A stretch of 64,000 bases of DNA, taken from assembly GCF_964204645.1 (NCBI RefSeq), contig NC_134026.1:29484150-29548149 (forward strand), in the 5' to 3' direction. The stretch is from Tubulanus polymorphus. Its lineage: Eukaryota; Animalia; Nemertea. Positions 1 to 64,000 of the stretch are shown in pieces. The first letter of the stretch is position 1. Every line of letters begins with the position of its first letter. The position numbers and the translations under genes are program-made. The notes beneath the pieces are model-generated. The model was given only the letters and a program-made list of their open reading frames with translations. It did not search any database and had not been told where the DNA came from.

Positions 1-16
1 TTGACAGTCGAGGCTA
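1..16. repeat. Right arm of a hairpin-element family member, cut by the window edge
   Basis: TTGACAGTCGAGGCTA follows the same pattern as the right arm TTGACGGGTGAAGATG at 41710-41725. Confidence 0.4.
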
Positions 17-45
17 CTGCGGGGAACATGCGTCGTGTGAGGAAC

Positions 46-96
46 CATCCTCGCTTGCCAGGGGTCCGGTATCGCTCCCGAACTCGCTTCCACCAG
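46..96 (+). repeat. 51-bp dispersed direct repeat, copy 1 (left arm of hairpin element)
   Basis: CATCCTCGCTTGCCAGGGGTCCGGTATCGCTCCCGAACTCGCTTCCACCAG; 1-2 mismatches to the copies at 27380 and 41298. Confidence 0.9.
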
Positions 97-1040
97 CGGC
101 AACAACTATATACTGGACTGTAGCGCTTGAATAGATTTATCTTTTCTGAAAGTTAGGGACATGCCGAAAATCTGATCGTAATAAACGGTTTTCGTCCTAA
201 ACACAATCGTATTAATGGGGTTCAACTGTCGTCTCGTTTCATTTAATTCACTTCCAGAGAAAAAAGAATCCATGTACAATAGACTTGACTAACTCGAATC
301 AATAAAGACAAGGTGATAATTGTCACCTGCAGATAAAAGAATTTCAATGCAATAGTTCAATGTCTTTATGTCCGAGTTGATGTAAGCTTGGAAAATCATT
401 ACTCCAAGATAAAAGTGACTGGACTTGAAATGATTCTAGTTAAGAGAGTCCACCGTACATTATATAAAGAAATAATAACACATATAATTTGTAGAGAACA
501 ACTGACCATTAATGATACTGATGTTAAAACAACTAGTGGTTAGTAGTTCAAATGGTATTCATAAACAATAGTTCAACAGATAATCAAACACCATAAAATC
601 AATGTATTCATCAATATAATAATCAAACAAGTCAAGAGCAAACTGAGTATCTTGAGTTAAGAGTTTAACATCGTCACAATGAGATGCAACACAAAAACAA
701 TCATTTAAAAAAAATAAATGTATTTACAAAAACAAACGCAGTCACAAGTACATAATCTCCGCATATACAGTGCATTCATTCATCACTGTAACAAAACTCT
801 AAACCAAAGTTTGACATCCTCAATTATCATTTACAAAATAATTTAACCAGCACAACAAAAACAAGAGAAGCCCTTTGAAATGTATGCATATAAAACGCTA
901 AGTCGCAGCACATCAGTAATTAATAACCCACAATCAGATTCAACAACAAACCAGCCAATCAAACCATCAGTTCATATTTATTTTCCAATAGATGTACAAT
1001 GTGTATTTACATTCAACCTATCCCTGAAGCCATCAGCCTC

Positions 1041-1345
1041 AGAGAAATTGGTCGGTACCTCTTGAACTACGATAACTCGCGGTAACAAATACTGAAAGTC
1101 CCGTATTGACGGAGAAATTTGTCGGCATCTCAGGAACTACAATAACTCGAGGTAACAATCACTGAAAGCCCCGATTTGACGGAGAAATTGGTCGGCATCT
1201 CTGGAACTGCGCTAACTCGTGGTAACAATCACTGAAAGTCCCGTATTGACGGAGAAATTGGTCGGCATCTCTGGAACTACGATAACTCGCGGTAACAAAC
1301 ACTGAAAGTCCCGATTTGACGGAGAAATTGGTCGGCATCTCTGAT
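1041..1345. repeat. 70-bp tandem repeat, about 4.3 copies
   Basis: (G/A)GAGAAATT(G/T)G...GTCGG(C/T)A recurs at 1041, 1111, 1181, 1251, 1321. Confidence 0.9.
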
Positions 1346-1399
1346 CTGATCTTTTCCTGTCGTCTGATATTCTACAGCCAACCACAAGCTCAATACATG

Positions 1400-2700
1400 T
1401 ACTACAATGTGAAAACACAAAATATGAATAATGATATCATTTTTGAGACTTCTTTGAAATAAATTTCAATTATACCTGCTTTTTAGTAGATTCAGACACA
1501 TGTCTCTTAGGTTTTTCATGAGGAAATTGATCTGCATCATCGGTATCGTTTCCATCTTGATATCTGGTATTGTGTGACGATTAACTCAATACTAACTACA
1601 ACAACAATGTACTAAATATAAACTATGATTTTCATTCATAAGACTCTTCATAAAAACAAAATTCATCTAATTTCAATTTTACCTGATTTATAGTCAATTC
1701 AGATTCATGACTCGGACCTTGAGGAATTTGCTCAATTCTTCCAGAACTCTGATATTTTCCTTTCCTCTGGTTTTGCACATCTCTTACTACACAACAACAG
1801 TCCACTGGCTACAACAAAAATACATAAAAGTAACCAGTTTCATTGAGTCGACTGTTCCTGCAAAGAAATTCATAAGTTCAATTTTACCTGATTCATAGTC
1901 AATCTAGTCACATGACATAGAAGAGAAATTGCTCAGAACTTCAGTAACTTTTCGTATCTTCTTGAACTTTCTGTTTGATGTGGAGATGCCCCAGAGTACT
2001 TCGATTTCTGCGTACAAACACTGAAAGAATTCCCGAATTGACGGAGAAATTTGTCAGCATCTCTGATCTGATCTTTTTCTGTCGTCTGATATTTTACGGC
2101 CAACCACAAGCTCAATACTACAATGATAAAACACAAAATATGAATTATGATATCATTTCTGAGACTCTTCTTCAAAATAAATTTCAATTATACCTGATTT
2201 ATAGTCAATTCAGATTCATGACTCGGACCTTGAGGAATTTGCTCAACACTTCCTGAACTGTTTCCTTTGCTCTGGTTTTGAGCGTCTCTAACAACAACAG
2301 TCCACTGGCTACAACAAAAGTACATAAAATAAACATAACCATCTTTAAGTCGACTGTTCCTGCAAAGAAGTTCATATCAAGTACAATTTTACCTGATTTA
2401 TAGTCAATTCAGACTCATGACACCTTAAATATTTCTCAACGACAACTGGAACAATCCTGTTTCCTGTCAGTCGTTTGGTATTTTGTACTAGATGACCAAA
2501 TCAATACACGCTACAAAAGGGAAATATGAAATACACGTAATACTAACTTACCGTCCTAGTTGAGAACATTCTTAGCTATAACGAAATTCATAGCAATTTA
2601 TACTATACCTAATTTCAAGTCTTTACTTAGTGAAATTTCTAGGAACCTCAGAAACTTTCAGTATCATCTTGAACTCTCTGTTTGGGGAGTGGAGATTCCT
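1400..2700. repeat. Diverged 200-300-bp repeat units sharing a conserved anchor motif
   Basis: CAATT(T/A)TACCTGATTTATAGTCAATTCAGATTCATGA-like motif near 1467, 1674, 1880, 2186, 2384 and, degenerate, near 2595; flanks are partly duplicated (1700-1900 vs 2210-2420). Confidence 0.75.
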
Positions 2701-3048
2701 CAGTAGAGTACCTCAGATTTCTACTGACAACAGACACCAATCCAACACTTCTCTTTCTGGTACTTTCATCTTTCTCTTTCCTCTCGTTTTACAAATTGAT
2801 ATTTAATTATTTGACATTTTGATATTTTCACCATCATAAAATTGATATTATGTTTATCTTTACATAATCGTTATTTGAGATTTTACAAGGAATGATACAA
2901 ATAATACATTCCTTAATTTTAAAATCACAGCTGTTTGTAAATTCTTTCCACACACAAAGATGGCATGCTGCATGCTGATCAATTTGCTAACCATGCGCAT
3001 GGACCCGCGGGTCTGCCAGTGCTGTTTAGTGCAACTTATGCATTGGTG

Positions 3049-3203
3049 CAAGTGCATAGCGAGACGTCAAGTGCAGAGTGAGACGCCAAGTGCAAAATGA
3101 GATGTCAAGTGCAGAGTGAGACGCCAAGTGCAAAGTGGGATGTCAAGTGCATAGTGAGACGTCAAGTGTAAATTGGGACGTCAAGTGCAAATTGAGAAGT
3201 CAA
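3049..3203. repeat. 19-bp minisatellite, about 8 copies
   Basis: GAGACG(T/C)CAAGTGCAGAGT units in tandem. Confidence 0.9.
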
Positions 3204-3551
3204 TTGTTTTCACCAGTGTTTACGATGATCGACCATCTTTCTGAAGATCTTTAAAGTAATTTGAATTCTAACAGTTTTTTACACTGTCGGCTCACAGACT
3301 TAGAAACTGGTTTACCTCATCATCAGAGTTTAGACGCCGACAATTTTATCACTCCTTAAGTGGAGTAATATAATCAAGTCACTAACAATTCAGTTTATGT
3401 CAAAATTTAATTGTCAATTCAAGAAGGGAAAGGAGGGGAAGGCAATAAACCTCAATATCACCCCAGCCTTAAGTCACTTACAATTCAGTTTATGTCACAA
3501 TTAACTTGACAATTCAAGAGGGGAAGGGAGGGATCACTAAATCTCAATTTT

Positions 3552-5500
3552 AACACTTAACTTTCATCACTACCATTGATTTAGCAGTAAATCACCAAAA
3601 GTGTTTTGTAACACTAAACTTTCATCAACACCAATTGATTTAGCAGTAATTCACCCTCAGTGTTTTGTAACACTTAAATTTCATCACCACCAATTGATTT
3701 AGCAGTAATTTACCCTCAGTGTTTTGTAACACTTAACTTTCATCAACACCAATTGATTTAGCAGTAATTCACCCTCAGTGTTTTGTAACACTTATCTTTC
3801 ATCACCACCAATTGATTTAGCAGTAATCTACCCACAGTGTTTTGTAACACTTGACTCTTATCACCACCAATTGATTTAGCAGTAATTCACCCTCAGTGTT
3901 TTGTAACACTTAAATTTCATCACCACCAATTGATTTAGCAGTAATTCACCCTCAGTGTTTTGTAACACTTAACTTTCATCACCACCAATTGATTTAGCAG
4001 TAATTCACCCTCAGTGTTTTGTAACACTTAACTTTCATCACCACCATTGATTTAGCAGTAATTCACCCACAGTGTTTTGTAACACTTAACTTTCATCACC
4101 ACCAATTGATTTAGCAGTAATTCACCCTCAGTGTTTTGTAACACTTAACTTTCATCACCACCAATTGATTTAGCAGTAATTCACCCTCAGTGTTTTGTAA
4201 CACTTAACTTTCATCACCACCAATTGATTTAGCAGTAATTCACCCTCAGTGTTTTGTAACACTTGACTCTTATCACCACCAATTGATTTAGCAGTAATTC
4301 ACCAACAGTGTTTTGTAACACTAAACTTTCATCACCACCAATTGATTTAGCAGTAATTCACCCTCAGTGTTTTGTAACACCCAACTTTTATCACCACCAA
4401 TTGATTTAGCAGTAATTCACCCTCAGTGTTTTGTAACACTTAACTTTCATCGCCACCAATTGATTTAGCAGTAATTCACCCACAGTGTTTTGTACCACTT
4501 AACTTTCATCACCACCAATTGATTTAGCAGTAATCTACCCACAGTGTTTTGTAACACCCAACTTTCATCACCACCAATTGATTTAGCAGTAATTCACCCT
4601 CAGTGTTTTGTAACACCCAACTTTCATCACCACCAATTGATTTAGCAGTAATTCACCCACAGTGTTTTGTAACACTTAACTTTCATTGCCACCAATTGAT
4701 TTAGCAGTAATTCACCCTCAGTGTTTTGTAACACTTGACTCTTATCACCACCAATTGATTTAGCAGTAATTCACCAACAGTGTTTTGTAACACTAAACTT
4801 TCATCACCACCAATTGATTTAGCAGTAATTCACCCTCAGTGTTTTGTAACACCCAACTTTTATCACCACCAATTGATTTAGCAGTAATTCACCCTCAGTG
4901 TTTTGTAACACTTAACTTTCATCGCCACCAATTGATTTAGCAGTAATTCACCCACAGTGTTTTGTACCACTTAACTTTCATCACCACCAATTGATTTAGC
5001 AGTAATCTACCCACAGTGTTTTGTAACACCCAACTTTCATCACCACCAATTGATTTAGCAGTAATTCACCCTCAGTGTTTTGTAACACCCAACTTTCATC
5101 ACCACCAATTGTTTTAGCAGTAATTCACCCTCAGTGTTTTGTAACACTTAACTTTCATCGCCACCAATTGATTTAGCAGTAATTCACCCACAGTGTTTTG
5201 TAACACTTAACTTTCATTGCCACCAATTGATTTAGCAGTAATTCACCCACAGTGTTTTGTAACACTTAACTTTCATCACCACCAATTGATTTAGCAGTAA
5301 TTCACCCACAGTGTTTTGTAACACTTAACTTTCATCACCATCAATTGATTTAGCCTTAATTCATCCAGAGTGTTTTGTAACACTTTACTTTCATCACCAC
5401 CAATTGATTTAGCAGTAATTTATCCAGAGTGTTTTGTAACACTTAACTTTCATCAACACCAATTGATTTAGCAGTAATTCACCCTCAGTGTTTTGTAACA
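3552..5500. repeat. 59-bp satellite array, about 33 copies
   Basis: Unit AACACTTAACTTTCATCACCACCAATTGATTTAGCAGTAATTCACCCTCAGTGTTTTGT. Confidence 0.97.
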
Positions 5501-5599
5501 TAATGTGTAATTTAATAATGTAATTATGTAATAATTCATGATGTAATAATGTTTAATGTAATAATCTTTATTTTAATAATGTTTAATGTAATAATTCAA

Positions 5600-6445
5600 G
5601 AAGTCCAGGGAAGGAGGTAAGAATTAACACCCAGCAGCAAGTAGCAGTATTAAAGGAGTCCATCAGTGTTGTAACACACTGACAATTCAATTGATTTGTC
5701 ACGTTTCTACATGACAGTTGAAGAAGGAAGGAGGAGACTCCTGCACTCAATATCATCCCAAAACAGAGTGTTTTAATTAACACCCAGCAGCAAGCAGCAG
5801 TATTAAAGGAGGTCATCAGTCTTGTACCACACTGACATTCCATTTGTTTGTCACGTTTCTACATGACAGTTGAAGAAGGAAGGAGAAGACTCCTGCACTC
5901 AATATCACCCCAATACAGAGCCAGCAGCAAGCAGCAGTATTTAAGGAGGATGATTCATGGTGTTATAATGTTTAAATCAATAATTTTTATTGTAATAATG
6001 TTTAATGTAATAATTCAAGAAGTTAAGGGAAGGAGGTAAGAATTAGCACGCTGCACCAAGCAGCAGTAATAAAGGAGACCATCAGTGTTGTACCACACTG
6101 TCCATTTAGTTTGTTTGTCACGTTTCTACATGACAGTTGAAGAAGGAAGGAGGAGACTCCTGCACTCGATATCACCCCAAAACAGAGTGTATTAATTAAC
6201 ACCCAGCAGCAAGCAGCAGTATTAAAGGAGTCCATCAGTGTTGTAACACACTGACAATTCAGTTTGTTTGTCACGTTTCTACATGACAGTTGAAACAGGA
6301 AGAAGGAGACTCCTGCACTCGATATCACCCCAAAACAGTGTATTAATTAACACCCAGCAGCAAGCAGCAGTAGTTAATTAAGGAGGTCATCAGTGTTGTA
6401 ACAAACTGACAATTCAGTTTGTTTGTCACGTTTCTACATGACAGT
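5600..6445. repeat. 153-bp satellite, left block
   Basis: Unit AATTAACACCCAGCAGCAAGCAGCAGTATTAAAGGAG...GGAGACTCCTGCACTCAATATCACCCCAAAACAGAG, with variants carrying a TAATGTTTAATGTAATAA insert. Confidence 0.93.
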
Positions 6446-6544
6446 TAACAACTTTCAGTTGCAAGGAACCAAAATGAAGCTATCAAACAATAGCATATTT
6501 GAGTATAACACTTTTAAAATCAATAATGTGATAATAATTTGCTG

Positions 6545-7945
6545 ATACAATATATACAATGAACCAACACCAGCGACATTTCAATGATTCAACCACCACA
6601 AAGCTATCGATGGATAGCTGTTTTGAATATTTATATACTTTAAACGTTAAGTCGTAATGAGGACGATCAGGAAACAAAATCAATCCCAATTCACTGACAT
6701 ATATTACATTATATACACAAAACCAACACCAGCGATATTTCAATAATTCAACCACCACAAAGCTATCGATGGATAGCTGTTTTGAATATTTATACATTTA
6801 AAACGTAAAGTCGCAATAAGGACGATCAGGAAACATAATCAATCCCAATTCACCGACATATATTACAATATATACAATGTACCAACACCAGCGACATTTC
6901 AAAGATTCAACCACCACAAAGCTATCGATGGATAGCCATTTTGAATATTCATACATTTTAAACGTAAATTCGCAATAAGGACGATCAGGAAACATAATCA
7001 GTCCCAATTCACTGACATATATTACAATATATACACAGAACCAACACCAGCGACATTTCAAAGATTCAACCACCACAAAGCTATCGATGGATAGCTGTTT
7101 TGAATATTTATACATTTAAAACGTAAAGTCGCAATAAGGACGATCAGGAAACATAATCAATCCCAATTCACCGACATATATTACAATATATACACAGTAC
7201 CAACACCAGCGACATTTCAAAGATTCAACCACCACAAAGCTATCGATGGATAGCTGTTTTGAATATCTATACATTTAAAACGCAAAGTCGCAATAAGGAT
7301 GATCAGGAAACATAATCAATCCCAATTCACCGACATATATTACAATATATACACAGAACCAACACCAGCGACATTTCAAAGATTCAACCACCACAAAGCT
7401 ATCGATGGATAGCTGTTTTGAATATTTATACATTTAAAACGTAAAGTCGCAATAAGGACGATCAGGAAACATAATCAATCCCAATTCACCGACATATATT
7501 ACAATATATACACAGTACCAACACCAGCGACATTTCAAAGATTCAACCACCACAAAGCTATCGATGGATAGCTGTTTTGAATATCTATACATTTAAAACG
7601 CAAAGTCGCAATAAGGACGATCAGGAAACATAATCAATCCCAATTCACCGACATATATTACAATATATACACAGAACCAACACCAGCGACATTTCAAAGA
7701 TTCAACCACCACAAAGCTATCGATGGATAGCTGTTTTGAATATTTATACATTTAAAACGTAAAGTCGCAATAAGGACGATCAGGAAACATAATCAATCCC
7801 AATTCACTGACATATATTACAATATATACAAAGTACCGACACCAGCGACATTTCAATGATTTAACCACCACAAAGCTATCGATGGATAGCTGTTTTGAAT
7901 ATTTATACATTTAAAACGTAAAGTCGCAATAAGGACGACCAGGAA
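6545..7945. repeat. 159-bp satellite, about 9 copies, interrupting the 153-bp array
   Basis: ACCAACACCAGCGACATTTC...AAAGCTATCGATGGATAGCT... recurs every 159 bp (6722, 6881, 7040, 7199...). Confidence 0.95.
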
Positions 7946-7959
7946 ACAAAACTCGCCAA

Positions 7960-10745
7960 AACTCAATATCACTCCATAACAGAGTGTATTAATTAACACC
8001 CAGCAGCAAGCAGCAGTATTAAAGGAGGTCATCAGTGTTGTAACACACTGACAATTCAGTTTGTTTGTCACATTCCTACATGACAGTTGAAGAAGGAAGG
8101 AGGAGACTCCTGCACTCAATATCACCCCAAAACAGAGCCAGCAGCAAGCAGCAGTATTTAAGGAGGATGATTCATGATGTTATAATGTTTAATATAATAA
8201 TTCTTATTGTAATAATGTTTAATGTAATAATTCAAGAAGTTCATGGAAGGTGGCAAGAATTTACACCCAGCAGCAAGCAGCAGTATTAAAGGAGTCCATC
8301 AGTGTTGTAACACACTGACAATTCAGTTTGTCACGTTTCTACATGACAGTTGAAACAGGAAGGAGGAGACTCCTGCACTCGATATCACCCCAAAACAGAG
8401 TGTATTAATTAACACCCAGCAGCAAGCAGCAGTATTAAAGGAGTCCATCAGTGTTGTAACACACTGACAATTCAGTTTGTTTGTCACGTTTCTACATGAC
8501 AGTTGAAACAGGAAGGAGGAGACTCCTGCACTCAATATCACCCCAAAACAGAGTGTATCAATTAACACGCAGCAGCAAGCAGCAGTATTAAAGGAGGTCA
8601 TCAGTGTTGTAACACACTGACAATTCAGTTTGTTTGTCACGTTTCTACATGACAGTTGAAGCAGGAAGGAGGAGACTCCTGATCTCAATATCACCCCAAA
8701 ACAGAGCCAGCAGCAAGCAGCAGTATTTAAGGAAGATGATTCATGATGTTATAATGTTTAATGTAATAATTCTTATTGTAATAATGTTTAATGTAATAAT
8801 TCAAGAAGTTCATGGAAGGTGGTAAAAATTAACACCCAGCAGCAAGCAGCAGTATTAAAGGAGGTCATCAGTGTTGTAACACACTGACAATTCAGTTTGC
8901 CACGTTTCTACATGACAGTTGAAGCAGGAAGGAGGAGACTCCTGCACTCAATATCACCCCAAAACAGAGTGTATCAATTAACACGCAGCAGCAAGCAGCA
9001 GTATTAAAGGAGGTCATCAGTGTTGTAACACACTGACAATTCAGTTTGTTTGTCACGTTTCTACATGACAGTTGAAGCAGGAAGGAGGAGACTCCTGCAC
9101 TCAATATCACCCCAAAACAGAGTGTATCAATTAACACGCAGCAGCAAGCAGCAGTATTAAAGGAGGTCATCAGTGTTGTAACACACTGACAATTCAGTTT
9201 GTTTGTCACGTTTCTACATGACAGTTGAAGCAGGAAGGAGGAGACTCCTGCACTCAATATCACCCCAAAACAGAGTGTATCAATTAACACGCAGCAGCAA
9301 GCAGCAGTATTAAAGGAGGTCATCAGTGTTGTAACACACTGACAATTCAGTTTGTTTGTCACGTTTCTACATGACAGTTGAAGCAGGAAGGAGGAGACTC
9401 CTGCACTCAATATCACCCCAAAACAGAGCCAGCAGCAAGCAGCAGTATTTAAGGAAGATGATTCATGATGTTATAATGTTTAATGTAATAATTCTTATTG
9501 TAATAATGTTTAATGTAATAATTCAAGAAGTTCATGGAAGGTGGTAAAAATTAACACCCAGCAGCAAGCAGCAGTATTAAAGGAGGTCATCAGTGTTGTA
9601 ACACACTGACAATTCAGTTTGTTTGTCACGTTTCTACATGACAGTTGAAGCAGGAAGGAGGAGACTCCTGCACTCGATATCACCCCAAAACAGAGTGTAT
9701 TAATTAACACCCAGCAGCAAGCAGCAGTATTAAAGGAGTCCATCAGTGTTGTAACACACTGACAATTCAGTTTGTTTGTCACGTTTCTACATGACAGTTG
9801 AAACAGGAAGGAGGAGACTCCTGCACTCAATATCACCCCAAAACAGAGTGTATCAATTAACACGCAGCAGCAAGCAGCAGTATTAAAGGAGGTCATCAGT
9901 GTTGTAACACACTGACAATTCAGTTTGTTTGTCACGTTTCTACATGACAGTTGAAGCAGGAAGGAGGAGACTCCTGATCTCAATATCACCCCAAAACAGA
10001 GCCAGCAGCAAGCAGCAGTATTTAAGGAAGATGATTCATGATGTTATAATGTTTAATGTAATAATTCTTATTGTAATTATGTTTAATGTAATAATTCAAG
10101 AAGTTCATGGAAGGTGGTAAAAATTAACACCCAGCAGCAAGCAGCAGTATTAAAGGAGGTCATCAGTATTGTAACACACTGAAAATTCAGTTTGTTTGTC
10201 ACGTTTCTACATGACAGTTGAAGAAGGAAGGAGGAGACTCCTGCACTCAATATCACTCCAAAACAGAGCCAGCAGCAAGCAGCAGTATTTAAGGAGGATG
10301 ATTCATGATGTTATAATGTTTAATGTAATAATTTTTATTGTAATAATGTTTAATGTAATAATTCAAGAAGTTCATGGAAGGAGGTAAGAATTAACACGCA
10401 CCAGCAGCAAGCAGCAGTATTAAAGGAGGTCATCAGTGTTGTAACAAACTGACAATTCAGTTTGTTTGTCACGTTTCTACATGACAGTTGAAGAAGGAAG
10501 GAGGAGACTCCTGCGCTCAATATCACCCCTTAACAGAGTGTATCAATTAACATCCAGCAGCAAGCAGCAGTATTAAAGGAGGTCATCAGTGTTGTAACAC
10601 ACTGACAATTCAGTTTGTTTGTCACGTTTCTACATGACAGTTGAAGAAGGAAGGAGGAGACTCCTGCGCTCAATATCACCCCTAAACAGAGTGTATCAAT
10701 TAACATCCAGCAGCAAGCAGCAGTATTGTAGGAGGTCATCAGTGA
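7960..10745. repeat. 153-bp satellite, right block, with longer variant units
   Basis: Same unit as 5600-6445; period 153 (e.g. 8981 to 9134). Confidence 0.95.
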
Positions 10746-11200
10746 TGATTTAGCACTCATTCACCCACAGTGTTTTGTAACACTTAACTTTCATCACCAC
10801 CATTGATTTAGCAGTAATTCACCCACAGTGTTTTGTAACACTTAACTTTCATCACCACTAATTGATTTAGCAGTAATTTCACCCACAGTGTTTTGTAACA
10901 CTTAACTTTCATCAACACCAATTGATTTAGCAGTAATTCACCCTCAGTGTTTGGTAACACTTAACTTTCATCACCGCCAATTGATTTAGCAGTAATTCAC
11001 CCTCAGTGTTTTGTAACACTTAACTTTCATCACCACCAATTGATTTAGCAGTAATTCACCCTCAGTGTTTTGTAACACTTAACTTTCATCACCACCAAAT
11101 GATTTAGCAGTAATTCACCCTCTGTGTTTGGTAACACTTATCTTTCATCACCAAATGATTGCGTAGTAATTAACCCAATTTCAGTGTTTTTGAACACTAA
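10746..11200. repeat. 59-bp satellite, second block, about 7 copies
   Basis: Same unit and orientation as 3552-5500. Confidence 0.95.
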
Positions 11201-12649
11201 ACGAGGAATTTCAATCAATCCTATTCTGGAAACCACAGCAAAAGAACTACATCAACTCATTCAATATCACCCCTAAACAGAGTGCAATGATTAAACATGG
11301 AGAAGGAACTTGCGAGTTTTTTAGATGTTCATAATGTGTAATCTAATAACGTAATAATGTAATAATGTTTAATGTAATAATTCAAGAAGGTAAGGGACAG
11401 AAATACAACTCTCATTATCACCCCTAAGACAGAGGGTAATAATCATCACGCAGTCAGCAATGAGCAGTATTTGAATAAAGCGGCAATAAATGTTGTAAGT
11501 CACTGAAAATTCAGTAAATGTCATTTCTTTTTGACATTTGAAGAAGGCAAGAGGAGATATTGATTTAGCAATAATTTACCCACTTACGATGTTTTTAACA
11601 CTTAATTTTCATCACTATCAACTCATTCAACAGTAATTTACCAACTTTCAGTGTTTTAAACACTTCCCTTTTATCATAGTTTGAAATGCGCCGCAACCAA
11701 TGAGCAATTTCAAACTTTTCTATTGAGGAAACCACAGCAAAAAACTAAAGGTATTCAAACAATGAGTGTCTATTTAATTGTTGATGAGAGAGGAGAGAGG
11801 AGAGGAGGCATGTACACCTAACACAACGTTTTAAACTCAATATCACAACCAAAACAGAGTTGAATGATAGCAAGCATCAGCAACATGTAGTTTTCAAAGA
11901 AGGAGGTAATCAGTATTGTAAGTCACATCTATTTGACAATTTAAGAAGGCAAGGGAAGGAGAAGAGACTCCAAAACTCAATATCACCCCTTAAACAGAGT
12001 GGAATGAGCAACATGCAGTAGCAAACAACAGTATTTGCCATAGTAGCAAACAACAATATTTGCCGTTTTTAAAGGAGAAGAAAGGAGTATCTTCTTTAGT
12101 TGATACTCGTTTGATGTCATAACAAGGCCATTACCTGGAGTTATAGAGAACAAAAGCAGAAGCCATGCCACCACAAGATTTTAATTGTCTATGATTTTGA
12201 TATTGTATATAAAAATGACATGACTTATCACCTCGTAGCAGAGGAAGGAGGTAGAACAAACCACAAGATCAGTACATCTATCAACGTTTCATTACATGTA
12301 TCATTGTTTCAAGACACCCACTTTCAGTGTTTTGTAGCGCTTAACTTTTATCACCACCAATTGATTTAGCAGTAATTTACACACTTTCATTGTATCTGAA
12401 CACTCATTTCGCTACTATCAATTGATTCAGCAGTCAACTGTGTCTTACTTATTTCGTGATGAGAGAGGAGAGAGAGGAGTCTTGCAGGAAATGTAGCGAT
12501 ACACCTATCTAAGACGTCTTTTGCTGGAGGAGACAAAACTGTATTTCAATCGAAACCCCAAGATGTCTGGCAAAGGCTTCAAACATTTTGATAACTGTTC
12601 ACATAGAGCCAATGATAAAACCAGCATTTATCATCATCAAACCAAAGCT

Positions 12650-13460
12650 GCAAACTGCAAACCAGTGAGAGGAAGTATGCACAATCAATGAGATGATTGT
12701 TCATAGCTGAAACCAATGAAGTACCAACCAGTGAGGGGAAGTATGCACAATCAATGAGATGATTGTTCATAGCTGCAACCAATGGAGTGAACTGCAACCA
12801 GTGAGGGGAAAGTAAGCACAATCAATGAGATGATTGTTCATAGCTGCAACCAATGAAGTACCAACCAGTGAGGGGAAGTATGCACAATCAATGAGATGAT
12901 TGTTCATAGCTGCAACCAATGGAGTGAACTGCAACCAGTGAGGGGAAAGTAAGCACAATCAATGAGATGATTGTTCATAGCTGCAACCAATGAAGTAACA
13001 ACCAGTGAGGGGAAGTATGCACAATCAATGAGATGATTGTTCATAGCTGCAACCAATGAAGTAACAACCAGTGAGGGGAAGTATGCACAATTAATGAGAT
13101 GATTGTTCATAGCTGCAACCAATGGAGTGAACTGCAACCAGTGAGGAGAAAGTATGCACAATCAGTGAGATGATTGTTCACAGCTGAAACCAATCAAGTG
13201 AACAGCGACCAGTGAGGGGAAATTATATTACAAACCAGTGCACAATCAATGGGATGATTGTTCATAGCTGCAATCAATGAAGTGAAATGCAACCAGTGAG
13301 GGGGAAGTATGCACAGTCAATGAGATCATTGTTCATAGCTGCAACCAATGGAGTACCAAGCAGTGAGGGGAAGTATATGCACAGTCAATGAGATGATTGT
13401 TCATAGCTGCAACCAATGAAGTGAAATGCAACCAGTGAGGGGAAAGTACACTCAATCACA
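12650..13460. repeat. About 66/71-bp tandem repeat with a 137-bp dimeric period
   Basis: ACCAGTGAGGGGAAGTATGCACAATCAATGAGATGATTGTTCATAGCTGCAACCAATG units, about 12 copies. Confidence 0.92.
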
Positions 13461-13827
13461 AACAAGTGATGGTTAAATACACTTGTGAGCTAACAGATCA
13501 GAGATCACAGGAAGCATCGTCGCTCCAATCCTTGTTTCTTAACATATGATATAAAATGCTCTTCAGCCTGTGACAAAATTTCTTTGATGTAAAACGCTTA
13601 TTACTATATGCTTAATCTAGAATCTTCTTTCAAATATTAATTCAAAAGGAGGAGGGACTTATCTAATGTAATGGTACGAATCAATGCTACGAATGTATGT
13701 GAAAAGTGAAAAGTAATAGTTTGAAACCAAGATTGAATGCATTCATTGTGTTTTATTGAATAAAGTGAGATCTGATGAAAATTACGTATAGGCCTATTAA
13801 AATTGGCTCTAAAAAAGTAAATAAAAC

Positions 13828-14040
13828 AAACTACTATCTACAAATTTACAATATTTACAAGAAAGTTAAAAAGAGGAATAAAAACTACTATTTACAAATT
13901 TACAATATTTACAAGAGAAATAAAAACTAATATTTACAAATTTACAATATTTACAAGAGAAATGAAAACTACTATTTACAAATTAACAATATTTACAAGA
14001 GAAATAAAAACTACTATTTACAAATTTACAATATTTACAA
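13828..14040. repeat. 42-bp AT-rich minisatellite, about 5 copies
   Basis: AAAAACTACTATTTACAAATTTACAATATTTACAAGAGAAAT. Confidence 0.9.
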
Positions 14041-14380
14041 GATAGAGAGAAAGAGAGAGAAAGAGAGAGATAGGAGAGTGAGGAGAGAGAGAGGAGGGAG
14101 AGAGGAGGAAGGATGAAGGAGAGGGGTGAGAGGAAGAAAGGAGAGAGAGGAGAGAGTTAGTGGGTTAGAGAAAGAGGAAGAGAAAGTTAGTGGGTTAGAG
14201 AAAGAGGGAGAGAGTTAGTGGGTTAGAGAAAGAGGAAGAGAGTTAGTGGGTTAGAGAAAGAGAGGGAAAGGATAGAGAGAGTGAAAGGATAGAGACAGAG
14301 AGGGAAAGGATAGAGACAGAGAGTGAAAGGATAGAGACAGGGAGGGAAAGAATAGAGAAAGGTAGAAAAAGAAGGGGTGA
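14041..14380. repeat. Polypurine (GA-rich) low-complexity tract
   Basis: Almost only G/A on the + strand, with GTTAGTGGGTTAGAG sub-repeats. Confidence 0.9.
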
Positions 14381-15435
14381 TAAAAACGATAAAACATATG
14401 GATAAAAACAATAAAACATATGGGTAAAAACAATAAAAAAATGGTTAAAAAGAGGCAGTTTAACGTCGTACCACAGGACAAATAGATAAAAATCACTGAT
14501 AAAATGTATGGATAAAACGTATTGTTTAAAAGAGGCAGTTTAAAGTCGTACCACAGGACAACTTAAAAATAGAGGGACACTAGCAATACTACTTATATGT
14601 TAGGTTTTTCAGACAATTCTATATAATTATATACCTGTTGGCCTAATTATTTCAACCTCTGCACTACCAAATATCAATTCGACAATAAGTCATCCTTAAA
14701 AACGTTTGTATGAAATATAACCAACAAAACAGAACGTAGCATTGAATTAATATTATTATTATCAGAAGCTGTAAATCTGAAATCAACCATCAGCCATAAA
14801 TAAGGAGGCAGGACTAATGCAATGAAATAATATCAATGCTCCAAACTTATAGGTTAAAATGTCGTTAAAACAATAGATCAGTATCAATATCAGTATCAAA
14901 CTAAGATTGAATGGATTCATTCTGTTGTTCTGAATATTAAAATTATTCAATAGAATTAAAAATATTAATTATCAATTAAATCTATATCAAAATAGTTTGA
15001 TTTGATGTATAGGTATTATGAAGTTTAGAAAATTAAAAAGTTTTAAGATAATATTTGAAATGTTTAAATAATCATTAAAATCTTAAGTTAAAAAGATATC
15101 TAAAAATATTTAAAGTAGAAATCAAAATCATTAAAAACATCAAAAAAGAAATATAATATATATAAATAAAAAGCTATTTATATATTTACAATTTGTACAA
15201 GTACTGATAAAATGTGTCGATCAATTTGATGAAATACTTTGTCAATCATAATCGGAACCCAAGTGATTTCGGAATGGAATAACTGGGCCAGGCCAATCAC
15301 TCACTCGATGATCATCAATTACTGGTACTACACAACCACAGAAAGAGTGGTTTTTACCGCGCGGTATATTAGGCCAGGTGCACCTCACAATAATAATGCC
15401 GCCTATTATATTGGGCTTTTGTGTGTTGATATGTA

Positions 15436-15778
15436 CATCCTCAATCACCAGGGTTTTATTGCAGCCCACCGGCACTCACGCTTACATAAACCCTGGTCAC
15501 AAACCCTACATTGGTCTCTTACATTGTCCAAGATATCTCAGGTCGACAGGTTGCTGCTAAGCGGCCACCAGTCTTTTTATCTAGTCAATCAGATGTGTAG
15601 CGAATCTGCCGGCGAAACATAACGCATCTGATTGACTAGGACTAGTGGCTGCTCAGTGGTAACCTGTCGACCCAAGCAATCTTGAGCAACGTAAAGAGAC
15701 CAATGAAGAGTTGGCAGCCAGGGTTTATGTTGGCATGAGCTTCGGCAGACGAAAATTAAAACCTGGCAAGTGAGGATG
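15436..15778. mobile_element. 343-bp imperfect palindromic (fold-back) element with CATCCTC...GAGGATG ends
   Basis: Left CATCCTCAATCACCAGGG, right CCTGGCAAGTGAGGATG; arms are complementary throughout (e.g. CTAGTCAATCAGATG / CATCTGATTGACTAG); ends match the 51-bp repeat family. Confidence 0.8.
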
Positions 15779-16774
15779 ATATTGATATATATTGAATGAA
15801 AAAGCTGCATGTAAATATGAAATGTGTACGAGAACCTTGAAAGCAGTGAAAAAAAGAGAAAAACTAGAGGTGCACGGACACCTTGCCCACTCGGTGAAAT
15901 TGCTTGACAATCTGACCATTTCAATATTTAATGCCCCTGGTAAACATAACAAAAACCAATGCTAAAAATTTGCAATTGATTGCATTAAAATGCATAGGCA
16001 CCAAAACTAATGAGAAATATTGTCTATAATTCAAATCCCCTGATGAAGATGAAGAACAGAAAATGCCTGATTCCATGTAAGTGGTGTCCTATAACAATGG
16101 CTTACGATTATCAAATGTCAACAACCCAATAATTTTAATCATGATGGGCCCTGGGGGCATACATATCCATATTTAACATCAATTGTTGAAGACATCTTCA
16201 AAACTTCCCTTGAAAACACTTCAAAACTGTAAAAGTGCTCATTTTGGCCAATGAAAATGACCACCAGTCAGCTATCTTGATTCTCTGTCAGTTTTTGGGC
16301 TGCAGATTAATCTAGGGTAGATATGTGCATAAACCAAATCTCAAGACAATCCATTGAAAAGTTTTCAAAACAGAAAAATGACGGATGAAAAGTGAACACA
16401 CTTAGGTCCCAAGTGTTGGAAAAGAATTAGAATCTAGAAAAATCCAAAAATGAAAAGCCTAAACACTGAAAAACGAAAAGTTCCCTAACAGTAAACCTAA
16501 GAAATAGTAAAATATATTGATTTAAAATTCTATTGTTTAACTCAATAACAATCTTATTTTAGTATCAAAACCCTAGATCCTTAATTAAGATAACGTTAAA
16601 AAGATTATGGTTCAATGACCTGAGAGTAATTCTATTATTAATTAATCTAATTAACTGCAAGTTCATCGAACAATAAAAATTAAATCATCTATTCTATAAC
16701 TTCTGATGTAATTATCAATAACAAGAAAACAAGGGAGTAATCAAAACTGCTGTTAACACTAAAATATGTTCAAT

Positions 16775-17190
16775 GAACTGAGAGTAATTTCATCAATGAT
16801 GAATTTACCCTCAGTTCATTCATTGTTTTAATGATGATCCTGAGAGTAATTTCATCAATGATGAATTTACCCTCAGTTCATTCATTGTTTTAATGATGAT
16901 CCTGAAAGTAATTTCATCAATGATGAATTTACCCTCAGTTCATTCATTGTTTTAACAATGATCCTGAGAGTAATTTCAACAATGATGAATTTACCCTCAG
17001 TTCATTCATTCTTTAATGATGATCCTGAAAGTAATTTCATCAATGATGAATTTACCCTCAGTTCATTCATTGTTTTAACAATGATCATGAGAGTAATTTC
17101 AACAATGATGAATTTACCCTCAGTTCATTCATTGTTTTAATGATGATCCTGAGAGTAATTTCATCAACGATGAATTTACCCTCAGTTCAT
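16775..17190. repeat. 62-63-bp tandem repeat, about 6.5 copies
   Basis: CTGAGAGTAATTTCATCAATGATGAATTTACCCTCAGTTCATTCATTGTTTTAATGATGATC. Confidence 0.93.
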
Positions 17191-17561
17191 CACATTCTAA
17201 GATGTTACTATTTTATTCAGTGAAAATCTCTGAACTGCATAAAATTAAAGATCTTAAATGGGATTATTGATTATTGATATACCCGAGTGTAACTTATCAT
17301 AAGATAAATTGACCCTCAGTTTATCAGAGGTTTATATGTACTTTAAGTTAACAGCAATAGTTACAACTTAATCAACTTGACCTAAACGAACTTAAACTTA
17401 AACTAAAATAGACTTAAATCAACTAATCTAAACTAAGGCTAACTTGAAACACACTAGTGATTAATCATAAACGTCATGCTCACAATTTTACAAATCCCAC
17501 TTCAACAGTTGTGCAATTGTATGTATTTAAATTCTAGTATCCAAATCAAACTGTGGAACTG

Positions 17562-18070
17562 AGTACGGTATTGAACGGAACGAAATAAATAAGACAAAAA
17601 AATCCGAGTGTATTTTCTATATGATGTTTTCAGCGAAATATTTTGTTATGATGACATAAAATTTGCGTTGATTTATATCATTTCCAAAAATACCGTAGAT
17701 TATCATTACGTTCAAAACAAGTTTTGAAAAAGCTGAGTTGACGTCCAATAAAAATAATAACATGACCGCCAGCCTTTAGGCTAGAGGGAAATCTAATTCA
17801 AAGATAGTATTGGACTTTACTACTAATTGTATATTGTGCAGAAAAATAAAGTTTGTTGTTACTGTTTGTACTACAAGTGGTTGTTTTATTATGTCTATCT
17901 GATGTCATTGAACTAATAATCTGACACGCCACCTAGTAGTGATTCTCTGAATCTACGCTTCAATAATCTACGTCAATTTCATACGTCGAGACGCTGAAAA
18001 TATCATATGAAAAATACCCTTGGACTGTTTGTTTTATTTATCACGTTCCATGACAGTGAAACACCGACTG
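17562..18070. mobile_element. Degenerate non-autonomous element with about 60-70-bp imperfect TIRs
   Basis: 17577-17635 (GGAACGAAATAAATAAGACA...GATGTTTTCAGCG) is the reverse complement of 17992-18050 (CGCTGAAAATATCATATG...TTATTTATCACGTTCC). Confidence 0.6.
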
Positions 18071-18444
18071 GAAATGAGTGGATTTTCTGTCATTGGTAGA
18101 AAATTGAAGAAAAGAAAACTATAAGAAAAAAGGCAAAGAAAGTATGAGAAAAAGTTCTCAATCACATTTCACATTTACTAAGCCTATATCAACTACGAGT
18201 AAAAGCTCTTTATGCGTGCACAACATGGGCCTTTTATATAACCACTATTTATATCTGTGTTGTGGACCACGTAATTGTGTCAAAGAGTATTCGGTGATAA
18301 AACCTGGACCTTCAGTTATTCCATTCTCATGAAATCACTGGGGTTCGAATATACACAGTGATAGTCAAATATAAAATATTTCATCAAATTGATCTTTTAG
18401 TAAGTATTAAAATACAAATAAAATATCGTTCTAAATGAATATAA

Positions 18445-18660
18445 ACAATAGTTTTTAAAATATATTCAAATGAAATAGTTTTTAAAATATAAACAAATTA
18501 AATAGTTTTTAAAATATATACAAATGAAATAGTTTTTAAAATATAAACAAATTAAATAGTTTTTAAAATATATACAAATGAAATAGTTTTTAAAATATAC
18601 ACAAATCAAATAGTTTTCAAAATATACACAAATTGAACAGTTTTTAAAATATATACAAAT
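18445..18660. repeat. 27-bp AT-rich minisatellite, about 8 copies
   Basis: AAATAGTTTTTAAAATATATACAAATG. Confidence 0.88.
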
Positions 18661-20789
18661 AAAATAAGATTAAATTAAGATAAAAGTTTTTTGATATCAC
18701 AGGTATTCTAAAATTCAGATATAAAATAGTTACTTTAATATATTAAAATTCAGATAAATAGTTTTCGAAAAAAAAATTCATTAAAATTGAAATAAAATCG
18801 TTTCTAGAATAGTCTTAAGATACGTGTAAAATTGTTTTTAGAATTTTTTCACAATTACTGGTTTAGAAATATCAATGAATTTTTTTCAGACATGAATACT
18901 TCAAAATTCATACAGATGAAATAGTTTTAGATGGATCACCTCGATCGATCATTATAACGAACCAAACCAGAAAAGATCTGTAATCAATCAGCAAAAGAAT
19001 CAAATAATAGTGATAATAATTCATATAAGATATGATTCTGGGCAATAGTAAAAACCAAACCAGGAAAATAATTTATCATATTCCGCAGATATTCAAAAAC
19101 CGCAAATAATTTTGAGAACTGGTATGAAATTTTCGACAAGAAATAGGATAGGAAAAGTTAAAATTTTTGGAAAGTTAAGATTAGGAAAATTTGTATTAAA
19201 TTGGAATTTCAGCACTGAAGGACTCAAAATTTGGGAATTTTGTTCATTCTCGGCAAGTGAAAAACTGGTACCACAAAAATACAACAAACTGTTCGACATG
19301 AGCAGTATGACTGGATCTCAGTCAGTAGAAATCTATTGATGATGCTGGTTTAAGTTTGGATTTTGTGACCTCTTCACAACAATAATTGCAAAGTGGCTGA
19401 GAAACTACAAGTAGCCTCTTTTCATGCAATAAATTAGTAGAATATATCACATACTTTGATACAACTTATGCCGTTTTTGGGGACCAAGGAAGCACCTGAG
19501 AACCTGATCTGATTAACTGCTATATGAATAATCGACCTCTTGGAAACAACTTCATCGTAGATTTCTTAAATCTATTGATAATTCACTCTCAACAGCCTTA
19601 ATCTGATGTGTATTTTGTGCATTGCTCGCCTACATGGAAACAATTCCATGCTCTATCAACCATATTTCAATCGCTAAACACAATTCCTGCAATCTAGATC
19701 CCAATCGAGGGACCAGAAGTTACTTTATCAAAGCGATGTCTATTACTGAGTTGCTCGATTGTTATGTACTTAACAATTTTCCTTTTAGACCATCTCCTCT
19801 ATCATATCTCCTTAAACTCCTCTCTCTCTCCATAAACTCCTCTATCATATCTCCATAAACTCCTCTATCATATCTCCATAAACTCTCATATTCCCTGAAC
19901 CTCCTCTCTCATACCTCCCTGGACCTCCTCTCTCATACCTCCCTGAACCTGCTCTCTCATATGCCTTATTGATTTCAACAAGAGATGCAGATTAATCTAA
20001 CAAGAATCTTAAACTCAAATCTTCATCCTGGTGATTGTTAGGATAAGTAGAGATCAATATCAATCAATAAAACCTGATCACTGAAGTGATTACGACTAAT
20101 TCTCTAATCCAAGATCTTTATTTTATTCTTTTTTTATCTAAGATGCTTTATCATTGCATTTTTGCAGATTTTTGCATGTTCAATTAAGAACTCGTAAATT
20201 CATGCATAGATCACTGATCCAGTGAACTTTCACACCCAAGAAATGTAATGAAATTGATTACCATAGTCTTTGCTGTGGTTTCCTTTCTTGTGCAATTTTC
20301 AATCCAGGCAATCTCACGTATATAGATATATATTCCTTTTCCTTATGAGTAAACATTTTAAATCCTTTCGATCACGTGTGAAGGATTTCCCTCCGTTGTT
20401 GAGCATTAGATATTAACATTTCAATCATTCAAGGTTTCGCATCATATTAAATTAATCTTTAATTCTGTAATTAGAAAAACAAGTATGTTAATAACGATAT
20501 AATGGTTTTGCACTTGACGTATAAACGTCATAGTATTGGGGGAGGGGGCAACATGGAACATTGAACAATCCGTTTCAATGTAGTTTCCTAAGGAATCGCA
20601 TTATGTGAAACATAGCTGTTCCTTCTCCATGTTATTTTCAGCTTCATAAGGAAACGCATTATGTGTGAAACATAGTTATTCCTTCTCCATGTTCCAAGTT
20701 TGATAAGGAATCACATTATGTGAATCATAGCTGTTCTTTTTGATTTGAAAAATCTACATTTTTCTAACTCCATAGGACTTATTGTAGGA

Positions 20790-21640
20790 ATTGATTCCCT
20801 GCATATCCCGAAAGACATTTCAAAAGGCTGACCATGGCATTAGAATTGATGACTCCTAAGAAGGCTACTGCCACAATTAGGTGGTATGGATGGCTACTGC
20901 TGCAAAGTAGTGGCAAGGATGGTAAATGCTTCAGCATCATGAGAAGCAAAATCAACCTTAATGATTAAGGTACTGTAATGGAAGTAGTAGCAAGGATGGT
21001 AAATGCTTCAGCATCATGAGAAGCAAAATCAACCTTAATGATTAAGGTACTGTAATGGAAGTAGTAGCAAGGATGGTAAATGCTTCAGCATCGTGAGAAG
21101 CAAAATGAACCTTAATTAAAAAGGTGTTGCAATGGAATGCGTGGCAAGAGTGGTAAATGCTTCAGCATCGTGGGAAGCAAAATGAACCTTAATGAATAAG
21201 GTGTTGTAGTAGCAAGGATGGTCTATATCCCAAAAGACATTTGAAAAGGCTTATCATAGCATTAGAATTGATGATCCCTAAGAAGGCTACTGCCACAATC
21301 AGGTGGTATGGATAATTACTGATGCAAAGTAGTAGCAAGGATGGTCTATATCCCAAAAGACATTTGAAAAGGCTGACCGTAGCATTAGAATTGATGACTC
21401 CTAAGAAGGCTACTGCCACAATCAGGTGGTATAGATAATTACTGATGCAAAGTAGTAGCAAGGATGGTCTATATCCCAAAAGACATTTGAAAAGGCTGAC
21501 CATAGCATTAGAACTGATGCCTTAACTGATGATAACTCCTTAGAAGGCTACTGCCACAATTAGGTGGTATGGATAATTACTGATGCGAAGTAGTAGCAAG
21601 GATGGTAAATGCTTCAGCATCATGAGAACGAAAATGAAAC
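20790..21640. repeat. Interleaved 78-bp and 123-bp tandem repeats sharing a GTAGCAAGGATGGT junction
   Basis: 78-bp period near 20910-21200; 123-bp period at 21211, 21334, 21457. Confidence 0.85.
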
Positions 21641-22092
21641 GGGTATTGTAATGAAATGGTGTGGAACACAGTGGGACGTACAGTCAAATAAAATGGTAAA
21701 AATAAATAAATAAATGATTTAAAATATAAATGAATGATGAGATGGATAAATATCTAATTTTATCCAAAGAAATAAATAAATTGATGAAATGATAAATGAC
21801 TTTTTTTTCATTTTCAGTTTTTAATTATTTTTTTGGAGATTAACCGTAAAACTCCATAAAATCCATATTTACATGTCTGGTTTTTATTTTTTCATTATTT
21901 TTTTTTCAAATAAAAATAAGGAAGGACTGCACGCCCACTGGTTCAAGGAGTGTTGACAGATATTTAACACTGCGCAACCTGCAGATCGACGAAGGAGGAA
22001 GGGAAAACTGAGTTTCAAGAAGTGCCGATCTGCAGACGTGCTGGGCTGATGTTGTTGCCCGGGTGATGGCGAGTGAAGGGGCTGATATTATA

Positions 22093-22865
22093 CTATTGTG
22101 TTCGCCGACGTTTAACCATTTGAAATTTACCTTTAAATGCCCCTTCAACATCGCGGAGCATTCTTATTGGATCTTTAAAATCGATGTTACGAGACCAACC
22201 AGGGCCGCGCGCGATAAGCTCGACAGCGGGGGAAGGTGGTGCCCCCGCTGGAGCGCCCGATGTCGAAGCCTGGGCGGGCGTTACAAAAATATCATTATCA
22301 TCATCTTCTTCTTCATCTTCTTCAAGTGCTCTTTTTTTAGTTTGTCTTTTCTTACTCTTAGTCTTAGATGGCGGTGGTGGAGGTGGTGGAGGTGTTGCGT
22401 GAAGTGGTGGAGGTGTTGCGGGCCCTGGTGGTGGTGGTGTTTGCGCTCCAGGATTGGCGAGATCCTCATCACTGCTCTCCTCTTCAAAGTTGAGCTGTTT
22501 CGGTGGAAGAGGATGAGCGGCACGCTTGCCTTTCTTTTTTGTTTTCGGACGCCCCGTACCTATTGCGTAATTTATATCTTTTGTCTTTCGACGGGGCGAC
22601 CGACGCAGTGAAGGCGTCTGAAGCTGTGGCGCCTCTGTCGGGGTCACCACTGCAGGGGCGACCTCCTGCTCCACATTTACGGGAGAAGCAGGGTCCACCT
22701 CCTGCAAAGGAACCAACTCAAATGGTGGAATTATTTTAGGAGGAGTTGGCTCCTTAGGCCCGCAGATATTAGTAACGCACCTTTTGTAAACGTTTTTCAA
22801 TCCCGGAAGTGCTCTGCGGGCTGCTTCAGACTGATCTTTTATTATATTTTGAATTATATCCAAAT
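22093..22865 (-). CDS. Terminal coding exon of an orphan Pro-rich, basic and acidic protein (probably nuclear and largely disordered)
   Basis: GC-rich 256-codon open frame in an AT-rich background; strong acceptor (T12)CATTCCAG immediately upstream, phase 1; contains LRRSPRRKTKDINY, poly-Pro, KSKKRQTKKR and EEDEEEDDD; the 'M' in the ORF track is a TTG. Confidence 0.6.
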
Positions 22866-25800
22866 CTGGAATGAAAAAAAAAAAACATTAAGGATCATGC
22901 ATATTACACATAAATGACATGTTCGCATATAATTATCATATTTGTAAATAGTTACCTATAAAATAATGCAGTTATCCAATAGGTGAATGTGATGTGATGG
23001 AAAAAACGAAGAGTTGGGTAAGAAGGGTCATTTGAACGTTTGGAAGCGATTGTAAGCTTATTTTGCGAGAAGTGATCATGTCACTGGTTGTACAATACGG
23101 TTGTACAACTAACTCTGTTGTAACTACACTTTTAACCCCTTTTATGATTTGCATCATCCATTACATAATAACGATTAGTCGACAGTATATTATCAATGAG
23201 GCTGATGATTGAATCTTTCAATTCACATTTTATAAATGTCTTATATACTTACATATTTCAGAACCAACCCTGTACGTGGACGGGTACACTTTTGTTAATC
23301 CATTAATGGAACTACTGATTGTAATAAATTACATCCTACCATTACCTTGACAATCAATTTTGGTAGCAAATCATGAATCAAAAATACACTTGATTTTTTT
23401 TCTGGGGTGATGATGTACCAGGTTCCAGGTGACAAAAACTATACATTATAATGAATGGAATTGTTACCCATGACCCTGGTTTCAAAATCTGGGAACCCCT
23501 TTGGAATAACACGCATGATAACTTTTCATTTATCAACCAATTGAAGTGGAAACTTTGCAACGATAAAAGATCTAATTTAAAACAACAGATGTCGCGCTGT
23601 ATCAACAAAAAATTAATTGATAATTCCTTTTATTCAGTAATTACTTTTCAAATGGACGAGTGAAAAATGAGTCCAAACTTCAGAAATGTATTCAATTATT
23701 TTGTAGAACACTTTTTTATTGTATACAGGGCCACACTCCATCCACGGTAAGTGGGAGAACTTGCATTTCATTTCCTCTGAACATGAGGCAAGTGTGTACA
23801 TATTATATTTTCTTCTGAATTTTCTCAAAAATGAAGATAAAAATATGACTGATTTTTTTTAAATTTTATTGTTTAAACTATTTACAGCATGAATTAAAAC
23901 AGAAAAACGACACAAATAATTTCACTTCGCTGAATCTAAAACCAGTAAAAACCATTTCACACAACACTGCCCACTACTGCACCTTCAGAAACAACACTCG
24001 CTACAAATAAAATACATTCATTTTGAAGAACAATATTTCACTATCAACATAAATGGCTGTAATTCATTTTTCCCAATCGAATATTCATTGTCAGCAATAG
24101 GCCTATTGGTACTCCACATATTCATTACATAACTCACCTAGAATGTATAATTCATCGTACAGCAGCCATTCATTTATTCAGATCAACAAAATTCCATGCA
24201 CAGCCATTTCAGCTGATATTCATCATACAGTAGCCTCCGCCTAAACTGCTACAGTTTGGCACCTTCTATTTTTTGACGCCTTATAAAACGTTACCATTAT
24301 GAAACCTAAACAATGCTAACCATTCAGCGTCATTTTACAAACGACAACCGTAAATCGATGTGCAAAACGTCACAGGTTTATGTGTACACATACAAGCTAT
24401 TTGGCAAAATATTATTGATAAAGATGTAGAATGGCTCCCTGTGATTATATAATGACCTCTATTTGAACGTCGGAATGTTATATTGCATTGAATATCATGA
24501 GAAGACGTATTGTAATAGTAAATGATGCATGATTATATCAGGAGCGGCAGGCTTGAATAGAAATGATAAGTAAATCGGATTATTCGGTTAAATGGCGGAT
24601 GTATACACGATTTGGAAGTCTGATATAAAAGTCAGACCCTGTCATGGGGATGCTAGTGGAATGACGAAGCTATCTACGATCTGAGTAGGGCCGGCGTGAA
24701 TTTCATCGGCGGCTACAGCGGTCTATATAAAAACGTGTAAACATATAATTTCAATATTCAGATGTTTTAGAAAATATGTTCGATATTAGGGGTATGCAGG
24801 TTTCATGAGATTAGCAATTTATAATAGCATAGCTGTCATATACGGCTCCGCGTCCACTGATGGCATGTGTATAAGGTGACAATTCAATTCAATACTTTAT
24901 TGATCCTTATTACATTGAAATTCCGGGATAAAATTCCCAAATTCAATAAAGTTACAAATTTTAAACTAAGAAAATACAAAATACAAGATACATGGGTAAT
25001 TCATACAGAATAACATGAATAAGTTATTTAAATGACAATGTCTACTTCAACCCAGACTCAAGTCTAGGATATCGAGTGACAGCCAAACCGGGCCCCGGGA
25101 CCGGGCCGGCTGGCTACACGATATGCTCGAAGTCATGATGAAGCAGACATCAGAAGAGCTCTTTCTTCAACCATGGAGGCAATGAAGTTGCAGACCAGCT
25201 TAGAGGCAAAAGTCAATCGAAGTCGGTCACAAGTTGACAATTGTTTTTTAAATTAGACCAGTCGAAGACTGTATCATCTACCCAATCGCCAAATCTCATA
25301 ATTCCCCAAATTTCTTAAAACTTCGATTTCAAATTTGCAATTCCACATTAGCTTATCCCAGAAATTCTACATTTTTTCGCAGGCGTCAAATAATTTATTA
25401 AAGTTAATTTTCTTGTTTACCTTATTAGGCACCGGTTTTTAAGAATTGCAAAAATCAATTGATTAAAAGATTTATTGAGCCAAATAGCGGTCAAAATTAT
25501 CAAGTTCTTTGTATTCTAAACAAATCTGACCATGTAGTGAATCCCCAAATTTCTTCTATAACTCTTTCAGAGCCCAGTCCACTTTCGTCTACAGATTATT
25601 TCAGGTCGTACTGCGCCCTGTCGACTTTCGTCGACATTTCTTATAGCAGTTTTATTTTTAGTTTTTCGCATAGAATTCAGCAGAGAACCTGCGGCTAGAC
25701 GGCTTGATTAAATGGCAGCGCCCGTTAGTTTGTTTTTATGCTGCGTTTTTGTGGTGTTGCTATTCAAAATCATTGAGTTTTTTTGCGTTTGAAAGGTCAC

Positions 25801-26149
25801 GTGATTTAATTATTAGCTCATTTTCTAATTATAATTACCCATATAATTTATATTTCTGACCGTAGACATTGAATATTCCAATGTCAGCTGTTAGCTGAGG
25901 CTAGATTCCCGATTTGTTCATTTTGATACATGAAATTTAGGGGGTTATCAAATAAAAAAGTCACCGATTATAGGACGTCACTTAGCTTATTTGCATAGGA
26001 CGTCACATAAAGATGTTCTTATTGATAGAAGGTTGATAGTACATACACGTATTCTATAATATAGGCGAACAGCCATTATAGTTTACCGGTTTAGCCAGAG
26101 AATAAACAGAAATGAGGTGAACATTTACGGGATATGGGAAGCTTTCTGG

Positions 26150-26415
26150 GAAACCAGGTCATCATGGATTTGAACCCCGTACATTACCATTGCATCCCCG
26201 GCAAGACACTTATCCTCATTTCCTCTCTCCACCCATAAGTAAATGGGTACCTGGCCCGATAGATGACCCCTGAGCGCCTAGCGGCTGTTCGGATGTTGCT
26301 TCTCCCCAGGAGACTATTAAATGGCTGGGGCAATAAAACCGAAAATGTAAAGCGCTCTGAGCAGCAGCTGGATTTAGGGCTATATTAGACACATAATATT
26401 ATTGTTATTATTATC
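26150..26415 (+). mobile_element. Degenerate tRNA-derived SINE with a conserved central (Nin/Deu-like) domain and an L2-type 3' tail
   Basis: B-box remnant GATTTGAACCCC; GGCAAGACACTTA..CTCTCCACCC..AAATGGGTACC core; TGTAAAGCGCTCTGAG followed by a (TAT)n tail. Confidence 0.65.
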
Positions 26416-27379
26416 ATCGAACAGAGCAATATACCATAAAAGGCAAAACATATGTATCGAAAAACAACATTTCATCTTCATTTCATCGAATTGAACAGAT
26501 TATACCAGGTATAGACCGTCTACCAGTTTAAGTGAAGTCTACAGTATCATTAAGGGCAAAAAATCCATCAAAATGCGATACGTTTGAAAATATGTTTTTG
26601 TAATATGAATTTTCACCGAATTTTATTTCGAAAAATTGTGATACACAGTATTTCCTTAGAGTACTGCACATTTCCATATGGTTTTTGCTAAGTAAGTCTA
26701 GTTCATTTCCATTTCATGACAAACAGAAAAAGGACACAAAAAATTTCATTCAAATTTCTTCTGTATTTTCTGTATTTTCATCATCAATCAAAAAACTTAA
26801 ACTTTTACTTTCAGAAACAACTGCCGGGGTAAGATCCATTTCCCTCGACACTGCCCGCTGCTGTACAATCATGCTGTACCTTCAGAAACTACCACTAGGG
26901 GTGCAAACCATTTCGCACGACACTGTCTGTTGCTGTACCTTTAGAAACAACCACCAGGGGTAAAAACCATTTCACACGACTCCGTCCACTGCTGCAACTT
27001 CATACAATCAAATCCATTCACTACAAATTATAATAAGATTTTTGTCTATAAAAATCAAACGTCATTAAACAGCGAACAATAAACGATATTTAGAATTAGG
27101 CCTATATCACATGAATTCATTAAGTATTTCAAATAATCACTACTTACCCTTCAAGTATAGAATCATTCAGTGGAATAATTCACTATAAATACAGCTGCAG
27201 TTGTTTACAGAAAAAACAATATGAAATGTCCTTGTCGAACTTGTAAGGTGTAAAACAGGATAGACCTAGATAAATGTCAGGCCTGGATAACGGTAGAGGA
27301 AATACTTTTTATGGCTGCAAGAAAATAAAAGAATTCTGAAAAATAAAACATTAAGTCAAAGGGTAGGCCTATCTGAAGA

Positions 27380-27430
27380 CATCCTCGCTTGCCAGGGGTC
27401 CGGTATCACTCCCAAACTCGCTTCCACCAG
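27380..27430 (+). repeat. 51-bp dispersed direct repeat, copy 2
   Basis: 2 mismatches to copy 1; followed by CCCCTGGC, which can pair back with GCCAGGGG. Confidence 0.9.
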
Positions 27431-28637
27431 CCCCCTGGCTTCACGACGCGTGATTTCATTACTGGCGCTGTTGCGCATGACGTCATATATCGACTTGCGA
27501 AATACTTCCTTGTTCGCTGATTGGTCCATTTATCAGTAATTCCAACAGAAGCCTACACTGTAAAAACTAAGAACGCAGTGAACATACTGAGAACACTGAA
27601 ATAAGGTGTTCCCGAACACTTTTTAATGAATTTGGAACATCATCGAGTGTTCTAAGCTGATTTAAGTGCAAAAGCTCGTTCTGATGAACGCTGAGAACGG
27701 CTATGGAACGGCAAGAACACACCGATCACTCCACTAGAGCGTACGTGACTTTTCAAAGCGTTCTAGCACGCTTCACTGCACCTCGCTGACTGTGGAGAAT
27801 CATCTTTAGTAAGCTTTTGTATTCTTGATCTTATAATATTAATCGGCATTCATTGGAAGTAATTATGTCAGATCATGTAGGCCTAAACAAACAGTGCATT
27901 TCACAGCCGGCGTAGGCCTAATACGCGCCACGATGCGCCATAAATGCAATGAATGAATGCGGCAGAAAATCTTTTGGCGGAGGCCTCCACCATAACTGCG
28001 AGCTAAGTGAAGCCACATTTTTTCAGACAATTATTAGCGGCCGCTGCCTTGTGAATTAAAGTTTTATACCAAAAAATATTTTCCTCGGTGACTCCGCGCT
28101 GTTAATCAGGGCAGGGATCGAACCTATGAACTAAAGCTACAATCTCGCTCAAGAAAGTGAATTTGATTGATTTGACTTTTCTCAAGGTCGTTGAGCTTAA
28201 GCTGTCTGCTAAAAACGAACAGTCGCCAAAATTCCACATTCATTGCCTTAAGAAATTATAATTCGAGGCCTTTACGGGTATGATAGTTTACATCTCTGTA
28301 GGCCTAAATAAAAAGATAAAAGCTGCGGTGCATTTTATTGGCATGATGATATACTGAAACTGTGTTATTTTTCTTTTCAGTTTCTTTGCCGTTCAGCCAT
28401 GCCCATGCAACGATATATTGCATTCCAAGATATTACTAGTTTTACGCGCATACTGGAAATTTGCTCTTATTTGAATTTTGACGTCAGCGATGAAGTGATT
28501 GATAGCCACTTTACCATATGCTTTTTTAACATAGGACAGTGCAACCTGATCCAGAATATTTGTGCCTATTATTTGATCGAATATCAAGTCATAAATACAA
28601 CATTATCGTTGTAGAATCAGTACAGTAGAGAGTAAGT

Positions 28638-31169
28638 ATGGTCTATACTTGTAACTTATGTAACTTTTTTTCAATAAGCAATGATGATTTTAAAAATCAC
28701 ATCTTAAGAAAACATAGAAATGATCCACATTTCAAAATAACGTGTGATGCCTGTGGTGCCACCTATCATAATTATTTTTCATATCGTAGTCATTTTAAAC
28801 GCCACCATGCCCATAGGGAAGAAGTTGACCATGAACCCGATGACATAGACCTACCAGAACCGCAAAATCTCCAAATAGGCCTAAATGATGATCCTAGACC
28901 TGACTTAGGCCTGGTGGAACATGATATTCAACAAAATCAAAATGAACTCAATGTTGCAGCAGTTGACCAACTGAAAATGAGTGCTGGGCAATTCATTCTA
29001 AAAATGAGAGCTGGCCATAAAATAAGTGCAAGAGCAACCTGTGAGATGCTTGAAACAGTCAGCCAGTTTACTGAAATTGTTTCTGAGTGTACTCGTGATA
29101 ATATTCTTAGATTAGTTCCTGGACTGAATGAAGAACAAAAGAATTTGATTACTCATTACTTTGCTGAAAAACAGGATGTATTTGCTGGGCTTCAAAGTAC
29201 TTATATGCAGAACAAGTTCTTTAGAGATAATTTCTCTTTGGTTGAACCTGTGGAAATAGTGTTAGGTCATTATTTCAAAAAGGTCAAGGTTAAAGGTAGA
29301 TATATTTTCAAGAAAGTCCCTGCTCTTGGCTATTTTATACCATTATTAGAAACTCTTAAATCAATTTTGAGTATACCTCAAGTAAAGAATTGTGCCAATA
29401 TAAGTCATGCTAGTGAAGATCAATACATGCGAGACATGTGCGATGGTACTTATTTCAAAAACCATCCTCTGTTCAAAAAAAACCCGAATGCACTTTGCCT
29501 TCTTGCATACTGTGATGATTTCGAGCTAGCCAATCCGATTGGAACTCATGCCAAATTGCATAAAATAATCATATTCTATGTAGTTGTATGCAACATTCCA
29601 CCTGAATTACGATCAAAATTGCCAGTAATTCATCTTGTAGCTGTTACACTGAGAAAGTATATTGTTGGTCACAGGGACAGGCTTCAAAAGCTTCTTAAAA
29701 ATTTTGTTGATGATCTAAACACTCTCTATGATGGGTACACATTCATCTTACCCTCCGGCATATATCGTACTAATGGGACTTTATTGGCATTCACTGGAGA
29801 TACGCCTGCAGCAAATGAAATTGCTGGCTTTAAAGAAGGGGTTGGTGGAGCCAGCAAGCCTTGCAGACTTTGTGATATTCATAAGAATGACATGAATGCT
29901 ATATTCTGTCCCTCTGACTGCATGATGCGAGAAGAAGTTGAACATAGAGAGAGGTGTAATTACCTGAAAGAACTTAGTAGGGCTGATAGGCTTCTAATGA
30001 GTAGTGAGTATGGGATAAATAATGATTCTGTGTTGCAAGGTATCAATGATTTCCAGATAACGAAGTGTTTTCCTATGGATGTCATGCATGTACTACTGGA
30101 AGGAATTTGCAATTATGAGACCAAATTATGTCTTCGACATATGGTATCTGATAAAAACATGAATGTTAGTGTTCTAAACAACTGCATAGCAAATTACAGC
30201 TATTCTGAACTTGAAATGAAAGATAGACCTCAACCCATAGATAGAAAAACTCTTTTTGGTAATGGAAAACTAAATCAAACGTCTGAATCTATGCGGATAT
30301 TAATGTATCATTTGCCATTCATTTTGAACGCTATGAACATACTAGATGATAGAGATGAGTATTGGAGTAACTGGATACGTCTTCAAAAGATAACTATTCT
30401 GAGTTTATCCCCTATTATATCTGATGAAACTATTGCATTTATAGATATATTGGTTGCAGTACACAACAGAAAATTCGTAGAGATTTATCCCGATGAGAGC
30501 TATACGCCCAAATTGCACTATATGGTACATTTGGGGGATCAGATGCGAAAATATGGTCCTCTGCGCACACATTGGTGTATGCGCTTCGAAGGGAAACATG
30601 GTTTTTTCAAAAAGATGAAATGGAACAATTTTAAGAATATTGCTCTAGTTATTGCGACAAAGCACCAGCAGTGGCTTTGTCTTCAGCAACTCGGGACGGA
30701 TGGGCAAAGATCCATGTGTTTCTTAAATGACGAAGATGACATAAAATTTGGGCACATAATGCATGAAGACGAAGACCATTTCAATGATATAATGACATAT
30801 TTAGTACGTGAAACACATAGATTGCAGATAGGTCCTTTGATGATAAGCCCAAAGATCGTCGTACATGGTCATATTTACATGCCTGACAACATTCTCCTTT
30901 TAGAATTCGATGAAGATGAATATCCCGTATTTTGTAAGATTACTAAGATTGTAGTTGTTCAGGAAGAGAAATACTTGCTACTTGATAGGTTTTTAGTCGA
31001 GAGGTATGATTACACTCTCAATGCTTATGAGCTTCGAGAGGATCACTCTTGTAGTAGAAATAAGATCTTGTCTGTTCAGGATCTCCAATTCCCTTGGGTA
31101 CTGCCCCAAAAATGCTTTGGTTATAAGAGATATGTTTTACTTTGCTATAGTCCTCTCGTAATGTTGTAA
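28638..31169 (+). CDS. CMC/EnSpm-type DDE transposase with two N-terminal C2H2 zinc fingers (843 aa, intronless)
   Basis: CxxC..HxxxxH twice at the N-terminus; YCDDFE..NPIG, GDTPA..CRLC, DVMHVLLEG, TPKLHYMVH and GPL..WCMRFEGKH match the D, D, CxxC, H(3-4)H, E signature of CMC transposases. Confidence 0.92.
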   Translation: MVYTCNLCNFFSISNDDFKNHILRKHRNDPHFKITCDACGATYHNYFSYRSHFKRHHAHREEVDHEPDDIDLPEPQNLQIGLNDDPRPDLGLVEHDIQQNQNELNVAAVDQLKMSAGQFILKMRAGHKISARATCEMLETVSQFTEIVSECTRDNILRLVPGLNEEQKNLITHYFAEKQDVFAGLQSTYMQNKFFRDNFSLVEPVEIVLGHYFKKVKVKGRYIFKKVPALGYFIPLLETLKSILSIPQVKNCANISHASEDQYMRDMCDGTYFKNHPLFKKNPNALCLLAYCDDFELANPIGTHAKLHKIIIFYVVVCNIPPELRSKLPVIHLVAVTLRKYIVGHRDRLQKLLKNFVDDLNTLYDGYTFILPSGIYRTNGTLLAFTGDTPAANEIAGFKEGVGGASKPCRLCDIHKNDMNAIFCPSDCMMREEVEHRERCNYLKELSRADRLLMSSEYGINNDSVLQGINDFQITKCFPMDVMHVLLEGICNYETKLCLRHMVSDKNMNVSVLNNCIANYSYSELEMKDRPQPIDRKTLFGNGKLNQTSESMRILMYHLPFILNAMNILDDRDEYWSNWIRLQKITILSLSPIISDETIAFIDILVAVHNRKFVEIYPDESYTPKLHYMVHLGDQMRKYGPLRTHWCMRFEGKHGFFKKMKWNNFKNIALVIATKHQQWLCLQQLGTDGQRSMCFLNDEDDIKFGHIMHEDEDHFNDIMTYLVRETHRLQIGPLMISPKIVVHGHIYMPDNILLLEFDEDEYPVFCKITKIVVVQEEKYLLLDRFLVERYDYTLNAYELREDHSCSRNKILSVQDLQFPWVLPQKCFGYKRYVLLCYSPLVML

Positions 31170-31237
31170 ACTGCTGTTGTTTTTATAGATTTTATAGAAG
31201 GCTAGGTCACTGGATGTGGTGTGTCTGTCAGAAACTA

Positions 31238-31398
31238 CAGTGGAACCTCGTTACTTCATGAGACCAGAAAATATGTTCATTATAACTGATATATTTTGAA
31301 TCCAGTATGAAAAATTATAGGAGGTCAAATTATCCCATTTTGAACAGTTTGTAATAACCGATAAATCGTTATATCTGATGTTATAACGAGGTTCCATG
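31238..31398. mobile_element. Tc1/mariner-type MITE between the two transposon genes
   Basis: TA|CAGTGGAACCTCGTTA ... TAACGAGGTTCCATG|TA. Confidence 0.7.
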
Positions 31399-31530
31399 TA
31401 TATCCAACTATCTGACTACTCCTTTAATGCTAGAATTTTTGTGGAAATATTTCTTATTGCTTAGGTAAACTGTCCGTTTGAAAAAGCAAGGTTTTCAATC
31501 TCACACTGACAGTGTCAGCTTTATTAAAAT

Positions 31531-34500
31531 ATGTGTTCGGTCGACAACAAAACCACACTTCATCGGTGCATAAATTCAGCAGGAAACAAAGTTTTCTTGA
31601 TCGCGTCATCACTAAAAATGTTAAAAGATAAAGGTATGTAAGTCGATATTTGGTATTATGTAGTTCAAGTTCAAGTTCATGTAAATATACTGGTTTATTT
31701 AATCTTGTATAACAATATTTTTGGTTGTTTAGCTACGAAATGGTTATCTTCAAGTGAAGATGATCCACCGTCAGTGTACACCAGCGATGGAACTGAGATC
31801 TTCGACGAAGAGGTGTTTGAGGTGATTTCACAAACTGATACGACTCTCCTCATATTAAAGTCTGGTGAAACTCTGATCAATTATGGTGAGTATATAGGCG
31901 TATATATTCTTAGAAATGGTGAATCATCAAATTATCGTAGTTGTTTTAACTAATTATAATTCAATTATAACTTTTATTAGACGTCCATAAGAGTACTCTT
32001 CAACCTGATTTATCTTCGTCAACTGATACTGACATCAGCTCAGAAAGGTCTGATTTCATTGATTCGGAGGAATCGGCATCAATTGTGAGTATATCTTTTA
32101 TATACTATCAATTATAACAGGGTTCCTACAGCCCCTCAAATCCCTCGAATAACCCTCAAATTTAGAATTGGTCATGTAGCAAGCCTGTAAAATCCAATAT
32201 TTAAAGGAATTACCAAAACTAAGCGCTGATGTGGTGGATAAGCTATCAGCCTCTGCATCAGCTGCTGCCGCCGTTTGGGATGAATGTGTGACTCAAATGG
32301 CATACGGTTTACTCAAGAGACCCGAGGGAATCTCGACATCAAGACAATATACAGAGGCATGCCAAGAACTCATAAAAAGATATCCCAATTTGGCCAGAAT
32401 CTCAGCTGGTAAAGTTACAAAGCCTTGGGTAAGTAATCATTATATGATATTATAATTACATTATATTATATTATAACCTTTAACTATTTGCATATTAATC
32501 TAAAACTTGGAATTTCAATGAAAAGTGATAGTTCATATCTCAAGTTGGATTCATCGAAGCAAAATCCTGAAATGTTTTTAAGGAAAAAGACTAAATACCG
32601 GTATATATGTTATAATTTTTAGCCCACTTGGCCGAAGGCCATTCGGTTAGTCCCTGTGGTTGGTTGCACAGTTTTGATTTAAGTCCAAAAGTTGTCTTAA
32701 ATTTTAGAAGTGATCTTAGGTTGTTAGATTGGCTATAGAACTTAGTTGGTCTTAAGTCTAAGCCGTGACTATGCAACCGGCCCTGGGTCTTAGTGTGGTC
32801 TGGCGTGCGTGTGTCATATTTCTTGTGAACGCTCTACAGACCACAGTTTTTGGCCAATCGGCTTTAAATTCACATATATTGTGTATGACCAAAACATCTC
32901 GGAGGAGTTTTATATTTGTATTAATTGGATCCAAGATGGCTGATTGGCGGCCATCTTGGTTTCTGAAATGTGAAATGAAATGGTCTATCATATGACCAAA
33001 CAAGGTCATCATATCATCCAATATGGCCGCCTGGTGACCATCTTGGTTTCTGAAAATGCACAATTTTGATATTACCTGATATAATATTCCATGTAGATCT
33101 TTCATATTTCATATGAGAATGTGAAATAGAAGGGTCTATCATATGACCAAACTAGGTCTTCTTAGCACCTGTCCTATTGTGCTTAGATTTTGTTTGATTA
33201 AGGTGGCTTTTAAGAAATCGTTAAGTATGAAAGTGAGACACATTCGGCACTACAGAAAGAAGAGAGATAATACGTCAGCTAGCAGTAGTTACAGGAAGGC
33301 AGTTAAGGTTTCAGGTAATTTTATGAAATAATAGTTTAGTCGTACATGTATGTATTATTAATGAAATATGGTATGATATTAAAACAGATGAATCTGTTTT
33401 AGCTTGCCGTGGTTTGAGTCGGGAGTCTCCGTCGTCGCCTGTTGGTGGTTTAGACGAAGACCGGAGTTCTTTCACAGCTGTTAAAGCGTCAGGTATTTAT
33501 AAAATGAATAGTTCGTTGTTGTTCCTGATAAAATTCCAATCAAATTACCGCATCTAATTAGATGAGTCTCTTTTAGGTCGTTGTGGTTTGAGTCGGGAGT
33601 CTCCGTCACCTGTTGGTTTTTTAAACGAAGGCTGGAGTTCTTGCGAAGCTGTTAAAGCATCAGGTAGTTATAAAATGAATAGTTCGTTGTTGTTCCTGAT
33701 AAAATTCCAATCAAATTACCGCATCTAATTAGATGAGTCTCTTTTAGGTCGTTGTGGTTTGAGTCGGGAGTCTCGGTCACCTATTGTTTTTTTAAACGAA
33801 GACTGGAGTTCTTGCGAAGCTCTTAAATCGTCAGGTATTTATAAAATGAATAGTTCGTTGTTGTTCCTGATAAAATTCCAATCAAATTACCGCATCTAAT
33901 TAGATGTGTCTCTTTTAGGTCGTTGTGGTTTGAGTCGGGAGTCTCCGTCACCTGTTGGTTTTTTAAACGAAGGCTGGAGTTCTTGCGAAGCTGTTAAAGC
34001 ATCAGGTAGTTATAAAATGAATAGTTCGTTGTTGTTCCTGATAAAATTCCAATCCAATTACCGCATCTAATTAGATGAGTCTCTTTTAGCTTGCCGTGGT
34101 TTGAGTCAGAAGTCTCCGTCACCTGTTGGTTTTTTAAACGAAGACTGGAGTTCTTGCGAAGCTGTTAAAGCGTCGGGTAGTTATCTGAAATAATGGTTTA
34201 GTTGTATATATGATTGACGAAATTCTATTCAGATTATGGTATGATATTAAAACAGACGAGTCTCTTTTAGTTTGCGGTGCTTTGAGTCAGGAGTCTCCGT
34301 CGCCCGTTGGTGTTTTAGCTGAAGACCTGAGTCCTTCTGAAGTCTCAAATAGTGGTAAGAATGATTCCAAAGTATATGAAATGTATTAATGTGAATTGAG
34401 TTCAGATGCCTCTTTTCTTTAATCTCTTAGACCAAGCTGACCTTGCTATGTTAGGAGAAAAGCGATTGTTGGACCGACCAAAGATATTCAAACTGATGAA

Positions 34501-36024
34501 GGCCACACTAGCGCAGCGTCGACAGGAAATAAGAAATTCAGGCGATATACTTTTCTTCATGCAAAAGTATAAATTTTTTCAACATTTAGATTATGTGAGT
34601 GCAAATATCTTTGATTTTGAAATTTCCACATCAAATAAGATTTATTTGGTTGTAAAGTTTGTTTTGGATATTTTTAGATTTTCGAGGAATTTCATTTGAT
34701 GGGATATGCAAGGGACTTTCTACATAATTTTTCTCAGAGATATGAATCAATGTTAGAAAAGTTAGCCACTTTGGCTATGATGAATGGAGATATTAGCGTA
34801 AGTCGCCTAGCCCGATTGATGTTGATTTTTTAAATTACGAAGTACACTTTGAAGAGTTCTGCTTGGATAATGTAATCCTGCTATTTTCATCTGTAAGCTT
34901 CAACATTTTGTCCATGTTTCAACACATGGCTAAATCTATATAGCTGCGTTCACACGACAACTAGTTAGACCGGTCTAAATCGGTCCGCACTGGGCCCACA
35001 GGATGTCGCCATGAGTATTTTACCCCAAAATTTATGTAAATGATCATAGATTTATGATTCCCTGGCAGTTTTTTATTTGAACAATTTTGACGCAGTGTAC
35101 CATATATCTGGACACATCAACCTATAATAGATTCTAGGTATTTTCCAGAACAATTTATAGGGATATCTATTCAACTATCAACATACGCTGAGATTTTAAG
35201 ATAAATAATAATCCGTTAGCGTACACATTAATTTTAGGTAGTAAAGAAATTATATGAAATCTTAAAACTATATTAATAGGCTTGATAAGTAATTGCTGAC
35301 GATACAATTGAATTGATATTGCAGAGTACGATTTAGACCGGCTCCTAGTACCAGTTTCTCTCCACGGCACACACACAGATTTAGTTCTGTCCTAATTTAG
35401 ACCCATCTTAATAATGTCGTCTAAACGCGCCTATACAGTATATGTATTCTAAACCTACGTATTTATCATTCTAGGAGGATCAGCATCAGATTGCTTTGAT
35501 TGAGTTTGTACACAAGGAAACAAGCTACAATTATTCACGTTGTATAATTTCCGTTGTTGACGTAAGTTCATTTGCCTAAGCTTGAGCTAATTATGAAAAT
35601 ATCTGGTACTTAAAATATTTCTGGTATTTAAAACATTTCTCTGACTTGAATTTAAGGATAGTCAAAATCTCATACAATGTTTTTATGGTTACAGTATTGG
35701 TATTTTTAGGAAGTGGACTTTGGAAAGACCAGCAATTCAGAAAATTCAGCATTCCCAAGTATTGTTGTGGTTGGTGATGGGGTATCGTATGCGCAATATT
35801 TTCTTTCTATCGGAACAGTGCTTATCGATTGTACCACCTACAAAGATCTATCCGGAATCAAGTTAGCATTACTGGCAACACTGGTATTGTACTACATTTT
35901 TGACCTGAACTATCCGAGACCTTTCAAGGAGTCCCTATCATTCTTTCAGGCAGTTCTATTTCAAGAAAATTGTCGTAAAGGCAATAGAACGGCCAAATTA
36001 TTCAGCCATTTTACATGTAGTTAA
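31531..36024 (+). CDS. Transposon second gene (TnpA-equivalent, SAMD3-like C-terminus) with an N-terminal CIDE-N-like domain; 15 exons, about 633 aa
   Basis: GT-AG exons in consistent phase with no stops: 31531-31633, 31733-31885, 31981-32084, 32207-32428, 33203-33314, 33403-33492, 33577-33663, 33748-33834, 33919-34005, 34090-34176, 34271-34354, 34431-34594, 34678-34797, 35475-35561, 35710-36024; motifs LIKRYP, LMKATLAQRR and YYIFDLNYP..LSFFQ are typical of the accessory ORF of animal EnSpm elements. Confidence 0.8.
32615..33170 (+). mobile_element. Non-autonomous Helentron/HINE-like insertion in an intron of the second gene
   Basis: Starts TTTTTAGCCCACTTGGCCGAAGGCC; short (GCGT) tract; internal CCAAGATGGC..GCCATCTTGG palindromes. 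Confidence 0.5.
33403..34354 (+). repeat. 171-bp tandem array, each unit one 87-nt exon plus an 84-nt intron (6 exon copies)
   Basis: TTTTAG|..GGTTTGAGTCGGGAGTCTCCGTC..TCAG|GTA repeated; every copy is phase 1-1 and stop-free. Confidence 0.85.
34940..35435. mobile_element. Old MITE (PIF/Harbinger-like ends) in an intron
   Basis: Imperfect TIRs TATAGCTGCGTTCACACGAC ... GTCGTCTAAACGCGCCTATA; internal TTAGACC/GGTCTAA motifs. Confidence 0.5.
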
Positions 36025-36079
36025 ATAATACATGTAGTTGAATTCCTGGAAAATCCAGCCTTGGTAAACTAATGAGTAG

Positions 36080-36318
36080 TTTGAGTAAAAATACAATATT
36101 AGAATTGAAATCTGACAGTGAGATTTAAAAGATCAGTTTGGTGGAGCAGATTTTGTGGCCTTTTAAAGTGAGAAGGGTCAGTGTGATTCTACGAGGCATT
36201 CATTAATTCATTCATCCTGACCCTACTCACTTTAAAAGGCCACAACATTTGCTCCACTTAGGCGATCTTTAATTTCAGGGTCAAATTTCATCTTCAATAA
36301 TAATTTTTCACTAAAACT
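36080..36318. repeat. Long imperfect inverted repeat just downstream of the second gene's stop codon
   Basis: GTGGAGCAGATTTTGTGGCCTTTTAAAGTGAGAAGGGTCAG pairs with CTGACCCTACTCACTTTAAAAGGCCACAACATTTGCTCCAC; pairing continues outward. Confidence 0.8.
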
Positions 36319-36599
36319 GTATGCTATAAAACTACATTTCTGTATAGGCGGTAACTGTTAGGAATTTCATTTCAGGGGATATGTAAGGGATTTTCTAAGT
36401 GATTTTTCTCAAAGATATGAATCAATGATTGAAAAGTTAGCCACTTTGGCTTGGATGAGTGAAGATATTATCATTTAGATGAACTAGAAAATGCGCATTC
36501 AGAAAAGAAATAAACCTGGAAAATCGGCAGAATTTTGAATTTGCTTGAACTATATATGCTCTTCTTTGATTGTGTTTTTATTTCACGCTTAAGGCTGAA

Positions 36600-36985
36600 C
36601 TGTTCAGATATATTATATTATGTTTTTTAGTGATGCAGACTGAGATGGTCAGATATATATTTTACCATGTGAATGACATGTACTAATGCAGCTATTAAAA
36701 GGCAGCATTCTCTTAAAAAGAGCGTGTATGTATTTGATTTACGCTTATTGTGGCCAAATACATTGGTTAAGGATTTTGATTCAATGGAGTTTGTGCACAA
36801 AGAAACCAGATACATTTTATTATGTTTTTTAGTGATGCTGACTGAGATAGTCAGATATATATTTTACCATGTGAATGACATGTGCTAATGCAGCTATTAA
36901 AAGGCAGCATTCTCTTAAAAAGAGCGTGTATGTATTTGATTTACGCTTATTGTGGCCAAATACATTGGTTAAGAATTTTGATACT
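36600..36985. repeat. About 198-bp direct duplication, 2 copies
   Basis: TATTATGTTTTTTAGTGATGC...CATTGGTTAAG repeated near 36617 and 36818. Confidence 0.85.
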
Positions 36986-37504
36986 TCCTTTTTGACAATT
37001 TTAATTCAAAATAATAAAATTTTGGATTTCAAGATTAATCTCATCTTTTTGGTTTTTCTGCCGGGAATGTGTTGAGTTTTGCAATGTTCCCTCAGGTGTT
37101 CCGGAGTTCTACAAGTGTGTTCCCAAAAGGTGTTCTTGCAGTGTTCCCACTGGTGTTCCAGAGTTCTAAGAGTATGTTCCCAAAAGGAGTTCTCGTAATG
37201 TTCCCACAAGTGTTCCATGATTTAAGTGTTCCAAAACTCTACTCAACTGAAAATGTTCTAAGTAGTGTTCAAGATACGTTCTTAGTTTTTACAGTGTAAT
37301 ATCGTTTGTAACAAGCGCTGTGATTGGTACAACCGGATTCTGGTCAGCTAGTAACGACTCGTGAGGTCAAGGGATTCGGCGAACAGCTTTAGCGTAGTGG
37401 GTTCGAATCGCTTGACGGGTGAAGATTATCTGAAGAACAGCTAGAGGAAATTTGATAAAATCTGGTCTCAGAACGAAATGAATCACACAGTTCCATTACT
37501 GACT

Positions 37505-37715
37505 AAACTGTAATCCGGATACTGAGTAAACTGTGGTCCGGATACTGAGTAAACTGTGGTCCGGATACTGAGTAAACTGTGATCCGGATACTGAGTAAAC
37601 TGTGGTCCGGATACTGAGTAAACTGTCATCCGGATGCTGAGTAAACTGTGGTCTGGATACTGAGTAAACTGTGGTCCGGATACTGAGTAAACTGTGGTCC
37701 GGATACTGAGTAAAC
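37505..37715. repeat. 23-bp minisatellite, about 9 copies
   Basis: CCGGATACTGAGTAAACTGTGGT. Confidence 0.93.
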
Positions 37716-38235
37716 TCACTGTATAAGACTCAGTACCTAACAAGGTGCCAACCTTTGACCGTAATAATGAATCCATTACAAAATAAATCGTGTGCAAACT
37801 GTATTTGCCGCAAGGCCACAATATCTAGGATTCGCCAACAATTAGACGATGAAGATTCTGACTATGAGCCCAGTTAGTGAAGGACATTTGTATCAAACAT
37901 CAGTTTAGATCTAGTATAAACATTGAGTGGGTGCGGCTTGAGACTAGTTCACAGATAAGCTCATGATAGCAGTGGCGAGATGTACCTCCTTCCTGCCATA
38001 ATCTCAGGATCTCAAACTGTTTTGAGCAACTACCTTGAGATACGAGGAATAAAGTTTAACCAATCAATCAAAAATAGTGATCCTGAATTTCCTGACGGTT
38101 GATGAATGATTAATAAAAAAAGAAAATCACATGTTTACGGATCCTGGAGTCGCAGAGAAAAACAAAAGTACCTTAATACTAGTGCTACTTTTCAGCGGTA
38201 TCTAAAAAGTTGGTCCCATAATGTGACGGGTATCT

Positions 38236-38560
38236 GGATATGGACTAAACAGCTGTGCGGTTCCTGACTAAACTATCACCTAACCGCAGTCCAGTTATTG
38301 ACTAAAATATGGACTAAACCATAGTCCACTAAAATATGGACTACACCGCAGTCCAGTTATTGACTAAAATATGGACTAAACCGTAGTCCACTAAAATATG
38401 GACTACACCACAGTCCAGTTATTGACTAAAATATGGATTAAACGGTAGTACAGTTATTGACTAAAATATGGACTACACCGCAGTCCAGTTACTGATTAAA
38501 ATAAGGACTAAACTGCAGTCTGCTTCCTGACTAAATGGACTGAAACGCGCAGTCCAGTCA
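38236..38560. repeat. 27/35-bp repeats containing GGACT..AGTCC mini-hairpins
   Basis: ATATGGACTAAACCG(C/T)AGTCCA(GTTATTGA)CTAAA units. Confidence 0.8.
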
Positions 38561-39113
38561 CTTGATTTATTAAACATAAATCAGGATTTTCTATGAAATG
38601 CATTGGTCTGGAAGCCTACACAGTTTAAATTATTTATGTTGTAACTTATCTCTATTGACTGGAATATGAATAACATGATGAATATTTCACAATTTGGACA
38701 ATATTTGGAACCGAAACCAGGAAATGAAGTTACTTCCTCGAGTTAATTCTCATCCACCAGAGCCTCTACTCACTATTCAATTCAATTCAATTCAAACTTA
38801 ATTCACCATAGATTCGATAGCAAATTCAATTAAGTTTGAGAGTTTTCCAAAATTAAAAAGAGAATTGAAAGAAATTGACATTAGATGATATTAGATTTTT
38901 TAATTGATGATATTCGAAATAATTGAGATTTAGACAATTTGAGATTTAGGAAATCAAATAATGCGGAGATTTGAGATAAAATAATTGTGATTGTGAATTT
39001 GAGATCAAATAATTTCGGATGTTGGAAATCAAATAATTTGAGATTTTCATGAAAAATAATCGAGAATTTGAGATACCCCAGATTGAGATTGATGAAGTAG
39101 ACTTTGTACTTAC

Positions 39114-39213
39114 TCAAATCAAAAAACGCGCCGAGGGTTTCAGGGTCGAGCGTCAGCACCTCGGCGCGAACCAGCTTCAACAGTCCCGAAAAAAGGTCAT
39201 ATTTTGTAGACAT
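39114..39213 (-). CDS. First coding exon of an orphan minus-strand gene (MSTKYDLFSGLLKLVRAEVLTLDPETLGAFFDL)
   Basis: ATG lies in an exon bounded by acceptor TTTTACATTGCAG (near 39338) and donor GTAAGT (39113); GC-rich; upstream non-coding exon and TATA promoter. Confidence 0.5.
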
Positions 39214-39962
39214 ATTCAAAGTTGAAGTTCAAGTTTTAATTGTTGAAGTTGTAATTGTTGTAGTTGTCGTTGTACTGCTGCTGTTGCTTTTATAACTGTT
39301 GCTTTTTTAACTGCTGCTGTTGATGCTGCTGCTGCTACTGCAATGTAAAAACAATCTTATAAAAATCAAGAAAATCGAAAATTATTGACTCTAAGAAATA
39401 GCTAAATCGAGTTTCTATTAAGTAATAATAATAATTAACATTAAATTATTTTATCATTATTTTCTTAATAATAGATATAGAAGCCAGCAGGATTAAGTTG
39501 AACGACGCTTCGAATGAAAGGTTTCTATGGATTCGAGTCATGGTTGAATAGACTGAGCTGTCTGTGTATTACACCTAGGCATGTCAACTAGCCGCTTTAG
39601 CGCGTAGATCTGAACACCAGAAAAACTGCTTCCGAAAATTTCATAAATAAGTTTAATAAATTTCCTCAATAAAATCACAATAACGTCTTCATTATTACGA
39701 GAGCGAAATTGCAAATCAAATGTTGAAATTTACTTCTAAATGTTAAAAACACCATTTGGACAATTTAGAGCAAAAGGAACGTCAAAATGGAAATGTCATA
39801 ATTAAACACCTATATGATATAATCCGAACTTTCGGAACTCTTGAAATTGTCTTACATAAAGCCGTATGCGAAACCTAAGGTCTATATGTATAAAACTTAC
39901 AAGTAAGATTGATAAATAAATTTGATCGAAAGAATTAAATTAAATGGACGACGTTTGCTCAC

Positions 39963-40050
39963 CTGAAAAATGGCCGAACTGGAAAGAGGGATCAGGTGAC
40001 CTGAGTTTTTATACTGACAGTGTGACGTCACTGATCCTGGCCAATGAGAA
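39963..40050 (-). promoter_or_regulatory. Pol II core promoter and short first exon (TATA, Inr, CRE, CCAAT)
   Basis: Minus-strand TATAAAAA at 40013-40006; Inr-like CCAGTT about 33 nt downstream; donor CAG|GTGAG at 39963; TGACGTCA at 40023-40030; CCAAT at 40041. Confidence 0.55.
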
Positions 40051-40309
40051 GTACCAATATTACCGCCAAGTTTAGAAAATCATTTTCTGATGGGATTCGA
40101 ACCTGATCAACGCCACAAAAAATTCCATTTGGTGCGAATCCACGCAAATTCAATTAATATTCCACTGATGTGTCCTCAGTTTACCCCAGTTATCTGTTTA
40201 ACTTAATCCGTTAACAAACTGTTTAAGATTCATTCTGAAAATCGATTTTAAGCAAACTGAACACATACAAAATCACATACGAGACAAACTTACACACCCG
40301 AGTGGTTAC

Positions 40310-40382
40310 CAAGATCTATGGTCTAGTGGTTAAAATTCCCGCCTGGTAAACCAGAGACCACAGCTTCGAGTCCTGCCACCGC
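40310..40382 (+). pseudogene. tRNA-derived fragment (SINE head or tRNA pseudogene)
   Basis: A-box GGTCTAGTGGTTA and B-box-like CTTCGAGTCC at tRNA spacing, but the acceptor and T stems do not pair properly. Confidence 0.5.
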
Positions 40383-40864
40383 TTAAATTCGCTTTTGATA
40401 ATTTGCCCCAAGTCTGTTTCTTTTTTTTAATATTTCAGATTGTGATGAGGGGTTGGCTTACTCGGTGATATTGATTTGAAGATGAAATAATTTTAGTGGA
40501 TCATGAATTTATGAAAAAGATTACAGCACCACTGACCCATGTTTAAAACCTACAGAAATATTTCGGATGATGGATGTAATTTCAGAGGGTATAATTTAAA
40601 ACGCCAATAAGAGCAGCCCCAAAATGTGATCAGTAGTGTGAGTGAGTGAAACCTGTGATGGCTCTCACTCTTAATTACGAATCTATTCGATTCTTATTCA
40701 GTACATACAGTCGGTCATTTACTGTTGGGTGCTGCCCCTATGTGTATAATAAACGGTAAATTTGTGAATTAACTGATTCCTACTGCGGCGCGCGAGTAAT
40801 AAGTTTGATCATATATTCACCGTCAACGATATGTATAGGGGCAGCACTTGACGGTTAAAATATG

Positions 40865-41160
40865 TATGGTTTCGAACCAGTATTTACACGGTTCGAACCC
40901 GGGACACCCCAGAGTACATCCTCTATTCAGCATCAGGGCCATTCGTGAACCACTTTCAGTAATTATTGGGTTCGTACCCGGGACACCCCTGTACATCCTC
41001 TATTTAGCATCAGTACCACTCTCGGACAGTACCCGGCCCGGTTCAAACCCGGGAGACACCCCTGTTCCAGCATCTCAGGACCACTCTGAACCAGTATCAG
41101 TAATTACTGGATTCGAACCCGGGACACCCCTGTACATCCTCTATTCAGCATCAGGACCAC
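40865..41160. repeat. Diverged 70-80-bp repeats with a GGTTCGAACCCGGGACACCCC core
   Basis: Core near 40890, 40969, 41040 and 41109; resembles a Pol III B-box. Confidence 0.7.
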
Positions 41161-41297
41161 TCTCTGAGACGCGGACTCTATTCAATCCGGACGCGTCCGG
41201 ATGTCTCCAATTACACTCGTTCATCGATCACGCGATCATCCGGATACAAGTTCATCATAGCATCAACAGGCAACCAGTCTAGGCGCTCAGTCTATTA

Positions 41298-41725
41298 CAT
41301 CCTCGCTTGCCAGGGGTCCGGTATCACTCCCGAACTCGCTTCCACCAGAGGCGTTTTTACGAGCATCCGATTTTTGCGATCGATCGTAGGAACGCATTTA
41401 CGAGCACCGATTTTTGCGATCGATTTCACGATCGGCGTTTTTACGAACACGATTTTCCGACCGATTTTTGAAATCGACCAACTCGCTCGGCGAGCGATTT
41501 GGCGATTTGATTTCCAAGATGGCGGCACCGGGTAGTTCAAAACCATACATTTTTTTCCTCAACGTCGCCATATTTATGTCATGTGATTAGCCAAATCCAT
41601 CGTCATTTTCACGAACGTTCGATTCGATCGTACGATCGGAGCAAATCGTTCACGAAATCGATCGCAAAAATCGGATGCTCGTAAAAACGCCTCAGGTTAG
41701 CCGAATCCCTTGACGGGTGAAGATG
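41298..41725 (+). repeat. 51-bp repeat copy 3 plus right arm: a complete 81-bp imperfect hairpin, interrupted by a MITE
   Basis: Removing 41349-41695 gives CATCCTCGCTTGCCAGGGGTCCGG...CCGAATCCCTTGACGGGTGAAGATG, whose ends are imperfectly complementary. Confidence 0.8.
41349..41692. mobile_element. PIF/Harbinger-type MITE, 344 bp
   Basis: Perfect 36-bp TIR AGGCGTTTTTACGAGCATCCGATTTTTGCGATCGAT; 3-bp TSD CAG (41346-48 and 41693-95). Confidence 0.88.
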
Positions 41726-44700
41726 GACAACCGTGTACGTTACCGCCGAGTCCGGTTCCGTGTCCGTACAATCCGTACAACTACAAATGAATTTGATGAA
41801 ATAAGTTGTATATTCATAATCTTATTTTAACGTAAAATATCTTTTTATTCAATAACAGTGCAAAAAATACACATTAAAAACCTCTAAAAAATTTATAATA
41901 AATTTGAATCGAGTGATGAAATAAATTTGAATCGAGTGATACCACTACCGAATCCACAGTGCTCACTTCACGACGGTTTATTCTACGACGTGGATCGAAA
42001 ATTGGACGCGGAATCGGACCAATACAATACCATAGAACTTTATTGAACTCTAAAATCTTACAATTAAAAAAATTCAATAAAGTACAGACAGGTAAAAAAG
42101 AAAGTTACATGAAAATCATACAGTTCGAATATGCATGGTGATAATGGTTGTAATGAAATATAATCGAAGAAAATAATTCGATCAATGCGAGGTCGACCGG
42201 CCAGGGACCCGCGGGGACAGGCTTGCCCGGTCGTCACAATTGTCACAGGGACTCGTCACAATTGATTTTGAATGAATAAAACCAGAATCAATGACCAACC
42301 CCAGTATCCTTGTATAAAACATTTTTTTTTCATATTATACAGGGATTCTAGGCTAAGGTCATTGTACTACCTTTTATCCAAGTCACGGCGGAGTGTGGGA
42401 AAACCACCTAGTCCTTCCATGTAACGAAGATGATCCCACAATAAATCCAATGAAAAGACGAAATGTTCTTAGATGTGATTATATTTTTTCGGCTATTAGC
42501 CATTGTTCAGTTCTAGCTATCATCAGTCATTCTCGGGCCGTTTGCGAGTATTGGGAAGAGAAATGAAAACGTCCAACCCGTACATGCGATCTGGTATTCA
42601 GATTATAGGCATCATTGGCCTAACCTTCGGAAGCGTAATACTGGGGCCCGGAAAGTCAAACGTTCTGCTTTTCGAAAGTTCACTGAAAGTTTCCCTGTCA
42701 ACTCTTAGCTCAAACAATAGCCACGTTTTTCCGCAATAAACGTACTGACATGACTTTGCCACCGCACACGCTTTGTCACGCGTTCACGAGTCTCACTCGG
42801 CTCATTACAAACAGAATTTAATCCGTGTACATTAAGTGTGTAGTATGATTTTAAGAACATAAAGCCGGTTTAATCATTTACAATAGAACCCGGCCGGGGT
42901 CGGCGCCATAGAAACTCGTCAACGAAAAATAATTTCAATCGTTTCTAGAAGGTGATCAGTACCGCACTACTGTACGCTACTTATATCTACTTGTTTTTCG
43001 TGGCCGTTTTAGAAAAAAAATCGAAATACAACGAGGAGCACTTGATTGAGATATGGAACACGACAACATGAAGGAATAGACGTTTTACTACTTATCAACC
43101 GAACAGATAGAGACATTCAGAGAAAGATAAGAAACTAAAGGGAGTTAATTAAGGTAAAATTTATGGTGGAAACTACGATAAGCAAAAAATAACCAACTTT
43201 GAAATGTTCTGAAATATCATACGAATTTGATTATAAATCAAGTTCAATTTAAAGATAGTTTCGTAAATTTCTATTTTTTTCATTTTATTCAGAATGATGA
43301 TTCACGTCATGTAACTATTATTCCATGGTTAACATAGTTAAAAATCGGTGCCATGTTCGTATTTATTATCCACTCATTATTCATTCATTGAGATGGGGAT
43401 TTAATTGAACGTGTTTTTAAGTGGGCAACTGCGTTACTAATGACGATTTCACGATTATTTATGACGAAAGAAATGTCTCCTTTCTTTTTGAAAATACCCA
43501 TTTCCTTTCTTTTTGAAAATACCCATGAAACGAACTTTGCTCGGGAAAATTCGTTACCTGAGTAATGCAGACAATGTCTATATTCCAGTACAATATTTGT
43601 TCGTAATTCTAAGGTTTGAGAACAATCACTATTATTATTTAGGCTGGTTTCAAAAGCAAATACTTTATCATTGAACGAATTCTTATATTTCTCTTTCAAA
43701 TTAAGATCTTTAATTTCAATAATTGAAGCGCAAATATACTGCCAATCATTTCGAGCAGATTTCGTGGGAGAAAAACTTGCATTTTCAACGTTCATTTTCG
43801 AAAGGCCCCTTTCGTTTGCACGATACTTAGTTTTCAGAATAGTAATGTTAAAATTTAGGCAAGATCGCACGTAATTGAAAAGAGAAACTTAAAACTGGCT
43901 TTCGTTTTGATTTTGCTATCTGCTGGGAATACGATCGAAAATAAACAACTGAATTTAACGTATATTTGCTAAAGCGCGGACCCGGCTCGGTTGTGTAAAT
44001 ATAAAATCCATCCATATCGGCTGCCACGCGGTGTGGGCTGTATAGTGTCGTCTGTCATAGGCGTTCATAGCAACAGGTTGATGTTGCTGGTGATAGTAAC
44101 AATCTCAACTAAGTCACTGGTGGATATTGAAAAAAAATCACTCCTCACAAGCTCGTAGCGAGCCACCGCGCCAGAATAGAAGCTGTTCTATTTGTAGGTA
44201 ATGCGTTAATAAAGGTTGATACACGTGATGTAGTGACATTGAGTTTATTGCTAAATATGTGAGGTGACATTGGGAATGTATGCGCTGTTGACGGGATACA
44301 AAACATGAATAAAAAAACAGATGAGGGATTCTTCTTACCTAAACTAGCTGAAAAATATCAGGTATGAGGATGAATAAATCAGTAAGCAAACATATTGAAT
44401 TTTCATCAGAGGTTCAACAATATATGTGCAGATTTCTCAAAAGTTTCATTGTTGATGTCATTTTGAAATTATATTCAATTAACCAAAATGTTCCAAAATT
44501 AATTCTAATTCAAGCTCACAGTCAGTGTTATGCGCGGTTTTGTATAGACTAATGATGATTATTGTGTGATCCATTAAGCGCTGAAATGAACAGATCGGTA
44601 ATTTCCAGCCAGTAGATTATCACACGATAATTTCGTTGTTGTTGTTGTCGAGTCTCATCGTGTTTGTCACTTGGGGAATTGTTGCCATAACAAAGACAGG

Positions 44701-45604
44701 TCATTGTCATGATTTATTCCAAATTGATGGAATCGCCAATCATTTGTTATTACCATTTCATCAATCAACAATATTACTGAAATATAATTGCCATATCGTC
44801 AATTTCTGATTCATTTTATTGATCTACGTATTTAAACAACATAAGCAAACAAAGTCAAAAGCTTCGTATAATCATTGTATATGATCGTGTCCAATAAATT
44901 CTCAATTTCTTTTTTTTCGTACCAAAGTCCTTTGCAGGCAAAGGTATCGGTATGTTGAATTGTATCGATCATTCAGTAGTTTTACGTCTTTATTTTTTGA
45001 AAGGTTTTTAGGTTCAGTTTGGGGCTGTCGAATAAATCGTATATTGTTCATTAAGTCATTAAAACTTTTCGCGCAAGTCCCCACTCAAACGAAATAAGCA
45101 ATCATAATTTTGTAAGCTTCGCACAAACCACGCACAATCATACTCGATCAATTATCACTCAAAGAACACTTATATCGTTCCTCGCGAAAACCAGATTTTA
45201 GGTCAACGTCATTTTGTTTGGTGGTACCGCTTATGAAAGGTAATGGTTTTTTCCAATATGTAATTCTCACGACTTATTTAATTGGCTCATTTTTGCCCTT
45301 AGTCGCGCGTGAACGCGTAGGACAATACTGTTTCATTTGATAGCATGTTGGTATTCGAATGTGCAGAAAACGCGTATTATCGACGACTGTCAGACTGACT
45401 TCTGTGGAGCCATTTGACAACCGCTTCATTCCTACAAGATCGACTTAATTTGAAAGACGGACCATCGATCCGTATATATGAGAAACTGAAACTCCTTCCT
45501 TGGATAACTAATATTTTTGCATATATATTCTGCCGTCTCTTCAGTAGACTGCCATCTGGTGAAATATTTGTAAGAGTATGTTTCCCATCAGACCAGTGTG
45601 TATA

Positions 45605-45643
45605 ACCAGGGAAGTGTGATGTGTCTCATCACACTTCCCTGGT
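45605..45643. repeat. Perfect 17-bp-stem hairpin
   Basis: ACCAGGGAAGTGTGATG-TGTCT-CATCACACTTCCCTGGT. Confidence 0.85.
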
Positions 45644-45800
45644 ATAACTATGTTGAGTAAATGAGTACTTACTATACTACTATTTTGAATGATAACGGAT
45701 AGAGGCTCCTACCTGCCTCCTTGCACTCTCTTCAGACCTCAATGATTTGGGATAGTCTAAGTCTATAGTTAATCGATGCAAAATTTTCTTTCAGGACACG

Positions 45801-47230
45801 ATGAAGCCTGAACCGGTGACTGCAGGTCGTGAAGCAGTTTACGGTTGGTATCCCCCACAATGGAATATCTATAACAAACCGATCTACAAACAGTTAGCGG
45901 GTTACGGTACGTTTCAAGATAAAGCTGCATTTTTATTTACGTTTATGTACATTTCTAAAAGTGTATATATTGTGATTATTATTTCAGATCAAGAATGTTT
46001 GTTCAAACACTGGTACAGCGCGTACACGGGACAAAAAGTGCAAGCACCCGTCCCCCCAGGGGCTGCGCGTCCGTATAATTCAGCTAGTAAACCAGAACGT
46101 TGTTCTACAACTGCATCAGAAAGGTCACCTCCGCGGTCTCCAACACGATCGCGGCCACCAAAGTCTCCTCCTAAACTAAATGGTTCGCATGCAGTTGATT
46201 TGTCTGTCCAAGCTGTTGCAAAACCGTTACAAGAACACCCACTGTCTCCTAGAAGCAGCATTCGCGCACATGGACCAACAACTAAAGAGGCTTGGACTGG
46301 AATCCCAGATACACAAGAAAGTCGGCCATCAACGGCTTATAGTATAGAATCAGTGCGTGCTACACCGGCTCCTAGAATACCCGTTCCAGATCTCAGAGAG
46401 TATTACAACCTCTACGGTTCATCTTCGGTATCGTCCGAGGATGATACCTCTCCCCCGGTCAGCCCTAGCGAATCAACAATGCTAGATGTACCGGTATGTT
46501 CCACCCCCCCAAAACCTACCACAAAACCTGTTCGAGTTAAAAGCGCCTCGTTAGTTAGATCTAGTCCATCGCCGCCACCCAGACCAATAAAGAGCGCAGG
46601 GCCGAGTCGTTCTAGGGCCGCAGCAGTTGCGACTGAGCTTTCACGGCCTCAAGCTCCCACCCCAGGTCACCAAAAATCATGTCCATCTCCTAGAACATTG
46701 CGTGCAAAGAGTGCCCCGGCTACTGGACGGTCGTTACCAACAAATCGTGAGAAAAAGCGTCCAACAACGGCGGCTTTAAAGATTAAACCATATTTGTCGA
46801 CATACGATCTACAATTGAGTAAATATGGCTGGAGAATGGAAGTTCCGGCAGATCCATTAAATCTCAAGTGAGTTTATGTTCAAATCTTTACAACCAAATC
46901 CTAGGAAAGACGTTCTGATCTTTCCTTGATATGTCTGTGTATTTAATGCAGAATTTTCAACGTGATATTTATTTTCGTTTCAGGCGTCCAATTATAGCAG
47001 ATCGTCTCGCCTATGCGACCAAATGTACGGAACCGACTTTAGCCGGAGAACCACCGCGAGTTCATAAAGAATATTTCGACACGTTCTTTATGAATACGAT
47101 ACCACGACGTAAAGCAACATTCACAATCAGCCCTGATTGGGCATCTGAAGTGCTTCATGCAAAACGAATAGAACTTCAAAAACGAGAAGGAATCAATTAT
47201 AGATATAAAAACTTCTCATTTGCTTATTGA
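45801..47230 (+). CDS. Uncharacterised protein with a Pro/Ser-rich centre and a globular-looking C-terminus (3 coding exons)
   Basis: Exons 45801-45906, 45988-46867 and 46984-47230 join in phase with GT-AG; C-terminus KYGWRMEVPADP...TIPRRKATFTISPDWASE...GINYRYKNFSFAY. Confidence 0.8.
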
Positions 47231-48371
47231 AATTAAACTATATATTCCTAGCGAATGAGGGAAGACCCCAATATACTGGCAAAAACGTTCCCAATAAGAT
47301 GATTTCCACTTGGTTTAGTTGAGTACATAATGTTATATATAACTCACTTGGCGATCGAAAGAAATATTTTTCAAACTGCTATAAGATAAGTTATACAAGA
47401 AATAAGGTGTGCATGGGGAATAGGTACGGGGTTTTACTCGTGTTTTTACCATTCGTCTGTGATAAACCTGGAACATACAGGCATTGGGATAATACGGGTT
47501 ATACTTAGAATCTTTTCAAATACTAAGATGTATTTTCTGGACTCTACTCGTTTTAGATTCTAACTAACTCCTTTTAACTTTCACGAAACCTTATCGGTAT
47601 CGCACACGGATCGTTATTTTTTATAGCCATTACGTATACATATCTTATTAAGAACGGATATCTATCAGAATTGTGTATGTATATTATATGATATTCTATT
47701 TACTGAGTTAAATAATAAAGATAATTGTTACCTACGAAATGGTTGTTACGCCAAGATATATGTAATTCACATAATTCGCAGGAAATTACGAAGTCAGTCT
47801 AATTCGAATTCTTAATCTTCCAGTGGTTTGAGATGACGGTTCCATTTCAAATTTATACATGAAATATTCGACAGATGGAAAGCGCAAATTGCACGCAAGG
47901 TGATAATTGCATTTCGAAGGTTAGTTAATTATTAACGCGTAGTTTCCGTAGCTTCCAAAATGCGATGTTTAAGCCGAGATGCAACTTCAGAAGAAAAAGG
48001 TTGAGCGGATTTGAATTTATGAAGCTAGTTCAAAAATTTTGGAAAGAGCGTCTTCTTGAAAACATTTGGAAGAAATGCGATCAACACGTATTTTGACAAC
48101 GATGGACTAGAATTTATAGTAGAATAGTCACACTCAAATGTGGAGAAGAGGTGATATAACAAAAACCCAACATGTAAAAATTTAAAAGCAAAGTTTTTCA
48201 TCAAAGATTCCAAATCTAAGATCATCGCAAGCTGTTCATACTGTTGATAGGGACAAAAGCGTCACCGTCGCACAAGCAACTCAGTCTGTTCTTTCTGTAA
48301 TTAACCGAGTAGAGCGGAAAAACATTTTGGTGAGACAGAACGATAACCACACTCAAACGTGGTGAACGGAT

Positions 48372-48527
48372 AATAAGATAAAAACCCACTATCTACAGAT
48401 TAAAAGACCTGACGATGATCTCTAGGGTGAGATCGAAACGTCGTGTATTCTATATATTTTAGATTGAATAAATAAATTCTTGTTTTTAAATACTTTTAAT
48501 CTGTAGATAGTGGGTTTTTATCTTATT
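48372..48527 (+). mobile_element. Penelope-like pLTR remnant with a hammerhead ribozyme core, flanked by a 35-bp inverted duplication
   Basis: CTGACGA-T-GATCTC-TAGGGT-GAGATC-GAAAC at 48409-48439; AATAAA downstream; 48372-48406 is the exact reverse complement of 48493-48527. Confidence 0.65.
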
Positions 48528-51500
48528 ATTTCGGTGAGATAATCATGAAAGTTTTATTCTATACGCATTTATCTAATATGAAGCTATACATTATTCCTCT
48601 AAGTAGTATAATCGTCCTATTCTGTGTAGTTATCAAATGCTTTTATGGACGTAGACAATCACGACATTTCATCTATTCGTAATGATGCAAACCTTTTAAG
48701 AAACATAAACCGGTAATGCAGTATTCAGAGATGCTGTTTATGGTTCGGTATCAAAACCTAGCAACATATATTTTACGGTACGGTGTGAATTTATTATCGG
48801 CGATCTGATAAATATCGGCTAAAAATAACCACGAAACTGATCATCTCTAACAAAAGATCAGAATCGATTCATCCAGGTTGAGATTATCAGTGACTGATAG
48901 TTTGAAAAACAATGATAGGACAAAGCGACTACGTTTTTCAGCAACCGGCACTCGAACAATCAGAGTTACTCGTCTTAAGACAAGGTGGGATGGAGAGTGA
49001 CCGAGGGTGCACGTTAGAACTTAAGAATTGACGATAGGAGATTGAATGGCCTGGAACTGGTGACAAGAACATGCTACAGCATGAATTGATAGCTGGTGTT
49101 TTCTATTGCGCTGTGTTTTACGCATTCATCTTTCGTAATGTTTGGTGACATACGGAACACGTCAGATAAAAATTAAAACAAATTCCGCGAGCGTCAAACA
49201 ACCTCGGATTAGGCTATCATCTGGGATACCCATGTCTGTGAACATTGTTCGAAAGATAAAGCACGTCCGGTCGCGCTGTTTTACAACTAACAGCAATTTG
49301 TAAAACTAACGCCAATAAGCCCATAAGCCGCCATCCGACGCTGGAAATATTGACGTCAAATTAAAACCGTTATATCGGGATGAATGTGTGTTAGCAGTTT
49401 CCATCAGTGACAAACTACTGGTTATAATTAGCGCGGCGAATCTCGACCGATCTACGTAATCATTGGCGCCGAAATCGGTGTCACCACTGCGATTGGTCAT
49501 CAGTCATCATGACGTAGGTATCCGCAGTTACGGTTTACCTTATAAGCCGGGTCTGAAGCGTTCAGTAGATGATGATAGTTATAGAGATGATTACAAACTA
49601 ATGCTCATCGTGGCCAAATTAAACTGAATTTTTAGGATTGGGACACAACTTGGAAAGTAAGTGCTAGAATGGTTGTAAGAATGTTTATTTTGAGAATTTC
49701 TTGTTCTGATTTCTTCCCGTTATCTTGTTTTTAACAAAAATCTATGGTATGATGTATTTCGTTTTGTTTGTTTATTTTGAATGTTTTTTTTTAATATAAG
49801 GTAAATGACCAAATGATTCAAAGAAGCATTTTTGGATAATTTCCTTCTTCAATCATTTAATGTAGAAAATTGGTGTTATTTCAGTGTATCGATTTCGTAC
49901 CATCATCTGCCTAATAGTTTTTTAAGTAAAAATCAATCAACGAATAAAACAAACGACTGAAATAGAATATCCATAGAACAGATTTATACGAGTCGTTATA
50001 ATCGCTCATTTTTCTTTCCGTTCGAATTTTCGATCTCTCTAAATTCATGCCAGGACAGAATAAAAGTGTTTATAGAAGTAATAAGTTGTGTATTTGGCCG
50101 TTTGCGTTCTCGGCGTTAGGTCGTCAAGTATAGACGTCAATAATGAGTGAGAAAGCACTCTAAACTCCGTTCAAAACGGCTGCGATCAACTCGGATAACC
50201 ATTAGATCTGGACCTTAAAATGTTGTGACACTAACCCCTTGTTTCGCTCCCGGCAGGTGTGTGGTGGGTTTGTGAGAGACACAAAATCAAAGTATAAATC
50301 ACACTAAATCTATACCAATTAAATGAATAACAGGATCAATCCCTATTATAAGGGAGTGGTTTATACTTTCACGTATCTAGTTTTTTAGGACGTGGAGTTT
50401 CCGACTAAGTGGTCCACAATATTCGAGTTGTCAAGTTTGTCACTTGGACGCAGTTCAACTGCGATCTAATCCATTAGGTTAATGTTTTTACCAATACTGC
50501 TGTTACCACTATCAGAAATATCACGAAATGAACCTCTTTCAGTTCATGTGGTCGCCACGCTATGAATCTGTCCGTGCAATGTGTTACGTATTACAGGGAT
50601 TCGAATATCACAGATAATGAAATATACTGATGATATTGTATCGATTGCTGTATATCAAATTCGATGTTTGACATTTAGGGGACATCATTTGACAGCATGA
50701 ATCCATTGATAGATGATGATTGACTTCGTTTGATTGCTTTTAGGCGCCAAATCACGTCACAAAGTTACATCTCTAGATATAGAAACGTACGCTGTGACTA
50801 ATTATCATTATCATTATGACCTGATGACGTCAAAGTATGATCGATATGAATGATGATTACGTATACAGTGAAATATTCATTCAAAATCGATTCAAATAGA
50901 CAAATATATAATTCATTATAACTTGAAAAAATCTCGTTATATTATTATATGATACGATTTTTCTAACCCGAAGATTGCTGGGAATCCCGAATATTCAGTT
51001 ATTCTCACGCATTTCATTGAATGAGGTGAGTTGAAGCACCCGGATATTTTTCACATTGTTTATTAATCCACACACACATATGAGGACTCTTTCGGTAAAT
51101 GCATAGTCTAGAACTGTTTAATGATTTCAGAATAGCCAAATCGTCCCCGTCTCCGTTCTAACCTGGTCTAAAGCATATGAAAGACATCTCGTGTTTATTC
51201 GACCTTCGAATTCACAAAGTCTCACATCATTTAATAAGAACATTCATAATGTATTAATATCTACATATAGACTGGGGATGAATCATTTATAATAGCGAAT
51301 CGAGTAAAAGGTTGCCATATTTATGATCTATCATCGAAGGAATGGTCTTCTTTCCTTGGCTTCTAAATCAAATTCATTTCCGTAGACACAAATATATTGA
51401 CATTTCCTGTGTGAAGGTTTACATTGTTCTCAGAAAGTTGAATGTCAGCAGAATCTAAAGATCACACCCGGGACGCTTTGAAGTCTGCATCGAATATTTC

Positions 51501-53548
51501 TTTATATGGAAATCGATGAAATGAATGTATCTAATATATATCACGGTGGTTCTTATAGTTGTCACTTTTGAATTGCGATCAAAATGACACATTTCAAATT
51601 TCAGAATATGAAATATATGCGGTTATCTAAATGAAATAAACGGGGGAGAATCGTTATGGATTTTGTTGTGAATGCTTTAACTAAAGTTTAACTCCCTCGG
51701 GGTAAAATCCATGCGATATATGATCTTTAACATTAGCCGCCATTGGTCGTCAAGCCCAAGCTGCTAACTGAAGCAAAAATAGAGTCGAAAGCAACATTAC
51801 GGCCAACATGACGCAAGCGCTGTAAGTGTTTTCCCCACCGTCTCAGGTTTTTCATTGGTTCAGATTGATGCCATCTCGCGGTGGTCAGATTCACATTTTC
51901 AGAGGAAGCACACATCAGCTTGATTTATAAATGCGAACCTTTGCCCAACCCTGAGGTGTTGATTGTCTGTAGATTGGAAACAACGAGAGCAATAATTCCT
52001 GATTTGCCCAGTAATCAGAAACTAAACGTGACTGAACTCCAGTTGCCAACTTTCACGAATTACCAATTACAAACCAGTTTTCCGTCATCATAGACACAAT
52101 GACGAGCTATTTCCATCTTTTCGGGTGAACACGAGAACTTAAACAGCGACACGAGGTGTGATTTCCTAAGACAAGGTGTGAAATTGGCCTTTGGTAAGAC
52201 TATAGGATTTCAACTGCACAAACCTACGTCTAACCTTTCAGAAATTTTTGACTGTTACAAATATACAGAGTAAACATAAAATTGAGCAACTGAGCAAAGT
52301 GAAATTTTATTAAAAACTTTTCACAAATAGACTTTTAGATTTTGAGATCCGCCGTGGTAAAGCATTAACTGCATATTAATCACGTTACCGATTCTATCGC
52401 TCGTCGGGTTCAGCACTCATTTCATTTAGAGGAGTGATCATTGAAGAACTAGCAATCCGAATCAAAAGCACGCCTGAAGCGCGAAAAAAATCAGTGCATG
52501 ATTAGTTGTCTCATTGGTGAGCTGCTGGTGAAAATAAACATTGATGGAATCAGGAAGTTTTTAGCATTAATACCTTGGTTTCAATTATCTTCATGCCTCG
52601 TATAACGATTTATCTTGATATTGCCTGACGTTTAATTTGAAATGAAATTCTACCGCGTGAAACGAAACAAAATCGTTAATGGTCATTTTATATGAACCGA
52701 AAATCGAAAACCAGTGTGGCTGCTGTCGTCGGCAACTAGAGAATGAATGAGTAATGAGCCCGACTCGATCTAGACAGAGGTTTGTACATCTCAAATCAGA
52801 CAGTTTCTTGTCAAACAAAACGCCGTCAATTCTCTTGTCATTGTTGTTATTTCAAGAGGAAGAGATTTTCAGCGCGATGGTGAGTGTAGTTCCGCACTGT
52901 GTGATTCAGCTGTTTAGGAAATCAAGAAGTATTTGCGAATGTAATTTCATTTAATTGCCGGCAGGTATCATTCGAAAATTGAAACCCTACTAATTCCCGA
53001 TCAAATAAGCCACAGTCCCACGTATATTTCAACAAGATTTGTTTAGGAAAGGTACGTCATCAGGGAGAGAATATAATAGAACGTGCCGTATTGGAAGATA
53101 TGATCCAACCTGTATCGAATGTATAATGATTAATGCAGGAAACTCTCAATCGAATCTAACCTGGGTCTAGATTGGTTAAATGAGCAAACGTAAATCAAAG
53201 CTTTATCTTCAAATTAACATCGTTATTATTTTCTGAATACGAAGCACGTTTCATATTTACATATGGATACACACTGAGCCACGCGGTTCCAGATTCACCT
53301 CTAATTCTTGTTTCATAAAATATGACACAATCGGATATGAAGAATTGTTTGTGCTCTCCAGTTCCTTCATTTTCAAGGGTTTGCAAATCTACCCCACTAC
53401 TTACATATTCTACCAAATTCACTCCTGGCATATTCCATGTCTTATATTTTCAGACTTGGCATTTTCAGTACCTGGCATTTTCAGCATTCTCTTGTACCCC
53501 GAGCTGTAGTCGTATGTTTTTCACATGCATTATACCGCGTTAGTAGTT

Positions 53549-53970
53549 AAGTACGGAAGCGATAAGGGGCCTCGAGATGTCGCGTTCCAACTCGACAAGT
53601 CGTCATATTTATGTCGACATACCGCGATATATCGCGTCAAGTGGACATGAATATGTCGATATATCGTGACGTTTGGACGACATATTTCGTTTTCACGACC
53701 ATTTTCCTCGCGACAAGTCGACATATTCATGACGACTTGAAACTCAGTCGTCATATCACTGGCGTCCTCGTCTTACATTTAGACGTGTCTTCAGATGACT
53801 TCTTGTCCCGTGGAAAATGGGCGAAAAAGTGAAATTTGTCGTGAAAACGTCACGATATATCGACATATTCATGTCGACGTGACGTGATATATCGCGATAT
53901 GTCGACATAAATATGGCGACTTGTCGAGTTGGAACGCGACATCTCGAGGCCCCTTATCGCTTCCGTAGTT
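53549..53970. mobile_element. Fold-back MITE with TIRs over 120 bp
   Basis: TACGGAAGCGATAAGGGGCCTCGAGATGTCGCGTTCCAACTCGACAAGTCG... mirrored by ...CGACTTGTCGAGTTGGAACGCGACATCTCGAGGCCCCTTATCGCTTCCGTA. Confidence 0.88.
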
Positions 53971-56123
53971 AGGGACCCCTAACTACCCGCGTATCATATG
54001 AAGACTAGATCAAACACAATGAAACCAACTAAAATAATCACTTATGTTTTGTGTAAATTGGAACATGTTACGTGCCGGTCGTTTCCTTCCGATTGTTTCA
54101 TGAATGGCCAACATCTAAAACGCCCATCCATTAGCTATGTTAGATCCAGTCTATCGAAGGATTTAATTTCACATTTTTATTGTATATCATTTTCATCGAA
54201 AAATCTTCAACCTCACATTTCAACGAGCTTTATTCTTCTTTGTTTGAATGTGTTAGTATGTGAAAAATATCTGCTTGTGTAAACAAATTGACGCATTTCG
54301 GCTTGTATTTGACTGGATATACGTGCACATACATAGCATCTCTAGGGGTGATCGGTAGGGCGCTAATATGCCGGTATGTAACGCAGGGATTGTCTGAGTG
54401 ATTGGATGAATGATACGGGATCAGCAACGTCTAATTCAAACTCATCTACGATCTTCCACATTTTGCGCAAAGCGAATGATTCTTCAATCTTAGATGTCAG
54501 CTCGTATACATCAGTAGTGTGATTGCAGACGCGGTGTGGTGATGTCCACAAGCTTCCATCGCTCTGACCGTTCCTTCATTCAACGACGCACAATCAGCTT
54601 TTTCCATAAACACCACAGAAACCGACGGGTTCCCAATTACAGTGAATCAAATCAATGCGCGAGAATAAGATATTTGTGAGGATGTAGAAAAAAGTATTCG
54701 TTTCCCTTTAAAAATAGAATGTCAAAAGCTGTAGCAGTTAAAGATAAATCCATCGTTCCACGCTTTCCGGAAAATAAAGTCATAATTTTTAGAAGATGCT
54801 ACTTTAGTCGTTTGGAGGAGCGTGATAATAAATTAGTCTCACGAGATTAATTGACCGTGTGATCTACACTGAAGAACTGTTTCTCCCTCAGTGACTACCT
54901 CACAACCGTACGAACGGAAGCGCGAGGAAAAGATAATTTGCTATCGTGCATTTTCTTCTGTAAAGCGAAATATAGATATTCAATTCATTAGTAATAACCA
55001 CACGAATCTGCGCATACAACAGATATACACATGTATTCTTTGAAGTTGAAGTAGGTAAAATGGTGTCATCACTTCTCCCAACGATCTAAAACGTTCTGTA
55101 CTTTGTTTGAGCTTAAGATGAGGATTACTTTAACAGAACTTTGCGAGAAATTTCTCCATTTCAAATGGAAGTTAAAGATCTATATAAGGCGCTTATAATG
55201 TACACACGTACTTCAATTTAGATTATGTTCGATGCAGAATCAAAACATTAGAATTCCTTAATCACTCAGGAGGATGTAGAAGATGTTATAAAGTTTTTAA
55301 ACTGGTCTAGCACTAAGACATTATCAATACGTGATATGCCTCTGGAAGAACCCTGTTCCCCTAAATCATTCATGCATGAGTTTATCTTTCATCCGAAGTT
55401 AGTCATGAATTAACCATATAATATTCGTTCGCTTATGGCGTTTAGACGACAAAATCTAAATACGCATATAAAGAGATAAAGAGAAGAAAAATTACTAGTT
55501 GATGGCGCTATCTGTTTGCAGTGGATTTGGCATAATTTTCTAATCTAGTTACACTGGGAAATTATACGATGCTCATTTTCTAGTCGCACACAAATATCCC
55601 CCAATGGGCAACACTGATCCAGACCATTATCACGTTCCCTGATATATGTGTATATGATATTTCATTAGACCCGAGGCTTCTCAATCCGGGACAGCTACGT
55701 ACGGCTATATTCTATAATTTGTATTAAAATTGACTGATATTTTTTAACGTTAATCTAGAAGATGTCATGAATTCGATTAACATGCAAATGCATGCATTTA
55801 TTCATAACCAACGAACGTGTACCAAAGAATTTTGTTAGTGAACTGGATAATTACATTTTGATTGATCTCATTAGAAAAACCTTTCACAGCTTTCACAAAC
55901 TGTCTTTTTCCGTCAAGCAGTTATATTTGGCTGTGTGCGAGACCCGGGTTCGAGCCCGGTTCGGTCCTGTAATTCGGTCACCATCACGCCTTGATACTCG
56001 TTACCCATAAAACCTCTATATTTTTCACCAAACGTAATTACAATTGAAGTTAAATTATGATGAAAATGGAAAGAGTCATTTTACTATCTCACTGATAAAA
56101 TAACGTTTTATTTCAGTTTAAAC

Positions 56124-57482
56124 ATGAGGTGTGAAGTATTGACATCCATTTTACTACTGACGACGTTAGAAGTGTTCCAGCCATACTCTATTTTAGCTAA
56201 AGGTAAGACACATAGTTAAAAACGTAGAATAGGTAACCATGATTTAGTGAATATGTTTCATAACTTATTTTTCTTGTGAAATTAGAAGATGAGAATATCA
56301 GTAAAAGACCATTTGGTCGCTTAAGTGGGCTGCGCAAAAGATTGGTGGATGAAATGGAAGAATCGAGTAGCGATGATGATAAAAGATCTAATCATTGGTA
56401 TCCTCAAGATGTGATAGATAGGTAAGTTCTGTAGGGATAAGACTGCAGTGATAACTAGAAATGTCTGTCAGTCGCTATGTAAAGTGTCGTGATTGCATTA
56501 CAGATTGTCTTACCGAATCATGTTGAAAAGAAATAATGCAGAGGAACAAAATGATGAAATTAACAAGCGGCCATTCGGTGGTATAACCAGAGGTTTTAAA
56601 AGAAATGATGAAAAAAGACCGTTTGGGCCGATCACCGATAAGCGACCATTTGGACCGATTACGGATAAGAGACCATTTGGACCGATCAGTTATGCTGATA
56701 AAAGGCCATTTGGACCGATCAGTTATGCCGATAAAAGGCCATTTGGGCCGATGACGAATAAGAGACCATTTGGACCGATCAGTTATGCTGATAAAAGACC
56801 ATTTGGGCCGTTTACAGATAAGAGACCATTTGGGCCGATCACGGATAAGAGACCATTTGGGCCGATCACGGATAAGAGACCATTCGGGCCGATTACGGAT
56901 AAGAGACCATTTGGGCCGATCACGGATAAGAGACCATTCGGGCCGATTACGGATAAGAGACCATTTGGGCCGATCACGGATAAGAGACCATTTGGGCCGA
57001 TCACGGATAAGAGACCATTTGGGCCGATCAGTTATGCTGATAAGAGACCATTTGGGCCGATCAGTTATGCTGATAAGAGACCATTTGGGTCGATCAGTTA
57101 TCCCGATAAGAGACCATTCGGACCGATCACAAGTCGTGCGAAGAAGCCCTTTGGACCAATTGGTCACGCAGCGAAGCGTCCATTTGGACCCATAACTGAT
57201 AGCAATAATAAACGGCCATTCGGTCCAATTTATGAAGCGAGTAAACGACCTTTCGGATCATTTTCGAGAAATCTAGCAAAACGATCTGGTTATGAAACTG
57301 GTCGCTTTAAGAGACCGTTTGGGTCGGTCACAAGAAGCAACGCGCAAAAACGACCGTTTGGATCTTCTACTAGACTCGATAAAAGACCATTTGCACCAAT
57401 AAATTACGCAGATAAAAGACCATTCGGTCCGATCACTAGGTGGCGCAAGAACGACGACATGAATAGTCCTTTATATTATTAA
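56124..57482 (+). CDS. Multi-copy neuropeptide precursor (PFG-peptides), about 397 aa
   Basis: Exons 56124-56202 (signal peptide MRCEVLTSILLLTTLEVFQPYSILA), 56286-56421 and 56504-57482 join in phase; about 28 peptides starting PFG/PFA flanked by dibasic sites (9x PFGPITD, 5x PFGPISYAD); acidic spacers. Confidence 0.92.
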
Positions 57483-58432
57483 AGATACGTTATACCGGTA
57501 TATACTGCAGGGCGGGTTTATGCCACGCGGCTCTCAACATAAGACAGATTGCAGTAAAATCGCATTTTAGAACATAAATTTGAAAATGCAATGGAATTCT
57601 AACGCATAAGTCGCCCACAGGATTATAAACTGATTTTGTTTGTTCATTTTTTTGAAGTTATCGTGAATGTAGTTGCAATTCATGAACATTTTATCGGCAA
57701 AATCAAGAATACATCTACATTTATTTAGGTTGAATGAGTGAATATAAGAGTGGACGAAAAGCTCGTTACAGGTCATCGAATAACCAACCTATAAAACATA
57801 TATGCCATTCGAATTGATGTGAGAATTTTATTTGCAGAAATGAAAATAAACGTGTTGATGAACAGAAACTACGATTTTATTTCCTACTATTACTGCAGGA
57901 AGGATCCCCGTTTAGTGTGTTCGCAATAAGTCACGAATTATACCTACCTCCAAGATATCGAATAGATACTGACCAGCTCCGTATCGCTAAATGAGTGAAT
58001 CTTAAGAAAATAATGAACCGGACAAAGAACGAAAAACAGCCGCATCGTCAGCGCAAAGCTCTGTGAAAGGGCATTCATACACGATTTCTTCATCATGAAT
58101 AAAAATATATTTCCGTTCGATAATAATTTTCTAATTTCAGAATATTTCCAGCTGCTAATATATCATAAACGACGCCGATCTGTGCTTATTATTAAATTAA
58201 CACATGCAGTTTTTATGTATAAAACATGTTCCAGCTACAACTGAGTTCTGGTTATACGCGCAACTGTGAAAATTCATTAATGTTAATATAGATGTTTTGC
58301 ACTGAATATCTCATCGTCCAATAAAAAAGCTCCATTGAATTTGGTGGTAACTGAATTCCACTGCTAATAATACTTCCGGGAATAGTATCAATCAACTCCT
58401 GTCGCGTTAACATCTTAATTAAAATTATGTGT

Positions 58433-58498
58433 GTATAAAAGGAGCATCGAATCTAGAGTTTTTCAGAGTCGAGTGTTCGCATTCAACAGACTTTACAG
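58433..58498 (+). promoter_or_regulatory. TATA box and non-coding first exon of the astacin gene
   Basis: GTATAAAAGG at 58433; donor CAG|GTAAGT at 58498. Confidence 0.55.
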
Positions 58499-58765
58499 GT
58501 AAGTGGCTGGCCGCGGTAAGTAGAGTGAAGTGAAAAGTTTGCTATTTGTGTCTGAGTACTTACTTATCTTGCTTCCGCGTATCCTGAAATTCTTCACCGG
58601 ATAGCACTGACAGGATACTTGGTGTAGATATCGAATTTCTCTAGGTGCGGCGTGTGGTCTTTCTGGCAAAAAATCGCACGCATTCGCAATATAACGCGTT
58701 TGTTTCATTCTGATTTTACAATATATATTTCAGTTTTTTTACATCGTAGGGTGTCAACAGCAACC

Positions 58766-60817
58766 ATGAAGATGTTAGCATTGATTTCGATGATGCTGGT
58801 AACAGCAGTCCACTCATTACCTATTCCACCTCCAGGCGGTTCCAACGGTATAATTAGCTTTATATATACCCACTTGTTAACTGAACATTGCCGATTTTAC
58901 TCGACATGTTTTGTGTGTTGTATCGTATCGTCTGCTCTTTTTTGCACACATATAGCTATCCGGTTGAGCCACCGCGAACCCAAATCACATTGATCGTGGA
59001 TGAATTAAACCAGTATCAATGACCGACCCCGGTACAATAAAAAGACTTCTTCCTTTTATACAGGGATCCACTAAGGTGTGTCATTGATACTGGTTTCTAT
59101 CCGTTCACTATCAAATGTGACAAGTATCTGTGGTTTGAACTGGTGCAAACGTTTAGTTGAAAACAATAACGTGGCCCCGAAAACAATCTGTTTACCAATC
59201 AGAAAAAAACGGAAGATATTAGACATAAACATGTTTTCTGGTCTCCTTGTAAAAAACAACTGGCAGTTTAAGAAGGCTAAGTGACATTCTTGTGATGGAG
59301 ATAGTAGACATACTCAAATGAAAGGAGTGAATCTAGAATGCGATTTCCATTCGTTTCAAGTAAAATCCCTTTTCAAATGCATATTATGTTTTGTAGTTGG
59401 ACTATCGGACCACATCTTGTCTTATATTTATGATCACACTTTTTTTCTGGAACGAATTCAGATGTAATTTATGTTGGCAGGTACCATCGAAAAACGGGCT
59501 GCTCTCTACACCGATCATCTAAATTGGACTCGATCAGATCTACCGATTAAAATATATTATTTGACTACATTAAGTACGTAGGTGTAATTCTGATATACAT
59601 GTTAAACCAATTTCACTACAACGATAATTTATACATAATTCTAGGTTACTTCACGAAAGATGATATACTTAACGCAGTCGCCGAATTTAATGCACAAATC
59701 GGATGCAAATACAACACCACAACCACAACAGGAAAGGGAAAACATCGAAAAACAGTTACAACAGAACATAGTTTGAACATATTGGACACAACACTAGAAC
59801 CAGCACCTCAATATGCATCTGACCTATCATGGCCTTCTATAATTGTATTTGCGCTCGACCAAACCGGGTAATTTACCAAACATGTAGACATTAAAACATA
59901 CGACGGTTTTTTATATGCATCTCAATCCATTCCAGAGAGTGCTCAGCGGGTATAGGAAAAGAAGACCAGACCGCAAACTTGCCCGCGACACCAATTTGGC
60001 TGTATCCGGATTGTTTAAATAATCAGACAACTCGAACTGGGACGATCTTCCACGAAATCATGCATGCACTAAGTATTGATCGAGTTTTCAATTTAGATCT
60101 ATGATATCGATTTTTGTGATTAACCATTATAAAATAGTCTTTTGAGTAAGGACAGGCCCTGATGTTTAAGCAGTTTGCTCAGAAATGAAGACTTACTGAT
60201 AAAACATTTTTGTATCTCGTTACGGGTTCTTTTTTCAAATAGATTTTGCCCACGAACATCAAAGAAGCGACCGTGATAACTATATTGAGTTCTTTAATAA
60301 GGACGACAACACTGTAGTAGATCGTAAGTAGAGGTTACGGCGAGAGTTCAGCATAATTAACGAAATCAAACCGTTATTATAATCAGACATCGTGTCGGAA
60401 ATGAGAAAATTCTGTTTATAACTTCAGCGAATATTTTTAATGACGCCGACAATGAAGCACTAGACACGATCAACTTTGGCAGTTACGATTATGATAGTAA
60501 TATGCACTATGATAATCTAGCGGGTTTCGGTATAAGACGAAAAGATGACCACAATTACCCTCTCGGTAGAAGAGGTGATTTAACAGACCTTGAAATCAGT
60601 GCTGTGCGACAATATTTCCAATGTAGTAAGTCCAGCAGAATAGATGAATTCATATTACATGTCATTTTAGACCTTGAACCAATTATATATTTCTCGCAAA
60701 ACTGATAAATTCTGCGCCCGAGTGAATGATTACCTTAATCGAGCCAATACGGATATTTATTTCACATTAAAAGATCGTATAAGAAATCGTCTTTTCTACT
60801 TTACAGATAGCGAGTAA
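58766..60817 (+). CDS. Secreted astacin-family (M12A) zinc metalloprotease, catalytic domain only
   Basis: Signal peptide MKMLALISMMLVTAVHS; spliced exons give KR|[47 protein letters not shown] (Met-turn), LGRRGDLTDLEISAVRQYFQC; stop at 60815-60817. Confidence 0.88.
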
Positions 60818-61118
60818 TACAACAGACAACTGAATTCTTCATTCATTCGGAAACGACTTACGTAAAAACACTTTGTACAAAATAGGCCTATACATGTACT
60901 AGATAACGATACGAATAAAACATACCGGTATTAGAATAGAATACTATATGCGTACTTAAAGAGTCATGAATCTGGTGGAAATAATCAAATGAGGAAAATT
61001 CGCGGATCCAAAGCCGAGGAATTTCATTAATTTCAATGTGGATATAACATCAATCTTATAATTAGATAACGACGTTTTTGGCTCGAGATTAGCTTCATGA
61101 AATTCGCTAGTTTAGGTT

Positions 61119-61287
61119 CAGGGGCGGATCAAGGATGGAAGGGTGGCTCACCTCGTTTTGAAAATGTAGGTACATTTTCAAGCACTTACAGCGCATAATA
61201 ATAGGTCAAGATCAGTACAGAGGAAAAGAAGCTATCAAGCGGACTTTGAGGATGGCACTGGAGTCAGAAAAGGGGGATCCGTCACTG
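61119..61287. mobile_element. Small MITE with CAGGGGCGGATC-type TIRs
   Basis: CAGGGGCGGATC ... GATCCGTCACTG, with AGGTT directly repeated on both sides. Confidence 0.55.
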
Positions 61288-61614
61288 AGGTTGGAGAGAT
61301 ATGGATCATACAGCATGACAACTTCAGTTGTTCACAGTGGATACAAATAAAAAAGTTGTCAAAAAAGATTCCATAGCATTCCATCGGATTCGCATATCAA
61401 GACTGCAGGGAAAAACAATCTCCTTCTCTACTTTTCAAAATGACACATTTTTGTAGCACGATCTTTCGTCATTATCAAACCTTTTGGAAATACGCTGTTA
61501 TTGACTTCAAACACGTGTTAAATATGCTGAGATTGTGAGTTTATTCAACTTGTATTGAATCTTTTTTCTTTAGATTAAATCCACTTTATTATTACATTGA
61601 CGATTTCATTGCTG

Positions 61615-63927
61615 TCACGTTTTCGATGTTGGAGTCTCCGATGTCTTTTTCGAATCTAGAAATCGTTGAAACGACTTTTCATCAGTTGGTTCTTCATCAT
61701 CTGTAAAAATATGATTAAACTAATGTTGAAACATTTAACATGCAAAAATATTGCAAAAATAGATGTCCAGACAAACGACTCGATCCAGATCAATTTGGAC
61801 TGATAAAATTAATCATGTTTGAGAAAATCCGAATTATACATTAATTATCAAACACTTTTGGATAGAAGATGGAGAATGAATAATGAATATATGGAGATTA
61901 AAGTGGGTTTAACTGTATTTGTTACCATCATTTAGATGTATCTCATCATCACTATCAGACTCATTAGCTGCGTTAGGGTTCAGAACTACACCGGATGGAA
62001 GATGTTCGCTATACATCTGTGACACTATTTCAAAGATACATAAATATGGATGAAAACAAATTCTGACAGATGCAGAGAACGGAACCGATGATAAATCCTT
62101 ACTGGACGGAGCGAGATTTTCACTGCCAACATCCAATTTCAAACGCTCTAACTGTTTTTCTTGTTCACGTAAAATTTCTTCGGCTTTTTCGCGTTTGAGT
62201 TGTTCATACTGTGGTCTATATTCGCTAGACAAAGACAAGAAAACAAATATTGAACAATCGTGGTAAATCGCAATCAGGGTTCCTACCCATCGGCTATCCA
62301 TGGATATAAGGAGTTTTCGGGGAAGTTTTACAGGAGAAAATTAAATATTTCTAGGAAGTGACTGCATCACTTTCATATTGAATTACTGTACTCCTTCTAA
62401 ATCAATACTGCTTATTTTGATAAACCGTTAATTCGGTGGTTTTCTATAAAGAAATCTTTATCGTTTACACATCGAAACATGGTTTATAATTTGGTCACCG
62501 CCTAATTGCATAAAGAATCGATTTAGTTGTAGTAGTTTACCATACAACTACAAACATTTCTAATTGCCTATTTCTCAAAAAAAGAGTTTTAAAGGAGTTT
62601 TGGGTATTCTACTCTAAGTAAAGGAGTTAAGAGCTCAGAATAGAATGCATTTTCTGTTTGGCAGTAGTTTTTAAGGAATGAAGGAGTCGTAGGGAGCTTG
62701 TCAATTCAAACAGAACGATTACGAAAAATACATACGTTTCATATTCGCGGGCGGCATCATCAATTGCTTGGAAAAATTCCGGCAAACCATCTCCCGTTAT
62801 AGCTGAAACACCGACCGTCTAAAAGCATCACCACAAAACTTTCTTTATCATTTCTAGTCATTGATATGAACGTAATATATCATCCTGGGTCCTGTAGCTC
62901 AAAAGTTGGTTAGAGTTTACCAGTGGATAGTTGATATAGTGACAATTGAAAGTTCATTGTTACGACGGTATTTGGTATTTATCCCCCGGTTAATATTGAA
63001 CCAACTTTTGAGCAACTGCCGCCCTGTGTTCGTGTATGAAATACTTACTCGGAGATTTTCATAGAATTCGTCAAGAACTAGACTCATCGAACGAGTTAAA
63101 TTTGATACGTATGACGTTTCATGTTGCAGCGCATCTTGAAACGCTTCGAAATCATTCATCCATTCAACAGCAAAACTATGATCAACGATATCAGTCTGTA
63201 AAATACAATAATCATCAAAATCTATAGGATTAAACTAGTAAATCTAAGAAGAGAATAGTCATGTCTCTAAAGCATGGCACACAAACTGGTAGGTCTCTTT
63301 CTCTTTTGTTTATCGCAAAATGATTAGCATTAAAAAATTGTTCTTTTCGATTATTACATTTGACACTGAAAAAAGTTCAATCTTACCTTATTTAAAACAA
63401 TAATAAAAGGCAATTTGGCTTTGTAAAGAATACTACAGGCGTATAACATATTCGACATGAAGGTGACTGGGTTAACACTTCGAGGCGTATCCATTACATA
63501 CACAATAACCGTCGGGAAGGTTGATGCCTGAACAAAAACACAGCAAAATCTAGTTAAATAACTATTACTAAACAAGACTTAATACACTCTTTATGGAAGC
63601 AAACGTTTGTTGATTTTCAACCTCACTTCTACATGAGTGAGAAGTGGCAATTCATTACCCGCCACATTCTTAAAACCAAGGATAACTGTGCACTTGATGA
63701 ATGGCTCCTAAATAGAACCAACGAATAATTCAATACTCACCAACGTTTCGGTGATAATGCTTCCAGAAGCTGACCACGTGAAAACTTCAATCTGTCCAGG
63801 GGTATCCAGTATAACATATCTGTATCACAATATGAAATCTGTTGTATCATCTATTGCATGGAATAGTACACTTAACAAAACAACTTACTTGCATTCGCGA
63901 GACCGCTTCTCCAGAAAACTCAAAACC
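61615..63927 (-). CDS. GPN1: GPN-loop GTPase 1 (XAB1/Npa3), 3' exons; the 5' part lies beyond the window
   Basis: Exons encode [114 protein letters not shown]; acidic tail; TGA at 61617-61615. Confidence 0.95.
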
Positions 63928-64000
63928 TGATACCATATGAAACAAGAAAATCGTTAGAAAAAGAAAAACAAATTTTACAGTTAAAGTGAGTTTCACAGAT

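Follow-up and report, generated by a model that had tools for sequence, protein, structure and literature searches.

The window, a 64,000-nucleotide stretch of Tubulanus polymorphus DNA, contains a 9,741-bp element (27556–37296) bounded by perfect 20-bp inverted repeats starting with CACTG (Table 1). The terminal repeats have the CAC...GTG form of EnSpm/CACTA elements (CMC/CMCT clade), and the strict plant CACTA start is absent. The TA on either side was taken as the target-site duplication because exactly 9,743 bases are absent from contigs of the high-copy repeat that flanks the element, and its length lies within the 2–5 bp described for the clade, in which 3 bp is given for plants and fungal EnSpm (PMC12730594). 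A second ORF and subterminal repeats, both expected of EnSpm/CACTA elements, were found in the element. The subterminal repeats had been assumed by the original prediction, and the terminal 460 bp indeed contain 13 copies of the motif GAACAC, versus two in the inner 9.3 kb.

The transposase carries two N-terminal C2H2 fingers and the residues D293/D294, D388, C409xxC412, D481xxH484, H627xxxH631 and E651, with the C(2)C (C409xxC412) and H(3-4)H (H627xxxH631) signatures lying between the second D (D388) and the E (E651) of the DDE transposase. This succession of D, D, CxxC, HxxxH and E typifies the EnSpm-Mirage-Chapaev-Transib clade as described in PMC12730594, and from this motif order we infer the catalytic roles of these residues. 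In Pfam the window's transposase gave a weak DUF4218 match only, and its relatives matched Plavaka and Transposase_21. Judged by its ends and genes, the element is a complete animal EnSpm/CACTA-type cut-and-paste transposon; the transposase tree described below comprises the relatives found here. Copies were estimated from RefSeq accessions and contig depth. The accessions indicate about seven loci, with ORF2 97–100% identical among them; contig depth was 175–220 on the element versus 24–37 on nearby unique DNA, which is not a copy number, yet agrees with about seven loci. These sequences indicate that the element family is young and recently multiplied and that the window copy is intact.

Downstream of the transposase, a second gene (ORF2) starts 362 bp past the stop codon inside the element bounded by the terminal repeats, which bears out the earlier assignment of the CIDE-N sequence to an accessory gene of a CACTA/EnSpm transposon. 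Its 15 exons translate exactly to the T. polymorphus RefSeq model P0003 (638 aa), and 14 of the 14 introns are GT-AG. Exons 1 and 2 are thus predicted to be joined to the downstream exons, as had been proposed, with splicing deduced from RefSeq models, canonical splice sites and a conserved intron.

Table 1 Features of the Tubulanus element and its two genes in the window.
Feature	Position	Strand	Basis or remarks
Left target-site duplication, TA	27554..27555	.	Gap of 9743 bases (element + 2) in flanking-repeat contigs
Left terminal inverted repeat, 20 bp, perfect, CACTG start	27556..27575	+	Contig starts (runs X1, X2) at 27555-27556
Left subterminal region, GAACAC/RGAAC repeats in both orientations	27576..27775	.	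GAACAC x5 in first 220 bp
Transposase, single exon, 843 aa	28638..31169	+	Motif order; Pfam matches of relatives
Alternative donor within transposase	29295..29296	+	RefSeq isoforms joining transposase aa 1-220 to ORF2, acceptor 31582/31583
ORF2 exon 1, CIDE-N strands 1-2 and helix 1 (basic face; R12, K20 kept)	31531..31633	+	ATG start, phase-1 GT donor
ORF2 exon 2, CIDE-N DGT loop, helix 2, last strand	31733..31885	+	Phase-1 donor; acidic face D53, E56, D59, E60, E61
ORF2 exon 3, disordered Ser/Asp-rich linker	31981..32084	+	Gene and structure models
ORF2 exons 4-5 (32207-32428, 33203-33314), conserved helical middle domain	32207..33314	+	Ends in long basic helix; candidate DNA-binding
ORF2 exons 6-11, disordered Ser/Pro-rich repeats	33403..34354	+	171-bp exon-intron tandem duplication
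ORF2 exons 12-15, conserved C-terminal alpha/beta domain	34431..36024	+	Common to whole ORF2 family
Right subterminal repeats, minus-strand RGAAC every ~10-13 bp	37057..37276	.	15 RGAAC in last 240 bp, all inward-pointing
Right terminal inverted repeat	37277..37296	-	Repeat pairing with left end
Right target-site duplication, TA	37297..37298	.	Contigs of the flanking repeat

A CIDE-N domain at the N-terminus of ORF2

The spliced models P0001 and P0003 scored 34.7 and 31.7 bits against Pfam CIDE-N (PF02017), for which the gathering cut-off is 23.5. Exon 2 alone matched at 22.5 bits (E 1.2e-4), just below the cut-off, and exon 1 alone had no Pfam match. Searching with exon 2 recovered two T. polymorphus RefSeq proteins at 100% identity, the cluster of which includes P0003. 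The AlphaFold model, built with 18 sequences, has a beta-grasp at residues 9–76, and its block pLDDT was mostly 85–91 (residues 11–60) and 65 in one block. When this model was compared with 48,161 solved chains by VIA, ranks 1–6 were taken by DREP3, FSP27, DREP4, ICAD, CIDE-A and DFF45 (Z 10.8–8.8, rmsd 1.6–4.7, 73–87 aligned), and the best PB1 row had a Z of 7.9. Foldseek ranks 1–5 were also CIDE-N, with none at E<=0.001. The 130-aa P0001 was modelled poorly (pLDDT 50, strand 1 unplaced); its five best fold matches were still CIDE-N, with Z of 6.2–7.1. Profile scores and modelled fold together confirmed that the ORF2 N-terminus, as predicted originally, is a true CIDE-N domain.

In P0003, Pfam found CIDE-N alone and no DFF-C domain at E<=0.1, and the remainder of the protein aligns to transposon ORF2s. 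A host DFFA gene lying inside the element by chance was rejected, given the missing DFF-C, the ORF2 body downstream and the several near-identical loci.

The middle domain of ORF2 is all-helical in the AlphaFold model; two tandem tri-helical HTH motifs are a trait of TnpA-like regulators. A profile of the domain had 0 matches in the PDB, and the ESM Atlas returned unnamed clusters and one weak SAM-bearing cluster at 0.75. DNA binding by the middle domain is therefore a guess, since no solved structure matches it by sequence. The fold-match lists of the whole protein were filled by CIDE-N.

CIDE-N, SAM or neither in one slot of related transposons

To place ORF2 among its relatives, P0003 was compared with 1.84 billion representative sequences, which gave 19 matches, 17 of them non-self; a word-index search with P0003 recovered only P0003 itself. 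CIDE-N scored above the cut-off in 5 of the 17 (Solemya, Lottia, Saccoglossus, Lingula and one unnamed JGI protein), and a Haliotis cluster member (P0059) is a complete protein with CIDE-N, middle and C-terminal domains, at 61.7 bits. In Lottia, Haliotis, Solemya, Lingula and Saccoglossus, the ORF2 body is thus likewise headed by CIDE-N, as seen at the protein level. The UniRef label of the Lottia protein is 'CIDE-N domain-containing protein', with no transposon link. The P0033 match was to the repeat region and was omitted from the alignments.

Other relatives carry a different domain at this place. Saccostrea P0039 has a SAM domain ahead of the same ORF2 body (26.3 bits, cut-off 20.5), and Mytilus P0038 aligns to P0039 through SAM. 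The database label for such SAM-bearing proteins is 'SAMD3-like'. A PB1-like stretch was seen by eye in this slot of one protein only, P0040, for which no Pfam or PDB match to PB1 was found, nor was PB1 found among the ORFs of the metagenome loci described below.

The original prediction suggested a survey of CIDE-N next to such transposases across invertebrates. The CIDE-N alignment was too variable for a contig scan, and the transposase alignment was used instead. The transposase matched 235 metagenome loci, of which the best 80 were used; 78 of these had a transposase frame of at least 380 aa and formed 51 families at 90% identity, 30 of which had an ORF2 downstream on the same strand. Among these 30 transposase-linked families (from the best 80 of 235 loci), 6 carried CIDE-N, 5 carried SAM, 19 carried neither and none carried both. 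The CIDE-N exon frames of those loci matched Pfam CIDE-N in 10 of 10 cases, 5 of them above the cut-off alone, whereas 0 of 91 other frames (drawn from 231 candidates) matched anything at E<=0.01. The SAM stretch was found in the five families with a two-sequence profile, at E 4e-11 to 3e-5. Hence the SAM half of the SAM- or PB1-like role proposed for the domain stood, by analogy, with the same slot occupied in 5 linked families and 2 RefSeq proteins; for the PB1 half there was the by-eye stretch of P0040.

Splice sites are conserved along with the domain: GT follows Lys plus one G at 7 of 7 exon 1 loci, as in the window, and a matching phase-1 acceptor is present at 5 of 5 exon 2 loci, even though the transposases of CIDE-N-bearing relatives are only about 30–33% identical to the window's. 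A CIDE-N-bearing ORF2 is a lineage trait across several animal phyla, not peculiar to the Tubulanus element. A capture specific to T. polymorphus was rejected, as the same domain and intron occur in distant families. In 19 of the 30 families neither domain was seen, so the module is not required across the lineage.

In a transposase tree of 59 rows, the window falls into a clade of 39 rows (SH-aLRT 100) with all same-strand ORF2 families. The six other CIDE families group with two short loci in one clade (100) and the SAM families in another (100); the window and a second Tubulanus family stand apart at an open fork, not grouped with those six. A single CIDE origin was not rejected (AU p 0.126, 37 of 59 rows). 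In the middle-domain tree (101 columns) the CIDE-bearing rows are an unresolved grade, with an AU p of 0.261 for 11 CIDE rows and of 0.024 with four unlabelled rows forced in. ORF2 introns 1 and 2 have phases 1-1, and the phases described elsewhere are 1-1 in vertebrate Dffa, 0-1 in Dffb and 0-0 at the corresponding introns of Cide (PMC2426694). The internal phase-1 intron is dated there to cephalochordates onward, which is a poor fit with simple capture in lophotrochozoans. A profile of seven transposon-type proteins scored CIDE-A at 54.7, DREP2 at 52.9, CIDE-B at 49.1 and CIDE-3 at 48.2 bits, and ICAD at 36.7, DFF45 at 31.2 and CAD/DFF40 at 22–27 bits. The donor of the CIDE-N domain was likely a host gene of the DFFA side. 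Because the intron is shared, a single ancient capture with later losses or replacement is favoured, of which the trees are no proof.

In the literature searched, which lay outside Repbase and subscription journals, no description was found of CIDE-N on a transposon, in agreement with the earlier remark that no CIDE-N-bearing CACTA family had been described, or of SAM or PB1 on an animal EnSpm ORF2. Neither CIDE nor SAM nor PB1 is mentioned in the main text of a survey that covered 962 Spm protein structures, although its supplements may list them (bioRxiv 10.64898/2026.08.24.746577).

Charged faces and possible function of the domain

SAM domains polymerise head to tail. In CIDE filaments, which are also head to tail, a basic patch (DREP2 K13, W15, R22, K23) meets an acidic patch (D56, E61, E64), and DREP2, DREP4, DFF40 and FSP27 are described as having both patches and oligomerising, whereas DFF45 is described with the acidic patch only (PMC6292858). 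Where DREP2 has K13, R19, R22 and K23, the residues were basic in 9 of 9 relatives tested, and the 13 residues around DGT contained 5–8 acidic residues in 10 of 10 domains tested. The Tubulanus copy fails the basic-patch pattern, with R12 and K20 kept and the equivalents of W15, R19 and K23 missing (register by eye); its acidic patch is present, with Phe at one acidic position (by eye). Haliotis P0059 is also without one of these residues, by eye. A homodimer prediction of residues 4–88, run without an alignment, scored 0.00 and gave no verdict.

Because SAM fills the same slot as CIDE-N, self-assembly is the simplest common function, and the occurrence of either domain in this slot of related animal transposons suggests that the domain is likely for chain stacking, not for cell death. 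We lean, with modest confidence, towards CIDE-N being an exchangeable self-assembly module on the ORF2 helper that would act on the element ends via ORF2's own DNA binding. The steps would be as follows. CIDE-N would have been taken once, long ago, from a DFFA-like host gene, its likely source, and would have drifted in the Tubulanus copy. CIDE-N domains of adjacent ORF2 molecules would stack head to tail, the basic face of one against the acidic face of the next; DNA would be bound by the helical middle domain; and the ORF2 chain would load in a cooperative manner onto the GAAC repeats, which lie close together in the subterminal regions. The loaded chain might then help end pairing or element switch-on, as TnpA does for plant Spm. 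TnpA is described as binding subterminal motifs and activating its element, and the same preprint reports that animals typically have the Spm DNA-binding domain as a fusion with the transposase and that TnpA-like proteins are apparently found in flowering plants only (bioRxiv 10.64898/2026.08.24.746577). This apparent restriction counts against a TnpA-like role for ORF2.

The charged faces can also be read in terms of the host apoptotic DNase. Here CIDE-N would bind the host DFF40/DFF45 pair and dampen apoptotic DNA fragmentation after transposition breaks, for which the betabaculovirus CIDE-N proteins are a speculative precedent (PMC5245865). The Tubulanus copy, with its strong acidic and weakened basic face, is DFF45-like, and the transposon profile is nearer the DFFA/CIDE side than DFF40. 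However, the same slot is occupied in five families by SAM, a domain unconnected with the DFF system, both faces are kept in relatives, and Pfam finds no inhibitory DFF-C domain in P0003. We hold this reading, which the original prediction gave as its alternative, to be unlikely and weaker than self-assembly.

Another reading is that CIDE-N is a fading passenger that folds but has no needed function in the Tubulanus element. Its CIDE-N is the most diverged of the set, with long branches besides the eroded basic face, and the families without a recognisable module point the same way. Against this, frame, splice sites and predicted fold are intact in a recently multiplied family, and domain and intron persist where the transposases have diverged as far as stated above, so that we regard a mere passenger as improbable.

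A further possibility arises from the transposase, whose own C2H2 fingers, instead of ORF2, could bind the subterminal repeats. At two loci, LOC141913286 and LOC141913836, RefSeq models fusion isoforms (donor 29295 to acceptor 31583) in which the catalytic core is skipped and transposase aa 1–220 are joined to ORF2. Such a zinc-finger fusion might be the TnpA analogue, with CIDE-N co-polymerising fusion and plain ORF2 on the ends, and alternative splicing is described as separating the DNA-binding domain from the transposase in Spm (bioRxiv 10.64898/2026.08.24.746577). The splice nevertheless drops CIDE-N strand 1, which at best a Lys-rich transposase stretch replaces; the isoforms are known as gene models; and the donor is not conserved, since a G-GTRR near the codon matching 29295 was seen in 1 of 6 CIDE families, when 108 of 694 background windows have one. 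This makes the fusion a doubtful candidate, with a low probability in our estimate.

Taking self-assembly as the preferred function, we tentatively propose, as a little short of an even chance, that an EnSpm lineage of nemerteans, molluscs, brachiopods and hemichordates took the filament module of the apoptotic DNase, interchangeable with SAM, to polymerise its helper along the subterminal repeats. If this is true, the function of animal EnSpm ORF2 would be that of a polymer scaffold on the ends; no tested function for the second protein of animal EnSpm/CACTA elements was found in the literature searched. In one slot of ORF2, either of two unrelated folds is found, both of them known for head-to-tail assembly, which makes the proposal directly testable on the intact element. 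The range of CIDE-N is extended beyond apoptosis, lipid-droplet and baculovirus proteins, and transposon genes are among those counted when CIDE-N is tallied by Pfam in invertebrate genomes. In Hydra, CIDE-N genes have been described in an excess that is unexplained (10 and 7 versus 1–3; PMC7642931), and, if the proposal holds, many such 'extra' invertebrate CIDE-N genes, for example the 7–10 in Hydra, would belong to transposons and not to apoptosis.

Comparison with known systems

En/Spm (CACTA) elements have a transposase, TnpD, and an accessory TnpA/ORF2 (PMC4158355, which gives the plant CACTA definition; bioRxiv 10.64898/2026.08.24.746577). The Tubulanus element shares with En/Spm (CACTA) the terminal inverted repeats starting with CAC, the subterminal repeats, a DDE transposase with C(2)C and H(3-4)H, and a second spliced gene, as well as alternative splicing between both genes, which is modelled here. 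It differs in its CACTG instead of CACTA ends, in its 2-bp TA instead of 3-bp duplication, in its single-exon transposase with C2H2 fingers and in its ORF2, which carries CIDE-N and in which no TnpA likeness was detected. ESTA, the EnSpm-like elements with TA duplications of fungi, share the CMCT-type motifs and the TA duplication, but are described as a separate rust-fungal lineage (PMC12730594), and the comparison with the Tubulanus element is with their published description.

The SAM-type ORF2 of animal EnSpm elements (Saccostrea P0039, Mytilus P0038) shares the middle helical and C-terminal domains, and the SAM-type families share the position of ORF2 behind the transposase; in Tubulanus, a beta-grasp CIDE-N replaces the helical SAM, and Ser/Pro-rich repeat exons are added. 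The host CIDE-N proteins (DFFA/ICAD, DFFB/CAD, CIDE-A/B/C and Drep1-4) share PF02017, the fold (Z 8.8–10.8) and the DGT motif with the Tubulanus ORF2, and vertebrate Dffa also shares intron phases 1-1. The Dffa signature VDDxxYF reads IFDEEVF in the Tubulanus ORF2, which, unlike the host proteins, is multi-copy and transposon-borne, and in which neither DFF-C nor a nuclease nor a CIDE-C domain was found. The betabaculovirus CIDE_N ORFs likewise carry CIDE-N on a mobile genome; these are described as mostly stand-alone proteins of 91–111 aa (PMC5245865), whereas in Tubulanus the domain is part of a 638-aa transposon protein, in a slot that it exchanges with SAM.

The ORF2 gene and repeats within and around the element

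ORF2, the CIDE-N-bearing helper gene of the EnSpm/CACTA-type element, is followed 3' of its stop codon by an extra copy of exon 13 (see the table), which is used as an alternative last exon in two RefSeq isoforms (P0002 and P0009). The element is embedded in one very high-copy repeat and a further one is found in ORF2 intron 4; the bin depth of contigs from sequencing run X1 was approximately 42,000–52,000. A second transposase family of Tubulanus polymorphus (P0014, P0044 and P0045) occupies a sister position to the element's transposase, with which it shares 44–46% identity.

ORF2 domains in other animals and elements

The middle domain of ORF2 was also found at the C-terminus of a conserved mollusc gene in cephalopods and Mytilus (P0028, P0032, P0046 and P0061), and the N-terminus of this gene is common to all four proteins and different from that of ORF2. 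The mollusc gene is possibly a domesticated ORF2 fragment, or possibly the host source of the middle domain. In more distant elements on metagenome contigs (L016/L017, L021, L027/L043/L080, L030/L063/L067 and L079), ORF2 is located upstream on the opposite strand, and several of them gave weak SAM-like matches. In P0040, a relative from Chelonus insularis, two middle domains follow an N-terminus (residues 1–88) with an acidic motif that appears PB1-like by eye; neither Pfam nor PDB supported PB1 in these residues.

Table 2B of PMC7642931 lists 10 and 7 CIDE-N genes in Hydra species versus 1–3 in other cnidarians, an excess that may be explained by transposon ORF2s.

Other features of the window

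Outside the element, the window also carries tandem arrays and two open frames.

Features observed in the window
Feature	Position	Strand	Description
Large tandem arrays	3457-10800		Unit lengths 59, 153 and 159 bp
Open frame	22093-22887	-	264 aa, basic and proline-rich, within GC-rich patch
Very high-copy repeat	27000-27555, 37297-37640		Surrounds the element
Another very high-copy repeat	32505-32870		ORF2 intron 4
Extra exon-13 copy	36362-36475	+	
Open frame	56493-57482	+	~30 repeats KR-PFGPITD / KR-PFGPISYAD, dibasic cleavage sites

Judged by its repeated sequence, the plus-strand open frame looks like a neuropeptide precursor exon, with a likeness to pedal peptide/orcokinin.
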